Below, piece after piece: positions 1 through 64,000 of a DNA stretch of 64,000 bases (positions within the stretch are counted from its first letter, which is position 1; the number at the start of each line of letters is the position of its first letter). Under the pieces are notes generated by a model. That model was not told the DNA's origin and ran no database searches. It worked only from the letters and a program-made list of their open reading frames with translations. The position numbers and the translations under genes were made by a program. The stretch comes from Candidatus Micrarchaeota archaeon (GTDB lineage: Archaea; Iainarchaeota; Iainarchaeia; Iainarchaeales; JAGVWC01), in contig JAZDJR010000014.1 of NCBI GenBank assembly GCA_043803815.1, positions 1 through 64,000 on the forward strand. Reading direction: 5' to 3'.

Positions 1-54
1 ACAAACCGAACTTTTCGTTAACTTTATCAATCAATGCGATATTTCCAATAGTAT

Positions 55-112
55 AGGTTACGTTTTGTCTCAAAAGGTATCACCTCAATAATGATACCAC
101 AAAACGTAACCT
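55..112. repeat. Nested inverted repeat (AGGTTACGTTTTG/CAAAACGTAACCT enclosing GGTATCA/TGATACC)
   Basis: 13-bp perfect arms at 55-67 and 100-112; inner 7-bp arms at 76-82 and 92-98. Confidence 0.85.
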
Positions 113-235
113 TTTTTTACTCAAAAAGTGGCGAAGTCAGGTTATCAGCCTAATCGACTACAATTTAGGCTGACAATCTTATTGCATTTTGTTAGCCTAA
201 ATTCCGTAAACCTCTTTTTTGAGCATTTAAATAGG

Positions 236-253
236 GTTACGTTATAACGTAAC
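236..253. repeat. 18-bp perfect palindrome GTTACGTTATAACGTAAC
   Basis: Self-complementary; shares the GTTACGTT core with the 55-112 repeat. Confidence 0.85.
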
Positions 254-260
254 GATTAGC

Positions 261-746
261 CTAAACCTTGGCCAGTATAACGGTGTAGTTTTTTCCGTAG
301 TGCTTTGCGCACGCGGGACAGGTGGTATAAAAAAAATAGGTTTTTTGCGCTTCTTTTCCCCGCGATTTTACAAACGACTGCATCTCTTTTGTCCACTTTC
401 CCATATCACCGTAATTTCCCTCGAATGCCTTGCTCAAAAACGTGCCTGAAATCTTTTCCATTTTCACGCCCGGAACGGGCTTACTAACCGCGATGTATAC
501 GTCGGAACCCCACATTGATTTTTCGTCGCACAGCATCAAAGGTTCGGGAGCAGTGGCCCCCGCTTTTTGGATTAGTTCAATGTTTTTGACCATTAATTTC
601 CCGAATCCAAGCGGAATGTGCAAAAAGCTCCGGTAATGGTCTTTGAGGAAAAGCCGGTTCTTGAAAACAATTTCCTTTTCGTCCCAAGGTATGGGATTGA
701 AGCGCGGACAGCATCCGGTTTCGCTGTTTTCATAAAGTTTTTCCAT
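261..746 (-). CDS. Conserved hypothetical protein (GyrI-like / 'bacterial hydrolase' family)
   Basis: 161-aa ORF with GCCPRFNPxPWD N-terminus and FYTTCPxCAKxYGKNY C-terminus typical of this family. Confidence 0.65.
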   Translation of the reverse strand: MEKLYENSETGCCPRFNPIPWDEKEIVFKNRLFLKDHYRSFLHIPLGFGKLMVKNIELIQKAGATAPEPLMLCDEKSMWGSDVYIAVSKPVPGVKMEKISGTFLSKAFEGNYGDMGKWTKEMQSFVKSRGKEAQKTYFFYTTCPACAKHYGKNYTVILAKV

Positions 747-787
747 AACTTTTCCTTACGGTCCTTTTGTTTGTTTTTGTTCCGAGT

Positions 788-3700
788 TTAACCCAGGCAC
801 GTGGAACCGGAAGCCAAAGCCTGTTCGACTTGGGAAATGCTGGCGCCGGTATTGCCGACCTGGTCGTAAATCGTTTTGGGGTTCCACCAAAACGCCGTTC
901 GGCTGCCGGTGTTCGTGACGCATACCTGCCCGTTTTCAACGAGGCTGAATAAGTCGTCAAGTGCGGTTATGCGGTCGGTTTCGGTCTGGCCTTTGCGGTT
1001 AAACGGCATGTTTTGGATTCCCTGCAAGTCCACGGCCGGCAGGCCGGTTTGGTCCGCGGTTGAAAAAACAACATTGCCGGATTGGGTGTTTAATGCAAAC
1101 GCGCTGTTGGTCGGAGTGTAAAAAACGGTTTTCAAATATTCGTCCCCGCCGATGACGGCTTTGCTCCAATCCAACGCATAACTGAACTGCCATGCTTCCA
1201 ACCGGTCGGACTGCGTGGTCTTGCGGTCGGGTTTTTCTTCAAACGCGCTTACCACGGAATCGCCGGAAAAATCCCTGCAGGTTCCAGCGCCGGTCCAAAA
1301 CGACAAGGAATTTCCCGTAGTGGTTGGAATTTGGTTTTCAAGAACCGAATAAAACGCGGAAAACTTTTTCTCGGTAATCGGCTGGCTGATTTTTAAAAGC
1401 ACGGGAGTTGCAATCGTCGGCGTGAACCTGATTTGCTTTGAGGTAAGCCCCGTGGAAGTGATTTCCAAAATAAATCCGCGGTTGGATGGCCGCGAATTAA
1501 GCTCTTCCAAGGAACCGGTGCGCGAAACCGTTGCGGTCTGGATTGGGTTGGAAAACTGGCCGGCCAAAGTTTGAATCGCCGAGTTTCTGGAAATGCTGAA
1601 CGCATCCTGCGGGTTCACGTCGAATCCGGTTCCGTATCCCTGTCGGTTCAACTGGCTTGCTTCGATTCCGACCAAGCCGTCAAACGGCAAAAAGTAAAAC
1701 GGCGAATTAAACGGCGTCTGTCTGGCCGCCAGCAAATCGACGCGCACGCTTCCAATCGGCGTTCCCGTACTGTCAAACAAGTCCCAGTTCGGGCCGTACT
1801 TGACGGTCAGGTCCACGCGGTACAATCCGCTGGTCGGCAATTGCACGGAATCCGAAAACTTTTGCCTGAACACCAAGAGTCCGTCCTTGAAATATTTGTT
1901 GTAATTTTTTCCCTGGCTGTCCTGGTTAAAGTAAGCGGGAGTATCGCCGAAATTGATATTCGTGTAATACTGCGAAAAGTCCTTGAGGAAATCCTCGGTA
2001 TAACCGTCTTGTATCAGGTAAGCGTCAAACGAAATCGTGTCCTGCAGGTCCTGCAGGCTTTTGATTTTGTCCGTCCAATGAACCGAACTCGCGTCCTGCA
2101 CGAAATACGACAAGGACGGGTAGCCGTCGTACAGTTCGGTCGAGTGCGGAAGCCAGCACTCCGTAACGTGGCTTGCCGCGCTGAACGAGCGCCCCGAAAG
2201 CTGGCTGATGGGGTCGGTAACCTGATTTAATTGCTCTTCCATCGGGTTGGTCGGACAGGACAATCCGGGATTGGCTTTGAGGAAATCATCCAGGTTTTTC
2301 ATGCGTTCTAAAATCGTAATCGTGAATTGCGTTGCGTCGCAATACTTGTAATCCGCGTTTTTGGCATCGCACATCGACTCCGAAATGTCGGCGAATTTCC
2401 ACGACAATTTTACCTTGGGAAGCGCTTGCGCTCCCGTCCTTCCGACCATCGCGCCTTGCGTGCACGAAAACGTTTCGCTTTGCACTAACGGCAGGCGCTG
2501 CACCGCGTCGGAAGTCAAAAACTTCAAATGGAATTTTTGGGAATAATCGCTGCTCTGGCCGAAAATATCCATCATCCATCCGCCGCCAAACTGTCCCAAA
2601 GGAAGATTAATCGGCAGGTACGTGATGGGGTTAAAGCGGTGTTCGGTGGCCTTGAAATTTCCCGTGGAATACACCGGCCGGTCACTCGTCACCTCTTTGT
2701 TTTCAAACACCACTCCCGCGGTCTGCGTTTTCATGTCGCCGAAAGATTTGATGGTTTTCGGGTCATACGCCGCGCCGATTCCGGGATTATCCATGTCGAT
2801 TCCTTTTCCGTCGCGCGACAAGTCGATGTTAAATACCTGCATTTGGGACTGCACGTGCGGCTGGTTTTGCGGAGCCTGCTCGTCGGTTCCATCCGGATTA
2901 AACATGCTATCCATAGCCGCCATCATCAGTCCCATTTGCGCGGCCTGGGCCAAAGCGTTTCCAAACGCATTGCTGTTCGCACCGCCGTTGTCTTTGGACA
3001 ATTGCGGCGTGGCATTGGAAACCTCATTCATGGAATCCTTGGCTTTGTTGGCCTTGTCTTGGGCGGTCTTGGTTTTTTCCGCGCTGGTCTTGGACAAATC
3101 CGGAACCGTTTTTTTCAAGTCGGTGTCGTTTACTTTTGCTAACGTCTTGTCCACGCTTTCCGGTCCTTCTTTAATCGCTTCATCCAATTTTCCGTTTGTC
3201 CCGATTTTTTTATCATACTCGGTTTTGAAATCCGCAAATGCGGTATTGCAGGCGGTTCTTTTCGCAGGATCCGAAATCAATGCTATTTTGGCAGGCAGTG
3301 CTTGTACAGTAGCGTCCGCGCAATCCCTTTTTTTGGCCAAATCGTCGAAATTCTTTTTGACCTCATTCAGCTTTCCTTTCGCTTTTTCAAGTTCGGCGTC
3401 TCCTTTGCCGACCGATGCCGATGCTAGTTGCTGGTTGGGAACCGCCTGGGTTTCAATCGTACTTGCGGCGCGCTTTGTTGCGGCGTTGACTTCTTTGGGG
3501 TTTGCCCATTGGCCTTGTTTTCTCGCGGCTTCCATTCCCGCGGAAGCATTTGTCGCACTTGTTCCAACATCGCGGTACTGGCTGCACATCATGTTAAACG
3601 AGCTTAACGCAGTTGCCGGAGGCGCGCTTGCGGGCGGTGCCTGGAAATACGCGGTTACTGGAGTTGCTATTTTTGTTTCCGATGCGCTATGCGCCGTTGT

Positions 3701-6700
3701 CGAACCGGGAACAAACGGAAGCTGGTATTTGTTGACATTAAAACCGCTTGGCTGTTGTATTGTTACCCATGATTGTGAATCCGGATTCCATTGGTCGTAT
3801 CGGTTTCCAAGCCATCCAAACAAAACGGGATATTGTTTTACGTAAGTTCCGCCTTTGACATTAGTCGGGTCCGGCAAAAAGTAATACGGGTCACTACTTG
3901 AACCGTTGGTTGAAGCTTTCGTTGGAACGTCGCTGACAATCCAGCTTTTGCCGTATGGTATCGCTACGTGGGCGGAATTGTCCAAATATCGGTAAATTCT
4001 TCCACCCTCCGGCCCAAACAGGGTTCCCGGCTGGCCGTTATTAAACTTGTTATCCATTCCAAACTGCGTGTAATACTGGTTATCTGCCGGATTTAGCCAA
4101 GCCGGTGCGGGTTGGGTTAAATTTGAATAAAGATACGCTTGTCCGCTTGATGTGTCTTTTGCAACAGCCGTCCACTCGCCATTTTCGTTATCATACCAAT
4201 AGGATTTTTCTGGGATTATTTCGTATCCGCTTTGCTGCACCTGATCTTGAACGACGTATTTTCCAAGATACGAATCGCTAGGTTGAAACTTGTAACCATC
4301 AATCATACCTGTACTATTAAGGACAGGAACAGCTTGGCCATAATTATAATTTGGGTTTTCGCCCAGCGGGCCTACTAAATTATAGTTATTTACTTTTTCC
4401 GAATCTCGCATAGCCGTGGTTCCATTCGGAAACAGATTTTGCATGTCAGTCAAACTGCGTTGAGGCACATATTCGTCTTGAGCTAATTTCTGTGCGTAGA
4501 TTGAATCCAGTTCAGACGGCGTTAAATCAGGCTTCACGGTTTCGTTGCCGGCATATTGTGGAGATAAAATATTCTTCTTAGTGCGCCCATCCGAAGGGTG
4601 GCTACCATCTTCCAATGACTCTACTTTGTTTTGCTTCATTTGTTCAACGGGCTGGTCGGTAGCTGGACTGGTTGGATTTGTCGGCGGAACCGAAGGAGTT
4701 GGTCCGGTTGGTGCCGGCGGTGCCGCGCCCGGAGTACTGGGCTGAACCGGAGTGAAATTGGGCGGGTTGCCGCAAATCTGTGCGTTGTCGCCGGTCAAGT
4801 CGCCGAAGTTTTTTTGGGCGTTGTTAAATTCCGTTCCGATTCCCTTGACGGATGTTTCAAGTCCGCCGCAGTTATCGACGCCTTTGTCAAGTGTATTTTG
4901 CACTATCGTCATTTTGGGATCCGCTGGCCCGCTGGCTGGATTTTTGCATGCGGCGATGAATGCGTCCTGCTTTGTTTTGAAATCAGTGGTTATCAGTCCG
5001 CCGGTTTTGGGTGCGCTTGGTTGATTAGGCGGCGCTTTTCCGTTCACCAGTTCGTCGGTTTTTTTCAAAGCGTCCTGCAGTTTGGTCATGTCTTTGCAGG
5101 CGTCGCCGTTTTTGGCATCGCACTGGCCGGCCAGGTCCTTGGCGGCTTTTTCCGCGTCTTTGGTTGCGTCCTGTCCGTCTTTAAAATCGCCGAATTTTTT
5201 GTCTCCGGCTGCTTGCGCTTCATCTTTGCTTCCTTGCAAAGCATCGGTCAACGGGCCAAGCATGGCGGGAATAAGCCCCGCGGCCATCAACGGCATCATG
5301 TTTCCAAATCCGCCGTCGTCCTTGGGCTCTTTTAGGTTGGCAAAAGCTTGCGCGGGCGCATCCACTACCGTGACGCTTGAAAAGTTTTTGTTCGTAATGG
5401 TTCCGGTGTCTTTTGCCCCGTTTCCTTTGATGAAATATTCATATTTGTCAAGAGAAAAATAATACTGGGGATTGGGGTCGACAATGACATCGATTAACCC
5501 GACGATTTGGTAATCGCGCCCCGGCGGCCTTAGCCATACCGTCAAGCCGTAAATTCCGGCAATGTCCATTCCCGTAATGTGAAGCGTTTTGGTTTGGTGG
5601 TCGGTAGTCAGAGTAAAATTATCCGTGTTCAGATTAATGCTTCCTTCCGCTCCGCCCGAACAGCCGGAATCGTCCAGGCACAAAGCGACTTCCAAATCAA
5701 TCGGCCCGCACGCGCTGGAATCAATCGTCAGGGTTCCTTCTCCTTTGTACGGAATTTTGACATACACTTCGGAAGCGTCCACTCCTGATGTGGCAGAGGT
5801 CGTGTCGGCTGTGGTATTCGAATTCGTTACTGTGGATGTGTCGCTTGAATCGGACTGGAAAAACGCTTTTGTCAAACCGGTTGTGGAATTTATCGGATTA
5901 AACTTATCCGCGGACTCGAAATAATTATTTTGTTTTGAATCGTAATTTTCGGCGGTTTTGCCCGCGAAGTGAACAATGGGGAGTTCGGTTTTGTTTGTTG
6001 CCGCGGGTTGAATGCCTGTGCCAAGCGGATTATTGGTTCCGCCGCTAAACGGGATTGAAACAGGCGTTTGGCCGCCAAATCCGCTGGAACTAGTCGTGTT
6101 TGAATTGGAATTGTTAGTATTGGATAATCCCGCAGTGGAACTTGTGGAATACGTCAGGCAGTTTTCAAGGTTCACGATTAAAATGTCGGCTTTGATGATG
6201 TCGCTGGAAACGTTTTTTGGCCCGCTGTCGGTTGAGGCTGATGCGATAAAATCAACGTCGAATTTTGCGGTCTTGCCGAGTTTTCCCGACTTTGGCGTGA
6301 ACGACAATTCGCCGTAATACGTGTCGCTTGTTTTGCTTTTGTCAAAAAACACGGTCGAATCGCCGGGAAGCAAAGTGTTCGTGTTCGCGCTGTTGCCTCC
6401 GTTGGCCTGGGTCAAGGACAATTCCACGTTGCCAACCATTTCCGAGTTCCATTTCAGTCTGGCCGCAAGATTGCTTAATACAATCGGCTTTCCTTCCACC
6501 GTGCAGTTGTTGGTCAAACTAAACGTGTGCATGATGCGGTTGTCCTGCACCGAGCCGCTCCAGCTTGTTTCGTCAACCGTCAGGCAGGTCTGGTTTTCAG
6601 GCAATCCCGTTAATGCGACATTAATTGTTACCGGAATCGTGAGGGGAATGCGTTCGTTGATTGCGGGGTTTTGCACTTCGATTTCAAGTGCAGCGTCCAG

Positions 6701-9700
6701 TTTTTGGTTTTGGTAAATCGGAATGTCCGCAAGCGATGTTTTTAAAATCGCGATATTTTCGGTCTGTCCCGCCTTGAACACATGGCCTTTGATTTGCTGC
6801 AGATAATTGTCCATTTGGGTTTCGTCCAAAACCCCTTTGAAATTGCCGTGCAGTTTGATTCGGGTAACCGTCAGGTCCAAGTTAAGCTTGTTAATCGCGT
6901 CCACGGACAATATTTCTTCGGTTTGTACGCTGGTTTTAAGATTGGACACAAGCTGTTCGGGGACAAAATAAATAATATTCGAATCAACCGCCAAAGTAAC
7001 GGGGTCGCTGAAATAATCCGGCTTTTCGGCTTTGAATTTCAGTTTGGTTGCGGGAAGCAAGGAAGGCAAATTAAAGGTTACTTTTCCAAGCGGGTTGGTC
7101 AATTGCTGCTGGCCGGTCTTGGCGTGGTCGGGAGTTTCAATCGTCAAAGTCACGAGCGCGTTTTCCAAATCCATTCCGTTGGTTTCGCTTTCATTGTCAT
7201 CAACCGTTATGTGCGCAACTATGGGGGTCGGGGAAAACGGGCCGATAAAATTCGGGTCGAGTTCGATTTTCATGCGCTTGTCGGTGGATGTGTCAAAGTC
7301 GATTATTTTTGAAACAACGATTTGGTTTTCAAAAACAACCGTGATTTCGATTTGGTTGCTGTTTAGTGTTGTCGGAGTAAAATCGACTTTGGCCTGTATT
7401 CCCGTATTGGGCTTGAACTCTCCCGCGTCGATATCTTTAATGATGGAATCGAGAGGACTGGCGTTTGAAAAAACCTGCTGGCTTGCGTTTGAAACCGAAT
7501 AGTTCGTAAATTTGAGTTCGCTGGATTCAACTCCGTTTTTGAGGCTGCGAATCGTGATTTTGGCTCCGGTATAATTGGATTCCGAATTGTTCGACAGGAT
7601 AAACGACAAGGTATACGGTGAATTAATGCGTAGGTCAAACGGAACCGCGGCATCGGTTTTCAAAAACAATCCGTCGCGGATATCCAGCACGCGCAAATTT
7701 GAAAAGCAAAAATTATCGATGCATTCCGCGTCCGCTCCTTCAAAATAGGAAACAATCGCGTGGCTGTTCGCGTACAATCCCTGTTTTTTGTCGTTGTTAT
7801 ACGCGTTTCCAAGTTCGTTGTCGATTGGGTCGCGCAAAACAGAGCCGTTTTTTTGTTCCGCCCATGCGCGGTAATAAATCGGCATTGCGGAATTGGGAAT
7901 CGCGTTTTTTTTCACGAAAATCTTGATGACCGCATTATATGCACGCGGCTGGGGCCGTGTCCATGAGAATTCCGCCCATTTGGCGTCGCCTTTGGACAAG
8001 TTCTTTGGGGACAAGTCCACCAAATTTCCCTTGGGCTCGTTAAACGTGGTTCCCGCAACCAAAGAAGCGTTGCCGACATTGACCCCGCTGATGAGCAAGG
8101 AATCGTTTTCAATGGTTTTGCTTGCACCCACTCTGAAATGGATTCCTGCTTTTTGCCAGTCCGAATTTTCCGGAACCTGCAATTGCATGCGCACAAAATA
8201 GGTTTGTCCGGCCTGCAGTTTGGTTACGGGTTTGTCCGCTTCGTCAAACACCCCTAAAAAAACCGCTTTTGGCCCGCCGCCCAAAAGGCGCGAAGGCAAA
8301 ATTGCATTGATGGTGCGGGAATTGTCCTTGTATAACTGGAATGTTTCGGTTTGGTAGGAAAAATACTGCGGGTTTTTGACAATTATAAAAAGCCGTTTGT
8401 CGGCCTTGGTCTGGAAAGTCGCGGTGCCGCTCGGCAGGGGAATTTCGCCGACCAATTGGTTGTCGCTCGTGCGCAGTTCGGCAATCGAATTGGGAATCAA
8501 TTCGTTGTGCTCGCTAAACGCGTTAATCGTCAGTTCGGTATTTCCGATTTCCATAGTAATGTCAAACCGGCCTTCAACACTCGGGTCATAGGTCTGCTTT
8601 GGGCTTGAACCCTGTGCGGGATATTTTTCTGCGTACGCATACCAGTCCCCCGCCGTGACTCCGGTAAATGCGGCCATGCCGTTCAAATCCGAAGTTTGTT
8701 CCGGAAACGGGCCGATGGTTTGGGTATCCGCGTCGCGCAAAAATACCCTTGCGTTTGAAACCGGCTTTCCGCTTTCGTCGACTATCCTGACTTTAACCGA
8801 ACCCGGCTGGTTAACCGTGGTTTTGGAAAGCGAAATTGAAACTTGGCCGCCGGTCTGGCTGGTTATCATGCTGTTGGAAAAATATCCATCCGCGTACGCC
8901 TCGATTTTAAGTGAAATTTGCTCCGTTCCCGAAAAATCAACCGCGTTTCCCAAGCTTCCGGTTTGGCCGCGGTACAATTCGATTCCGGTAGCCGAATTGC
9001 GGAAAATAATCGTTGCATTGGGAATCGGAGAAAGGGTATCGGCATCGAATGCTTGTGCGCTGATTTGCATTTGAATGTTTTGAGTTAGCGTAACCGTTGT
9101 TTCTCCGGCAGGCAACGATTGCGAAACGATAATTCCTGCGACCGGCTGGCCCGCGTACGTGTGCGACGGGTCGCTGACACTTACGCTATACGTTCCCGCC
9201 TGCAAATCCTCAAACCGCGCCTTGCCCGTGTTAGTTGTTGTTTTTTTCTGAAAAACATTTTCCTTGTATAACGAAACTTCCAGATTGATTCCCGCAACCA
9301 AGTCTCCGCGGTCGTCCTGTATCCTGATTCGAATCGGCTGCATTTGCTCCGGCGCGTCGGGCACAGTGCCTATGCCTTCCAAGCGCAGGGTATTAAACGG
9401 CTGGTCCAAAGAATAATTTTTGGTTTTGAATTCCGACGGCCCCAAAACCGTGACCTGCAAATTTCCGCAGCCAACCGGCTCGCTTAGGGTTATTTTTCCA
9501 AGCTGGTCGGTTTGCATTTGGGTTTCGTTCGGTGCAATGCCGGGCTGGGAACAGGCGACGCTCAGGCTTATTTTTTGGTTGACGGCAAAGCCGCTTTGGT
9601 CCACAAACTGAATCGTTTTGGTTTTGGCCTGCTCCATTGAAGAAAGCAAAAAAGTTTTGGAAACACTTTCGCCTTGAATCTGAACCGTTGTTTGCAAGGG

Positions 9701-10090
9701 CGCGAATTCGGAAACGCTTACCGTAAATCCGACCTGCGAATTCGGGGAAACATTCAGGATTATTTTTCCGTCATTGCCGGTTTTTTTGTCCAAGGTCTGG
9801 CCGCCTGATTGCACCTGTACGGGCAATTGGGGAAGCGGGTTTCCCTGCGAATCCGTAAAAGTCGCGGTCAAAGTCAGGCTTGGAGCAATCGCTCCGCTTA
9901 GCCAGAAAACACCGCCAATCAGCAATGCCAAAATCAGTACAAAAACAATTCCAAAACTGGGAATAAACTTGTCAATCGGGTCTACAACCGCATAAACCGG
10001 AATTCCGCGGTTATCTAAGGAATCCAGCAGGTGATAATAGCCGTCTTCAAGGCCGAAATAAAAATCCTTGATATTATCTATAATCCCCAT
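788..10090 (-). CDS. Giant membrane-anchored surface protein, 3100 aa (carboxypeptidase-regulatory/Ig-like repeats, central helical region, conserved C-terminal domain)
   Basis: Uninterrupted ORF; N-terminal TM after a GLEDGYY..DPID..PSF motif; repeated DxxGxPxxNAxV beta-sandwich starts; paralogy to both neighbouring ORFs. Confidence 0.85.
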   Translation of the reverse strand: MGIIDNIKDFYFGLEDGYYHLLDSLDNRGIPVYAVVDPIDKFIPSFGIVFVLILALLIGGVFWLSGAIAPSLTLTATFTDSQGNPLPQLPVQVQSGGQTLDKKTGNDGKIILNVSPNSQVGFTVSVSEFAPLQTTVQIQGESVSKTFLLSSMEQAKTKTIQFVDQSGFAVNQKISLSVACSQPGIAPNETQMQTDQLGKITLSEPVGCGNLQVTVLGPSEFKTKNYSLDQPFNTLRLEGIGTVPDAPEQMQPIRIRIQDDRGDLVAGINLEVSLYKENVFQKKTTTNTGKARFEDLQAGTYSVSVSDPSHTYAGQPVAGIIVSQSLPAGETTVTLTQNIQMQISAQAFDADTLSPIPNATIIFRNSATGIELYRGQTGSLGNAVDFSGTEQISLKIEAYADGYFSNSMITSQTGGQVSISLSKTTVNQPGSVKVRIVDESGKPVSNARVFLRDADTQTIGPFPEQTSDLNGMAAFTGVTAGDWYAYAEKYPAQGSSPKQTYDPSVEGRFDITMEIGNTELTINAFSEHNELIPNSIAELRTSDNQLVGEIPLPSGTATFQTKADKRLFIIVKNPQYFSYQTETFQLYKDNSRTINAILPSRLLGGGPKAVFLGVFDEADKPVTKLQAGQTYFVRMQLQVPENSDWQKAGIHFRVGASKTIENDSLLISGVNVGNASLVAGTTFNEPKGNLVDLSPKNLSKGDAKWAEFSWTRPQPRAYNAVIKIFVKKNAIPNSAMPIYYRAWAEQKNGSVLRDPIDNELGNAYNNDKKQGLYANSHAIVSYFEGADAECIDNFCFSNLRVLDIRDGLFLKTDAAVPFDLRINSPYTLSFILSNNSESNYTGAKITIRSLKNGVESSELKFTNYSVSNASQQVFSNASPLDSIIKDIDAGEFKPNTGIQAKVDFTPTTLNSNQIEITVVFENQIVVSKIIDFDTSTDKRMKIELDPNFIGPFSPTPIVAHITVDDNESETNGMDLENALVTLTIETPDHAKTGQQQLTNPLGKVTFNLPSLLPATKLKFKAEKPDYFSDPVTLAVDSNIIYFVPEQLVSNLKTSVQTEEILSVDAINKLNLDLTVTRIKLHGNFKGVLDETQMDNYLQQIKGHVFKAGQTENIAILKTSLADIPIYQNQKLDAALEIEVQNPAINERIPLTIPVTINVALTGLPENQTCLTVDETSWSGSVQDNRIMHTFSLTNNCTVEGKPIVLSNLAARLKWNSEMVGNVELSLTQANGGNSANTNTLLPGDSTVFFDKSKTSDTYYGELSFTPKSGKLGKTAKFDVDFIASASTDSGPKNVSSDIIKADILIVNLENCLTYSTSSTAGLSNTNNSNSNTTSSSGFGGQTPVSIPFSGGTNNPLGTGIQPAATNKTELPIVHFAGKTAENYDSKQNNYFESADKFNPINSTTGLTKAFFQSDSSDTSTVTNSNTTADTTSATSGVDASEVYVKIPYKGEGTLTIDSSACGPIDLEVALCLDDSGCSGGAEGSINLNTDNFTLTTDHQTKTLHITGMDIAGIYGLTVWLRPPGRDYQIVGLIDVIVDPNPQYYFSLDKYEYFIKGNGAKDTGTITNKNFSSVTVVDAPAQAFANLKEPKDDGGFGNMMPLMAAGLIPAMLGPLTDALQGSKDEAQAAGDKKFGDFKDGQDATKDAEKAAKDLAGQCDAKNGDACKDMTKLQDALKKTDELVNGKAPPNQPSAPKTGGLITTDFKTKQDAFIAACKNPASGPADPKMTIVQNTLDKGVDNCGGLETSVKGIGTEFNNAQKNFGDLTGDNAQICGNPPNFTPVQPSTPGAAPPAPTGPTPSVPPTNPTSPATDQPVEQMKQNKVESLEDGSHPSDGRTKKNILSPQYAGNETVKPDLTPSELDSIYAQKLAQDEYVPQRSLTDMQNLFPNGTTAMRDSEKVNNYNLVGPLGENPNYNYGQAVPVLNSTGMIDGYKFQPSDSYLGKYVVQDQVQQSGYEIIPEKSYWYDNENGEWTAVAKDTSSGQAYLYSNLTQPAPAWLNPADNQYYTQFGMDNKFNNGQPGTLFGPEGGRIYRYLDNSAHVAIPYGKSWIVSDVPTKASTNGSSSDPYYFLPDPTNVKGGTYVKQYPVLFGWLGNRYDQWNPDSQSWVTIQQPSGFNVNKYQLPFVPGSTTAHSASETKIATPVTAYFQAPPASAPPATALSSFNMMCSQYRDVGTSATNASAGMEAARKQGQWANPKEVNAATKRAASTIETQAVPNQQLASASVGKGDAELEKAKGKLNEVKKNFDDLAKKRDCADATVQALPAKIALISDPAKRTACNTAFADFKTEYDKKIGTNGKLDEAIKEGPESVDKTLAKVNDTDLKKTVPDLSKTSAEKTKTAQDKANKAKDSMNEVSNATPQLSKDNGGANSNAFGNALAQAAQMGLMMAAMDSMFNPDGTDEQAPQNQPHVQSQMQVFNIDLSRDGKGIDMDNPGIGAAYDPKTIKSFGDMKTQTAGVVFENKEVTSDRPVYSTGNFKATEHRFNPITYLPINLPLGQFGGGWMMDIFGQSSDYSQKFHLKFLTSDAVQRLPLVQSETFSCTQGAMVGRTGAQALPKVKLSWKFADISESMCDAKNADYKYCDATQFTITILERMKNLDDFLKANPGLSCPTNPMEEQLNQVTDPISQLSGRSFSAASHVTECWLPHSTELYDGYPSLSYFVQDASSVHWTDKIKSLQDLQDTISFDAYLIQDGYTEDFLKDFSQYYTNINFGDTPAYFNQDSQGKNYNKYFKDGLLVFRQKFSDSVQLPTSGLYRVDLTVKYGPNWDLFDSTGTPIGSVRVDLLAARQTPFNSPFYFLPFDGLVGIEASQLNRQGYGTGFDVNPQDAFSISRNSAIQTLAGQFSNPIQTATVSRTGSLEELNSRPSNRGFILEITSTGLTSKQIRFTPTIATPVLLKISQPITEKKFSAFYSVLENQIPTTTGNSLSFWTGAGTCRDFSGDSVVSAFEEKPDRKTTQSDRLEAWQFSYALDWSKAVIGGDEYLKTVFYTPTNSAFALNTQSGNVVFSTADQTGLPAVDLQGIQNMPFNRKGQTETDRITALDDLFSLVENGQVCVTNTGSRTAFWWNPKTIYDQVGNTGASISQVEQALASGSTCLG

Positions 10091-10282
10091 TGGGCAATCC
10101 CGTCACTTTAGCTGGTTAATCGTAGATAACAACGTTTAACGGTTATTAAAAGTTATCTAAAGCCGGCGGCGTAGAACTCCTCAAAACCGGAAAATAAAAT
10201 CGAATTAATGAGCAAATTCGCGGATTTTACAGGGCGGTTTTTGCGGATAAAAAACCGGAAAAATAAGCAAAAAAGGTTTTCG

Positions 10283-13200
10283 TCAGCTAATCTGATTGCA
10301 GGCCCAGTCGCTGTAATGCCCGCCGATTAAAGAAGTCAGGTCCGCGACTTTGGTGTTCGCGCCGAAAGCCGATGAATTCCGGCTTTGAAGCTCATTAATC
10401 AATTGGTTGCGGTTCCAGTACACAATCGTTTTGGAGCTATCCGAGTAAACGCACAATGCCTTGGAATCGTTGTTCAACAAATTAATGACGTCCTGCAGGC
10501 TATGAATTTTGAATCCGTTTTGCAGGTTGCTTTGGGGCGGAATGGTTTCGGTAAAATTCAATGAAACGGGCGTATTGAGGGCCACCGCGTTGGGCGTAAT
10601 CAGACCCAGGTCCCCTTCGATTTTTTGAATTTGCATTGGCTGGGTATTTGGATTGGTTCCCGATGCTTGGTCGGTTGGAACATAAAACACGCCGCCTAAT
10701 ACAACCTGTTTGCCGGCGTCCACGTTCGAGCCGACCGTATACGCAAAGCCGCTTTTTGCCGAAGACAAGTCAATCAAATCGTTTTCCCTTGTGCTTTTGG
10801 ACATGATTTGGTTGTCAAAATTACTGCAAATCAAATCCTGCGTGTCGGGGCGGTAACTTCCCGCAAGTTCCGTCCAAGTGGTAATCGTATTTTGTCCCAC
10901 TACGTTGGCGTTTGGAACAACCTGGAAGTGACCGTTGGCCTCGCCGTCCTTGGCGGTGATTTTAATTGCAACTGGCGTTGCGGTTGTCGGAGAAAACGCC
11001 AAGGTATATCCAGTGCCGTCGGTTTTGCGCTCGATTTGGAGCACCTGTCCACGGCGCGAAATGGCCGCGTTGTCCTGATTGGTTTCCGAAAAAGTATCAT
11101 ATAATGAAACGTTTACGCTGTTTCGGTCGGAAACAACATTGGCATCCAAAGTAGTCACGCATTGCCCGTTCCGGTTATTCAGGCAGATTCCTTCCCCGGA
11201 AAACCCGACGCCGTACCCTTCGCGGGTGTTGCCGGCTTCGCTTCCGACTTCACCGTCAAACGGCAGATAATACAAAACATTGGACAAATCAAGCGCTCCC
11301 TGCGTCCGGTAATTGAAAATAACCGTGATGTTGGCGTCCGCATTGTTGTCGGCATTGAATAATTGGTTGGAACTGGAAAGACCGGTCCGGATATCGATGG
11401 TCACGTGATAATTTGCCAGGCGCGAAATCAAGGGCGGGTCAAACTTCAGGCGATTGTAATCCAAAACAAATTTGGACAATGAATCGGACGCGGTTGTGTA
11501 GGATGCCGGAGTGCCAAGCAAAACGTCGCTTTTGTAGTACCGGTCAAAGTCTTTTCGAAAATCCAGATTATAGCCGTCGGGCATCAGCCATGCGTTAAAA
11601 TCCACGGTCGCGGGATTGATAAACTGAACCGCTTTAAGGGTGTCCTGCACGTTTTTGAGGCGCTGCAAAATTACCAGAGTAAACTGCGTGGCATCGCAAA
11701 CATGAGTGGAACAGTAATCCGGTCCGATGTGGTTCCAGTCCCAATTGTATTCCAGCATGACCGGCTTGACGATAACAGGGCCGGAAATTCCCGGAGTTTC
11801 CGACTGGCAGCCGCCGGTTTCTCCCGCGTTTATTTTAGCAACAAACATTTCCTGCTTAACCGCGGATTCCGTGTCCTGTTGCTGCCAATCCTTGTACAAT
11901 ATCAGCGCGTAATTGGTTTGGCCGACCAGGTTGCGGTTGGCCATTGTAAAATGCACGGTTCCGCCTTTGGATGAAAACTGGTTGTACCGCAGCACCAATG
12001 CGTCTTCTCCGTTGGGATTTGTTGGTTTGCATTCGGGGCAATAAACGCCTTGGTCAGGAACGCAAATTTGAGGAACATAATAATCCGCATTAATTGTAGG
12101 CTTGAAATTGATTCCCATTCCATTGTCGGTTTGTTCTTCCACGTCAAAATCGTATTTTGGCAAAGGCGATTTAGGGTCAATGCAGGTTTTGTTTTCAATA
12201 TCGCAGACGTCTTCCGCGTTAGGGCATTTCACGCCGTATTTTTTGGTAACCGTATCCTGCCCGTCCGTGCAATTTCTGGCTGCATCGGTATTGGCATAAT
12301 TCCCGTCCAAGTTAAGCGTATTTCCGGTTTCAATTCCGATTTCGCAAGCGAAAAATCCCGGCGGCTGGCAGCCGGCTTCTCCTGCGCAAAAAGTATCCGG
12401 ATGCAAATCAGCAGAGCACAACAATCCGATTGGCCCGCCGCTGCAGGAAATAACCGGTTTTTCCGGAGTGCTGCCGTCCCATCCCTGGGTCTTGCATAAT
12501 TCAACATTGGTCGGAATATTGGGTTGTCCGCATTCCAGTTCCGAAAAAACATTTTTGCATCCTTCCTCGCGAACCGCGGGGTCGGAGCAGTCTTTCGAAG
12601 CGGCTCCGCAAGCCGTATCTTTGGTATCCAATGAACAACCCTCTGCATTGGTCTCCGCAGCGGTGCAAGTTTCTGCCGCACAATTCGTTTCCGTGCAGAC
12701 ATTTCCCGTGCAGGGATAATATTTTCCCGCGGGATTGGGTGTTACGGGACGGCAAACCAGCAGGGATTCTCCTTCTTGTCCGGCTTCTCCGATTTCGCCC
12801 GGTGCGCATTGGCGGTAAGCCAGGTTGTGAAACGACCATCGGTCGCCAGTTTTGGTGCAGCTAATCACATAAACAGAATTATTGGGAATCCAAGGCCACT
12901 TATCGGAACCGCTGGCGGGATCAATATCGTCTCCAAGCTGGTGAATTGCGGGGTCGCCGGTTTGTTGGCTCTGTGCGATTTCAACTACGCGACTCAATAT
13001 TCCCTGCGTTATGCCATCGCGTGTCCCTTCAAACGGAAAACCGATTGCAGCTTCTATCATCTTGCTGATTCTCCATCCGACATAAATCGTGTCATTGTAA
13101 GCGTCAGGGCCCGTGGTTCCAACAAACTGCGAATCACCCACTTGACCTTCCCATTCCGGCAGGTTACAAATCACATCCTGTGCATAGTCTATCGCGGTCG

Positions 13201-13339
13201 CGGTGATGATCGCCGCAGTGATAAACCAAAGTGCAGCAAGTATAGCTATAATTAAAATAAAGGAAAGCATGAATTGGCCGGACGAATTCTTGATTTTCAA
13301 AAGCCCGGAACGGGAAGCCGTTTTTTTGTTTGTTTTCAT
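10283..13339 (-). CDS. Secreted/surface protein, 1018 aa, Cys-rich N-half; C-terminal domain paralogous to the 3100-aa protein
   Basis: Basic leader + SSGQ + hydrophobic helix; motifs CDATQFT, DGYxxDFxKDFxxYY, YxLPFDGxVG, RxGYGxGF and FxPTxATPV are shared with 788..10090. Confidence 0.85.
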   Translation of the reverse strand: MKTNKKTASRSGLLKIKNSSGQFMLSFILIIAILAALWFITAAIITATAIDYAQDVICNLPEWEGQVGDSQFVGTTGPDAYNDTIYVGWRISKMIEAAIGFPFEGTRDGITQGILSRVVEIAQSQQTGDPAIHQLGDDIDPASGSDKWPWIPNNSVYVISCTKTGDRWSFHNLAYRQCAPGEIGEAGQEGESLLVCRPVTPNPAGKYYPCTGNVCTETNCAAETCTAAETNAEGCSLDTKDTACGAASKDCSDPAVREEGCKNVFSELECGQPNIPTNVELCKTQGWDGSTPEKPVISCSGGPIGLLCSADLHPDTFCAGEAGCQPPGFFACEIGIETGNTLNLDGNYANTDAARNCTDGQDTVTKKYGVKCPNAEDVCDIENKTCIDPKSPLPKYDFDVEEQTDNGMGINFKPTINADYYVPQICVPDQGVYCPECKPTNPNGEDALVLRYNQFSSKGGTVHFTMANRNLVGQTNYALILYKDWQQQDTESAVKQEMFVAKINAGETGGCQSETPGISGPVIVKPVMLEYNWDWNHIGPDYCSTHVCDATQFTLVILQRLKNVQDTLKAVQFINPATVDFNAWLMPDGYNLDFRKDFDRYYKSDVLLGTPASYTTASDSLSKFVLDYNRLKFDPPLISRLANYHVTIDIRTGLSSSNQLFNADNNADANITVIFNYRTQGALDLSNVLYYLPFDGEVGSEAGNTREGYGVGFSGEGICLNNRNGQCVTTLDANVVSDRNSVNVSLYDTFSETNQDNAAISRRGQVLQIERKTDGTGYTLAFSPTTATPVAIKITAKDGEANGHFQVVPNANVVGQNTITTWTELAGSYRPDTQDLICSNFDNQIMSKSTRENDLIDLSSAKSGFAYTVGSNVDAGKQVVLGGVFYVPTDQASGTNPNTQPMQIQKIEGDLGLITPNAVALNTPVSLNFTETIPPQSNLQNGFKIHSLQDVINLLNNDSKALCVYSDSSKTIVYWNRNQLINELQSRNSSAFGANTKVADLTSLIGGHYSDWACNQIS

Positions 13340-16300
13340 GGAATAACTTCCGTAATATTATAGGTTTTGGCAGCATCGTTAATAACGTATTCGCCGGCGA
13401 TTTGCCTGCTTTGCACTTGGGAAGTGCCGCTGTCAAAAATCGTCAGGCTAATCGGCAGGTAACCGAGCGGGGAATCCGGCGCAATCGTTGCCGTTCCGTC
13501 AATCGTTTCGCCCGGAGCCAAGTCAATCGGCGTTGTGTCATCTCCGACATTGGTCAAAGTAATCGCGTTTAATTCCTTGATTAATCCGAATTGCATGCCT
13601 AAATTAATTTTGAATGTTTTGACGCAGTCGGTTCCGGAAGTAATCGTAAAAGGCAATTCGGTTGCTCCGCGAACCGCGTCACGCCGTTTTTGCTGGCCCG
13701 GAGAAACGGTATCCAAATCAACCGTAATGCAGGAAACCGGGTCTCCGAAAGCGATATCGATTCCGGTCATATCAAAGTGGCGCGTGGTATGATAACTGCT
13801 TTTTTCTGCTTCCACAACAATACAAGCTCCAACGCTTTGGCTGGTCATGGTCGCGTCCCTGAACCGGCCGTCGGTTCCCGTGCGTGCGTCTGGGCGGTCA
13901 ATGCTCCAGGGCAACTCTGCGCTTCCAAACGCTGCCGTCCGGTACTCGTCTTCGTTGCAATATTTGAATTTGGCGCGGACTAATGCTCCGGCTACCGGCA
14001 AATTCGTGACCGGGTCCTTTACCCTGATTTCAAACCGGTCTTCGGCAACCTGCCAGACTGAAATGCTTAATTGTTTTCCAGAGTCCACCTGAAACAATAC
14101 GCTTTGGTTTGTGGTTTCATCGGTTGAAAGCGGAACGGTTTCCAAAGAAAAATCCATGTTGGCGCTTAGTCCGCCGTCTTCCACCGATGCGGTGCTGAAC
14201 AAAACCGGATTTTGGATTCCCAATTGCGACGCGCTTTGGCTGCTTAAGGAGCCGCTGGCAGCGTATGGAGTCATTAAAATCAAAGAACCGGTTTCCGGAC
14301 TGACTGCGCGGACCGTGGCCGACGAAAAGCTGTCGGAAGACTGGTTTCGCAAAACATAAAATAACGAGTAACTCCCGTTTTCGGAAATCGGAGTCGCTTC
14401 TCCCGGATTCAAAGCCGGACTACTCAAACTGTTCAAAAAGAATTGCCAGGCAAACGGCGGGCAATCGTGGTTGCAGGTTGAGCCGCCGATTTCAAAGTTT
14501 TTTTGGTGGGCTGGGGTGCTCCAATTGGACTCGTCGCTTCCGATTTTTTCAATTCCCTTGGCCTGGAAATGCAGTTCAATCGGCGTTCCCTGCGCTAAAC
14601 CGCCGCGCGTCTCAAACTTGACCCACATGACATAGGTTCCCGAAGCCAAAGAATCGTATTTGGAATTCACCTGCTTGTAAATCGAAGAAACAATGTCGCC
14701 GTCGGGGTCGGAATAAATGTCCCCCAAATCCGTGGTCGTTGAAAACAAGGCTTGTCCTGAACCGCCGTCGATTAAGGTAACATTGGTAATCCACACGTTG
14801 TTGTCGCTGGCAGTCAAAACCGAATCTTTGCCCGCGCGCACATGCATATAAACATCTTTCCAGACTGTTGCCTCATGCAAAACCAAATCAAACACCGCCT
14901 GATACGAAGTTCCGGCTTTCATCAAATGGCCCGCATCCAAAGTGCGGCCGTCGTCTCCCAAAAGTTCGATGTATTTATACTCGATTTCGGTCGGATTGCC
15001 CGGATTTTCGCAGGTGTGCGAAGCCGTGTTGCAGACAAATCCGGCCTGGCAGTCGCTGTTGGCGCTGCAGGTTCTGCCGCATAAACCGTTTGTGCAGATA
15101 AATTCCGGACTGCCGCACGTGCTTCCTTCCGGAGTGCACGCGTTTCCCGTGGGGTCTGTGCACTGGTGCGAAACCGAATCGCAAACCAAGTGGCCGCACT
15201 GGCTGTTGGAAGTGCAGGCTTGTCCTTCCGGTTCCGCGCACAAGCCGAAATTCAAATTGCACCACTGGGGCGCAACGCAATCGCTGTTGGAATCGCAGGT
15301 GTTAAACGGAGCCAGTTCGCAAATGTGGGCTGTTGAACAGTAATAACCGCTGAATACGGAATAACATTCGCTGTTCGTGGCGCAGGTTTGCACGCATACG
15401 CTGTCGGTGCATGCCATGGGAGACGGGCAAATATCCGTTGCCGAACAGGCATCTCCCGGCCGCTTGGTGCTATAGGTCAGCCGGGCCTGGACCGCTTTGG
15501 TCTGATCCTTGTCGGTATGCAATTCCGCGGAATGAAATGTCAGGTAATTGTTCTTGTTCACATCAAAGCGCAAAATCTTGTTGGTCTTGATATCCTCGAT
15601 TTTGCATTTTCCCGTGGAACCGGTGGTGCAGCTTTTTAGGAAAACAAAATTGCTGGAATTATCCTTGACCAAAGCAGTAACCCCGGCTCCTGACAGCAAT
15701 TGGTTCGTATTGGCCGCGTCAACCGCCGTGATTTCAAAATCGCCGGTGGCCACAAACATCCTGACTATAAATTCGCTTTTGACTCCTGCAATAATCGGGT
15801 TGTTTCCCGACTGGCCGGCCGCGTCCAGTTCGGTTTTGGTTGCCGTGACAAAATATGTCTGCGTGCTTGTGGAAGGCGCAACATTGTAAATCATAATCTG
15901 TCCGCCGGTATTCGTGTCGGTCGTAAAAAGCGGGTTTGAATAATCCGAGCGATAAAGCGTGACATGGCTGGACGGAACCGGAACCGGCGGGTCGTCTTCG
16001 CTTACGGTCTTGACTAGTGCGATTCCGTAATTGACGGGAACTCCCGCGGAAGTTGTAATTGCGCGCTCGAGTTCAACTATGGTTGGAATCGTCGCGTTGG
16101 CATCCAATGCCACAAGGTCTTTTACGGTAATCAAAAATCCCTGCTTGTACAAAACCGCGCTGAAAGCGGAATCCCATTTTTTGTCCACATACTGTTCGAC
16201 GATTCCGGCATCATTGGAACTCCCGTTTCCGGGAAACAAACTGGAATGATCATACAACCGCACGGTCACGCTGCCCAGCGCTTCCTGCGAATTCTTGTCC

Positions 16301-17370
16301 ACGACTTTGAAAAACAATTTTTTGGCATTGCTTAAAGCAGGCAAGGCCAAAGCAACTTCCGCGGTCTGGTTTTTTTTGACTTCAAACGAGGAAGGGGTTT
16401 GCTGGTTTCGTCCGTCGGCTGCAAATCCGGATAATTTGTAAAATCCAATCGGAACATTGGTAATCAGCGAGCGGCCGTTCGTGTCAGTGTCGGGTCCCGC
16501 GTGCACATCCGCGGAATTGGACGCGTCCCAATACGAAATCCGCACGTTTCGTAAGCGTGCGTTCGTATTCGCGTCCGTTACGGTTACGCGAACGGTTCCG
16601 ACCTGCGGTTCGGTGCGAATCGGGTCCAATGCTACGGTTGTCGGATTGCTGATAATCAATTGGTTGGCTTTGGACTGGTACGTGTTTACGGGGCTAAAAT
16701 CCGCGCTTAATGTTCCGCACGCGGATAAGCGCTTGACAACGATTGTTCCAGTCGTGGTGGGAAGATTAGCCGGAGTCGGCGGGCTGGCCGTGCTTTGCGA
16801 ACAATGGAAAGTCACGTTTACTGTGGCATCATCAATCGGAGTATTGTCCTGGCTGTTCACCAGTTTAATCGTAAAATCAACATCAAGCGAAGCCGGTCCC
16901 GAATCCTTAATGAGTTTAATCGTAATCGCTTCTTTGGCGGAATCCAGTTCCACGGGTTTGTCTACCACGGGCTTGAATCCCGTTGCCGCAATGCTGACGG
17001 TTGCATGGGCTGTTGGGGTCAGCAGTAAAACGCTTATTTTTCCATTGGCGTTGGTGGAATAATCCGTGCTAGCTTCCCCGATTTTTACCGTAATATCCAC
17101 GTTTTGCAGGGGCTTGTCCAAATCATCCAGCAATAAAATTCCGGCGTTGTATCCCGCAGCCGGCGCCTGATTTTGAAAAATCAAAAAAACTCCGGCGCCA
17201 ATCAGCAGTATTGCCAGCAAAATAAAGAGGATAAACGAGGGAAATACCCTGTCGATAGGGTCAATAATCGAATAAATCGGAATCAACCGCTGGATTTTGT
17301 CCAAAATAGCGTAATACCCGTCTTCAAGGCCGTAATATAAGTCCCGCAAGCCCAAGGTTTCACCATTCAA
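13336..17370 (-). CDS. Membrane-anchored surface protein, 1344 aa, Ig-like repeats plus Cys-rich CxxNSDC repeats
   Basis: N-terminus DLYYGLEDGYYAILD..IPIYSIIDPID..PSF matches the 3100-aa protein; CATNSEC/CDSNSDC/CTSNSQC/CSANSDC repeats; ATGA overlap with the next gene. Confidence 0.85.
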   Translation of the reverse strand: MNGETLGLRDLYYGLEDGYYAILDKIQRLIPIYSIIDPIDRVFPSFILFILLAILLIGAGVFLIFQNQAPAAGYNAGILLLDDLDKPLQNVDITVKIGEASTDYSTNANGKISVLLLTPTAHATVSIAATGFKPVVDKPVELDSAKEAITIKLIKDSGPASLDVDFTIKLVNSQDNTPIDDATVNVTFHCSQSTASPPTPANLPTTTGTIVVKRLSACGTLSADFSPVNTYQSKANQLIISNPTTVALDPIRTEPQVGTVRVTVTDANTNARLRNVRISYWDASNSADVHAGPDTDTNGRSLITNVPIGFYKLSGFAADGRNQQTPSSFEVKKNQTAEVALALPALSNAKKLFFKVVDKNSQEALGSVTVRLYDHSSLFPGNGSSNDAGIVEQYVDKKWDSAFSAVLYKQGFLITVKDLVALDANATIPTIVELERAITTSAGVPVNYGIALVKTVSEDDPPVPVPSSHVTLYRSDYSNPLFTTDTNTGGQIMIYNVAPSTSTQTYFVTATKTELDAAGQSGNNPIIAGVKSEFIVRMFVATGDFEITAVDAANTNQLLSGAGVTALVKDNSSNFVFLKSCTTGSTGKCKIEDIKTNKILRFDVNKNNYLTFHSAELHTDKDQTKAVQARLTYSTKRPGDACSATDICPSPMACTDSVCVQTCATNSECYSVFSGYYCSTAHICELAPFNTCDSNSDCVAPQWCNLNFGLCAEPEGQACTSNSQCGHLVCDSVSHQCTDPTGNACTPEGSTCGSPEFICTNGLCGRTCSANSDCQAGFVCNTASHTCENPGNPTEIEYKYIELLGDDGRTLDAGHLMKAGTSYQAVFDLVLHEATVWKDVYMHVRAGKDSVLTASDNNVWITNVTLIDGGSGQALFSTTTDLGDIYSDPDGDIVSSIYKQVNSKYDSLASGTYVMWVKFETRGGLAQGTPIELHFQAKGIEKIGSDESNWSTPAHQKNFEIGGSTCNHDCPPFAWQFFLNSLSSPALNPGEATPISENGSYSLFYVLRNQSSDSFSSATVRAVSPETGSLILMTPYAASGSLSSQSASQLGIQNPVLFSTASVEDGGLSANMDFSLETVPLSTDETTNQSVLFQVDSGKQLSISVWQVAEDRFEIRVKDPVTNLPVAGALVRAKFKYCNEDEYRTAAFGSAELPWSIDRPDARTGTDGRFRDATMTSQSVGACIVVEAEKSSYHTTRHFDMTGIDIAFGDPVSCITVDLDTVSPGQQKRRDAVRGATELPFTITSGTDCVKTFKINLGMQFGLIKELNAITLTNVGDDTTPIDLAPGETIDGTATIAPDSPLGYLPISLTIFDSGTSQVQSRQIAGEYVINDAAKTYNITEVIP

Positions 17371-17453
17371 TATTAACTAAAACCAATTAAGTTAGAATCA
17401 AAATAAATAGGTTTCTGGCTTTTTAATGCTTTCTTTTTATTCATTTTAATCGA

Positions 17454-17807
17454 ATGGCCGAATTAAACGGCTTTGCCGAAAAAAAAGTGATTGGCGGAAA
17501 ACTCGTTAAAGCGCAGGTTCGCTTCGAAAAGACCATTTTGGAAGTCCGGCTCTTCGGCGACTTTTTCCTTCACCCCGAAGACACGATTTTGGCCTTGGAA
17601 AGCTGCCTGATAGGCCGACCCGTAGCCGACCTAAACGAAAAAATCCAGACCAAGCTGGAAAGCGAGCTCAAAAAGAAAAACGCGCAATTAATCGGCGCAA
17701 CAAGCGAAGACATCGCGCAAGTAATTACCCAAGCCATCCAAAACGCGCACGACGAAAATCGGCTTTCAAAAAACCCAAAACAAAATAAAACAATTGTAAA
17801 AAAATAA
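17454..17807 (+). CDS. lplB: Lipoate-protein ligase accessory (C-terminal domain) subunit, LplB-like
   Basis: KVIGGKLVK and LFGDFFLHPED motifs; adjacent to the catalytic subunit. Confidence 0.8.
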   Translation: MAELNGFAEKKVIGGKLVKAQVRFEKTILEVRLFGDFFLHPEDTILALESCLIGRPVADLNEKIQTKLESELKKKNAQLIGATSEDIAQVITQAIQNAHDENRLSKNPKQNKTIVKK

Positions 17808-17900
17808 TATCGGAATAAAAAATAAAATTAAACCCAAAGCAGCCCGCGAACGCGGCGGAAGTTTCGGGCGGTTCAAAAAAAATTAAAATAAATTATTTTT

Positions 17901-18656
17901 ATGGCTGGGCAAAACTGGCGCCTCATCGAACTGGAAACGCATGACGCGTTTACCAATATGGCTATTGACGAAAGCATCCGCGAACACGTTTTTGCGGGCA
18001 AATCCCCGCCCACCCTCCGTTTTTACCGCTGGAAACCAAGCGCGGTCTCCATCGGCTATTTCCAGTCCGTTGCACAAGAAGTGCACCAAAACGCCTGCCA
18101 AAAAGCGGGAATCGACATCGTTCGCCGCCAAACCGGCGGAGGAGCGGTTTACCACGATTTCGACGGCGAAATAACCTATTCGGTAATCGCGCCCGAAACC
18201 CTTTTTCCGAAGGGAATAACGGAAAGCTACCGAGAAATCTGCGGATGGATTATCGACAGCCTATCGCTTTTAGGACTGAAAGCGGAATTCAAGCCCATCA
18301 ACGACATTATTTTAAACGGGAAAAAAATCTCGGGAAACGCGCAAACCCGGCGCAGCCGCATATTGCACCAGCACGGAACAATTTTGTACGACGTCAATCC
18401 CGAAAAAATGTTTTCTTTTCTAAACGTCGGCCCCGAAAAGATTTCGGATAAGTTCATCGCCAACGTCAAGGACCGCGTCACCTGCGTGAAAAATAATTCG
18501 AACGCATCCCTGCAAGACACCTATGACTGCCTCAAAAAAGGATTCAGCGAAAACAAAACCGTAACCGAACAAAAACTTTCCGATTCGGAATCAGCGCTTG
18601 CCCAAAAATTGGCCGCGGAAAAATATTCTTCGGCCGAATGGAATTTTTTGCGCTGA
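17901..18656 (+). CDS. lplA: Lipoate-protein ligase A catalytic subunit
   Basis: NMAIDE, LRFYRW..SIGYFQ, RRQTGGGAVYHD, GKKISGNAQ and HGT motifs. Confidence 0.92.
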   Translation: MAGQNWRLIELETHDAFTNMAIDESIREHVFAGKSPPTLRFYRWKPSAVSIGYFQSVAQEVHQNACQKAGIDIVRRQTGGGAVYHDFDGEITYSVIAPETLFPKGITESYREICGWIIDSLSLLGLKAEFKPINDIILNGKKISGNAQTRRSRILHQHGTILYDVNPEKMFSFLNVGPEKISDKFIANVKDRVTCVKNNSNASLQDTYDCLKKGFSENKTVTEQKLSDSESALAQKLAAEKYSSAEWNFLR

Positions 18657-18660
18657 AACT

Positions 18661-18888
18661 TCAAAGCAGTTTTTGGAACTCTTCTACTGTCATCTGCAAT
18701 TCTTTTTTTATTATCCCGCTTAATAATTTTCGGTCGATTTCTCTGTTCGTATGAAATGGAACGATTGTAATTCGCCCATCGGGGTGTTCGAAAACACGAT
18801 GCGAACCCGTTTGGCGTTTTTCTTCGAAGCCAAGCTTTTCAAGAACCTTGCACAAACGATAGGGCTTGATAGGGAATAGTTTAGGCAT
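18661..18888 (-). CDS. hicA: HicA family toxin
   Basis: LEKLGF..RQTGSHxxFxHPDGR..VPFH motif; overlaps the upstream HicB. Confidence 0.9.
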   Translation of the reverse strand: MPKLFPIKPYRLCKVLEKLGFEEKRQTGSHRVFEHPDGRITIVPFHTNREIDRKLLSGIIKKELQMTVEEFQKLL

Positions 18889-19099
18889 TGACTACAACTT
18901 TTTCAACTTGAATCGCCGATATTCGGACTGGTCCGCGTTCGCGCTGAACATCCAAATACAATTCGATGGCTTCTTTTACGAGCAGACGCAATTCGGGTTT
19001 GGTTTTGGCCTGCGTATGGCATCCCGGCAGTTCCGGAACGTCCGCAATCCAGTAACCGTCCAGTCCTTTTTCAATGACAACCACAAATTCTTTTTTCAT
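18881..19099 (-). CDS. hicB: HicB family antitoxin (short form)
   Basis: FVVVIEK..GYWIADVPELPGCHTQAKT..EAIELYL; start moved to ATG 19099. Confidence 0.9.
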   Translation of the reverse strand: MKKEFVVVIEKGLDGYWIADVPELPGCHTQAKTKPELRLLVKEAIELYLDVQRERGPVRISAIQVEKVVVNA

Positions 19100-19190
19100 G
19101 TTTGCAATCATGCGGCGACCACTATATCTGATTATCGAAGGAATGAAAAAAGCAAAAGTTTTCGACACCCAACGAAGTTTTATGTAGCAG

Positions 19191-20609
19191 TTAAAACTTG
19201 TGCACGCTTTTTTTGAGGGCGTCTTCGCACGCTTCCAAAATAGCTTCCGAAAAAGTCGGGTGCGGAAAAATCGTGGACGAAACATCCTCCAATTGGCAGC
19301 CGAACTCGATGGCCATGGCCGCGGTTCCGATGAGTTCGGACACGCGGCTTCCCACCATCTGAAACCCCACAATCACATGCGAATTTTTTTCCGCGACCAC
19401 GCGCACAAACCCCTCCGGTTCGCGGCTGGCTAATGCGCGCCCCAAAGCCGAAAAAGGAAACTGTCCGACCAAAACATCCATTTTTTTTTCCGCTGCTTGC
19501 TTTTGGTTTAATCCGACAGTTGCGATTTCCGGGTCGCAGTACACCACGTTTGGAATCGCCAGATTGTCAAACGCTGCGTTTTCTCCCGCAATGACTTCGG
19601 CGGCCACTTTTCCCATCGCGCTTGCGCGATGCGCAAGTAACGGCGGACCCGTAATGTCGCCGACGGCAAAAATCGCGGGCTCCGAAGTCTGGCAAAAATC
19701 GTTTATCCGCACAAACCCGCTTTCATCCAGCAAAATTTTGGTGTTCTCCAAGTGAAGCGGCGCGGTATTGGGTTTTCGCCCCAAAGCGACGAGCACTTTG
19801 TCGCAACGCAGTTCCATTTTTTTTCCATCAACGACCAATTCCATTTTTACGTCGTTTTTTTTCACTTCGGTTTTTTCGACCGATGCATTCGTGAAAATAT
19901 GCACCCCGCTTTTTTCCAGTTTGGCGGAAATCACGGATGCGATGTCCTCTTCCAATGCGTTCAGGATGCGCGGGCTTCTTTGGACGATTGAAACCGTGCT
20001 GCCCATTTTGGCAAAAAAGGTTGCCATTTCAATCGCAATTGTCCCCGCGCCGATAACGACGAGTTCTTTTGGAAGTTCGGTCAGCGCTAACGCTCCCGTC
20101 GAATCCAGTACCGTTTGGTTATCCACGGCAAGTCCCGGCATTTCGTTGGGAACCGTTCCCGCGTCGATAATGCAGTGCCGGAAAATGATTTCGCGGGCCT
20201 CGTGTTCGGATTCGATGCGCAGTTTGTTCGGTCCTTCAAACCACGCTTTGCCCTGCATGATTTCCACGTTGTTTTTTTTGCACAGGTTCTGGATTCCAAA
20301 ATCCAGCTTGTCGACGACCTGCTGTTTCCAATCCTGCATTTTTTTGAAATCGACGGTTGTTTTTTCCGAAACCCAGCCCAAATCCCGAGCATGCAAAAAT
20401 CCGTAGCCGATTTGTGCCGCGGTCAAAAATGCTTTGGATGGAATGCAGCCGTCGTGCAGGCAGACACCGCCAAGGCCTGCGGCGCCGAATTTGTCCACCA
20501 ATAAAACGTCTTTTTTCAACTGGCCTAATCGCAAAGCGGCCACATAGCCTCCCGGCCCCGCGCCGATAACGACCGTATCGCGTTCTTCAATCATCGAACC
20601 GACAACCAC
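19191..20609 (-). CDS. lpdA: Dihydrolipoyl dehydrogenase (E3)
   Basis: GAGPGGY, GGVCLHDGCIPSK redox-disulfide motif, HPTFSE. Confidence 0.95.
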   Translation of the reverse strand: MVVGSMIEERDTVVIGAGPGGYVAALRLGQLKKDVLLVDKFGAAGLGGVCLHDGCIPSKAFLTAAQIGYGFLHARDLGWVSEKTTVDFKKMQDWKQQVVDKLDFGIQNLCKKNNVEIMQGKAWFEGPNKLRIESEHEAREIIFRHCIIDAGTVPNEMPGLAVDNQTVLDSTGALALTELPKELVVIGAGTIAIEMATFFAKMGSTVSIVQRSPRILNALEEDIASVISAKLEKSGVHIFTNASVEKTEVKKNDVKMELVVDGKKMELRCDKVLVALGRKPNTAPLHLENTKILLDESGFVRINDFCQTSEPAIFAVGDITGPPLLAHRASAMGKVAAEVIAGENAAFDNLAIPNVVYCDPEIATVGLNQKQAAEKKMDVLVGQFPFSALGRALASREPEGFVRVVAEKNSHVIVGFQMVGSRVSELIGTAAMAIEFGCQLEDVSSTIFPHPTFSEAILEACEDALKKSVHKF

Positions 20610-20747
20610 TTTAATCCCCCCGTTTTGTTTTTTTAATTTTAAATTCGCGGTCTTTTTCGTCGCGCAAACCGGCCAAAATTTCTTTTTTTGAATAAATTTT
20701 TTTTCCGGCCAATGCGCCCGCCATTGATTTTAGCTTTTTTGTTGTTG

Positions 20748-22163
20748 TCATCGCGATTCCACCAATAAAAAATCCGGGTCCGCGAGCAATTGAAGTACGG
20801 TTCCCAAAAATGCGGCGGCTTGCGCTCCGTCGGCGATGCGATGGTCAAACGTGAACGTCAAGGGCAGAACAAGGCCCGCAACGACCAGGCCGTTTTTGAC
20901 CACGGGCTTTGGAACGATTTTTCCGACTCCCAAAATCGCGACATTGGGATAATTGATAATCGGCGTTCCGAATTGGGCGCCGACGCTTCCGTAATTCGTA
21001 ATCGAAAAAGAACTGCCGCGCAAATCATTCAATGCGATTTTGCGTTCGCGGCAGGCTTTGGCCAGTTCCTGAATTTCAATCGCGAGTTCAAACATGGATT
21101 TTTGGTCCGCGTTTTTAATCACCGGAACTATCAGCCCGTCTTCCGTGTCCACCGCGATTCCGATGTGATAATAATGCTTGAGCACGATTTCGTTCGTTTC
21201 GTCATCCAGGCTGGCATTAAAAATCGGGTATTGCCGCAAAGCAACTACGACGGCTTTGATAATGAACGGCAAAAAAGTCAGGTGAATGCCGTGTTCCTGC
21301 GCGGTTTTTTTTTCTTTTTCGCGCACCGCAACCAAGGCGGACACTTCGATTTCGTCCATGGCGCTGACATGCACCGCGGTGTGATAAGAAACGGATACCT
21401 TCTCGGAAATCGTCTTTCGGATTCCTGCCAGGGGAATCCGTTCTTCCAACCCGTGTTTTTCGTCCGACAATGTTCCGCCTTGTTTTGGAACAGCCATTGA
21501 AACCGACGGAACGGTTGCTTGTCCGCCAAAGGACCGCACGTCCGCATCCGTGATTCGGCCGCCGGGTCCCGTGCCGCGGATTTTATTCAAATCGATTCCT
21601 AAGGTTCGGCCGAGTTTTCGCGTATGCGGCAAGGCGCGGACGCCCAGGGGGCTGACCGAAACGGAACGTGAATTTGAAAATAAATCCGATTTTTGAAGCA
21701 ATGCGCGTGCCGCGGAGTCGGAATCCGATTTTACTGAATTTGAATCAATGCTTGATTGTGTCTTTGCCTGCAAATTCTTTGGGCTTGTTTTTTGGTTCGG
21801 CGATTCTGTTTTTGAAATCAAATCGGATTGGATCGCAGCCGCTTCGGTTTTTTTTTCCGTTTTCGAGGCCGTTGGTTCAATCGCCGCGGCTTTTGGCTGG
21901 TCTGTGGCCGCAAATATTTTTTCCCCTTTTTCCCCGATGGTTGCGATTACCTGGCCGACTTTGATTTTGGTTCCCGCGGCAACGTGCAATTTGAGCACGA
22001 CCCCTGCAATCGGGGAAGGCAGTTCGACGACCGCCTTGTCGGTTTCCACTTCGCAAATCGCCTGGTCCTGCCTGACCAAGCCGCCTTCCAAAACGAGCCA
22101 CTTGAGCAGTTCGCCCTCGGTAATCCCTTCGCCGACATCCGGAAAACGAAATTCAACCGCCAT
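20748..22163 (-). CDS. pdhC: 2-oxoacid (pyruvate) dehydrogenase E2, dihydrolipoamide acyltransferase
   Basis: Lipoyl domain EVETDKA, E3-binding GTGPGGRI, catalytic DHRIADGA. Confidence 0.93.
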   Translation of the reverse strand: MAVEFRFPDVGEGITEGELLKWLVLEGGLVRQDQAICEVETDKAVVELPSPIAGVVLKLHVAAGTKIKVGQVIATIGEKGEKIFAATDQPKAAAIEPTASKTEKKTEAAAIQSDLISKTESPNQKTSPKNLQAKTQSSIDSNSVKSDSDSAARALLQKSDLFSNSRSVSVSPLGVRALPHTRKLGRTLGIDLNKIRGTGPGGRITDADVRSFGGQATVPSVSMAVPKQGGTLSDEKHGLEERIPLAGIRKTISEKVSVSYHTAVHVSAMDEIEVSALVAVREKEKKTAQEHGIHLTFLPFIIKAVVVALRQYPIFNASLDDETNEIVLKHYYHIGIAVDTEDGLIVPVIKNADQKSMFELAIEIQELAKACRERKIALNDLRGSSFSITNYGSVGAQFGTPIINYPNVAILGVGKIVPKPVVKNGLVVAGLVLPLTFTFDHRIADGAQAAAFLGTVLQLLADPDFLLVESR

Positions 22164-22267
22164 GTGCATCACTCTTTTTTCCCAGGTTTTTTTTGCTGGA
22201 CAAGCAAAAAAAAGCTGCCGGGGAACTTGAATTCATCCGCCATTTTTTCACCCATTAAATTTAATTT

Positions 22268-23248
22268 TTATTTTTCCATTGCGTCTTTGATTGCAAGCGC
22301 GATTCGCTTTGCGCTTGGAATGTATTCTTCCTCGGTTTTATAATATGGCATAATCGTATCATAGCCCGTTACGCGCATGATTGGCGCGGCCAAATCGTAA
22401 ATGTTTTCCTGGCAGATGCGGCCTGCAATTTCGGCTCCGACTCCGAGTGTCTGGGGCGCTTCGTGCACAATAACGAGCCGGTTGGTATGCAAAACGGATT
22501 GCCGAACCGCTTCAAAATCAATCGGCGAGAGAGTCCGCAAATCGATTACTTCGCACGAAATATTTTTTTCCTGTTTGGCCAGTTCCGCGGCTTCCATTGA
22601 GGGGCGCACCATGGTTCCGTACGTGACAATCGTAACGTCTTTTCCTTCGCGGCAAAGCCTTGCTTTTCCCAGCGGAATTTCGTAATAATCTTCGGATACT
22701 TCTTCCTTGAACTGGCGATACGCTTTTAGCGGCTCGAAAAAAATAACGGGGTCGGGGTCCTTAATCGCGGACAATAAAAGCCCTTTGGCGTCCGCGGGGC
22801 AGGAAGGCATTGCCACTTTGAGGCCCGGCGTGTGGACAAACAATCCTTCCATGCTTTCGGAGTGATGTTCCAAGGCATGGACTCCGCCCGAGCACGGCGC
22901 GCGGACTACCAAGGGGCAGGAATATTTTCCCTGCGAGCGGTTGTGCATGCGCGACGCATGACTGATTAACTGGTCAAACGCGGGATAAATAAAGCCCGAA
23001 AACTGGATTTCGGCCACGGGGTGAAATCCGGCAACCGCAAGGCCGATTGACGCGCCCACAATCCCGCTTTCGGACAGCGGCGTGTCAAATACGCGGCTGG
23101 CTCCGAATTTTTTTTGCAGGCCGTCGGTTACGCGAAAGACGCCTCCGTCTAACCCGACATCTTCCCCAAGCACGAGAACAGTTTCGTCTTTTTGCATGGC
23201 ATTAAACAAGGCGGAGTTCAATGCCTGAACCATGTTCATTTGCGTCAT
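22268..23248 (-). CDS. pdhB: 2-oxoacid (pyruvate) dehydrogenase E1 beta
   Basis: GEDVG..GGVFRVTDGL, DTPLSESG, EHHSES; AGGAG RBS before ATG 23248. Confidence 0.93.
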   Translation of the reverse strand: MTQMNMVQALNSALFNAMQKDETVLVLGEDVGLDGGVFRVTDGLQKKFGASRVFDTPLSESGIVGASIGLAVAGFHPVAEIQFSGFIYPAFDQLISHASRMHNRSQGKYSCPLVVRAPCSGGVHALEHHSESMEGLFVHTPGLKVAMPSCPADAKGLLLSAIKDPDPVIFFEPLKAYRQFKEEVSEDYYEIPLGKARLCREGKDVTIVTYGTMVRPSMEAAELAKQEKNISCEVIDLRTLSPIDFEAVRQSVLHTNRLVIVHEAPQTLGVGAEIAGRICQENIYDLAAPIMRVTGYDTIMPYYKTEEEYIPSAKRIALAIKDAMEK

Positions 23249-23291
23249 GCATTTGCTCCTTTTTGGTCTATATCGCTTATCGGCCGTCCGT

Positions 23292-24374
23292 TCACGGTGC
23301 TTCCTCCAGCCGTTTTTTGGTAATTTCAAACCTGTTTTTTTGCTTTAAAAATTCTTTCGGCGGATTCGCGTACAAAAACTCGAACATGCGGCCAGGGTTT
23401 GGCTTTGGCCAGTTCAGGTAAACCGCCGCCTTTTTTTCGATTTCTTCGCGGACCGCCAAGCCGACTTTTTCAAAATAAGAATCGCTTCCCAGTTTTTTTT
23501 CTTTCAGGAACGATTCGAACCGCTTAATGGGGTCGCGGTCTTTCCAATACGCGACTTCTTTTGGAGTGCGGTAGCGCGTCGCGTCATCGGCCGTAGTGTG
23601 GTCGGCCATGCGGTAGGTCATCAGTTCGATGAATGTTGGGCCGCCGCCGAGGCGCGCCTTGTCCGCCGCATACTTGACCGTGCGGTACACTGCCAATACA
23701 TCGTTGCCGTCCGCCTGAATTCCTTCCATTCCGTAACCCAGCGCTTTTTGCGCCAAAGTCTGCGAATGGGACTGGAGCGAACGCGGAACGCTGATGGCCC
23801 ACTGGTTGTTCTGGCAGACAAAAACGCAGGGCACCTGAAAAACCGAGGCAAAATTAAGCGCTTCGTGGATATCGCCTTCGCTGGTCGCGCCGTCGCCGAA
23901 AAACGTTGCGCAGACTTTTTTTTCGCTACGCAGTTTGAACGCCCACGCGATTCCCGCCGCGTGCAAAGGCTGCGTTCCGACGGGAATCGAAATCGGCAGG
24001 TTGTTGGTGGTTCCGAATTTGTTTCCGGTCTCGTCCCCGCCAAACACCAGTAAAATTTCTTCCATTTGCACTCCGCGCGCCAATAGCAGCGCGTTTTCGC
24101 GAAAACTGGGAACCAGCCAGTCTTCGGGTTTTAAGGCCATGGCGGCTCCGACCTGGGCTTCTTGCCCTAAAATTTGCGCAAATGTTCCGACGCGCCCCGA
24201 ACGCTGGAGTTTGAGACACTTGTCGTCGAATTGCCGGCCCAAAACCATCCAGTAATACAATTGCTTGAATTGCTCATCGGTCAGTTTGGGCAATAGTTTT
24301 TCATCCGCCAAACCGTCTTTATCCAGCACCTGTACAAATTCGATTTGGCCCGAAAAGACCGTTTTTTTTGGCAT
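23292..24374 (-). CDS. pdhA: Pyruvate dehydrogenase E1 alpha
   Basis: TPP-binding GDGATSEGD..NNQWAIS and TYRxxDHTTADD; start set at ATG 24374. Confidence 0.93.
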   Translation of the reverse strand: MPKKTVFSGQIEFVQVLDKDGLADEKLLPKLTDEQFKQLYYWMVLGRQFDDKCLKLQRSGRVGTFAQILGQEAQVGAAMALKPEDWLVPSFRENALLLARGVQMEEILLVFGGDETGNKFGTTNNLPISIPVGTQPLHAAGIAWAFKLRSEKKVCATFFGDGATSEGDIHEALNFASVFQVPCVFVCQNNQWAISVPRSLQSHSQTLAQKALGYGMEGIQADGNDVLAVYRTVKYAADKARLGGGPTFIELMTYRMADHTTADDATRYRTPKEVAYWKDRDPIKRFESFLKEKKLGSDSYFEKVGLAVREEIEKKAAVYLNWPKPNPGRMFEFLYANPPKEFLKQKNRFEITKKRLEEAP

Positions 24375-24498
24375 CTTAAACTCCGCTAAGAATACGAAAA
24401 GCGAGTTTAAAAAAAAAGCGGTAACGCTTGTTTTCTTTAAAAACCGGTTATACCGCTGGTTTAAAAAAAACGAAAAACAGGTTAAATTCAAGCGGATG

Positions 24499-24684
24499 CT
24501 AAAACGGCAGGTTGGGCGGAGCATTTCCGTCGCCTTCGTTTTGGGGCGGCGGTTGTGGAATCGTGGTTGAGTCCGGCGTGTTGGGATTGCCCGAACCGCT
24601 CGGATTATTGTTGCCTGAATTAATTTGTGTGCACCCCATTAACAACAATCCTAAAATCAACAGTGCGATCAGGATTTTTTTCAT
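24499..24684 (-). CDS. Small lipoprotein with low-complexity N/P/G tail
   Basis: MKK + hydrophobic stretch + LMGC lipobox; GGAG RBS. Confidence 0.7.
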   Translation of the reverse strand: MKKILIALLILGLLLMGCTQINSGNNNPSGSGNPNTPDSTTIPQPPPQNEGDGNAPPNLPF

Positions 24685-24700
24685 TGGCTCACCTCTTTAT

Positions 24701-27700
24701 TCAATTTGTCAAATCAATTACCGGCAAGGCGGGCGGCGTAAGGTTTTCCCCTTCCGTTCCTGAAAATTGGCAGGAATCGCTGCTGTACACCACAACTGCC
24801 TTTCCAAAGAATTCCGAGGAAAGGCGGACCCCCTTGAGATTAATCCATTGTCCGTTGGAGTATGCGAAAGCCACCCTAAGTGGACAACCGAGCTCAAAGG
24901 GAGTTTTTCCGTTCATGGGGTCCTGCAAGTATGCCACAAAGTTCCAGCCCGGCTCCAAAGGCTTGGCTTCTTTAAGAAATTCTTTGTCCAAATAAACCGC
25001 TTTCACTTCACAGGCATTGCCCTTGTTGTGCAACCAGTAGGCGTGATGCGGCTGCGGGTCTTTTACATTGACAAATTTTCCATCAACATATTCGAACAAC
25101 CTGAATAGCGTGGAATCACAATCGCTTCCTTTCACTTCTATGTTCGGAATGCTGAACAAACTCCATCCCTTTTCAAGATTGATTACGAACGTGTCGGAGG
25201 GCGTGTCTTTCTGGTTCACAACCAGAACCGCACGGTCATAGGAAAGGTCCAACAAAGTTATTTCGTATCCCTGGTAGAAAGCCTTTTCTCCAACCGTCAG
25301 GTCGAATACCTCGTTGCCGGGTGGCATGGTTCCTTGGACAGTGGAATTCTCCCCCGCGGTCGTAATAATCTTGTTGGTAATCGCTTGCTTGATGATTTCT
25401 CCGATTTGCGCAATGTCCGTGCTTCGAATCTGGTTCAATTCTTTTTGCGGAACAATTGCATTTCCATAAATGGAGCGGACCGCAATGCTCGCGGTTGGTT
25501 TTTGGTTGAGGCATTTTTCAATCGTTGTTGAATCGTTTTTTTCCGTTTCTTTGCATTTGGATTGCTGAATGTTCAGCAATTGCACTTGAAGGTTTGCGTT
25601 CATGATGTTCGCAGTTCCACCAATCAGCAATTTGAATTGTTCACCCAACAAAACGTTTTGGGTTCCGCTTTCATCCTTGGAAACAACCCAACGGGTGATT
25701 CTGGATTTCCCAATCCATTCAATGAAATTGAATTGCAGTCCAAAGGCGCTGAAACTGCTGCCGGGTTTTACCTTGATTTGCATGGCCGGAGAAGTTCCGT
25801 TTGAATTGTCTTTTTTGAAAACCGTTGCTTCAACGGTAAAGCCTTCGTTGTTGTTCAGGCGCAGGAAAACATTCTCCCCGACAACCTGTGCAGTCTGTTC
25901 AATGCCCAGTTTGAATTCTTCGTTCAAGTAAACCGGCACATTTTGTTCTCCGGTTTGTTTTGAAACCACAAAGGCCCCAACCGAATCGTCCGCATATGCC
26001 AATCGGACAGTGTAGGGGCCGATGTTTGTGCTTTCTCCCGCAGTCAAAACAGTCACCATTCCAACGCCGGTTGATGCACAATTCTGATTGCTGGCGCAGG
26101 GCGTTGGCTGCAGGGACAATTCCACTTTGGCAATGGTTCGTGCAAAGCACTTTTCGTTTTCAGCGCATTTCGAATCCGTAGCGGATAATCCAAGCAAGGA
26201 AACCTTGAGGGTTTCTCTTCCTTCGTCCATTACATAGGCGGTTCCATATTGCCCGAGCTTGAACAATTCGTCCAATTTGACTCTTAAAAAGTTTTGTTCG
26301 GAATCCTGTTTGACAACCATTTCGGCAACCATCGGTCCCTTGGGTTCCTTTGCTTTCACCCAATTGACTTCCACGGTTTGGCCAAACAATTGCGCGGAAT
26401 GCTGGGGATTGACCTTGTAATAACCGCCATAGGGAACGTCCGCAATGGAAACCGGCCTTTCGGAGGAAATGGATGGAACCGCAATCGGTTTTCCAATCGA
26501 AGCACGGGTTGGTTGTGCGACCGTATAAACTTTTTCTGCTATAATCGATTCTCCGATTCCGGAAATTACCCTTCCGGTAAGCGGTGAAACGCTTTGTTTC
26601 CGTGTCGCGTATTTTTCGGCCAAGGCATAAACCGGTTGCATGGCTTCAAACACCACGGTTTCGTTTTCCGGATACATGTTTGCAATGCGCAAATTCAATC
26701 CGGTTTCTATTACCACTACCCGGTCTCCTGGTTGCACGCGAAAAGGAACGCCCAGCGAAACCTTTTGGTATTCGCCGCTTCCACCGGATTTTTCCACGCG
26801 CATGACGGCAGTATACCTTTTTTCTCCTCCAACAAGCTCATCCAAATAATACACCAATTCAGTCTCATATTTTTCGCCGGTGCGCAAGCTGAATTGGAAA
26901 GTTCCGTTCGGCGTGCTGGCCACGAAGCTTGCAATGGTGCTCTGTTCGCAAGCCGGAATCTTTTTGCAAACCTTGTTTCCCGCGCTGTCAATCGAACAAT
27001 CCCTTGGCAGGATGGACCAATCATAATTTGGCTTGATCATGGTCGTGTTTGCGATTTCCTGTTGCGTAACGGTTTGAACGCTTCCGCAATCGTTTCCAAC
27101 GCTGAAAGAATTCACTCCGCATTTTCCGGATTCCGAATTGCAATGGCTTTCACACTCTTTTTTGGCGTAGGTTGCCCAGGTTTCCGAAGATTTGCAGGAA
27201 GAATCGCTTCCTTCCTGGCTGGTTGTTCCGTCATAACATTCCCATTTCGCGTTTCGGAAGCCGTTCGGAACATTGCTTGGAGGCGCTGGAGACGCTTCCG
27301 GCAACGGGCATTTCGTGCTCGTGCTAACACCTGTCAGGCTGAGTTTTGAAAGGGTTGCTCCTTTCTCCGTAATTAATGCCAGTATGTTTTGCGGCAATTT
27401 GAATTGTTTTCCCACTTGAACGGTAATCGCTCCTTGTCCTCCGCCGCCTCCGCTGGGCTCGGAAAGAACCAGCATCGCGGTGCTTGAAGATAATTCTTTC
27501 AGCGAAAGAATGAATCCAAACACGGATTGCGAATCTCCCTGTTTGAGGGAAAATCGCAGGCCAAGCCCGGAAACCTTGTCCACTGCTGAAAGGTCTGCAA
27601 TAAAGCCCCCTTCGCAAGGCGGACAGGGCCGCCCTTCTTGGCAGGCCTGGCATGCCCTCGAACCAATCCCTTCCAATCTAATTTTAATTTTTTGTTTTTC

Positions 27701-28855
27701 GCCCGAATAATAAGCGCTTTGCCCTGATGCGAGCTTGAATACTTGGTTCAAGCGGATGATTTCGGTTTGGTTTTCGCCTTGTTCAATGCAGTTTCCGTTC
27801 TGGCATCCATTGGGGCAGTATCCCGCGTTGTACCATTGGCCAGTGTCATTGCATTTTTGCGTCCATTGGCCGCTGGAATCGCATTGAACCGTTTCCGGAT
27901 TGCATCCGCTGTTGGGCTGGGTTGTTAAGGAAACAGTATCAAAATAGATTTCGCGGTTTTGTTCCCCAACATCGCGTGCAAACACAATTCCGATTCTGTC
28001 TCCGAGCGGAACAGCGTCCGCTCCGAATGGAACGTCCGAATAAACGCGCTGGGGACTGCTCCAGTTTTGTCCGTCAAAAGAACTGTAATATAAACCCGGT
28101 CCGTTTGAATAACCTTGGAAAAACATGGTTGGTTTGCCGTTGAATTCCAGTACGTTCAATCCGATGTGGGCATTGGTTGTTATTTTTGCTGCGGACTGTG
28201 GTTGCGTCCAAGCGACTCCATCCATGGAAGTAACAAACGAAATTCCCTGGTCCGAATATGAATTATAAACAATAATGAGTTTGTTGTCGCTGGCCTGCAT
28301 CATGCTGGCGTCGAATTCAAAATTATTTCCAAACGACAACTGTACGGCCGGACTCCAGTTCACCAAATCGGTGGAGCGCGTTACAAAAACGTGGTTTCCG
28401 GTATCCGAATAAGTGGCATAATAATAGCCGTCGCGGCCCTGCAAAATGTCGCCAACCGAATTGTTGCTGCTGGTCGGCGTTACCTTTCCCATGTTTGTCC
28501 ACGAAACCCCGTCGCTTGATGTCCAAGTATCCAATCCTTCTGAACCAATCGCCAACAATACCGGGTTTCCGGAATTGTCTTTCGTCAGTGCCTCGTCATC
28601 CCATGAACTCGCAATAAAGGTTTCCTGCGACCAGGTTGCTCCGTTGTCCCCGGAAACCGCGGAATAAATGCCATTCTCTTGACCCTGACCGCCGCCCGAA
28701 TTGTATACAACAACCAAATTGCCATTCGCAGCCATTGCCATAACGGGTTCCTGGTCCATGTCCGCATCCTTTGTGATTGCAATTTGGGCCAATGCCAGCG
28801 AAGCAAACGCCAGTGCCAAAACAAGGGTGAATCCAAGCAAGATTTTTTTGTTCAT
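24701..28855 (-). CDS. Large secreted modular protein: N-terminal BNR/Asp-box beta-propeller plus six repeated modules
   Basis: Signal peptide; SGDNGATWS, SSDGVSWT, STDLVNWS and SMDGVAWT Asp-boxes; repeated LxxxFKL modules. Confidence 0.8.
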   Translation of the reverse strand: MNKKILLGFTLVLALAFASLALAQIAITKDADMDQEPVMAMAANGNLVVVYNSGGGQGQENGIYSAVSGDNGATWSQETFIASSWDDEALTKDNSGNPVLLAIGSEGLDTWTSSDGVSWTNMGKVTPTSSNNSVGDILQGRDGYYYATYSDTGNHVFVTRSTDLVNWSPAVQLSFGNNFEFDASMMQASDNKLIIVYNSYSDQGISFVTSMDGVAWTQPQSAAKITTNAHIGLNVLEFNGKPTMFFQGYSNGPGLYYSSFDGQNWSSPQRVYSDVPFGADAVPLGDRIGIVFARDVGEQNREIYFDTVSLTTQPNSGCNPETVQCDSSGQWTQKCNDTGQWYNAGYCPNGCQNGNCIEQGENQTEIIRLNQVFKLASGQSAYYSGEKQKIKIRLEGIGSRACQACQEGRPCPPCEGGFIADLSAVDKVSGLGLRFSLKQGDSQSVFGFILSLKELSSSTAMLVLSEPSGGGGGQGAITVQVGKQFKLPQNILALITEKGATLSKLSLTGVSTSTKCPLPEASPAPPSNVPNGFRNAKWECYDGTTSQEGSDSSCKSSETWATYAKKECESHCNSESGKCGVNSFSVGNDCGSVQTVTQQEIANTTMIKPNYDWSILPRDCSIDSAGNKVCKKIPACEQSTIASFVASTPNGTFQFSLRTGEKYETELVYYLDELVGGEKRYTAVMRVEKSGGSGEYQKVSLGVPFRVQPGDRVVVIETGLNLRIANMYPENETVVFEAMQPVYALAEKYATRKQSVSPLTGRVISGIGESIIAEKVYTVAQPTRASIGKPIAVPSISSERPVSIADVPYGGYYKVNPQHSAQLFGQTVEVNWVKAKEPKGPMVAEMVVKQDSEQNFLRVKLDELFKLGQYGTAYVMDEGRETLKVSLLGLSATDSKCAENEKCFARTIAKVELSLQPTPCASNQNCASTGVGMVTVLTAGESTNIGPYTVRLAYADDSVGAFVVSKQTGEQNVPVYLNEEFKLGIEQTAQVVGENVFLRLNNNEGFTVEATVFKKDNSNGTSPAMQIKVKPGSSFSAFGLQFNFIEWIGKSRITRWVVSKDESGTQNVLLGEQFKLLIGGTANIMNANLQVQLLNIQQSKCKETEKNDSTTIEKCLNQKPTASIAVRSIYGNAIVPQKELNQIRSTDIAQIGEIIKQAITNKIITTAGENSTVQGTMPPGNEVFDLTVGEKAFYQGYEITLLDLSYDRAVLVVNQKDTPSDTFVINLEKGWSLFSIPNIEVKGSDCDSTLFRLFEYVDGKFVNVKDPQPHHAYWLHNKGNACEVKAVYLDKEFLKEAKPLEPGWNFVAYLQDPMNGKTPFELGCPLRVAFAYSNGQWINLKGVRLSSEFFGKAVVVYSSDSCQFSGTEGENLTPPALPVIDLTN

Positions 28856-29085
28856 CCAAGGTCCCAACAAAATTCAATTTTTTCCAAATTTTATGTATTG
28901 TATGAAAATTCTTATTTATTAACATGCCGATTTGGAAAGGAAAAAACACAAAAGATTACCGCGGAAAAACCCGGCTGACAAAAGCAGTTACTGCCAAAAA
29001 ACCGGGGGTTTAGGCTGTTCTGGTTCCCGATTTTTTCCGGTTTTAAGGTTTCGTTTTGCGGGAAAAAACGCTTTTTTTTGCCTAA

Positions 29086-29994
29086 TTACAAGGCGCTTTC
29101 CGGCCGGTTTTTCAAAAAAAATTCTGCCGCTCGATAGCTGCTCCGCACAAACGGCCCCGATTGGCAGGCCAAAAAGCCTTTTTCCAATGCCGCCTGCTTG
29201 AATTCCTCGAACTCTTTCGGGGTCACAAAACGCTGTACGGAAAGCTGTTTTTGCGATGGCTGGAGGTACTGTCCCAGGTACATAATGTCCACTTTTGCAT
29301 TTCGCAAATCGTCCATCGCCTCCAGCACTTCCTCTTTTGTTTCCCCCATTCCAAGCATGAGCGAAGATTTGGTGAGCAATTCCAGCCGCTTTTTTTTTGC
29401 CAATTCTTTTGCACGTTTCAAAACCAAAAGCGACTGCGTATAATTCGCCCTTTGGTCGCGCACCTTTTTCTGCAGCCGTTCCACGGTCTCCAAATTGTGC
29501 CCGAAAACATCCGGCCCTGCATTTACCACCATTGAAATTAATTCTTTTTTTCCCGAAAAATCGGGAACCAACACCTCGATTCTTGTTTTCGGGTTTTGCT
29601 TTTTGGTTTCCAAAATGCAGGCGGCAAAGTGATTCGCTCCGTCGTCTTTCAAATCGTCGCGGTCAACCGAAGTCAAAACCGCGTAATCCAGTTTCATTTC
29701 GCGGATTGTTTTGGCTAATTGCTCGGGCTCTTTTTCATCCACCGATTTTCCGTTCACAGCGCTTTTGGTTGCGCAGAAACCGCAACTGCGTGTGCACACA
29801 TCCCCCAAAATCAGGAAAGCCGCGGTTCCATTGCTCCAGCATTCGCTCATGTTCGGGCAGTGGGCCTCCTCGCAAACCGTGTGCAAACCGGTTTTCGAAA
29901 TCTTCTCGCGTAACTCGCCATACTGCTCCGTGGTGGGCGGACGGATTTTGAGCCAATCGGGCTTTGGAATCCGTGTTTTCGCTTGCGGCTCCAT
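29086..29994 (-). CDS. lipA: Lipoyl synthase
   Basis: CEEAHCPNMSEC and CTRSCGFC cluster motifs, C-terminal RSSY. Confidence 0.96.
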   Translation of the reverse strand: MEPQAKTRIPKPDWLKIRPPTTEQYGELREKISKTGLHTVCEEAHCPNMSECWSNGTAAFLILGDVCTRSCGFCATKSAVNGKSVDEKEPEQLAKTIREMKLDYAVLTSVDRDDLKDDGANHFAACILETKKQNPKTRIEVLVPDFSGKKELISMVVNAGPDVFGHNLETVERLQKKVRDQRANYTQSLLVLKRAKELAKKKRLELLTKSSLMLGMGETKEEVLEAMDDLRNAKVDIMYLGQYLQPSQKQLSVQRFVTPKEFEEFKQAALEKGFLACQSGPFVRSSYRAAEFFLKNRPESAL

Positions 29995-30168
29995 TCCAAC
30001 AAAATGATTTTTTGGCAATTTAAACGTGCGGTTGCCGGATAATTCTTGACAATATTTATCCAAAAACCCCGCTATCAACCGGTTAGGCTTTTTCCTTTGG
30101 ATTTGGATACTGCTTTATTAACGCCAAACCAATAATGGTTCAGGATAAAACCATCGGAGGTTTTGAAT

Positions 30169-30981
30169 ATGAATCGATTATACGGATGGCTCTTGGCAGG
30201 GCTTTTGGTGGTTGCCGTAATGGTAGCCGGCGGCCTTGTCAATCCAAGCGGAATTCACGTTTCCTCAGCCGACCCGTTGAATGCCAACGCGGTTCCCATA
30301 ACCGCTAATTTGGCGGCGGACGACTCAACCAGCGCCGAAAACCTGCGCACGATTTCGGTGTCATCCACGGTTGAAGTATCCGCGGAACCCACCAAAGCCG
30401 AACTCTGGTTTTCGGTCGAGACACTGGCTCCAACCGCACAGGTTTCCCAGCAGCAAAACGCCAGCCTGACCCAAAAAGTAATCGCCGCACTGGCCGGCAT
30501 GGGCATCACGGGCAAAAACGTGGAAACATCGTCCTATTCGCTTTACCAAAAAACCGAGTGGGACTCCAGAACCCAAGAAAACGTGGACAGGGGATTTCAA
30601 ACCGTCAACTCGATTAAAGTAACCGTCAACGACCTGTCCAAAACAGGCCAAGTCATCGACCAGGCCGTGCAAGCCGGCGCCAACCGCGTAACCAGCATCG
30701 CTTTTACGGTGGATGACGCAAAGCAAGCCGAACTCAAGCGCACCGGCCTGATCAAAGCAAGCCAGGAAGCCAAAGTCAAAGCCCAAGCCATCGCTTCCGG
30801 ACTTGGAATCGAACTGGACGGCGTGCAAAGCGTAAGTGAAAACAGCTCGTACTACGTTCCCTATAACCGCTCATTTGACCTGGCCCAAAGCGCAGGCTCA
30901 ATGGCGGCGCCCGAAACCCCGATTTCACCCGGCGATGTCAAAGTCAGCGCCAACATAAACGTCGTCTTTAAAATCAAGTAA
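30169..30981 (+). CDS. SIMPL (DUF541) domain protein
   Basis: N-terminal TM; TISVS..V.AEP.KA, IDQAVQAGAN, PISPG.VKVSA.I.VVF. Confidence 0.85.
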   Translation: MNRLYGWLLAGLLVVAVMVAGGLVNPSGIHVSSADPLNANAVPITANLAADDSTSAENLRTISVSSTVEVSAEPTKAELWFSVETLAPTAQVSQQQNASLTQKVIAALAGMGITGKNVETSSYSLYQKTEWDSRTQENVDRGFQTVNSIKVTVNDLSKTGQVIDQAVQAGANRVTSIAFTVDDAKQAELKRTGLIKASQEAKVKAQAIASGLGIELDGVQSVSENSSYYVPYNRSFDLAQSAGSMAAPETPISPGDVKVSANINVVFKIK

Positions 30982-31078
30982 CGGGAAAAACTCCCGTTAT
31001 TTCTTTTTTTTATTTTTAAAACGCCAAAACTACGGTAGAGTGGTAGCAGAAAAAAAGCTTGAAAAAATTGTTGCAACG

Positions 31079-32200
31079 CTAGTTTTTGCGCTGGCGCGGA
31101 ACAATTTCCTCAATGCGCGTATTGGCGATTCGTTCGATGTTTTGGATGCGCTCCAATTCCGAAACATTGGTCAAAAAAGTAATGGCAATTCCGGTTCCGC
31201 CTTTTCTCGCGGTCCTTCCGATGCGATGAATATACGTCTCGTCTTCTTCGGGTAATTCGAAATTAAACACGTGCGAAATTCCCTCGATTTGCAGTCCGCG
31301 GGCCGCCACGTTGGTCGCAATCAGCAGATTGATTTTGCCGGCTTTGAACATGGCCAAAGACCGTTCGCGCTGGGCCTGCGAAAAATCGCCGTGCATGGCA
31401 ACGCTGTTGACGCGCCGCTTGTGCAGTTCGCGCGACAGCCAGTCCACGGTTCGCTTGGTGCGGCAAAAAATAACGCATTTGGGCATTTGCTGCGTGCTGA
31501 GCAATTGCACCAAAGTGGAAACGCGCTGGCGAGTGTCCACCATGATATAATACTGCTTGATTCCTTCAACCGTCAAAGTATCCATAGACAGGTTGATTTC
31601 CGACGGGCTGTTCATAAACCTGCGCGTTATATCCTTGATTTCGCGGCTTATCGTAGCGCTGAACAGCATGGTCTGGCGCTTGCGCGGCAAAAAAGAAAGA
31701 ATGCGCTCCACGTCTTCCCGAAACCCCATTTCGAACATTTTGTCGGCTTCGTCCAGAATAACGGTTTGCACATGCGTAAAATCCAGCATATGCCGCTCGA
31801 ACAAATCAATAAGCCGTCCGGGAGTTCCGACCACAATCTGGGGCTTTTTGCGCAGTTCGTCGATTTGCATGTTAATGCTGGAACCGCCGTAAACGCAAAC
31901 CGAACGGGCGCCGCAGTGCTTTCCCAAAAGCGTGATTTCGCGGGAAACCTGCTGGCTAAGCTCGCGAACCGGAACCACGATTAAGGTACGGATATTTTTT
32001 TCCAGCGGATCCATTTTTTGAAGCAAAGGAAGCGCAAACGCCGCGGTTTTTCCCGTTCCGGTTTTGGCCTGGCCGACAATGTCTTTTCCTTCCAATGCCA
32101 AAGGAATGGTCTCGACCTGAATGTCGGTGGGCTCCGAAAAGCCGGCTTCCTTGATTCCCTGCAATACGTTTTTGTTGAATCCAAATTCGTCAAAGTTCAC
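31079..32200 (-). CDS. DEAD-box RNA helicase
   Basis: Q motif, AKTGTGKT, GTPGR, DEAD, SAT, HRIGRTAR; GTG start with GGTGA RBS. Confidence 0.95.
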   Translation of the reverse strand: MNFDEFGFNKNVLQGIKEAGFSEPTDIQVETIPLALEGKDIVGQAKTGTGKTAAFALPLLQKMDPLEKNIRTLIVVPVRELSQQVSREITLLGKHCGARSVCVYGGSSINMQIDELRKKPQIVVGTPGRLIDLFERHMLDFTHVQTVILDEADKMFEMGFREDVERILSFLPRKRQTMLFSATISREIKDITRRFMNSPSEINLSMDTLTVEGIKQYYIMVDTRQRVSTLVQLLSTQQMPKCVIFCRTKRTVDWLSRELHKRRVNSVAMHGDFSQAQRERSLAMFKAGKINLLIATNVAARGLQIEGISHVFNFELPEEDETYIHRIGRTARKGGTGIAITFLTNVSELERIQNIERIANTRIEEIVPRQRKN

Positions 32201-32313
32201 GTTTTTCACCGTTTGAAAAAACCAGAAAAAGAAATTCAAAAGAACCGGATATTTCTAATTATGGCTTTTGATTATTGAATAAATTTTTTTAACGCCCACG
32301 CCCTGTTTTTGGC

Positions 32314-32511
32314 TTACTTTTTGGAAAACCATTGAAATCCGATCAATCCGTACGCGATAACCAGTATGCCAAGCAATGCCCGGATCAACAGTTTAACGCT
32401 TCCCAACCATTCCAAAAAATCGATTCCGAAAAAATCACCCATCAATACCGCGCCGCCGATAACCGCGGCAACGGAAAGCAGCTGCATGGAAATTTTTTTG
32501 ACGGAATCCAT
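32314..32511 (-). CDS. Small two-TM membrane protein
   Basis: 65 aa, two hydrophobic helices, GGAGG RBS. Confidence 0.6.
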   Translation of the reverse strand: MDSVKKISMQLLSVAAVIGGAVLMGDFFGIDFLEWLGSVKLLIRALLGILVIAYGLIGFQWFSKK

Positions 32512-32551
32512 ACAAAAATTACCTCCTTTGGATATAAAAATAAAACGGTTG

Positions 32552-33160
32552 CTAGCGGCTTAATTTTTCCCGCATCCGCGCCAAAGTGCCGTTGATTTCT
32601 TCGGCTTCCAAAACCGCTTTTTTAAACTGGGGGGTCTGGGACACTCCTTTGCATTGCTCAAGGTCCAATAAAGAAGCCTTTAACGAAACGATTTCAAGCT
32701 TCAAATCGCGCGTCAAAGTCATCAGCAGTTCCCCGAGCTTTTCATTGTCGTTTTTGAGCTCTTTTTCGAATTTTCGCCGTTCCGTCAAATCCCGAAATCC
32801 CACATACAATCCGGCGATTTTTCCTTCCATGCGGATTTCCGTGGCGTTTAATTCGTAATGCAATTTGTCCCCCGCTTTGGTCATGGCTTCGATTTCAAAC
32901 GGCGGGCTGGCCGTGCCTGCCATATGCATCAAAAATTTTTCAATGCAAACAGCCCTGCTTTTCAAAGTCAGCAGCCCCGATTCGAAAAATTTTTTCCCGA
33001 CAAGCTCTTTTTTTGAATAACCCGTGACTTCTTCCAGGCGCTTATTCACCAGCAAAAACCGGCCGTCAAAATCGAGCAATGCCTTGGGGTCCAGGGTGTT
33101 CTCGAAAAAAAACAAGGGGTCTTTTTCCACCAGTTTTGAAACATCCGGCTTTTCGGGCAT
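32552..33160 (-). CDS. PAS-domain protein with C-terminal coiled coil
   Basis: DGRFLLVN..EEVTGYSKKELVGK and RDLTERR PAS/PAC signatures. Confidence 0.85.
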   Translation of the reverse strand: MPEKPDVSKLVEKDPLFFFENTLDPKALLDFDGRFLLVNKRLEEVTGYSKKELVGKKFFESGLLTLKSRAVCIEKFLMHMAGTASPPFEIEAMTKAGDKLHYELNATEIRMEGKIAGLYVGFRDLTERRKFEKELKNDNEKLGELLMTLTRDLKLEIVSLKASLLDLEQCKGVSQTPQFKKAVLEAEEINGTLARMREKLSR

Positions 33161-33331
33161 TGATTGCAATAACGGCGACAGGCTATTTATGGTTTTCGAA
33201 TCGATTTCATCGGCAATGTTCAGCCTTCAAGAATTTAAAATCGGTTTTGGCGCTTTTTTGAAATGCAACACGGTATCGGTTCAAAATAACAATAAAAAAA
33301 TAGACAAAATAATTTTTGACTTGAAAAACCA

Positions 33332-33403
33332 CGCCGCTTCCGGGAGTTGAACCCGGCCCTCACCCGTGACAGGGGTGCATCCTAACCGATAGACGAAAGC
33401 AGC
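33332..33403 (-). tRNA. tRNA-Asp(GTC)
   Basis: Cloverleaf GCTGCTT/AAGCGGC, anticodon loop CT-GTC-AC, GTTCAAC T-loop. Confidence 0.92.
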
Positions 33404-33536
33404 AATGCTAAAAGTAACAAATTTTGGCGTAAAAGGTTTTTAAGCCAATCCTGCAAAGCAGCCTTTTGCTAGCGCAAAAGCCTGGGGAAAAAAGCCTTCG
33501 GCAACAACCTTTTGCTGGCCAAAAGCGGGGGAAAAA

Positions 33537-34673
33537 TTACTGCGGTTTTTTGAAAACCACGACCGCATCCTTGGTTTGCCCCGTCTTAAAGCTTCGATCC
33601 GCATGGCACCAGATTTTTCTGGCGGTAATATTTTTCACAAGTTCAAACCCTTCGGTTGCCGCGATTTTTTCCAGGTACTCGTCCGATTGCACGGGGCCGT
33701 GCGGCAGGCAGCCGCCAGCAATATTAAACACGCAGACTCCGCCGGGCCTGATTGCGGGAAACAAATTGTTCAAAACTTTTTTCAAATCCAAAAAATACGC
33801 CTGGCCGATTAGCGGCAGTTCCGCAAACTCGGCCACGGGTTCCATGTTCGGGTTGTCCCCGACAAACGCGCGCAACCGCGTCTCCTGATAACCGAAAAAC
33901 AAGCCCAGTTCGAGCTTGTAAACGCTGGTGTATTCGATTTTGTTCAAATAGGGCGGTGAAGTAATCACCGAACCGATGGATTCGGGTTCAAGCGCTATCC
34001 TGCGGCAATCCTCGTTCCATACGGCGGGCTCTTTTGCAAAGCCGGTTTTGGAATCGTCCAGATTAAATTTCGTTGATTTCAAATCCGCGGCCATTTTGGT
34101 TATTTTTCCCAAAAAAAGCTTGGCTACGGGCATGTCGGGTTTTTTTTGCTTGCGCAAACTGCCGCCGACCTTGACCACGTTAGCCACCCTTCCCGTGGTG
34201 TCGATTAAGGCCAGCAAAAACAACTCGCGGATTTTTTCATCCAGAATTTGCTCGATTTGCGTTTTATAAAACCACACCGTTTCCAAGGCGGAATGGTAAA
34301 ACAGTTTTCTAATGCGCGGATCCACGGGAATTTTTTCAATCGGTTCGGGCTTTAATCCCCGCAGTTTTTCAAGTTCCGAACCGATTTTTTCCAAATCATA
34401 ATTTCGCGTCTTTGCGCGGCTTGCCAGGCACGCCAAAGGCGAAACATCCGTTCCCATGGATTCGATTCCTTTTTTTTTGCACGCGACCAAAGTGGTTCCG
34501 ACTCCGCAAAACGGGTCGAACACGGGCCCCTTTAACTGGAATTTTTTTAGGCACCAGTTCACAAACTCCTCGGAATAACCCTCCTTGTAATACAGCCAGT
34601 TATGAATCGGCTTGTCCTTATTCGGGACAAAAGTAACCCAGTCGGCAAGTCTAGCTTCGATATTTTCGGCCAT
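33537..34673 (-). CDS. DNA amino-methyltransferase (probably m4C, alpha motif order)
   Basis: DPFCGVGTT (motif I) precedes TSPPY (motif IV); no adjacent endonuclease. Confidence 0.85.
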   Translation of the reverse strand: MAENIEARLADWVTFVPNKDKPIHNWLYYKEGYSEEFVNWCLKKFQLKGPVFDPFCGVGTTLVACKKKGIESMGTDVSPLACLASRAKTRNYDLEKIGSELEKLRGLKPEPIEKIPVDPRIRKLFYHSALETVWFYKTQIEQILDEKIRELFLLALIDTTGRVANVVKVGGSLRKQKKPDMPVAKLFLGKITKMAADLKSTKFNLDDSKTGFAKEPAVWNEDCRRIALEPESIGSVITSPPYLNKIEYTSVYKLELGLFFGYQETRLRAFVGDNPNMEPVAEFAELPLIGQAYFLDLKKVLNNLFPAIRPGGVCVFNIAGGCLPHGPVQSDEYLEKIAATEGFELVKNITARKIWCHADRSFKTGQTKDAVVVFKKPQ

Positions 34674-34757
34674 ATTTTTTTCCGCAACCGCCTGTTTTTT
34701 TAGTAACCAATATTGGAACGATTATGTTTTTATTGCCCAAAAACCTCAATTAACCCT

Positions 34758-36284
34758 ATGGTTGCCGAATCCAATCCCTTAATGGTCATCGGAATAATTC
34801 TGGTGTTCAGCTGGGTTTTAAGCTTTTTTTTCAAAAGAATCGGCCAAAATCCCGTGGTCGGATTTATCGTTTCGGGGTTTTTGCTCGGGCCCTTTGTATT
34901 CCACATTTTAACACCCGAAACTCCCCTGGTTCAGGCGTTTTCCGAACTTGGGCTGTTTGTTCTTTTGTTTTATCTTGGAATCGAATTGTCGTTTCGCGAC
35001 TTTGTCAAAGCGGGCGTTCCCACTTTGGGCCTTGCCCTGGCGGACATGTCGGTTTGTTTTCTTGCGGGCTTTTTAATCGCTTTAATGGCTGGCTTTTCCC
35101 TTCTTTTTTCCGCCGCCGTCGGACTTATGATGTTTTCTACTTCCAGTGCCATTGTAGGCAAATTTTTGGTGGATCGCGGCCTGATACGAAAAAAATCCTC
35201 GCAAATGGCCTTAGCGATTTTGATTCTGCAGGACTTTTTGGGAATCTTGGTGCTCGTTTTCATTTCAAGCGTTTCCAGTTCCGGTTCCGCACTGGACTTG
35301 GCCCTGACCGCGGTCGTGTTTGCCGGAGTATCCTTTTATGCGGTGCACCGATTGTCCAAATTCGTTGAAACATACTTCGAGCGCTATCATCTCGGAGCAA
35401 CCGAACTGACCGTGTACGCTCTCGCCGTTGCTTTGGTCGTATCCGCCTTGGGAAGCTTTCTGAAACTTAATCCCGCATTGGGCGCGTATTTTGCCGGATT
35501 TGCCCTGTCGGAACTGTCGGTCGGCGAAAAAGTCAAGGAACAAATCGGGTTTTCGCGCGACTTTTTCCTGATGTTTTTTTTCGTTTCTTTTGGCGCGAGC
35601 CTGTTTTACAATTCCGTTTCCCAAACCATCACGTTTCCGGCCATCGACCAGCTCGTGTTCCTAGTCGGACTTTCCATTGTCCTTGGAATCGTGAGCATTA
35701 TTGTCCACGGCGTGGTACTGACCATGATGGGGCCTTTGTTCAACATTTCCAACCGCGAATCCAGCGAAATGGCGATTCTGCTTTCTCCACTCGGAGAATT
35801 CGTCATCATCATCGCGATTTCAATCATCCCGATTCTTGCGGTAACGGAATCGCTTTCTCTTGCGCCGATTGCATTCCTGCTTATTTTGGCTACACTTTTG
35901 ATTTTCCAGCCGCTCTACAACCACCTGAACTGGCACGATCGAATAACCCAAAAAATTCCCGCGTTTGCCTCGCGCGTCCACACCGAACAGCCCAAAACAG
36001 AACATTCCAGCGAAAGCATCCAATGGCTAAAAACGCTTGCCAAAAACCTGCTGCTTTTAGTCTGCCTGGCCTGGCTGACCCTGCAATTATACCGCGCCAT
36101 CCCGACAATCGGAATTCCGATTCCTTTCAGCCGCGAAATATTCACCGTTTTGGTATTCGCGTTTTTCGCGTACATTCCCGTGTCGCGTTCCTTGCGCGCA
36201 TTCCGCAAAATCATCCACGCCGCACAGCCAAGCCATTACCACCATCACGGCAAAGTCCTGCACAGCCGCCTGAAAAACTTTTAG
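34758..36284 (+). CDS. Cation:proton antiporter (CPA2/Kef-like)
   Basis: GFLLGP, ELGLFVLLFYLGIE, STSSAIV, LILQD, GAYFAG and GEF motifs; many TMs. Confidence 0.88.
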   Translation: MVAESNPLMVIGIILVFSWVLSFFFKRIGQNPVVGFIVSGFLLGPFVFHILTPETPLVQAFSELGLFVLLFYLGIELSFRDFVKAGVPTLGLALADMSVCFLAGFLIALMAGFSLLFSAAVGLMMFSTSSAIVGKFLVDRGLIRKKSSQMALAILILQDFLGILVLVFISSVSSSGSALDLALTAVVFAGVSFYAVHRLSKFVETYFERYHLGATELTVYALAVALVVSALGSFLKLNPALGAYFAGFALSELSVGEKVKEQIGFSRDFFLMFFFVSFGASLFYNSVSQTITFPAIDQLVFLVGLSIVLGIVSIIVHGVVLTMMGPLFNISNRESSEMAILLSPLGEFVIIIAISIIPILAVTESLSLAPIAFLLILATLLIFQPLYNHLNWHDRITQKIPAFASRVHTEQPKTEHSSESIQWLKTLAKNLLLLVCLAWLTLQLYRAIPTIGIPIPFSREIFTVLVFAFFAYIPVSRSLRAFRKIIHAAQPSHYHHHGKVLHSRLKNF

Positions 36285-36290
36285 ACTTTT

Positions 36291-37250
36291 TCAGGACTGT
36301 TTTTTTCCCAAACGGACCGCAAGCCTGACCAGCATGTCCTTGGTCATGGCAGTCAAATCATAGCTCGGCTTCCAGTCCCATTCGCTTCTCGCGCAGGAAT
36401 CGTCCAACGAAGCAGGCCAGGAATCGGCAATCGCCTGGCGAAAATCCGGCTTGTATGTTATTGCAAATTCGGGAACGTGCTTTTGGATTTCGGCAGCCAA
36501 TTGTTCCGGCGCAAAACTCATGGCATTCACGTTAAAGTCCGCATGACGCTTTAATTTGGAAACCGGCGCATCGGCCAGGTCCATGAGCGCTTTAAGGGCA
36601 TCCGGCATGTACATCATGGGTAAAAAAGTCCCTTTTTGCAAAAAGCACTCGTATTTTTTGCTTTGAATCGCTTCGTAAAAAATCGCGACCGCATAATCCG
36701 TAGTGCCGCCGCCGGGCAAAGCTTCCGAAGAAATGATTCCGGGAAAACGCACCCCGCGCACATCCAGGCCGTATTTGTGAAAATAATACGTTCCCAATAA
36801 TTCGCCCGCAACCTTGGTCGCGCCGTACATGGTGGACGGATGCAAAACCGCATCGTTGGACGTGTTTTTTTTTGGCGCGTCGGAGCCGTACACCGCCATG
36901 GAACTCGGAATCATTATCCTTTCGAGCTTGAACTCGCGGCCGACTTCAAGGACATTGTACGTTCCCGTCATGTTGACGTGGTAGGCCGCCTGCGGGTTTT
37001 GCTCCCCTTTGGCCGAAATAATCGCGGCCATGTGATAAATTGTATCAATGCCGTTTTTGCGCACGATTTTTTCCAAATCCTCTTTTCGGGTCACGTCGCC
37101 AAACACCACGGGCCCTTCTCCCAAGTCAACGCCTTTGGTATTCATATGGCCCATGGCAAAAACATTTTCATTTCCGAATTTTTTTCGCAACGCGGGAACC
37201 AGTTCCGAGCCGATTTGGCCAAACGCGCCCGTAACCAGGATTCTTTTCAT
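36291..37250 (-). CDS. SDR-type L-threonine 3-dehydrogenase / NAD-dependent epimerase
   Basis: TGAFGQIG, YGATK, PGGGTTDYAV, PMMYMPD and RQAIADSWP. Confidence 0.88.
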   Translation of the reverse strand: MKRILVTGAFGQIGSELVPALRKKFGNENVFAMGHMNTKGVDLGEGPVVFGDVTRKEDLEKIVRKNGIDTIYHMAAIISAKGEQNPQAAYHVNMTGTYNVLEVGREFKLERIMIPSSMAVYGSDAPKKNTSNDAVLHPSTMYGATKVAGELLGTYYFHKYGLDVRGVRFPGIISSEALPGGGTTDYAVAIFYEAIQSKKYECFLQKGTFLPMMYMPDALKALMDLADAPVSKLKRHADFNVNAMSFAPEQLAAEIQKHVPEFAITYKPDFRQAIADSWPASLDDSCARSEWDWKPSYDLTAMTKDMLVRLAVRLGKKQS

Positions 37251-37331
37251 TCCATCACAGTTCAATATCGGGGGATTTGGGTTAAATAGCCTTTTGGCGA
37301 AAAAAAACCAAAAGTCGGGAAGTGACGAAAA

Positions 37332-37982
37332 TCAGTCCTGAATCCTGCCGTTTTTTTGGAACGCATAATACGAATAACCGAACGAACCGGCAACAATACA
37401 GGCAATGGACAGGCCAAACCAAATCCAAAACTGATTTGGCCAAACCAAAATCGGCAAAACCAGCACTGCGGCCAGCCAAAAAACGGTTCTGGCAAACTTG
37501 TGCGTCTGGTCCCAGACTTTTTCGCTTGCCAAAGTCCACGGCGTCCGTATTCCTACAAAATAATTGCGCTTAAACGACGGCGACAAATAACCGATAACAA
37601 AAAAAAGCAGGGCCAAGCCCGGAACCATAAAATAATTCATGTTAAATTCAAAGCCGAGATTGAACAGCAAAGTCACGGCAAAAACCGCGCCTAAAAAAAG
37701 CTCGATTACCAAACCCAGCAGCCAGTATTGTGCCTCGAATTTTTTCAGGTTTTTTTGGTACACTTCGATTTTTGGAATCAGTAAAAAAACTATGAACGCA
37801 ACCAGCATGACAACGGGAAGAATAAACGCGGCCGTTAAGGGCGAACCAAAACCGTTGGCTTGTCCAGCTGCGTTCCAGTGAATCGCCACTTTTTCAGGCA
37901 GCAATGGCAAAGCCCAAAATCCCGCGATAAAAGAAAGTACGACTAATAGTCCTGCCAGTATCTTTGGAATTCTTTTTTGCAT
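37332..37982 (-). CDS. SdpI family / DUF1648 membrane protein
   Basis: LPEKVAIHWNAAGQANG and NYFVGIRTPWTLASEKVWDQTH. Confidence 0.88.
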   Translation of the reverse strand: MQKRIPKILAGLLVVLSFIAGFWALPLLPEKVAIHWNAAGQANGFGSPLTAAFILPVVMLVAFIVFLLIPKIEVYQKNLKKFEAQYWLLGLVIELFLGAVFAVTLLFNLGFEFNMNYFMVPGLALLFFVIGYLSPSFKRNYFVGIRTPWTLASEKVWDQTHKFARTVFWLAAVLVLPILVWPNQFWIWFGLSIACIVAGSFGYSYYAFQKNGRIQD

Positions 37983-38022
37983 AACGAATACACGGCAAAA
38001 CAGCGTAAATAGCTTTCGAAAT

Positions 38023-38319
38023 TTACTGTTTGGCAATCGTGCCGGCTTTTCCCGTGGAAATCTGCTTTTCGCCCTTGTATTCCGAGCACCAGCCGTTTTC
38101 AATGGTTATGGTGTCGCCTTCGTTGTACTGGTTCACCTGGTCGTTCCACAAGGTCAGGGAAATCTCGCCGGAATCGTCTTTAACCGCCGCTTTGCAAAGT
38201 TTTCCCTCGCCGCGGCTAGACGCAAAAGGGCGGGGCTCTCCTTTGGATACCAGTTCAACCACGACTTTTGAAAACGTCTGGTTAACCTGCAGTTCTTTTA
38301 CTTTTTGAATTTCAGCCAT
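38023..38319 (-). CDS. Single OB-fold ssDNA-binding protein
   Basis: DDSGEISLTLWND, GDTITIENGW, YKGEKQI OB-fold motifs. Confidence 0.85.
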   Translation of the reverse strand: MAEIQKVKELQVNQTFSKVVVELVSKGEPRPFASSRGEGKLCKAAVKDDSGEISLTLWNDQVNQYNEGDTITIENGWCSEYKGEKQISTGKAGTIAKQ

Positions 38320-38439
38320 AACAAATCAGAATTATTTGCCAGCCAAACCGTTATAAATTAATCCTTGCCAACCAAACCCAAAAAAAGCAACCAAAAGGCG
38401 ATTTTTCAAATCAAACGCTTATTTTTGAATTTCAAATCT

Positions 38440-39786
38440 TTATTTTTTGGCTTTGGATTTTACTGTTTTTTTAACCGTTTTTTTCGCGGGTTTTTTCGCC
38501 TTCGCTTTTGGTGTTGCTATTGAAACGTGCTTTCCGATTTCAGTCTGGCCGTCCATGTACGGCTGCAAAACTTTTGGAATCTTGATGTTTCCGCTTTCGG
38601 TCTGGTAAGTTTCCAAAAGCGCTATCATTAACCGCGAAGTCGCAAGGCCCGAACCGTTTAACGTGTGGCAAAAAATCGTTTCGTTTTGCCGCTTAAACTT
38701 GGTATTCATGCGCCTGCCTTGGAAATCCGTGCAATTCGAAATCGAACTGCATTCCAGGTACTTATCCATTGCCGGAGCGTACACTTCCAAATCATACGTT
38801 TTCGCGGACGCGATTCCCATGTCACCCGACGCCAATAATTTGGTTCGGTAATGCAAGCCCAGTTTTTCAAGCAATTGTTCGCCGTAACCGCGCATTTCCT
38901 CGTGCAGTTTCCACGATTCTTCCGGCGTGCAGATAAAAACCATTTCGACTTTGTCAAACTGGTGCAGGCGAAAAATTCCCGGGGTTTCCGCTCCGTGCTT
39001 TCCCGCTTCGGTTCGAAAACACGCGGTAAAACTGCAAAACTTTTTCGGCAAATCCTTTTCTTCCAGGGTTTCGTTCGCGAACAGGTTCGTGACAGGCACT
39101 TCGGCTGTCGGAATCAGGTAAAAACCGTCCGTGGTCTTGTACAGGTCTTTTTCAAACTTGGGCAGGTTTCCCGTTCCAAATGCGGTTTTCTCGTTCACCA
39201 AAAACGGAACGCTCACTTCTTCCAACCCGTTTTTTCTGTGGCAATCCAGAAAAAAATTAATCAACGCGCGCTCCAATCGTGCCAAATCTTTTCGAAAAAC
39301 AAAAAATCCCGCCCCCGCGATTTTGGCCGCGCGCGTCATGTCCAGCATTTCCAAGGCGTTCGCCAGCTCGTGGTGCTGCTTTGGAACAAAATCAAATGCG
39401 GGTTTTTTTCCGCTTTCTTTTACGATTTGAAAATTTTCCTCTCCGCCGGACGGAACGCTTTCATGCGGAATATTGGGCAGGCGCTGGAGCAAAAAATCCC
39501 TGCGCTCCAAAAACGAGCCGGTTTCGACTTCGGTTTTCGCGATTTCCCGCGGCAATTCCCGAGCTTGTTTCAGCAATTCTTCAATCGATTTTCCCGCTTT
39601 TTTGGCTTCTTTGATTTCAATGGTAATCTTGTTCCGCTTGTTCCGCAACTGGTCTTCCATGGACTTGGATTCCCTCCATTTTTGGTCAAATTCCATTAAC
39701 TCGTCAACGGATACCTCGCTTTGGCGCTTTTGCATCGCTTGCCTGACCAGTTCAGTCTTTTCGCGGATTAAATGAATATCCAGCAT
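38440..39786 (-). CDS. serS: Serine--tRNA ligase
   Basis: LIPTAEVP, FRTEAG, RLHQFDKVE, SNCTDFQ and HTLNGSG. Confidence 0.96.
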   Translation of the reverse strand: MLDIHLIREKTELVRQAMQKRQSEVSVDELMEFDQKWRESKSMEDQLRNKRNKITIEIKEAKKAGKSIEELLKQARELPREIAKTEVETGSFLERRDFLLQRLPNIPHESVPSGGEENFQIVKESGKKPAFDFVPKQHHELANALEMLDMTRAAKIAGAGFFVFRKDLARLERALINFFLDCHRKNGLEEVSVPFLVNEKTAFGTGNLPKFEKDLYKTTDGFYLIPTAEVPVTNLFANETLEEKDLPKKFCSFTACFRTEAGKHGAETPGIFRLHQFDKVEMVFICTPEESWKLHEEMRGYGEQLLEKLGLHYRTKLLASGDMGIASAKTYDLEVYAPAMDKYLECSSISNCTDFQGRRMNTKFKRQNETIFCHTLNGSGLATSRLMIALLETYQTESGNIKIPKVLQPYMDGQTEIGKHVSIATPKAKAKKPAKKTVKKTVKSKAKK

Positions 39787-40021
39787 GTCCAACACTATGT
39801 TCCCTAAGCCATTTTAACCTTTGGCACCCTCGAGAGTGTCAAATACAAAAAGCCCTTAAACAAACCAAAAGGGGCTTTTTGTTATTGCGAAACAAGGCCA
39901 ATCAGGGGTTTTGCGGCTAAAACGAGGGTTTAACTACTTTTTGAAGACAAGGTATTCAAGGCGATAGTAAGACTAGGTTCTAGTTGTTTTTTCGCCAAAA
40001 ACAAAAAAGGAGTAAGTAAGA

Positions 40022-40189
40022 ATGGCTTTCCAACCACGCGGCTCATTTGGCGGCGGTGCAGGCGGAGATCGGCAAATGTTCGATGTCACCTGTTCAGATT
40101 GCGGACAACCCACTCAAGTCCCCTTCAAACCGACCGACGGACGACCCGTATATTGCAGAAATTGCTACCAAAAACACAAACGATACTAA
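40022..40189 (+). CDS. CxxC-x17-CxxC zinc-ribbon protein (55 aa, absent from the ORF track)
   Basis: Own translation: MAFQPRGSFGGGAGGDRQMFDVTCSDCGQPTQVPFKPTDGRPVYCRNCYQKHKRY; AGGAG RBS upstream. Confidence 0.9.
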   Translation: MAFQPRGSFGGGAGGDRQMFDVTCSDCGQPTQVPFKPTDGRPVYCRNCYQKHKRY

Positions 40190-40282
40190 ATCGTTTTTGG
40201 GTAACAACTCTAAAAAATTCACTGTATTTTTCTAATTTTTATTATTTTTTTTCCCGAAGCATCGCTTTAAACCAAAAACAGC

Positions 40283-40311
40283 CCGCTTGCCCCATTACGT
40301 GGGGCGAGCGG
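40283..40311. terminator. GC-rich 12-bp hairpin between convergent genes
   Basis: CCGCTTGCCCCA-TTACG-TGGGGCGAGCGG; terminator role is inferred from position only. Confidence 0.4.
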
Positions 40312-40348
40312 CGGGAACACGGATAGTTCCGGATTTTGACAATTGTTT

Positions 40349-40630
40349 TTACCGCTTGTAAATATTGTCGTGATGGTCAAAGCGGTCAAACAGGATGAAT
40401 TTTTCTTTTTTGGATACCTTAAATAGCAGGACAAAATTGCGTGCGATGTGCACCCGCTTGTATTCGCTTAAATCGTGCTTGAGATTCTTGTAATGGTCAA
40501 TGGTGGCATCGTCGCTGGCGATTATCTGCCGGATTTTCTTGTTAATCGCATCCGCCATCGCGGGGTCCCGCTTGGCCAAAAGGCGAACGGCATCCTTTAA
40601 TTCGTCGGACAAATCAAAAGAAAACGGCAT
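40349..40630 (-). CDS. RelE/YafQ-like type II toxin
   Basis: HYKNLKHDLSEYKRVHI..FVLLF..FDHHDNIY. Confidence 0.85.
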   Translation of the reverse strand: MPFSFDLSDELKDAVRLLAKRDPAMADAINKKIRQIIASDDATIDHYKNLKHDLSEYKRVHIARNFVLLFKVSKKEKFILFDRFDHHDNIYKR

Positions 40631-40631
40631 C

Positions 40632-40895
40632 TTATTGCCCCGCAGTCAACCGGTCCAGCTCGTCCAAAGTCATTTTCCGAAAGCCGTATTTTTTGATGTG
40701 CCGCGCGCAGGAAGCGATGACTTCTTTAACGACTTCTTCCTTGACTTCGCGCTCCACAAACTCGTCGCCGCACAGCTCGGCAAACTTGTCGAGAGCCTTT
40801 CCCTTGTCCTTTAAGCCGTACTTTTCCTTGACCACCCCGACCACGCGGTTGGTATACTCGCTTACCGTCACGTTCATCGTCACCGTCTTACCCAT
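40632..40895 (-). CDS. DUF2683-like antitoxin
   Basis: VSEYTNRVVGVVKEKYGLKDK motif; directly upstream of the toxin. Confidence 0.75.
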   Translation of the reverse strand: MGKTVTMNVTVSEYTNRVVGVVKEKYGLKDKGKALDKFAELCGDEFVEREVKEEVVKEVIASCARHIKKYGFRKMTLDELDRLTAGQ

Positions 40896-40994
40896 ATTAG
40901 TTCACCTAATATAAACTTAGTCCGACTAATTTAAAAATATTCGGTCGGTTAACACCAAAAAGCTTCAAAAACCGGAAAAACGACAAAATGGGTG

Positions 40995-41600
40995 TTAACT
41001 AACTCCCAGTTTTTGCAGGTCATTAACCAATTGTTCGTTGTTCTTGAACAAAATCGTCTGGAACCCCATTTCTTTTGCGGGCTTCAGATGCCGTTCTCGG
41101 TCATCCACAAAAACGCATTCGTTGGCCAAAAGCTTCATTTTTTTCAAGACGAGTTCGAATATTTTCGGGTCGGGTTTGGCAAGCCCCACTTCGCAAGACA
41201 ACAAACATGGGTCAAACGGTTCGAACAGTCCCCTTTCTTTGGTAATCTCGGCATGAAAGTCGTTCAGGTTGCTTAACAACGCCACTTTGTATTTTTTCTT
41301 CAGTTTTTTGGCAATTTCCAATAGTCCCTCATTAACCGGCATTACTTCCAAATACGCGGCTTTCCAAATCGATTGCAATTGTTCAATGCTTTGATGCAAG
41401 CCGGCTTTTTTCTTTAACAGTTCTAAAAATTCCTTGTGCGACATTTTTCCGGTCAATGCCTTTTTTTCATACTCGTCCTGGCCCAAGCCCTCCAGTATGC
41501 TTTTGTCGATTCCGAGTTTTTCACTCACGCGCTGTATAATCAGTTCAAACTTTCCGACCAAGACAACGCCACCCATGTCAAAAACGACCGCCTTAATCAT
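40995..41600 (-). CDS. HAD-superfamily phosphatase
   Basis: FDMGGV, LSN, KPDPKIF, FVDD. Confidence 0.9.
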   Translation of the reverse strand: MIKAVVFDMGGVVLVGKFELIIQRVSEKLGIDKSILEGLGQDEYEKKALTGKMSHKEFLELLKKKAGLHQSIEQLQSIWKAAYLEVMPVNEGLLEIAKKLKKKYKVALLSNLNDFHAEITKERGLFEPFDPCLLSCEVGLAKPDPKIFELVLKKMKLLANECVFVDDRERHLKPAKEMGFQTILFKNNEQLVNDLQKLGVS

Positions 41601-41715
41601 AACCAACACTATCTGCAATCAGGGATTAAAACCATTCGCCAAAGCTGACCAATAAACCCAAATTCAGCGCCGCAGGCCGACGAGACGGACGGTTAAAAAT
41701 TTTAAAAATTAGTAT

Positions 41716-41956
41716 TCCCCTCTCCAGGATTTGCACCAGGGACCTTCCGGTCGCCGCACGTCCCAAAGGGACATTAGGCCATCCGCTTTTGGCGGATATT
41801 ATTCCTCGGGTTTCCCGTTTTTGGCTTTCGCCAAAAAGGGCCCTTTCAAGCTTTCGCTTGAAACGGGTTTCTTTGAACCCGAGGCGCGTTTCTTTTCTTT
41901 CGAAAAGAAAGCCGTTCTTCTACAGCCGGACGCTCTACTAGCTGAGCTAAGAGGGG
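41716..41956 (-). tRNA. tRNA-Tyr(GTA) with 168-nt intron (41752-41919)
   Basis: Exons 41920-41956 and 41716-41751 give a 73-nt cloverleaf with C1-G72 and TCCGG-CTGTAG|A-CCGGA; BHB-like junction. Confidence 0.88.
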
Positions 41957-41957
41957 T

Positions 41958-42890
41958 CTATGAATTATGCCTTGGGACGGTTTTTAAATGCTTTTTGGGG
42001 GTGAAAACGCGTTCAAAGAGCCAGGGCCAGGCCGCGGAAACCCAAAGGCCCGCACAGAAAAAAACGAGAAATTGTTCCATCGAAGAAGGAAGTTTTAAGG
42101 CGGCAAAAACCAGTATTGCGGTGATAATTAATCCCACAACGGTTTTTTTGGCTTGGTTTTTCCGGTTTTGGGCGGATTGCACAAACCCCGCTTTTTGAAC
42201 CCAAAAAAATCCCCCGTAAAATCCCAAGACAACGGCCGTGAGTAATGGCGGGTTAATCCAAACCAAAAGAACTATCGCCAAAACCAAGGTCAGCAAAAAC
42301 CCGAGCTCGTCGTCGAGTTTGGATAGCTTGATTCCTTTTTTTTCCAGGCGCAGGTGCGTTTGCCAAGCCGCCCAGCCCACCAATAATCCGACAACGGTTC
42401 CCGCAACTACGTCGGAAAAAAAATGCGCGCCCAAAACAAGGCGCGACAAATCAACCAGTATAATCAAAAGAATTCCCAAAACCAGCCAGTGATTTTTTTT
42501 CAGTTTTTTGATTTGCGAAACCGGCTTTAAAAAAAACAAGGTCATGGAACCGATGATTCCCGCGTGGCCGCTTGGAAAACTATACGGACTTTCCCCAAGC
42601 CCAGAAACCAGACTGTTTTCAGGGGCAACGAAAAACTGTAGGGCCGTCGGCCGCGGGCGCATGAAAGCGGCTTTGAGCGCACCGATGACAACCGAAGTGA
42701 ACACAATGAGGTTAACCATCCAAAACGATTCTTTTTCACGCGAGTTCCAGTACAAAATGCACGCGATGGCAAACCAGAAACCGGGGTGGCCAAGATACGT
42801 TATCCAGTGGAAAGCGGGTTCCAAAAAGCCGAGGCTGCCTTGGACCGAGGTTAAGACCGCGTTGTCAAAGGACTGAATTAGTTCGAACAT
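41958..42890 (-). CDS. PAP2 family membrane phosphatase
   Basis: KxxxxRPRP, SFPSGH and SRLVLGAHFFSDV motifs. Confidence 0.9.
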   Translation of the reverse strand: MFELIQSFDNAVLTSVQGSLGFLEPAFHWITYLGHPGFWFAIACILYWNSREKESFWMVNLIVFTSVVIGALKAAFMRPRPTALQFFVAPENSLVSGLGESPYSFPSGHAGIIGSMTLFFLKPVSQIKKLKKNHWLVLGILLIILVDLSRLVLGAHFFSDVVAGTVVGLLVGWAAWQTHLRLEKKGIKLSKLDDELGFLLTLVLAIVLLVWINPPLLTAVVLGFYGGFFWVQKAGFVQSAQNRKNQAKKTVVGLIITAILVFAALKLPSSMEQFLVFFCAGLWVSAAWPWLFERVFTPKKHLKTVPRHNS

Positions 42891-42939
42891 AACCTATACA
42901 AAGAGCGGTTATACCAATATAAATTATTCTCGAAAACGT

Positions 42940-43173
42940 TCAGATTTTTCTTCGCAGTTTTTCGTATTCTTCTCTCGTGATTTTGGTTTGTTTCAGTATT
43001 TCGTTCAAAAGCCAGATGTTCAGGTCTTCGTTTCCATGCACCGGAATAACGGTTTTTCTTCCGTCGGGATGGATATAACGGACGTGGCTTCCGACTTGGT
43101 GGATTCTTTGAAAACCCATTTTTTCCAGGAGTTTGCACAGTTCCTTGCCAGAAATCGGAATTAATTTTGGCCG
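42940..43173 (-). pseudogene. hicA: HicA toxin lacking a canonical start codon
   Basis: Own translation: RPKLIPISGKELCKLLEKMGFQRIHQVGSHVRYIHPDGRKTVIPVHGNEDL...; CGG where the Met is expected; in-frame TAA just upstream. Confidence 0.75.
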
Positions 43174-43218
43174 TTTACACCGTTATTTGAACTTTTTATT
43201 TGTTTCTTTCAAACGTTT

Positions 43219-43668
43219 TCACGCTTTTTTCGCGCTTTTCATGACGCGTTTCATGCCGGGAATCTTGATTTCCGAATAATCCACGACAACCCCGCAGGCT
43301 TTTAGGAGTTTTCTTGAGGCGTAGGCGCGCAAAAAATCCGCGACTTCTTTTTGCTCGCCTTTTTGCAAGGAGGGAATGGCGGAAATTTCGTTGATGACCT
43401 GGGAAACTTTTCGCGTATTAAGCTCTTTTAAAACGCCTGCGATTTCGTCTTCGGTTTTGCCGGCCTGAACTTGGTCCAAAACCGCGTCGAGTTTTTTGAT
43501 GTCCGTTATTTTGCCGAGGTTTTCCGCGATTTTTCGGTCCACGCTAAACGTCATGGAAGCCAAAAATTCGGCTATGGTGCGCGGGTCGGTTGCGGGTTCT
43601 ATTTTGAGTTTTTTAATCGCGGCCCAATCGTCATAATTGGCCACAAATTGGATGTATTGTTCGCTCAT
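43219..43668 (-). CDS. DUF2666-like archaeal protein
   Basis: IQFVANYDDWAAIKKLKI..IAEFLAS N-terminus; GGTGA RBS before ATG 43668. Confidence 0.65.
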   Translation of the reverse strand: MSEQYIQFVANYDDWAAIKKLKIEPATDPRTIAEFLASMTFSVDRKIAENLGKITDIKKLDAVLDQVQAGKTEDEIAGVLKELNTRKVSQVINEISAIPSLQKGEQKEVADFLRAYASRKLLKACGVVVDYSEIKIPGMKRVMKSAKKA

Positions 43669-43713
43669 GGTTTCACCCGCTCTAATGCCAAAACTTGAAT
43701 TATTTGAGTAATT

Positions 43714-43727
43714 GAAAGGTTTTAAAT
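43714..43727 (+). promoter_or_regulatory. Putative BRE/TATA promoter of tRNA-Thr(TGT)
   Basis: GAAAGG-TTTTAAAT about 27-40 nt upstream of the tRNA. Confidence 0.5.
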
Positions 43728-43753
43728 GAATCTGTGGGGAATTCTTTATCATT

Positions 43754-43827
43754 GCCGGTGAAGCATATCCTGGTTTTGCAGCGGTTTTGTAAACCGCAGG
43801 CTGAGGGTTCAAATCCCTCCACCGGCT
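43754..43827 (+). tRNA. tRNA-Thr(TGT)
   Basis: GCCGGTG/CACCGGC acceptor stem, GCGGT-TTTGTAA-ACCGC anticodon arm. Confidence 0.9.
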
Positions 43828-43997
43828 ATTTGTTCAATTTTATCCAAGTGCCCGAACCGGTTTCTTTTTTTGCCGTGTCAAAAAAAAGTTTCAGGGTATC
43901 CAAATTATAAAATCCGATTCGAGAATCATGCATGGGAAAAATAGCTCTTAAGCGAATAAGCCGTTTTGCCAGCCCGTCATTTCCGGTGAAACCGGAT

Positions 43998-44711
43998 TTA
44001 TTGGTCCGGCAGGCTTTCGAGGATATAACGCCAGGCCAGCAGTTTGTGGGCTTCAACAAGCTTAAAGTCCTCTAGGGTTTCGGTTTCAAACCGCGTTTTT
44101 TTGAAATCAATGTATTCCCTCAGCATTTGGGCGTCGCCGTCGCGGACCTGCTGTTCACTCAGGCCGGTTTCGTTTGCAATGACCGTGACGTTTTCAGGAG
44201 AAACAAAATTCTTGATTTGAATATTGGGAAGTTCCTGCTCCGCGAGCGCGATGGTTTCGTCAGGGGTCACGTTTTCGTCGGACAACAAGGAAACGAGTTC
44301 GTCCTGGATTATGCCAAGATGCGCGACGAGTGCGAATACCGCGGTTTCCTTTTGCAAAGCGTTCATTACGTCTATGTTGTTTTCGCTTTTTTGGAGCGTC
44401 TCATACAACGGCGTTTCTTTTTGCATTATCCAAAGCACTTCTTCCTCGTTGGAAACCGCAAGCGCGTATAATCTTGCGTATTCGGCCTCGTGGTCCAGCG
44501 GCGGCGCGGTTTGCTGCATGGTTGCCACCAAATCGGCGGTTTGTGCGTTCATGTCCGCCAGTCCTGCGTGAACATTGTCTGAAAAAGTTTTGGCCATTGT
44601 TGCTCCGATTCCGCTGTTTTTTTGTGTCGCTAAAAATAACGCGATTCCGGCCAATACGATAATTGCAACGGCAAGTCCAGCGATTATCCACTGGTCTTTG
44701 GAAAGTTTCAT
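43998..44711 (-). CDS. Hypothetical N-terminally anchored helical protein
   Basis: 237-aa ORF with one N-terminal TM. Confidence 0.7.
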   Translation of the reverse strand: MKLSKDQWIIAGLAVAIIVLAGIALFLATQKNSGIGATMAKTFSDNVHAGLADMNAQTADLVATMQQTAPPLDHEAEYARLYALAVSNEEEVLWIMQKETPLYETLQKSENNIDVMNALQKETAVFALVAHLGIIQDELVSLLSDENVTPDETIALAEQELPNIQIKNFVSPENVTVIANETGLSEQQVRDGDAQMLREYIDFKKTRFETETLEDFKLVEAHKLLAWRYILESLPDQ

Positions 44712-44761
44712 GGCAGAGTAAGGACGAAAAAGTATTTTAGGGAGTCGGTTGAAAGTTAATC

Positions 44762-45631
44762 ATGGCTTTTGAAATCGGGATACTCGCGGCGTTTGGCGCA
44801 ATGATTTGCTGGGGACTGGGGGATTTTTTCATCCAGCGTTCCACAAGAAAAATCGGTGACGTGCAGTCTTTAGCCTGGATTGGGTTAATCGGCGCGGTCC
44901 TCTTATTGCCGTTTGTAATCGGTGATTTGCAGTTATTGGTCGTTAAGCAAAACCTGTGGTTTTTGGCGGCTTTGGGTGCACTGGGTTTTGCAATTTCCTT
45001 GGTCACTTTTGAAGGATTCAAGCAGGGAAAACTTTCGGTAGTCGACGTCATTTTGGAAATCGAATTGCCGATTACGATTGCGTTTGGAATCGTTTTTCTG
45101 TCCGAAACCGTTTCGCTAATCCAACTGGCCATCATTTCCTTTGTTTTTGTTGGAATCGTATTGGTCGCCCTGCCGGTTTTTTCGCTTAAAGAATCGTTTC
45201 AAAAACTCGAAAAAGGCGCGCTGCTGGCCATTGTTGCTGCTTTGGGAATGGGTGCCATCAATTTTTTGACCGGGGTCGGCGCCAAAACCGTTTCGCCTTT
45301 TTTGGTGATTTGGGTTCCCTGGGTCATCATGGCGGTCATTTCGCTGTTCATTGTCTGGCGACGCGAAGGCTTCCAAAACTTTTTCAAAAACGCGGCCCAA
45401 AACAAAAAACTGATTGCCTGCGAAAGCGTTTTGGACACCGCCGCGTGGATGCTGTTTGCCATTGCGTTAGTCCGCCATCCGGTTTCGATTACAACCGCAA
45501 TCACCGAAAGCTATCCTGCATTGGCGGTGCTTTTAGGGGTTTGGTTTAACCGCGAAAAAGTGCAACGCCACCAATTGGCGGGAGCGGGAATGGCGATTGT
45601 TGCCAGCATCTGCCTTGGGTTTTTGGTTTAG
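44762..45631 (+). CDS. EamA/DMT family transporter
   Basis: About 10 TM in a two-repeat layout, CWGLGDFF, FLSETVS and FNREKV loops. Confidence 0.88.
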   Translation: MAFEIGILAAFGAMICWGLGDFFIQRSTRKIGDVQSLAWIGLIGAVLLLPFVIGDLQLLVVKQNLWFLAALGALGFAISLVTFEGFKQGKLSVVDVILEIELPITIAFGIVFLSETVSLIQLAIISFVFVGIVLVALPVFSLKESFQKLEKGALLAIVAALGMGAINFLTGVGAKTVSPFLVIWVPWVIMAVISLFIVWRREGFQNFFKNAAQNKKLIACESVLDTAAWMLFAIALVRHPVSITTAITESYPALAVLLGVWFNREKVQRHQLAGAGMAIVASICLGFLV

Positions 45632-45672
45632 CCCGATTGGTACACCCTTTCGGGTGCAGGCGTGCACTCCGC

Positions 45673-45705
45673 ATATGTGTCCCAGCTGCGCTGGGACGGT
45701 AATAT
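45673..45705. repeat. tRNA-associated hairpin element, copy 1
   Basis: ATAT-GT-GTCCCAGC-TGC-GCTGGGAC-GGTA-ATAT; 27/33 identical to 52391-52423. Confidence 0.8.
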
Positions 45706-45710
45706 TTTTT

Positions 45711-45890
45711 TGCCCTTGCCGGGAGTTGAACCCGGGTCTCAACCGCACTCCCTGTTGATAATTTTTTCCAAGGTTTTTTGCGATCCGATTTTGCCAAAAA
45801 GGCAAAATGAGCCCATTCGAGCTTGCTCGAATCGGGCAGCAAAAAAGTTGTTTGAGAGGGTTGTATCCTTGGCCGCTAGATGACAAGGGC
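45711..45890 (-). tRNA. tRNA-Glu(CTC) with 107-nt intron (45746-45852)
   Basis: GCCCTTG/CAAGGGC acceptor stem; CAACC-CTCTCA|C-GGTTG; CTCT/GGAG central BHB helix. Confidence 0.88.
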
Positions 45891-45928
45891 GATTACGAAT
45901 TAGGCCTCAAATGCTTTTTTATGGGTTT

Positions 45929-46450
45929 TCATTTGGCCAGTTTGAACTCGGCTACGGTTTTCCAAACCATGTGTTGAGGCGTGTTTTTAAGCAAGGCCAA
46001 TTTGTCAAAAACTCCCCCTTCCGGCATTTGGCTTTGGGCGGCTTGAATCATCGGCTGTTTGGACGCAAGGTCAAAGTCGCCGTAAATCATCGTAAAATGC
46101 GGCATGAATCCGCGCTTGTCCGACCGGCCAAAGACGGCTTCGCTTTTGGCTCTGCAATCAAACAGTTCTTTCGAATCTTTTACCCTGATAAAAACGCATC
46201 GCACAAAATCATCCATGTGCTCGACCTTGGAAAAAACAGCGGCAATTGGCTTGGTTTGATTGGCAAGCCGCTTTGTTTTTTCAACCAGTTCTTTTTCGCG
46301 GTTTTCATCCTGCGGAATCTGGACAAGAAGCGAAACATGCGGTTCGAAAAAAGGAGCGTTGTATTTTCGGCTTAATCTGTCGATAATTTTTTTGAGTGGT
46401 GCGCGCGTTTTTTTGTCCGGCAAAAGCCAAACGTGATATTCGTTTTGCAT
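45929..46450 (-). CDS. 2H phosphoesterase, cyclic phosphodiesterase (CPDase)-like
   Basis: Two HxS/T motifs (FEPHVSL, FMPHFTM) and a YHVWLLP N-terminus as in plant Appr>p CPDase. Confidence 0.8.
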   Translation of the reverse strand: MQNEYHVWLLPDKKTRAPLKKIIDRLSRKYNAPFFEPHVSLLVQIPQDENREKELVEKTKRLANQTKPIAAVFSKVEHMDDFVRCVFIRVKDSKELFDCRAKSEAVFGRSDKRGFMPHFTMIYGDFDLASKQPMIQAAQSQMPEGGVFDKLALLKNTPQHMVWKTVAEFKLAK

Positions 46451-46467
46451 AAGCCAAACCGGATTAG

Positions 46468-46881
46468 TTATTGGCCGGGAACTGCGCCGGCGGTTGCCGC
46501 GGGCGGCAGGCGAAACTCGATTGTGATGTCCTGGTTCAAGGTCAAGGAATCGATTCCTTGGGTGAATTCTTCGCCGTTTACAAACGTTCCCATCTGGCGG
46601 TCGGATGTGGAGTGCAATTCGTTGACGCCGGTGACTTTTTTTCCATTGGCTTGCAAACTGATTTGCAATTGGGCCATTTGGCTTAACGCCGAAAACGCAT
46701 TGGTTCCTTTCGGAAATTCCTGGAACTTGTCAACGACAATCAGGTTGCGGTCCAAAGCGCGCAGGTGAACCTCGGCCGTGGTTTTGGCTTCGGGAGTGGA
46801 AGAACCGTTATTGGAAGAAGTGCATCCGGCAAGGACAATCGAAACGGCAATCAAAAGCAAGGCCGCGCTTTTCCAGTTCAT
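46468..46881 (-). CDS. Lipoprotein with DUF4430-like domain
   Basis: LAGC lipobox; NAFSAL..KVTGVN..FVNGE..GIDS..ITIEF. Confidence 0.65.
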   Translation of the reverse strand: MNWKSAALLLIAVSIVLAGCTSSNNGSSTPEAKTTAEVHLRALDRNLIVVDKFQEFPKGTNAFSALSQMAQLQISLQANGKKVTGVNELHSTSDRQMGTFVNGEEFTQGIDSLTLNQDITIEFRLPPAATAGAVPGQ

Positions 46882-46922
46882 AGGCACTAATAGGAAAAAG
46901 CGGTATAAAAAACCCACCCAAG

Positions 46923-47303
46923 TTATGTAGCAAACTAACCAACGTTTTTGGGTTTTCGTATGGAAAAAAAACTGATAAACCGATTGACTTTGTCCAAAAA
47001 TTTTCGGATAATCTGCAACTGCAATTTATCGCTGGCTTATGGGATACCGACGGCGGAAAGTCGGGAAAAACATACGCTTTTTGCAATTCATCCAAAAAAA
47101 TGGTTTTATATGTAAAAGATTTTATGGAAAAAAACCAAATCAGCACCCGATTTTACGAACAGTATAAAGGGCCATTCACTTGGTATTTGCTCTTTGTTCA
47201 AATTCGGGACAAAGAAAAATTTCTTAATTTATTCCCGCTAAAAAACACGAGGAAGTATGGTGTGCCGGTGGGGAGATTTGAACTCCCGACCCCTACATTA
47301 TGA
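46923..47303 (+). pseudogene. 5'-truncated LAGLIDADG homing endonuclease fragment
   Basis: Own translation includes FGFSYGKK and FIAGLWDTDG; in-frame stop at 46881, no first motif; reads into tRNA-Met antisense. Confidence 0.75.
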
Positions 47304-47334
47304 GTGTAGTGCTCCACCGCTGAGCTACACCGGC
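47263..47334 (-). tRNA. tRNA-Met(CAT), probably elongator
   Basis: GCCGGTG/CACCGGC acceptor stem, CTACA-CTCATAA-TGTAG. Confidence 0.9.
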
Positions 47335-47383
47335 AAAAGAATCCGTTACTCAATTTTCGGCGAAAGCATTTTTAAGGGTTTAT

Positions 47384-48043
47384 TCAGCGCATCCGGCTTT
47401 TGACTTCGATTCCGGGGTTGTATAAAATCAGCCGGTCCGCGTATCCGATGAATAATCCGGTTTCGATGACTCCGGGAATTTCCTTGGCCGAAAAATTGAT
47501 GTCTTCGGGAGAATAAACCTCGTCGATTTTGATGACGGCAAGATAATTTCCGCTTTCGGTCAAAAACGGCCGCTGGCTGACGGTTTTTAGGCCGCAAGGT
47601 CCCAGCTTTTCAAGCGCAAGCAGGGTGCGTTTGTATCCGAACGGCGTGATTTCAACCGCCATGGAACCGTTCAGTTTTTTCACGAAATTTTTTTTCTCGC
47701 ACACCACCACCAGTTCGTCCGCGCTTTGGCAAATCATCTTGTCGCGCACCAAGGAATGCGAATCGGTTTTCAAAAAATTGTACTGCTCGTCTATCTGGTC
47801 GGCAAATTCGATGGCTAAATCGATTTCGCTTTCGTCAATCGACACAACCGGAAGATGCAGTTCGGTCGCGATTTCCGCCAGATGCATGGAAGTCGGAACA
47901 AAAAAAATCGACAAATCCTGCTGTTCCAGCCTCCAAACCAATTGGCGCAAAAACTGCTCTCCCAGGTGGCTGGTTCCGATGGAAACCACGGAACCGTTTT
48001 TGACATACTTGGCAATCAGGCCTTCAATCGTGGACTCGTCCAT
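47384..48043 (-). CDS. rpiA: Ribose-5-phosphate isomerase A-like protein (divergent)
   Basis: VEITPFG, TESGNY and IPGVIETGLF present; active-site motifs altered. Confidence 0.75.
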   Translation of the reverse strand: MDESTIEGLIAKYVKNGSVVSIGTSHLGEQFLRQLVWRLEQQDLSIFFVPTSMHLAEIATELHLPVVSIDESEIDLAIEFADQIDEQYNFLKTDSHSLVRDKMICQSADELVVVCEKKNFVKKLNGSMAVEITPFGYKRTLLALEKLGPCGLKTVSQRPFLTESGNYLAVIKIDEVYSPEDINFSAKEIPGVIETGLFIGYADRLILYNPGIEVKSRMR

Positions 48044-48115
48044 AGCCAAAATAAGGATTATTGGACTATAAAAGAAATTCGATTAAAAAATGGAAATTGG
48101 GCTGAAAACGGGAAA

Positions 48116-48952
48116 TTACTTTTTTTTGCCCGTTTTTCCCTGGTGGCGAATAAACGCGTTAACCGCATCCATGATTTCAATCGGAACCGCAATTACGACC
48201 GTATTGGAAGCTGTTGGCCCCAGGCCGTCGATGGTCTGCAGGGTTCGCAATTGCATGGCGCCGGGCATTTTGGCCATGATTTCGGCGGCCTTGGCCAGGT
48301 TGTCGGCTGCCATGCGGTCCCCTTCGGCCTTGATAATCGTCGCGCGTTTTTCGCGTTCGCTTGACGCTTGTCGGCTCATCAATCGCTTTAAGTCTTCGGG
48401 CATGTCGATGTCCTGCATTTTGATGCTTGTGACCTCGATTCCCCAGGCAATGCTTTCTTTTTCGACAATCGTTTCAATCTGCTTTCCGATTTGTTCGCGC
48501 TCCGCCAAGACTTCGTCCAGCATCTGTCCGCCGACGACATCGCGCAAAGCGGTTTGCGCGTACTGCGAAACCGCGTATTCGTAATCCTGCACGTTAATGA
48601 TTGCTTTGGAAGCATCCACTACCTTGAAATACAATACCCCGTTAATCGTAACCGGAACATTGTCTTTGGTAATCGCCTGCTGGCGCGGAATATCAATCGT
48701 GGTTATCCGCATGTCGATAATCCGAACGCGCTCGATAAACGGAAAAATAAAATTCAAGCCCGCCTGCAACGTGCGGTCCATTCGGCCCAAAGAAAATATT
48801 ACGCCGGTCTGGTATTGCTGGACAATGCGAATCGACAAAGCCAAAAGCAAAATAATATAAATCGGAAGAAAAATCCAAAGTCCCAAAGATAAAAGCGCAA
48901 CCGCAATCGCCGCCAAAATCAGGCCGATAACCAGTTTGGGGCCGTTGTTCAT
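48116..48952 (-). CDS. SPFH/stomatin (band 7) protein
   Basis: QQAITKDNVPV, AQTALRDVVG and AMQLRTLQT. Confidence 0.92.
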   Translation of the reverse strand: MNNGPKLVIGLILAAIAVALLSLGLWIFLPIYIILLLALSIRIVQQYQTGVIFSLGRMDRTLQAGLNFIFPFIERVRIIDMRITTIDIPRQQAITKDNVPVTINGVLYFKVVDASKAIINVQDYEYAVSQYAQTALRDVVGGQMLDEVLAEREQIGKQIETIVEKESIAWGIEVTSIKMQDIDMPEDLKRLMSRQASSEREKRATIIKAEGDRMAADNLAKAAEIMAKMPGAMQLRTLQTIDGLGPTASNTVVIAVPIEIMDAVNAFIRHQGKTGKKK

Positions 48953-49127
48953 ATGGTATTCTTCCAGCAGAGAATTTAAAAAACCAAATCCAAAAACGGG
49001 TCTAAGTATCCAAAAACGCAGGCCACGCGGCGGGGTGGGTGCGAACAGTTAAAACCGGTTTTCAGCGGAAACGAGGTGCGTGCAAAATGACTTATTCCAA
49101 AATACGGCTATTTTATTGCTGATTGAA

Positions 49128-50201
49128 ATGCGTGTTGGTTTTGGGGATGCTGCTATTCGCACCGAGTTTTTTGAACTGGCTAAAGCAGGAGCGAGCTGCA
49201 AGACTTGGCAGGTATTCAGCCAATTGCTAAAAATGAGACGAACAAGATTGGAGCGTTTTCGGTATGGTCAGCAACTGTTTTCAGAGGAATTATTTGAAAA
49301 ACTCTTGGGATTTTTGCCTGGAGATGAACGGGAAAAATTTCGAAAATCCACTGTTTTTAACTCTGATAATTGGGGGCAAGTCAAGGGAGGAAAAAGGACG
49401 GCGAAATTGCATCCCGAGAATTATGAGCGGGCGCGTCAATTTGCAATTAATGCAACAAAAGAAAAAGCAAGATTGCAAGAAGATAACTTTGATTTGACAA
49501 TGCCTCTTTCAGAGGAGTTGTGCGAGTTGGTGGGCGCGATTATCGGAGACGGCTGCATTAGCGGATTTAAGACCAAATATGGTCACTATCAGAATCATGT
49601 TTCCATAACCGGCCACAGTGTTTTGGACAAAGATTATTTGGGTTATATGGGCAGTCTTTTGGGAAAGTTTTTTGGGATTAAAGTAACAACGCGTTTTCGA
49701 AAAACCAAAAAAGCAATGGTTGTTTTTGTTCATTCCAAACTCGTTTTTTCTTTTTTCACCAAGCGTTTCGGATTTGTTCCCGGTCCAAAGGCATTCACGG
49801 TAAAAATCCCGGAAGAAATTTTGAAATCTGAAGAGCGATTTGTTTTTTCAACGATTCGAGGAATATACGATACCGACGGCTGTATTTTTTTTGACAGGCG
49901 AAAACCATACGGCAGACCGTACCCTCGAATTTCACTGCAAATAGTAAGCAAACCGTTGGCCGAACAATTGCATGGTTTTTTACGGCGGTATTTTTCCGTT
50001 CGTTTCGGAAAAAACCGCAATCGCAACTCGTATTTCGTTGAAATTTACGGCCATGAACAATTAGCAAAGTGGATGAACTTAATCGGGTTTTCTAACCAAA
50101 AACATTTGAATCGATATTATGCTGGAATGAAGAATAGCCCGTGGGGAGATTTGAACTCCCAACCCCGTCATGGTCAGACAACAAGTTATGTATACCAATG
50201 A
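49128..50201 (+). CDS. Free-standing two-motif LAGLIDADG (DOD-type) homing endonuclease
   Basis: ELVGAIIGDG and IRGIYDTDG motifs, WGQVKGGK N-terminal motif, IGFSN C-terminus; last 66 nt are antisense to tRNA-Thr. Confidence 0.88.
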   Translation: MRVGFGDAAIRTEFFELAKAGASCKTWQVFSQLLKMRRTRLERFRYGQQLFSEELFEKLLGFLPGDEREKFRKSTVFNSDNWGQVKGGKRTAKLHPENYERARQFAINATKEKARLQEDNFDLTMPLSEELCELVGAIIGDGCISGFKTKYGHYQNHVSITGHSVLDKDYLGYMGSLLGKFFGIKVTTRFRKTKKAMVVFVHSKLVFSFFTKRFGFVPGPKAFTVKIPEEILKSEERFVFSTIRGIYDTDGCIFFDRRKPYGRPYPRISLQIVSKPLAEQLHGFLRRYFSVRFGKNRNRNSYFVEIYGHEQLAKWMNLIGFSNQKHLNRYYAGMKNSPWGDLNSQPRHGQTTSYVYQ

Positions 50202-50230
50202 CGAGCAAAACCAGGCTATGCTTCACGGGC
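50136..50230 (-). tRNA. tRNA-Thr(GGT) with 21-nt intron (50172-50192)
   Basis: GCCCGTG/CACGGGC; CGTCA-TTGGTA|A-TGACG; canonical BHB. Confidence 0.9.
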
Positions 50231-50264
50231 GAATAGCTACTAAAAACCGCTTGGAAAATGCTTT

Positions 50265-51527
50265 TTAACCCATCATTTCAAGCAGTTTGGAAAGGCCGAC
50301 CAAGGAATTGGGCAAGTCAAATTGCCCTTTTTTTTGCAAGTCCTTGACCGTTACGGTTCCTTTTTTTTCCTCGTTTTCGCCGATAATCGCGAGAAAACGG
50401 ATTCCTTTTTTTTGGCAGTACTCCGAATTTTTGGACACGTTTCGAGACAATAAGTCAAACTCCGCATTAATTCCTGCTTGCCGGAAAGCGTCGGCCGCTT
50501 TTAACGCCAAAGCGGATTGTTTTTCCGTAAACGCCATGACCAGCACCCGGGATTTGGGTGGAACTTTTTTGTTTTGTTTTTCCAAAACATCGAGCAGGCG
50601 GTCAACGCCAAACGAAATTCCGGTTGCCGGCGTTGCTTGTCCGCCGTACAATTCCACGAGCTTGTCATAGCGCCCGCCGCCGCCGACACTCGGCCCCTGC
50701 TTGGTCTTGATTTCAAAAACAAATCCGGTATAATACTCCAGTCCGCGGGCCAATGACAAGTCCAGTTTTACCGCTTCGGTCAGATTGTTTTGCTTGACCA
50801 GTTCCAAAAGCTTTTCCATTTCTTCCATCGGCTTTTTGTTTTTCAAAACCGCCTTGATTTTTTTCAAATCCTTTTCCTTTAGCACTCCAAGGATTTTTTT
50901 GCCGATTCCGCATTGCTTTAATTCTTCCTCGACCTCTTTTTCCCCGATTTTGTCAAGCTTGTCGATAGAGCGAAAACAATCCGCAATTTTTTCCTTGGGA
51001 ACCCCGCAGGAAAATGCGAGTTCTTCCAAAAGCGGGCGAGAATTCAACACCACCCAATAATCGATTTGCAATTCCTGCATGACCTTGCATCCGATTTGCA
51101 GGCATTCAAAATCCGCCAAAATTCCGGCTGCACCTATAATGTCCACGTCGCATTGCGTGAACTCGCGGTAACGCCCAGCCTGCGGCCGGTCATAGCGGTA
51201 CACGGTTCCGATTTGGTAACGCTTAAACGGCTTGGGCAAAGTGGAATTTGAGGCAATTACCCTGCCCAAAGGAACGGTTAAGTCAAACCGCAATCCGAGT
51301 TCGCGGTCGCTTTTGTCCTTGAAATAATAAATCTCGTTTTTGATGGCTTCTCCGCCAGAACCTTTTTTTGCCAGCAACCCGAAATCTTCCACTATCGGCG
51401 TCTGCAAGGGCTCAAAGCCAAAACTTTCAAACACGTTTCTGCAGGTGTCTTCAATGGACTGCTTGACGCGCATCTGGTCAGGCAAAAAATCGCGCATTCC
51501 CCGAACCGTCTGAAATTTTTCCGTCAT
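50265..51527 (-). CDS. hisS: Histidine--tRNA ligase
   Basis: RGMRDF, LRFDLTVP, GRYREFTQ, RGLEYYTG and GGGRYD. Confidence 0.96.
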   Translation of the reverse strand: MTEKFQTVRGMRDFLPDQMRVKQSIEDTCRNVFESFGFEPLQTPIVEDFGLLAKKGSGGEAIKNEIYYFKDKSDRELGLRFDLTVPLGRVIASNSTLPKPFKRYQIGTVYRYDRPQAGRYREFTQCDVDIIGAAGILADFECLQIGCKVMQELQIDYWVVLNSRPLLEELAFSCGVPKEKIADCFRSIDKLDKIGEKEVEEELKQCGIGKKILGVLKEKDLKKIKAVLKNKKPMEEMEKLLELVKQNNLTEAVKLDLSLARGLEYYTGFVFEIKTKQGPSVGGGGRYDKLVELYGGQATPATGISFGVDRLLDVLEKQNKKVPPKSRVLVMAFTEKQSALALKAADAFRQAGINAEFDLLSRNVSKNSEYCQKKGIRFLAIIGENEEKKGTVTVKDLQKKGQFDLPNSLVGLSKLLEMMG

Positions 51528-51529
51528 TT

Positions 51530-52030
51530 TTATCTTCCTCGCCCCGTTCGCCTTTGTTGTATTTGTGTTAATAGAATGGTTTTCAATCTTGACAGTGCAG
51601 GATCACTAAAATTGTATTTTTGTTGCAAGTTCAAAAGACCCATCGGCAATGTTTCCGGCCTTTCCACCATTTTTTGAAAAACCGGCAATGATTGGATTCC
51701 TTTTTCGGCAACCATTGCAACGTGCTGGGGGTTGCCGCGCGATTGGCCTTCTGCCAGTTCGCTAACCAGAATCCTGGCAAATCCATCGTCTGGGCATTGC
51801 TCTTTTAATTTGGAAACCAAAGCGCCGAGATTTTTTGGAGTAATAAATTCCCTTTTGATTGCTTCCCCAAAAACTCCCTGTTGGGTGGGGGAAAGCCGCG
51901 GAAACTTATTTCTTAATTGGTCGGAAAGAATGCTCTGTTCGGTTTGTCTTGGGTTTCCTCTTTGCGTTTGTCTTGGCATAATCCGACTCCGGCTACTAGA
52001 ACCACGTCCTGCCTGAGAATATCTTACCAT
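51530..52030 (-). CDS. Hypothetical protein with basic R/Q-rich termini
   Basis: 166-aa ORF from ATG 52030 with GGTGA RBS; no recognisable family. Confidence 0.55.
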   Translation of the reverse strand: MVRYSQAGRGSSSRSRIMPRQTQRGNPRQTEQSILSDQLRNKFPRLSPTQQGVFGEAIKREFITPKNLGALVSKLKEQCPDDGFARILVSELAEGQSRGNPQHVAMVAEKGIQSLPVFQKMVERPETLPMGLLNLQQKYNFSDPALSRLKTILLTQIQQRRTGRGR

Positions 52031-52163
52031 TAAATAATCACCCGCCTTTGAAAAAGCAAAGTTCGATTTTCTTTTCTTTCTTTTGAATAAAGCCGATTTT
52101 CTTTTCTTTTCGCACCTTGCGCGTTTTTCCCAGGTTTTTTTGCATAAGCAAAAAAAGCTGTAG

Positions 52164-52238
52164 GGCGGCAACCGAGATTTGAACTCGGGTTCCAAGCGCC
52201 ACAGGCTTGTGTCCTAACCAGGCTGGACGATTGCCGCC
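52164..52238 (-). tRNA. tRNA-His(GTG) with encoded G-1
   Basis: GGCGGCAA/TTGCCGCC acceptor stem; CAAGC-CTGTGGC-GCTTG. Confidence 0.92.
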
Positions 52239-52390
52239 GCACGATTGCGTACGTGCGCTCCGCGCACTTTGTGGTCGCAAGCGACCACAAGAGAGCTGCA
52301 TAGTCTTTTTTCCCCATGCTTTTTGGCTGTGGCCAAAAAGGCTGCTCGGGCGATTGCCGCCACAGCGCCCTTTCGATGGCGCGTGCCGAG

Positions 52391-52423
52391 ATACGTGTCC
52401 CATTTGCAATGGGACGGTAGTAT
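52391..52423. repeat. tRNA-associated hairpin element, copy 2
   Basis: ATAC-GT-GTCCCATT-TGC-AATGGGAC-GGTA-GTAT. Confidence 0.8.
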
Positions 52424-52716
52424 GCTTTTATGGAAATGCTCGCTTTGCTCAAATCCCCGATAATATACGGCTGACTCGGCGAAACGTAAAAGTAGGTTTT
52501 TGGCATTGTGACCGTCTGATAAGTGATAATTGAGTTAAAAATAGTGTCATCAGTTTCGATAATGAAGTCGATCACTTATCATAGACAATCAAACTAATTA
52601 CTGTGAACGAGTGTTTTAAAAGGTTTGGATAGTCCTTAACCAGTTGCTTTTTCCCAAGGGTCGTTTTTTTGGGTGAAAACGGCTTTTTAAGCTTTATTTA
52701 GGGGTTTTTTGGTAAT

Positions 52717-53631
52717 ATGGATAAAAAATTGCGGCAAAATTACGAAAAAGCGGGCGCTATTCACCAAAGCGCGGTCGCGTTTGCCCAGAAAAAACTCAAG
52801 CCCGAAACCCCGCTGCTTGGATTGGCCGTTGAAATCGAGGATTTTATTTTTGGCCGGTTAAAAGAGGAAAAACTCGACGGCGGCCTCGCGTTTCCCTTGA
52901 ATCTATCCTTAAACAATGTTGCCGCGCATTTTACCCCCGGAACTGGCGACAAAACCGTTTTGGGAAAAGACGACGTTTTAAAAGTGGACATCGGCGTTCA
53001 CGTGAAAGGCTGCATTGCCGACGGAGCGTTTACATTCAATTATTCCAATAAGCACGAAAAACAAATCGAGCTGAACAATTCGATTTTGCAGTCCGGCTTG
53101 GATTCAATCAAAGTCGGTTCCCCGATTTCGGTTGTCGGAAACGCGATTGGAAAAATAATGGAAAAAACGGATTTCAAAACCATTGAAAACCTGACCGGAC
53201 ACGGCCTAGGCGTATACCTCCAGCACGACGAACCCCAGATTCCAAATCAGCCCAACAACCTGAAAACCAAAATCACGGACGGAATGGCATTAGCCATCGA
53301 GCCGTTTGTCACAACCGGCCGCGGATTCGTTGCCGAGGCAAGCCAGGTTGAAATATTTTCCATTGAAGAGCCAAAGCCGGTCCGCGACATGAACGCGCGA
53401 AAACTATTGGATGTCATCGGAAAGCACTGGCCTTCCCTTCCCTTTGCGGAACGCCAATTGGCCAAAGAAACCGAGTTAAGCGAATTTGCGCGAAAAGTCG
53501 GCTTGCGCGAATTATCCCGCAACAAGATTTTGCACGCTTACCCCGTTTTGCAGGAGCAAAAAGACGCGATTGTCACGCAAAGCGAAAAAACCGTCCTAAT
53601 CGACGGCGACGAAGTCAAAATCATCAACTGA
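52717..53631 (+). CDS. map: Methionine aminopeptidase type II
   Basis: AFPLNLS..AAHFTP, DIGVHVKG..ADGAFT, NLTGH, AIEPF and the type II helical insert. Confidence 0.95.
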   Translation: MDKKLRQNYEKAGAIHQSAVAFAQKKLKPETPLLGLAVEIEDFIFGRLKEEKLDGGLAFPLNLSLNNVAAHFTPGTGDKTVLGKDDVLKVDIGVHVKGCIADGAFTFNYSNKHEKQIELNNSILQSGLDSIKVGSPISVVGNAIGKIMEKTDFKTIENLTGHGLGVYLQHDEPQIPNQPNNLKTKITDGMALAIEPFVTTGRGFVAEASQVEIFSIEEPKPVRDMNARKLLDVIGKHWPSLPFAERQLAKETELSEFARKVGLRELSRNKILHAYPVLQEQKDAIVTQSEKTVLIDGDEVKIIN

Positions 53632-53736
53632 ACGGTTTGAAAGGAAAAAATTTCCATCCTTAAAATAACCACATTTATTTAAAACAAAAGCAAAAGAAGT
53701 GTATAGTTAACCAATCAGAACAGCCAAACAAAAGCT

Positions 53737-53892
53737 GGTCCCGTAGTATAGCCTGGATAGTATACAAGCTTGCGGTAACCTTTTAGGAAAAGGTTAGCGA
53801 AAAAAATACGTCGTCCTGTTTTCAACAGGACAGCGGTATGTTCGCAAAGTTGCAATGAGCTTGGGACCTGGGTTCGAATCCCAGCGGGATCG
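53737..53892 (+). tRNA. tRNA-Arg(GCG) with 82-nt intron (53776-53857)
   Basis: GGTCCCG/CGGGATC; CAAGC-TTGCGG|A-GCTTG; TTGC/GCAA BHB helix. Confidence 0.9.
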
Positions 53893-53955
53893 CACACTTT
53901 TTCCCCGGGCTTTTTTAATAAAAAAGGCCGGGATTGGAATCCCAGCGGGATCGCA
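53876..53955 (+). repeat. 19-bp direct repeat of the tRNA-Arg 3' end (att-like)
   Basis: GAATCCCAGCGGGATCGCA at 53876-53894 and 53937-53955. Confidence 0.85.
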
Positions 53956-53972
53956 AAATTTTTGGTGAAAAA

Positions 53973-54308
53973 GTGGACGCCATTTCATGGAATGATTTTG
54001 AAAAGGTCGGCCTTTGCGTGGGCACAATCATTAAAGTGGAAACTTTTCCGGAAGCCAAAAAACCCGCGTACAAGATTTGGGTTGATTTTGGAGAATACGG
54101 AGTCAAAAAATCCAGCGCTCAAATTACTCATTGGTACACGAAAGAAGAACTGGTTGGAAAGCAAATTATCGGCGTAATTAATTTTCCCGTCAAGCAAATT
54201 GCCAATTTTGCGTCCGAGTTTTTGACCGCTGGGTTTGTACGGCCCGACGGAAAAGTTGTTCTGGCAGTTCCGGAAAAAGAAGTTCCCAACGGTTCTAAGC
54301 TTGCTTAA
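53973..54308 (+). CDS. csaA: CsaA/Trbp111 tRNA-binding protein
   Basis: [33 protein letters not shown]; GTG start after GGTGA. Confidence 0.9.
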
Positions 54309-54387
54309 AAAATCGAATAATCCAGCGAAAATTCTTTTATCGGTCTATTTTTTGTTGGACTCCGCAAAACTAAATAAAAAAAGCTTT

Positions 54388-54472
54388 TGCAGGAGGGCGG
54401 ATTCGAACCGCCGAAAGGCACTAAGCCGGTAGCCCCTGGAGCTACTGGAATTGACCGCTATCCGACTCCTGC
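54388..54472 (-). tRNA. tRNA-Leu(CAG)
   Basis: GCAGGAG/CTCCTGC, GTAGC-TCCAGGG-GCTAC, long variable arm. Confidence 0.85.
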
Positions 54473-54528
54473 GGTATGTGAAATACCGGCCAAAAACCCT
54501 TAAATACCGCATATTCCTTTGAATTAGC

Positions 54529-55683
54529 ATGGAAGCCCAAAACCAAAAAGCGCCGATATTCGGTTTTTTGGCGTTTTTGTTCTCTTTTTTGGCGGCGTTT
54601 TTGTTTTTCAATGTCGGCTTGTCCACCAACGATTTTTTTTCCTTCAGTTTTTCCGGCAAAATCGCCAAAATCCTTTCGGTTAATTTTGCCTTGTTTTTAT
54701 TGTCGGTTCCCTTGCTGGGCGTTTTGGCCAGCGCGGCAAGTTTTTGGATTGAAAAAAAAATCGCGTGGCTTTCTTTGGGAATCGGAAGCGCCGTCGGATT
54801 GGGATTGTCAGTCGTTGTTTTTCCGAGTTTGGCGGATTTTTTTTGGGTCGGGGTTTTTTTCGTAATCGGCGTTTTGGTTTCAATCCAGCAAGTGTACATG
54901 AAAAAAGACGAGTTAAAGCACTGGATAACGTTTCGCCTGGCCAAAATAGGAGTGCAACGGCATTTGGCTTTGGTTGCCGTCGGCTTAATCCTGTTTTCCG
55001 CGGCGACCATTTTGCCGCAAAAAAGCATGTTTGCCGAAAAGTTTGAAAACGATTTGGCGGATACCATTTTTTCGGGCAATTCGACCGGAAACCTCAAAAC
55101 CCAGCTGTCCGATTCGCTTGCGGAAACGTCCGTTCAAAGCCAGCGCCAATTGCTCAACCAGCTTGTTTTGCTTCCGCAGTACACCGCGCTTCGCGATGAC
55201 ATGCAAAACACCAAAACCCAGGCGTTTGTTTCCGTCATGGGGCAATTGCAGTCCACAGTGAATTCGGATTCCTACAAAAAAACAATTCAGGACCAAATCG
55301 AACAGCAAACCGCAGGCGTCACCGTGAATCCTGCCGAAGTATTCAACAAAGTCAAGGAAAACTTTCCGCTGTTTACGGCTTTCGGGGAATGGCTATGGCT
55401 CATTTTCGGCGTCGGCTTGGCCAGCATGTTCTTGTTTTTTTCCTCGTTTATTTTAGCTCCATTGGGAATGGTTTACGGTTTTTTGCTGAACAAAATTTTT
55501 AAAACCGCGTGGAAACCGCAGGCCGTTTCGGCTTCTCCGCAAGCGGTTTTTGCGGCGCCCCTTGCGGCTCCCGAAACCCCAAAGCCCGTTTCGCCAGCTT
55601 ATTCGTCGTCGATTTCACCGGACGAAATGCAAAAACTAAAAGACGAACTCAAAAAACAGCTGGAACAAAGCCGGCCGATTTGA
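54529..55683 (+). CDS. Multi-pass membrane protein of unknown function
   Basis: About 5 N-terminal TMs, a soluble helical loop and a C-terminal TM. Confidence 0.75.
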   Translation: MEAQNQKAPIFGFLAFLFSFLAAFLFFNVGLSTNDFFSFSFSGKIAKILSVNFALFLLSVPLLGVLASAASFWIEKKIAWLSLGIGSAVGLGLSVVVFPSLADFFWVGVFFVIGVLVSIQQVYMKKDELKHWITFRLAKIGVQRHLALVAVGLILFSAATILPQKSMFAEKFENDLADTIFSGNSTGNLKTQLSDSLAETSVQSQRQLLNQLVLLPQYTALRDDMQNTKTQAFVSVMGQLQSTVNSDSYKKTIQDQIEQQTAGVTVNPAEVFNKVKENFPLFTAFGEWLWLIFGVGLASMFLFFSSFILAPLGMVYGFLLNKIFKTAWKPQAVSASPQAVFAAPLAAPETPKPVSPAYSSSISPDEMQKLKDELKKQLEQSRPI

Positions 55684-55688
55684 GTTTT

Positions 55689-56282
55689 TCAGATTAAACC
55701 CAGTACGCAGCAAAGCTGGTCAATGCAATCCTCTGCTTGCGCATAAACCGATTCGTTGGGCAGGCAGCTATTCCGGCAAAACCCGCCGTTAGAAGAACAA
55801 TACGCCGGGTCGCAGGCACCGCAATCGTCCGGGCAATTCGCGCAGGTTTCGGGATTTTCGCAGAGCTCGTTTCCGCAAAACGAACTCGTGGAGTTTGAAT
55901 CGCCGTTGAAATCCGAGCCTGTTAAAGAATCGTCATTTTCGGAAGAATCCGGAACGGAAGAGCCGTTCGCCATTCCTGCTAAACCGTCTCTTCCCGAATC
56001 TCCGGCAATGCCGTTTTGGTTTTCGGTATTTTGATTGGGCGCGGGGTTTGCCGGATTGGAATTTGGGTTGGTGCCTGAATCCGCCGCATCGGCTAAATCC
56101 GTATCGGATTGGCCGGCATCCTGATTGGAAGAACCCTTATCCTGATTGACATTGAAAAACGATTTTGGGGAATTTGGATTTCCCATAATCAAAAAAACTC
56201 CCGCAGTCAAAAAAACGGCAATTAAAACAACCATTGCCAAAAAAGGAACCGAAAAAATGCGCTTTTTGATTTCAGGGTCCAT
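55689..56282 (-). CDS. Membrane-anchored protein with acidic linker and Cys-rich tail
   Basis: N-terminal TM; CGNELCENPETCANCPDDC and CxxNGGFCRNSC..CC. Confidence 0.75.
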   Translation of the reverse strand: MDPEIKKRIFSVPFLAMVVLIAVFLTAGVFLIMGNPNSPKSFFNVNQDKGSSNQDAGQSDTDLADAADSGTNPNSNPANPAPNQNTENQNGIAGDSGRDGLAGMANGSSVPDSSENDDSLTGSDFNGDSNSTSSFCGNELCENPETCANCPDDCGACDPAYCSSNGGFCRNSCLPNESVYAQAEDCIDQLCCVLGLI

Positions 56283-56329
56283 GCAACCAAAACGAAAACG
56301 GTTTATTTAACGGTTTGCCCAAAACCGCT

Positions 56330-56590
56330 TTATTCGACCAATTTGAAACGCGGAGTATCTTTTATGGGCATTTCCAGCCAGCTGTCCAAATCCCGCACAA
56401 AAAGAACGTCGGGATTGGCGATGTCATGGTAAATAACGCACACCTTATCGGTCGCTTCCTGGGTTCCTAATGCAACGACTTTGACCAAATGTTTCGGGTT
56501 TTTGTAATGGGAATAAGTCCCGCCGACTTTTACCCGTTTTTTGGCGGCAACCAATTCCTTTTCAATTGCCGAATAGCTTTTGTGCGCCAT
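56330..56590 (-). CDS. DUF1653 family protein
   Basis: GGTYSHYKN..VIY..LFVRDLDSW..PRF. Confidence 0.8.
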   Translation of the reverse strand: MAHKSYSAIEKELVAAKKRVKVGGTYSHYKNPKHLVKVVALGTQEATDKVCVIYHDIANPDVLFVRDLDSWLEMPIKDTPRFKLVE

Positions 56591-56652
56591 AGGTTTTCCA
56601 TCTATACCCCTAACAGAACAATAAAAATCCATTAGGCGGATTCGGTTTTTTT

Positions 56653-59097
56653 TTATTGGAATGCCCCAAGCCCGGTTTGTTTTCCCCCGTGAATCAGGTC
56701 TTCTTTTTTCACTCCAAGTTCGCTTAAGATTTTGATGACCGCGGGAATTACCTGGTTTTCGATGTAATAGTCCGCGTCGTAGTTTCCTTCACTGACGAAT
56801 TCTTCCAGGTTGGCTTTGTCGGAAATCGTTTTTCCGTTTTTGGTGATGATATAGCCTAAGACCGAGCCGACTTCGATTTGTTTTCCTTTTTCCATTGCGC
56901 GCTTGGCGGCTTCAATGTGCGGCTCTTTGGCGTCGTACTGGTCCACGGGTTTTACCAGCTGCGTCAGCACGACCAGTTCTTTTTTCGGGACTTTGCCGGA
57001 TTTGAGCTCTAAAATGGCCTGCTTGGCAATGGCAATGGCTTTGTCGGAATTTCCGTCTTTGAGCAATGCCTCGATGACTTTTTTTTGGGTTTGCTTGGCA
57101 ATGTTGCTCCAGTCGCGGCGGACATATTCAAACCCCACGATTTTGAGGTTATCCTTGTAATCCATCAAGGCATAGCGTTTTTTGGCGGCCTGGCCTTCTT
57201 TTTTCGCGACAAAAATTGCTCGCTTGTAAAAACCCTCTAGTTCCAATTCCATCGATTCCGGCAATTCGGAATTAATTTTTTTAACAAAATTTTTTACATC
57301 CTCTTGGGTTTTGGAAGAGGAAACTTTGATGAAGCATCCGTCGGTGTCCCCGTATAAAACCGCGAATCCGCTGCTTTCCGCCTTGTGCATGACTTCGCGG
57401 ATATAATGCCTGCTCCAGGACGTAATCGCGCGGGCGCATTCGCGCGAATACCAGCGAAAGCGCGCAAAGCCAAGGGTTCCGTAAAACGAATTCAGAATGA
57501 TTTTTAAGGCCCATTGGCGGGCAAACACCATCGGGTATTCGGAGTCTTTTTTGTCGAGTAATTGCGAGCGTTTTTTGTATTCCGAGCGCTTTTTGAGCAG
57601 GTCCGAAACGATTGAAACGATAAATCCGGATTTTTTTTCGCAGAACCAGTCCTGGTCGGGAGAAACGTTTTTTCCTTTGGCACAAGACTCGTGGTCGCAC
57701 TTTAGGGTGTCGGGCGAGATGTTGTGCGCGATAATGATGCTTGGGTGAAGGGAGCGAAAGTCGAGCACCGCGATGTTCTCGTGCAATCCCGCAATGGGCT
57801 CTTTGACAAAGCCGCCGATGTACGTGGACAGCATGCGCTGCTTGACAACGGTTTCGGACGGCTTGTTTGGGGAAAGCGTCTGGGTTTCGCTTGATTTGAT
57901 AAACAGCAATTGCTCGACCAATTGGGACGCGCTCGTGCGCGACAAGTCAAACAGGTTAAAGCGCACCAAACGGCAAAACTCGACCATTAGCGGCCAGTAT
58001 TGTTCCACGATTTTTAAGGTGTACGCGGAGTCTTCCAGGTTATAGGTGAACAGTTCGTCAAGCCCTTTTTCCGAGTCCCAGATTTGGTTGATTTCGTGGG
58101 CTTTTATTTTTGTTTTATCGGCTTTGAACAGGGCATTGGCAACGGATTCCAGGTCAAACTTGACCAGGCTGACTACTCCAAGGCGCGAAAGCAAAAGCAA
58201 TAACTGATAGGCGTCCACGTGCTGGATTCCTTTTAACCGCACCGCGTTGTCCGTTCCTTTGCGCTTGGTAATCGGTTCGGAATTTTCAAACCCCATGGGA
58301 GAACGGATATTGTAGTATTTGGCGCGCTTGGTCAGGTAGGGAAAATCGAACGAGTCGCCGTTATACGTGACAATGATGTCCAAATCCAGTTTTGAAAGCG
58401 CTTCAAAAAAACCCAAAATCATTTCTTTTTCATTTTCAAATATGCGCGCATTTTTGTTTTTTTTCCACTGGGCTTTGGTAGAAAACACAAGGGTTTCTTT
58501 TTGCGAAACCAAACTAATCATCAAAATAGGGTCTTTTTCAGGCTGGGAAAATCGCCCCGGAGAATACGTTTCAAGGTCAAAGGAAGCCATGGAAAGCGTC
58601 GGCATTTCCTGAATTTTGGACTGAAAAATTTTTTGAATCCATTTTGTTTTTTCTTTTCTTTTTTCCTCGTATTCGATTTCAACCGCGCTGGTCGGCGACA
58701 ATCCGCGGTCAATCAGGTAACGCTTGAAAAACGGAATGTCGTACTCGGCGGTTTTGAGTTCGTTCCAGTTGTGCAGTTCATTTCGCGTTTCCACTAATTC
58801 GCCGGTGTTTTTGAATTCCAATCGCAAGGCGTTTTCCGCGTTGGTTTTTTTTTCTTTTGAAATTGACTGGATGCGGACCCTTGTTTCTCCGAAGGTTGCG
58901 TTTTTGAGTTTTTCAACCAGTTTTTCAGGGTCTATTTTTTCGGTTTGCACGGGAACAACGTAAAAATACGGGGCAAAATCGGGAACCAAAAACCGTTCCA
59001 ATCCGTTTTTGGTGCGGACAAACAATTCGATTCGCGAAACATTGTCCGAACCCGTTACGTAATCCGCGTCCAGTAATACTCCGGTTGTTTTGGGCAT
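56653..59097 (-). CDS. polB: Family B DNA polymerase
   Basis: Exonuclease FDLET and YNGDSFD; polymerase DFRSLHPSII, KIILNSFYG, YGDTDG, KKRY; no intein. Confidence 0.96.
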   Translation of the reverse strand: MPKTTGVLLDADYVTGSDNVSRIELFVRTKNGLERFLVPDFAPYFYVVPVQTEKIDPEKLVEKLKNATFGETRVRIQSISKEKKTNAENALRLEFKNTGELVETRNELHNWNELKTAEYDIPFFKRYLIDRGLSPTSAVEIEYEEKRKEKTKWIQKIFQSKIQEMPTLSMASFDLETYSPGRFSQPEKDPILMISLVSQKETLVFSTKAQWKKNKNARIFENEKEMILGFFEALSKLDLDIIVTYNGDSFDFPYLTKRAKYYNIRSPMGFENSEPITKRKGTDNAVRLKGIQHVDAYQLLLLLSRLGVVSLVKFDLESVANALFKADKTKIKAHEINQIWDSEKGLDELFTYNLEDSAYTLKIVEQYWPLMVEFCRLVRFNLFDLSRTSASQLVEQLLFIKSSETQTLSPNKPSETVVKQRMLSTYIGGFVKEPIAGLHENIAVLDFRSLHPSIIIAHNISPDTLKCDHESCAKGKNVSPDQDWFCEKKSGFIVSIVSDLLKKRSEYKKRSQLLDKKDSEYPMVFARQWALKIILNSFYGTLGFARFRWYSRECARAITSWSRHYIREVMHKAESSGFAVLYGDTDGCFIKVSSSKTQEDVKNFVKKINSELPESMELELEGFYKRAIFVAKKEGQAAKKRYALMDYKDNLKIVGFEYVRRDWSNIAKQTQKKVIEALLKDGNSDKAIAIAKQAILELKSGKVPKKELVVLTQLVKPVDQYDAKEPHIEAAKRAMEKGKQIEVGSVLGYIITKNGKTISDKANLEEFVSEGNYDADYYIENQVIPAVIKILSELGVKKEDLIHGGKQTGLGAFQ

Positions 59098-59366
59098 AAA
59101 TGCTCTTTTTGTAATAAGGCAAGATTCCTTATTTAAGGGCAATAGGGCTCTTGGGGGTTGCCGGGTTTGGATTGGGTTGTTCCGCGAGGAAACGGTATAC
59201 CGGAATCGTGCAGTCCATGAATTCAAGTGAAAATGGGCTTTTCACCAAAGATTCAGTTCCACGAGGGCTTCATGAATACTCGCCATGTCCAAACAACCCC
59301 AAATCGATTATACGTTAATTATAATTAACACAGATTTATCTAGTTTGGGCTTTTTTAGCCGAGGCG

Positions 59367-62300
59367 TTACGGTGCCGTGTTCCCCTGTTCGTCGGTTTTG
59401 AGTATCCAAAAGTCGGTGTTGTTGCTTGTAATAGATTTTTGGCTGGCTATGATGTATCCGTTGTCATTGGTGTTTTGGACGCTCATGCCGTAGTCCGTAT
59501 AACTTCCGCCGTAGTTTTTGTTCCAATCCATGTTTCCGAGGGAATTGGTTTTAATGAGCCATAAGTCGGTTCCGTTTCCGCTTTTTTGGCCGGTTAGGAT
59601 GTATCCGTTGTCGGGGGTTTGTTGGACAAAGTAGGCTCGGTTGTCTCCGCTGGTTCCGAATGTTTTCTGCCATTGTTGGTTTCCGGTTGAGTCGGTTTTG
59701 ATTAGCCATGCAGCCCCCTGTCCGCCGCCTAATCCGAATACCGCTGCGAGAACGTAACCGCCGTCGGTTGTGGTGTCAACGGAGTACGCGATTTCGCTCA
59801 TGCTTGTGGTTCCGAATGTTTTTTCCCATTGGAAAACGCCTTGTAAATTGATTTTTACGAGCCAGGCATCAACCATATTTTGGGTGGTGTCGCCTGAAAT
59901 AATGTATCCGTTTGGGGTTGCCTTGATTTGGGTTCCTTCGTTATCCCCGCTTCGGCTTAGGCGCAATGCAAAAGTATGGTTGTTGGTGTCGGTGCAGTTT
60001 CCGGTTGTTCCATAGTTGCACGTGTTTCCTTGGGAATTGGTTTTGATTATCCATAAGTCAGAGCCTTGGCTTCCGAATGATTTGGTGAATCCTGCCAGGA
60101 TGTATCCTCCGTCGCTGGTTTTTTGGATTGATTTGAATCGGTCGTCGCCTGTTCCGCCGAATGTTTTTTGCCATTGTTGGTTTCCAAATGAATCGGTTTT
60201 GACGAGCCATGCGTCGAAGTTTCCTGCTCCGCTGGATTTGGTGTAGCCTGCCAATAAGTATCCGTTGTCATTGGTTTGTACGAGTTCTTCCGCGTAATCA
60301 TATTGGGTTCCGCCGAATGTTTTGTTCCAGTCCATGGTTCCGTTTGGTTGCAGTTTGATTAGCCAGGCGTCCACGTCAGCGTCGTTCGGTTGGGTGGTTC
60401 CAATCGCAATGTATCCAAAGTCGGCTGTTTGTTGGGCGAAATATGCCCTGTCCGGTTTTGAACCGCCAAAGGTTACATTGAATGTTGGCGTTGGTGGTGC
60501 TTGGGTTTCTTCGCAGTCGTAACAGCCGGTTAATTGTTTGTCGTGGTGGAAGCGCGGCCACTGCTGGTTTTCTGAAACAAAGGGAGAATCCGTGTCCCAG
60601 ACATATAGCGAACCGCGGAATTTGTCCATGTGGGTTTGAGGGTTATAATCCCAGTTCGAACTGGCGGCGATTTCCACTTTCGAATCGCGGTCCAAGTCGA
60701 CGATGACTGCCGGTGCTTGCGCGTCGACATCGGTAAACAAGGGAAACCCATCAAGTGTTTCGCCGGTGAATGTCCAACCGTAGACTCCTCCGCCTCCAAA
60801 AGTCCAACTGCCCGCGGTGGTGGCCAAGGCCTTATTTCCTTGGTTAAGGCTTCCAACTACGGGGGAGTAATAGTCCCTCCAAGAAGTGTATTTGGGCCAG
60901 CCGGGTAGGGTTTCGCCGTTCGAGTTGAAAATATGCGTATATTGGGAAAGGTTGCTTGCGACGATTTCCAAATGGCGGTCCCCATCGAGGTCAAACAATG
61001 CTGGAGTGGACTGGTATTTTTTTCCCATTTGTTGTGGCCATCCCGGCAGTTCCTGGCCTTGGCGGTTGAAAGCATGGATTCCCCCGAATTGGTTGTCGGG
61101 GAAAGTGTCGGAATTGTACAAGAGTCCGATGATGATTTCCTGCATTCCGTCGTTTTGCAAATCGCCAACTACAGGAGAGGAAAGCGCGAATCCCGGCAGG
61201 GTTATAGGCCAGCCGTTCACAGGAGTTCCATTGCGGTTGTAGACTCCCAGTATTCCGTTGTTTACCCATTGCTGACCGTCGAAGAAGCTGTCCGCAGTAC
61301 TCACCACGATTTCGAGGTCGGGATCGTCATCAAAATTTCCCATGGCGGGAACCCCGCTTATGCTGCCAAACAAATTGGAATGTGGTAAACCCCATTGGGA
61401 AAGAATGGTTCCAGTGGAGGAAAGTACAGTGACCAGTTCATTGCCGTAAGGATTTAAATTTCCCTTGACGATTATTTCGATACTTCCGTCGCGGTCCAAA
61501 TCCGCGGCTGCAAGGTTGTTCTTATAATCAAAGGGCAAAGTCATTGGCCAGCCATTGACCAACGTACCGTCGCTGTTGAAAGCGAAGATTTTGGAATACG
61601 CTTGCTCGGGTTGTATATAATCGTCATAATAGTCACCGACCACGAGTTCATCCAAGCCGTCGTTATCCAAATCGATTAGGAGCGGGTGTTGGAGATTGCT
61701 GCCCTGGCCATCATTGGTTCCCACAGAGATGACGGAAAGTAACGTGCCGCTTTCATTGAAAATTTTGATTTTTGGGGGGTGTCCACCTGTGTAAACGGCG
61801 TATTCCAAATTGGCATCGCCGGTCACATTGCCGATGACTGGTTCTATTAACCCCGGCCAAATCGGGTAGGTTTCACCCCAGTCGGTAAATATTTCATTTG
61901 GAATATGGACCGGCCAATTGTTTTTGAGGGCGGGGTCGCTATACAAATAGTCCAGTTGGAGGGAATCGGTTAACCCGGGCACGAAAGTGATGAGGGCACG
62001 GATTTTGACTGTTCCTTTTTCGGTCATGAATCCGGGGGCAATGGTGGCCGAAAGGTTGGCGGGGTTGGTGGTTACGCTCTGCGAGGTCCAATCGGAGGGA
62101 GGTACTTGGTATTGCACGACGAAGTTTTGGATTTCGAGGTTGTTGGTGTTTTCGATGGCTATTTGTGTTGTCTTGTTGGGGTTTAGGATGTCCCCTTCCA
62201 TCGGTTCGATGAATTGGAAGCGCTCGATTTTGAAAATTCCATAATCGTTGAAGGAATTGTTGCTATCTTCGATGGCCTGCAGTCGCAACAAATATCGACC

Positions 62301-64000
62301 TTGGGGCAGTGTGAGCGTGGAAAAATTTTCCATGAGAATACCGTTGGATGGGATTTGGGTGGATTCGGTTATGGTGTCCCAGTCGCTTTCCGAATATTCA
62401 TTGAGATTTTTTTCGATGGCGATAGCCAGCGTATAGCGGGTGAAATCCGTGCCGGCAATCCGACCGGTGATATTGAACGTGTTTTGGTCTTGGGGCAGGG
62501 GGTCGAGCTGAACCTCAAGGGCTTTTTGTAGCCGGACGGCTTGCAAGGCATTTACAAGGCCGGTTCCTTGGGAGGTTATTTTTTCGGAAGCCGGCAGTAG
62601 TTCCGCGGTTTTTTTAATCGCGGTTTTGACTTGCAAAGGCGACCAACCAGGATGCGCCTGTTTTACGAGTGCTGCAAGGCCTGCTGTGTGCGGAGTTGCC
62701 ATCGAGGTTCCGGAAATCGCGACGTGCTGGTCATCCAAGCATTCATTGCTTGACCAAGCGTTGTCCCATTGGGCAGCGCAAATCGAAACTCCCGGAGCCA
62801 CAATATCGGGTTTTACAAGGGAAACTGTTTCGTTGTTTTCGTTGGTCCAAATGACTGGTCCGCGTGAACTGAAATAGGCCATGTTTTTTTGTTTGTCAAC
62901 CGCGCCAACCGTAATGGCGTTTCTTGCGGTTCCAGGGGAACCAATAGTTTGTTCGCTGGAGCCTGAATTGCCCGCCGCGATTGCGGCAATAACTCCCGCA
63001 TTGACTGCGTTGTCAATCGCTTGGCTTAATTCGTCGTCCGGGTTTCCCTCTCCGCCCAGGCTCAAATTGATTACATCCAAATGGTCGCTTGTATCCCCAT
63101 TCTGGTTGGGGTCTGTGCTGTATTCAATGCCATTGAGGATTGCCGAGTAGGGGCAGCTTCCATATGAATCGCATACCTTGTAGGAATATATTGTGGCTTC
63201 TGGTGCTACTCCTTTTAGTGTTCCGTTTCCGGCTGCGGTTGCGGCTACGTGGGTTCCGTGGCCCATGTCATCCATGGGGTCTAAATCATTATTGACAAAA
63301 TCGTATCCTCCGATTACTTTGCATCCGGTTCCAAAGCAGCCGCCTAAATCGGGGTGGGTGTAGTCTACTCCGGTGTCGATGATTCCGATTTTGATTCCTT
63401 GTCCGGTCAAGCAGTCGTTGGTTCGAATTGTATTTCTGGGGCAGGCTGTGGCGGGAATTGGTTTGGATGGCAATATGCTGTTGCCGGTTAAGGGGGATTG
63501 GTTTTCGGTTTCTGAAATCCCGGTCGGTGTATTGGATGAGTTTTCGGTCGGTATTTTGGTTGGAATGCATTTGGTGCTGCAGGTTTGTCCTTGGGCGTTT
63601 ATTTTCCACACGTCATCCGCGTGGATGAGGGGAACCGAGTCCATGAGGTTGGTGTGGGCAATGTAGTTGGGGGATATTTTGAAAGAATTATTTTTGACAA
63701 ATTCCAATTGTTCTTTTGGGATTTTGACGGCAAACCCGTTGAACACGAGTTTGTACGAGTTTTTGATTTGTACTCCCGCGTATTGGGTTAGGGTTTGGCG
63801 TGCTTGGTTTTGCTGGGTTTCGAGTACCTGTTTGTAAGCGGTTAATTCGCTTGTGATTTGTTCGGACGTTGCCTTGTTTTTTTCAAGTTCAATTTTTTTT
63901 TCAATGATTGATGGGCCTAGCGTGATAATGTATTCGTTTGGAACAACGCTCGCGAGTTTGTCGGTTTTTTGGGTAATTATTTCGCCGGCTTCGACGGTTT
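59367..64000 (-). CDS. S8 subtilisin-like protease with I9 propeptide, FG-GAP-like and beta-propeller repeats (5' end outside window)
   Basis: IIDTG, HGTHVA and GTSMATP triad; DLDxDGxxEI/GWP repeats; WxKTFGG repeats; frame open to the window edge. Confidence 0.92.
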   Translation of the reverse strand, partial: TVEAGEIITQKTDKLASVVPNEYIITLGPSIIEKKIELEKNKATSEQITSELTAYKQVLETQQNQARQTLTQYAGVQIKNSYKLVFNGFAVKIPKEQLEFVKNNSFKISPNYIAHTNLMDSVPLIHADDVWKINAQGQTCSTKCIPTKIPTENSSNTPTGISETENQSPLTGNSILPSKPIPATACPRNTIRTNDCLTGQGIKIGIIDTGVDYTHPDLGGCFGTGCKVIGGYDFVNNDLDPMDDMGHGTHVAATAAGNGTLKGVAPEATIYSYKVCDSYGSCPYSAILNGIEYSTDPNQNGDTSDHLDVINLSLGGEGNPDDELSQAIDNAVNAGVIAAIAAGNSGSSEQTIGSPGTARNAITVGAVDKQKNMAYFSSRGPVIWTNENNETVSLVKPDIVAPGVSICAAQWDNAWSSNECLDDQHVAISGTSMATPHTAGLAALVKQAHPGWSPLQVKTAIKKTAELLPASEKITSQGTGLVNALQAVRLQKALEVQLDPLPQDQNTFNITGRIAGTDFTRYTLAIAIEKNLNEYSESDWDTITESTQIPSNGILMENFSTLTLPQGRYLLRLQAIEDSNNSFNDYGIFKIERFQFIEPMEGDILNPNKTTQIAIENTNNLEIQNFVVQYQVPPSDWTSQSVTTNPANLSATIAPGFMTEKGTVKIRALITFVPGLTDSLQLDYLYSDPALKNNWPVHIPNEIFTDWGETYPIWPGLIEPVIGNVTGDANLEYAVYTGGHPPKIKIFNESGTLLSVISVGTNDGQGSNLQHPLLIDLDNDGLDELVVGDYYDDYIQPEQAYSKIFAFNSDGTLVNGWPMTLPFDYKNNLAAADLDRDGSIEIIVKGNLNPYGNELVTVLSSTGTILSQWGLPHSNLFGSISGVPAMGNFDDDPDLEIVVSTADSFFDGQQWVNNGILGVYNRNGTPVNGWPITLPGFALSSPVVGDLQNDGMQEIIIGLLYNSDTFPDNQFGGIHAFNRQGQELPGWPQQMGKKYQSTPALFDLDGDRHLEIVASNLSQYTHIFNSNGETLPGWPKYTSWRDYYSPVVGSLNQGNKALATTAGSWTFGGGGVYGWTFTGETLDGFPLFTDVDAQAPAVIVDLDRDSKVEIAASSNWDYNPQTHMDKFRGSLYVWDTDSPFVSENQQWPRFHHDKQLTGCYDCEETQAPPTPTFNVTFGGSKPDRAYFAQQTADFGYIAIGTTQPNDADVDAWLIKLQPNGTMDWNKTFGGTQYDYAEELVQTNDNGYLLAGYTKSSGAGNFDAWLVKTDSFGNQQWQKTFGGTGDDRFKSIQKTSDGGYILAGFTKSFGSQGSDLWIIKTNSQGNTCNYGTTGNCTDTNNHTFALRLSRSGDNEGTQIKATPNGYIISGDTTQNMVDAWLVKINLQGVFQWEKTFGTTSMSEIAYSVDTTTDGGYVLAAVFGLGGGQGAAWLIKTDSTGNQQWQKTFGTSGDNRAYFVQQTPDNGYILTGQKSGNGTDLWLIKTNSLGNMDWNKNYGGSYTDYGMSVQNTNDNGYIIASQKSITSNNTDFWILKTDEQGNTAP

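Follow-up and report, generated by a model that had tools for sequence, protein, structure and literature searches.

An apparently undescribed family of small folded repeats at tRNA genes and in tRNA introns of Candidatus Iainarchaeum

In the 64,000-nucleotide (nt) stretch of archaeal DNA analyzed here (the window), two copies of a 33-nt hairpin, hereafter hairpin B, lie near tRNA genes. Copy 1 (positions 45673 to 45705, plus strand) ends 5 nt from the 3' end of tRNA-Glu(CTC), which is encoded on the opposite strand (45711 to 45890, minus strand) and carries a 107-nt intron as called by aragorn -i. Copy 1 comprises a 4-bp outer stem, a GT/GGTA region, an 8-bp stem, and a TGC loop, and folds into a hairpin on either strand. 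Preceding it on the plus strand (45653 to 45672) are a second hairpin, A (45653 to 45668; GGTGCA-GGCG-TGCACT, as parsed from the sequence), a 1-nt linker, and a 3-nt foot, P (CGC, 45670 to 45672), which is complementary to GCG within the loop of hairpin A. A further small plus-strand hairpin, CACCC-TTTC-GGGTG (45643 to 45656), overlaps hairpin A and lies 12 nt past the TAG stop codon of an EamA-type gene (44762 to 45631). Copy 2 (52391 to 52423, plus strand) is located 153 nt upstream of the 5' end of tRNA-His(GTG) (52163 to 52237, minus strand) and antisense to it. Its upstream part (52365 to 52390, plus strand) consists of hairpin A (52365 to 52382; GCGCC-CTTTCGAT-GGCGC), the linker GTGCC, and the foot GAG, which can pair with CTT or TTC in the loop only via G-U wobble. 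The segment between tRNA-His and copy 2 (52238 to 52364, plus strand) is a mosaic of other hairpin modules, including one at 52239 to 52272 that recurs behind a tRNA-Ala gene on contig C8 and a T-run/A-run palindrome at approximately 52300 to 52345.

The two copies match at 27 of 33 positions, and the six that differ (4/30, 13/21, and 14/20) make up three compensatory pairs in the same fold, as reported in a first-pass annotation of this DNA; its statement that a CCCTTTCG-containing hairpin and GCGTGC precede each copy was likewise borne out. The pattern of conserved letters matched exactly twice in the window, at these two copies, versus no match in 100 dinucleotide shuffles, and across the whole 1.08-Mb assembly it matched only there. 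We built a covariance model, R1, from five copies and counted copies at E ≤ 0.01. R1 scored copies 1 and 2 at 54.6 and 55 bits, respectively, and a copy within the intron of tRNA-Arg(GCG) (53806 to 53839, plus strand) at 26 bits (E = 2e-4). This third copy, also listed at first pass, is real but diverged: it belongs to a second subtype, with a GTC/AKCG internal loop, whose other members in this genome lie 53 to 71 nt behind a tRNA-Ala gene on contig C4 and another on C29 and, in one case, on contig C36. It is sense to its host tRNA (53737 to 53893, plus strand) and, in a fold of the anticodon arm plus intron, forms the distal tip of the rod-like intron. The true splice motif, a TTGC/GCAA helix between 3-nt bulges, sits at the intron base. 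Hairpin B itself was rejected as an archaeal bulge-helix-bulge motif, which has two 3-nt bulges on opposite strands, 4 bp apart, whereas the two bulges of B are each 1 nt long, share a strand, and are separated by 2 bp. A GTCCC-N3-GGGAC stem in the tRNA-Tyr intron (41760 to 41772), which the annotation had set beside these copies, does exist, but we left it out of the family because it is a 5-bp hairpin only and was missing from the R1 matches even at E ≤ 10.

Hairpin B is the conserved core of a larger cassette of approximately 60 to 75 nt, rather than an element of ~33 nt as first annotated. In 5'-to-3' order on the plus strand, the cassette comprises hairpin A (5 to 7 bp), a linker of 1 to 5 nt, the 3-nt P complementary to the loop of A, and B. 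B is built of a 4-bp outer stem, a constant bulged A, two pairs that are usually G-U/U-G, a bulged G, an 8-bp stem, and a 3-nt loop. Pairing holds in 97.5% of cells across 42 distinct copies, both partners vary at 10 of the 12 pairs, and 114 cells are doubly changed versus at most 14 with slid partners; the proposal of a structured, covarying repeat was thus upheld. Hairpin A is conserved on both arms: 56 of 95 copies have at least six Watson-Crick pairs, whereas shuffles yield 0.8 per 95. The A loop and P are complementary in 59 of 83 copies; 2,000 shuffles averaged 15.6 such copies and never exceeded 26. At least 11 different trinucleotide pairs are in use. Conserved letters (TAYGTG on the 5' side and CGGTARTA on the 3' side) number approximately 13 in total, most of them paired.

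At E ≤ 0.01, R1 matched five times in the window's genome, and the scan of relatives recovered further copies: 17 of 151 genomes of the same order had between 1 and 42 matches each, including all six genomes of family f16. Looser filters gave 61 matches in genome G085, the highest number per genome, and 38 in G076, all noncoding by ORF calls. As a measure of the model's specificity, 686 kb of sequence from more distant relatives (80 metagenomic HisRS loci) gave no match. Within the reach of these searches, the repeat family occurs only in a single order of DPANN archaea, recorded under the name Candidatus Iainarchaeum. No Rfam family matched over the elements at the gathering score, at E ≤ 10 across window positions 41000 to 55000, or at E ≤ 1 in four loci of relatives, in keeping with the first-pass view; the pistol, hairpin, hammerhead, twister, hatchet, and HDV ribozymes and the C/D and H/ACA sRNAs were rejected, having no covariance-model match. 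The hairpin is real and belongs to a small folded repeat family that is apparently undescribed, one family within a mosaic set of small hairpin repeats.

Association with tRNA genes depends on lineage. In the window's genome, all five R1 matches are in tRNA flanks, no more than 160 nt from the tRNA, or in an intron, and approximately 9.7% of non-ORF bases lie within that distance (P ~ 9e-6 for five of five). The same holds for 11 of 16 copies in G018 versus 9 of 60 in the high-copy genomes G085 and G076, where 50 of 60 loci are without any tRNA and cassettes fill spacers right behind stop codons, B often starting 21 to 28 nt past the ORF end. Thus, the claim that the element occurs only beside or inside tRNA genes stands for this genome but not for the family as a whole: the association is strong here and in G018 and does not hold in high-copy relatives. 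The presence of the element within long tRNA introns extends to relatives, with copies in introns of tRNA-Arg (this genome), tRNA-Gly (G018), tRNA-Leu and tRNA-Ala (G085), and tRNA-Thr (G076).

As had been suggested, the family behaves as REP/MITE-type dispersed repeats. Several loci of one genome share identical or near-identical copies. Copies in general are single or lie 51 to 206 nt apart with repeated filler in between; modules join in varying orders and orientations, and A-runs flank many cassettes. The only filled/empty comparison is of G085 with its congener G042, behind an orthologous stop codon: G085 has a cassette there and a spacer of ~187 nt, whereas the G042 spacer is only ~45 nt. 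At the distance between these genomes (flanking genes ~75% identical), insertion and deletion are indistinguishable and exact ends are not placeable. Direct repeats of 16, 17, and 32 nt, which copy the upstream gene or tRNA 3' end, flank 3 of the 72 loci examined, and most copies have no flanking duplication. At all three loci, the left repeat ends exactly at the start of hairpin A; direct repeats of at least 16 nt were seen at 2 of 122 shifted controls, so that there is no clear excess.

With confidence and doubt in about equal measure, we interpret the family as dispersed repeats of a REP/BIME-like, structure-dependent kind, surviving in RNA that is transcribed but discarded. The cassette would be nonautonomous duplicative DNA, most likely acting like bacterial REP/BIME or RPE elements, and its copying, or its toleration by the host, would depend on the folded single strand. 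It would persist at sites where RNA made from the insert is later discarded or is not translated: directly behind tRNA 3' ends or stop codons, ahead of tRNA 5' ends, at bulge-helix-bulge intron tips, and within the rRNA spacer. In the window's genome only a few copies are left; they are old and diverged, and nearly all of them lie at tRNA genes. The data demonstrate the family with its fold, covariation, range of copy numbers, and placement, along with a single presence/absence case; from these we infer mobility as the cause of the spread, a single-stranded intermediate, and survival at safe sites. The first-pass observation is confirmed as a whole, and its interpretation as an element accumulating at tRNA loci is partly supported. 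Repeats beside tRNA genes and inside tRNA introns offer a handle on how such introns grow.

Known dispersed repeats resemble the cassette in part. REPs are described in PMC3733652 as 20- to 40-nt palindromes with a tetranucleotide tag, GTAG or CGTC, at one stem end, the CGTC type having no dedicated transposase. B is likewise a short imperfect palindrome (33 nt) that is extragenic, present in many copies, and probably transcribed; its copy number varies strongly between relatives, it associates with other motifs in mosaics, and, like the CGTC type, it has no dedicated transposase nearby. It differs in its archaeal (DPANN) host and in having no GTAG or CGTC head in a defined position: GTAG occurs only within GGTAGTA, in a minority of copies, and CGTC is confined to the second subtype, where its position is not the defined stem foot. 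Further differences are its fixed internal-loop core (GT/GGTA, two bulges) with an outer 4-bp stem, its coupling to an upstream hairpin via the complementary foot, the rarity of inverted dimers, and the strong tie to tRNA genes in low-copy genomes. In a MITE census, DPANN genomes are among the MITE-densest archaea (PMC11602168). Like MITEs and Rickettsia palindromic elements, the cassette is small and noncoding, has no transposase, is gained and lost between relatives, and sits at gene borders. However, it has no terminal inverted repeats besides the hairpin itself and no fixed target duplication, and none of the five R1 matches in this genome is within a protein-coding gene. A classical MITE was rejected, flanking repeats being confined to the three loci above and variable in length (16 to 32 nt), as was a CRISPR repeat, there being no regular array with unique constant-length spacers. 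In Thermoproteales, similar sequence recurs in transposed bulge-helix-bulge introns of unrelated tRNAs (Fujishima et al. 2010, summarized in PMC4090602), which argues for spread of intron material at the DNA level by an unspecified mechanism. Sequence recurs in the same manner here, but the shared unit is the cassette at the distal intron tip and not the intron itself, the cassette also occurs outside tRNAs, and the host group differs.

The main alternative, a possible but on the whole doubtful one, is an RNA module acting in cis. Carried in the transcript of the upstream tRNA or mRNA, or in an intron, the A-P-B fold would affect the RNA that contains it; it might, for example, block 3' exonucleases, mark a processing site, or bind a protein, and its spread would be secondary. 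Orientation bears on this in both directions. Of the cassettes located between co-directional genes, 15 are sense and 3 antisense, a bias also compatible with RNA function, and 9 of 11 tRNA-linked copies in G018 are sense. However, both main window copies are antisense to their nearest tRNA, whereas the intron, C4, and C29 copies are sense (the mixed orientation recorded at first pass); relatives carry antisense copies upstream of tRNAs and inside an intron, and divergent genes, with no 3' end between them, flank 8 of the 33 informative copies. The fixed spacing of B, ~21 to 28 nt behind tRNA 3' ends and stop codons, favors the RNA module, and some positions look conserved rather than transient, which speaks against a repeat. 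A and B lie 25 nt behind the 3' end of tRNA-Gly(TCC) in two genera (G018 and G076) with differing stem sequences, the position being kept with compensatory changes, and in G066 and G056 an orthologous tRNA has two antisense copies at the same places. Some letters are also invariant beyond pairing needs: all 89 copies have the bulged A and the U of the second wobble pair, although C could pair there too, and 82 of 89 have the bulged G. Pairing of loop to foot is typical of folded RNA, but the 1- to 5-nt linker between A and P is sterically short for a true pseudoknot crossing a 6- to 7-bp stem, and the 8-bp stem has no excess of G-U over A-C mismatches (10 versus 9). Moreover, 134 of 151 genomes of the order are without an R1 match at E ≤ 0.01 (with strict filters and many incomplete genomes), which argues that the element is not a general part of the processing machinery. 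Nanoarchaeum equitans has dicistronic genes of a tRNA plus a C/D box sRNA. In a similar way, cassettes that follow a tRNA immediately in the sense orientation are candidate structured RNAs that could use the tRNA promoter and 3' processing; the cassettes differ in having no C/D or H/ACA boxes and in being many-copy, in both orientations, and also behind protein genes.

We consider it improbable that the cassette is an end or miniature derivative of an IS200/IS605 or REP-RAYT single-strand DNA transposon, in which an HUH tyrosine transposase would bind the bulged hairpin and the 3-nt foot would serve as a guide pairing with an upstream cleavage site. IS200/IS605 ends and REP-RAYT systems have a bulged hairpin with 5'-foot nucleotides that pair with a nearby site. 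B shares this layout, with extrahelical bases and a foot complementary to a site 14 to 17 nt upstream, resembling the guide/cleavage-site logic of IS608, and the transposase-free CGTC-type REPs offer a further parallel. d(GNA) loops are stable, and the minus-strand triloops of this kind that the annotation had emphasized are compatible with the plus-strand loops of B (TTC in 46, TGC in 12, and TTT in 6 of 89 copies), TTC and TGC reading GAA and GCA on the minus strand; no strand asymmetry backs that idea, however, and orientation in G018 tracks neighboring genes, not the two chromosome halves. The supposed cleavage site also lies in the loop of the conserved, two-armed hairpin A, unlike flanking target sequence. 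The HUH/TnpA partner sought on the earlier suggestion did not appear: Y1_Tnp (PF01797) was not found in G018 (a complete genome, 99% complete, with 16 copies), G085, G056, G013, or G021. It occurs in 43 of 151 genomes without relation to presence of the element, which many of them do not have, and the only full-length PF01797 copy in the window's genome is on contig C21, where R1 reports nothing. TnpB (PF07282) exceeded the cut-off in none of five genomes (G018, G085, G076, G042, and G000); neither protein was found in the copy-rich G018 and G085. On these grounds, a GTAG-type REP with RAYT and an IS200/IS605-derived miniature element were rejected, as was a SINE-like retroelement, reverse transcriptase (RVT_1) being found in none of the same five genomes.

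Very improbable is a new small self-cleaving or otherwise catalytic RNA at gene 3' edges and in introns. Many known small ribozymes ride on repeats, and the compact fold, the conserved unpaired letters beside helices, the loop-to-foot pairing, and the placement flush with tRNA 3' ends would suit one; against this, the Rfam searches at E ≤ 10 (window) and E ≤ 1 (relatives' loci) gave no ribozyme match, antisense copies exist, and few letters are conserved, most of them paired. Chance similarity or ordinary terminator hairpins, suggested by the T7 after copy 1 and GCTTTTAT after copy 2, can be dismissed almost entirely: they are contradicted by the shuffles (0 of 100) and by dozens of covarying copies in other genomes, most copies have no T run after them, and tRNA 3' ends are served by a separate T-run palindrome module.

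The two 33-nt stretches singled out in the first-pass annotation, which we call copies 1 and 2 of hairpin B, were recovered on the forward strand of the window at 45673–45705 and 52391–52423. As had been claimed, their six differences make up three compensatory pairs within one fold. Within it, the outer stem has 4 bp and the inner one 8 bp, with GT facing GGTA between them and a TGC loop at the tip. A pattern built only from the letters shared by the two copies matched twice in the window (copies 1 and 2) versus not at all in 100 shuffles, and it found no further match in the 1.08-Mb, 36-contig assembly. On folding, the hairpin was formed by either strand (z-scores −2.2 to −3.7). The claim that no Rfam family covers the elements was upheld, since nothing lay over them at the gathering score or at an E value of ≤10. 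Neighboring tRNAs were located by aragorn with introns allowed: tRNA-Glu (45711–45890, minus strand, 107-nt intron), tRNA-His (52163–52237, minus strand), and tRNA-Arg (53737–53893, plus strand), with an intron that spans a diverged copy of B at 53806–53839 (plus strand). Rfam added two tRNAs, at 43754 and 50136. Elsewhere in the assembly, aragorn predicted a tRNA-Phe with an 866-nt intron (contig C30:9017–9968) and a tRNA-Arg with a 287-nt intron (C33:2807–3187). Within the window, an intron-bearing tRNA that Rfam alone detected (50136–50230, minus strand) overlaps an ORF of 373 aa (49080–50201, plus strand) carrying a LAGLIDADG-like domain. The intron-bearing tRNA-Glu adjoins a 2H phosphoesterase gene (CPDase or 2′-5′ RNA ligase-like, 45929–46450, minus strand), which may be coincidence.

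The family occurs in one DPANN order. A DNA search of 41 genomes (the window's own and 40 relatives) returned short matches whose extent coincides with the hairpin, in a different family of this order. We then used a covariance model, R1, trained on the two window copies and three copies from G018, a genome of this order. In the window's own genome, both main copies reached an R1 score of 55 bits and the copy in the tRNA-Arg intron one of 26 bits (E = 2e-4). Contigs C29 and C4 each have a copy 53 to 71 nt past a tRNA-Ala gene (27.5 and 22 bits, respectively). Two weak matches were also returned, one to part of the stem and loop on C36 (E = 0.26) and another on C20 (E = 0.78). A second internal-loop type (GTC/AKCG) is shared by the copies in the intron and on C29, C4, and C36; a relaxed structural scan of the genome, noisy and missing both main copies, was used only for this subtype. 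At E ≤ 0.01, R1 matched 17 of the 151 genomes of the order, including all six of family f16, so that the covariance-model check suggested earlier carries the family beyond the original copies. Looser filters gave 61 matches for the 0.8 Mb of G085 and 38 for G076. When prokaryotes were scanned for the exact pattern, with each species represented by one genome, 91 stretches were found, and all eight stem pairs were present in 19 of the 80 examined. The record title was Candidatus Iainarchaeum or plain "archaeon" for 18 of these 19, and the remaining one, from a bacterial record, had just one of four outer-stem pairs. On viral contigs, none of three pattern matches forms the hairpin. R1 had no match in 686 kb from 80 metagenomic loci of more distant relatives, found via HisRS, among which the closest were 59% identical, below the level of strain comparison.

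The fold is supported by covariation. We aligned 47 copies (42 distinct) by fitting them to R1, which used little alignment freedom because copy length is almost uniform. Standard pairs filled 97.5% of cells, and 10 of the 12 pairs had changes on both sides. Double changes occupied 114 cells versus 3 to 14 when partners were slid, and none of 500 shuffles reached the covariation score. In 89 copies parsed position by position, the "internal loop" resolved into two further pairs, the first being G-T in 71, A-T in 11, and G-C in 2, and the second T-G in 69 and T-A in 20, with its T never replaced by C. On the 3′ strand these pairs are flanked by a bulged A (89/89) and a bulged G (82/89). Loops of B were TTC in 46 of the 89, TGC in 12, and TTT in 6. 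Mismatches in the 8-bp stem showed no asymmetry between strands (10 of the G-T type versus 9 of the A-C type), and therefore the sequence does not tell which strand folds. Likenesses to ORB, attC, and K-turn motifs were dropped, given the freely varying stems and the lack of integrase-adjacent arrays and of tandem G-A pairs. Together, these data identify the B family as a structure-constrained dispersed repeat.

The element had been described as a unit of about 33 nt, which proved too small: the repeated cassette also includes, upstream of B, a second hairpin (A) and a three-base foot (P). Hairpin A, with at least six Watson-Crick pairs and ending a few bases before B, was found at 56 of 95 distinct copies versus 0.8 per 95 shuffled. 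Its stems of at least 5 bp had 39 different sequences. P, the 5′ foot of B, was complementary to a trinucleotide within the A loop in 59 of 83 copies, compared with a mean of 15.6 in 2,000 shuffles (standard deviation, 3.3; maximum, 26), counts that are inflated by the relatedness of copies. At least 11 different trinucleotide pairs were used, and this variety argues for a real constraint. Given a linker of 1 to 5 nt, A and P could form a tight pseudoknot or else an alternative hairpin stacked on B. In copy 1 the pairing is present as GCG/CGC, and in copy 2 it is made by wobble pairs only.

Placement differed between genomes. The first-pass annotation had tied the element to tRNA genes, and this holds for the window's genome, where all five copies counted are tRNA-linked (5/5; P ~ 9e-6), and for G018, but not for G085 and G076. 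The single whole contig of G018 has 45 tRNA calls and 16 strong R1 matches, 11 of them within a tRNA or ≤160 nt from one, a zone holding ~9.9% of non-ORF bases there (P ~ 3e-8, which is too generous because the copies are clustered). Nine of these 11 copies are in the sense orientation relative to the tRNA, including three ~25 nt behind the tRNA 3′ end, one inside a tRNA-Gly intron, and one behind tRNA-Ala within an ORF-free 3.7-kb stretch that we take to be the rRNA operon; the other two are antisense, just upstream of the tRNA 5′ end. Arrays in G018 come within 0 to 2 nt of mature tRNA ends. In G085 and G076, by contrast, just 9 of 60 copies lay within or ≤160 nt from a tRNA, and 50 of the 60 loci had no tRNA call. 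The typical layout there is a stop codon, an A-run, A, P, B, an AT-rich module, another A-run, and the next start codon. By crude ORF calls, cassettes in codirectional spacers were sense in 15 cases and antisense in 3, with 8 more in divergent and 7 in convergent spacers. A promoter reading of the AT-rich module, which has a TATA-like stretch ~20 to 27 nt before the next ATG, was considered but not retained. Among the window copies, copy 1 fits the layout behind a stop codon, that of an EamA-type gene (44762–45631), and copy 2 fits the antisense position upstream of a tRNA.

Comparisons between relatives recorded both gain or loss and persistence. Behind one orthologous stop codon, G085 carries a cassette in a spacer of ~187 nt versus an A-rich ~45 nt in its congener G042, where the flanking genes are ~75% identical. 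At 3 of 72 loci the insert was bracketed by direct repeats (16 to 32 nt) copying the 3′ end of the gene or tRNA upstream, with A starting at the end of the left repeat each time; shifted controls had repeats of at least 16 nt in 2 of 122. Among the sequencing runs listed for 45000–54600 none was RNA, and the two DNA runs compared contained only a ~90%-alike relative and short identical contigs. One contig of run X1 skips 52362–52484, the span that includes copy 2, with unknown letters in between, and is too uncertain to count as evidence. Among sites compared for empty loci in genus g49, contigs broke at the repeats or were too diverged. An unrelated ~55-nt repeat (L135:2232–2285 in G085), with dozens of copies in G085 and G042, is also present or absent between their orthologous spacers. 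As to persistence, A plus B lie 25 nt behind tRNA-Gly(TCC) in G018 and in G076 with different stems, and antisense copies occupy the same two places at one orthologous tRNA in G066 and G056.

We give roughly even chances to the family being a duplicative element, similar to REP/BIME, whose copies survive in sequence that is transcribed and then discarded; the window copies would then be old relics retained at tRNA genes. REP families with GTAG or CGTC tags are known from bacteria (PMC3733652). A serious, though less probable, rival is that the cassette acts in cis as an RNA module, which is compatible with the repeat reading. A bolder proposal, which we consider unlikely, is that A-P-B stands for a novel class of folded nucleic-acid elements, which would multiply through single-stranded RNA or DNA without a known transposase. 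Insertion would occur at boundaries of RNA processing, namely at both ends of tRNAs, at the tips of introns, and at stop codons, and would thereby seed and inflate archaeal tRNA introns. Such a cassette may also have an effect on RNA itself, such as cleaving the tRNA or mRNA upstream of it at the 3′ edge or marking that edge. Single-strand transposition by an HUH-type enzyme, the partner first proposed, lacks support and appears very improbable. The Y1 transposase domain (PF01797) occurs in 43 of the 151 genomes, unrelated to whether the element is present, and was not found in G018, G085, G056, G013, or G021, calls for which incomplete genomes cannot show absence, G018 being rated 99% complete. 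In the window's genome, a full Y1 (IS200/IS605-type) frame lies at C21:1431–1790, a contig without an R1 match, and a partial one at C8:5–130. Neither TnpB (PF07282, over the cutoff) nor RVT_1 was detected in G018, G085, G076, G042, or G000. Catalysis by the element, likewise lacking support, is hardly to be expected.

The cassette bears on how archaeal tRNA introns originate, grow, and move; the review PMC4090602 summarizes intron transposition in Thermoproteales and calls the mechanism of intron transposition unknown. Searchable and conserved in fold, it is found in one DPANN order at the tips of introns, at tRNA ends, and downstream of ordinary genes, with copy numbers from 0 to >60, and offers a sequence and structure handle on filled versus empty sites, copying activity, and intron growth by repeat uptake. 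For annotation, it cautions that tRNA-adjacent "conserved structured RNAs" in these genomes may be repeats. A literature search of full article texts found no description of the family. A MITE census (PMC11602168) places DPANN genomes among the densest archaeal MITE hosts, and a 2025 tool paper (PMC12306157) reports REP-like palindromes in archaea with DPANN unmentioned.

Other modules accompany these tRNA genes. A palindromic module (CCAGG, T-run, short loop, A-run), probably a two-way oligo-T terminator, lies 6 to 12 nt behind tRNA 3′ ends; it was seen at 52130–52157, 53905–53926, and 22182–22214 and on C4, C18, and C29, and also within introns of tRNA-Leu (C18) and tRNA-Ser (C29). The tRNA-Arg 3′ end is repeated directly over 19 nt (53876–53894 and 53937–53955) around a 42-nt T-run/A-run palindrome. 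Across 53894–54376, an X1 contig from the ~90%-alike relative has 20 other letters between this end and the tRNA-Leu region, skipping the duplicated end and a tRNA_bind-domain gene (53934–54308). On C8, a tRNA-Ala 3′ end is likewise duplicated behind the gene, the two lying ~170 nt apart on either side of a B-like hairpin, as is a tRNA-Gln 3′ end in G085. The complement of the tRNA-His 5′ end (CGATTGCCGCC, ~52219–52231) recurs ~130 nt upstream (~52351–52363), just before the copy 2 cassette, and a chain of hairpin modules fills the stretch between. Finally, an identical 47-nt hairpin-forming repeat lies near four contig ends (C9:5735–5781, C11:12171–12217, C28:84–130, and C29:84–130) and is probably the end of a larger, assembly-breaking repeat.
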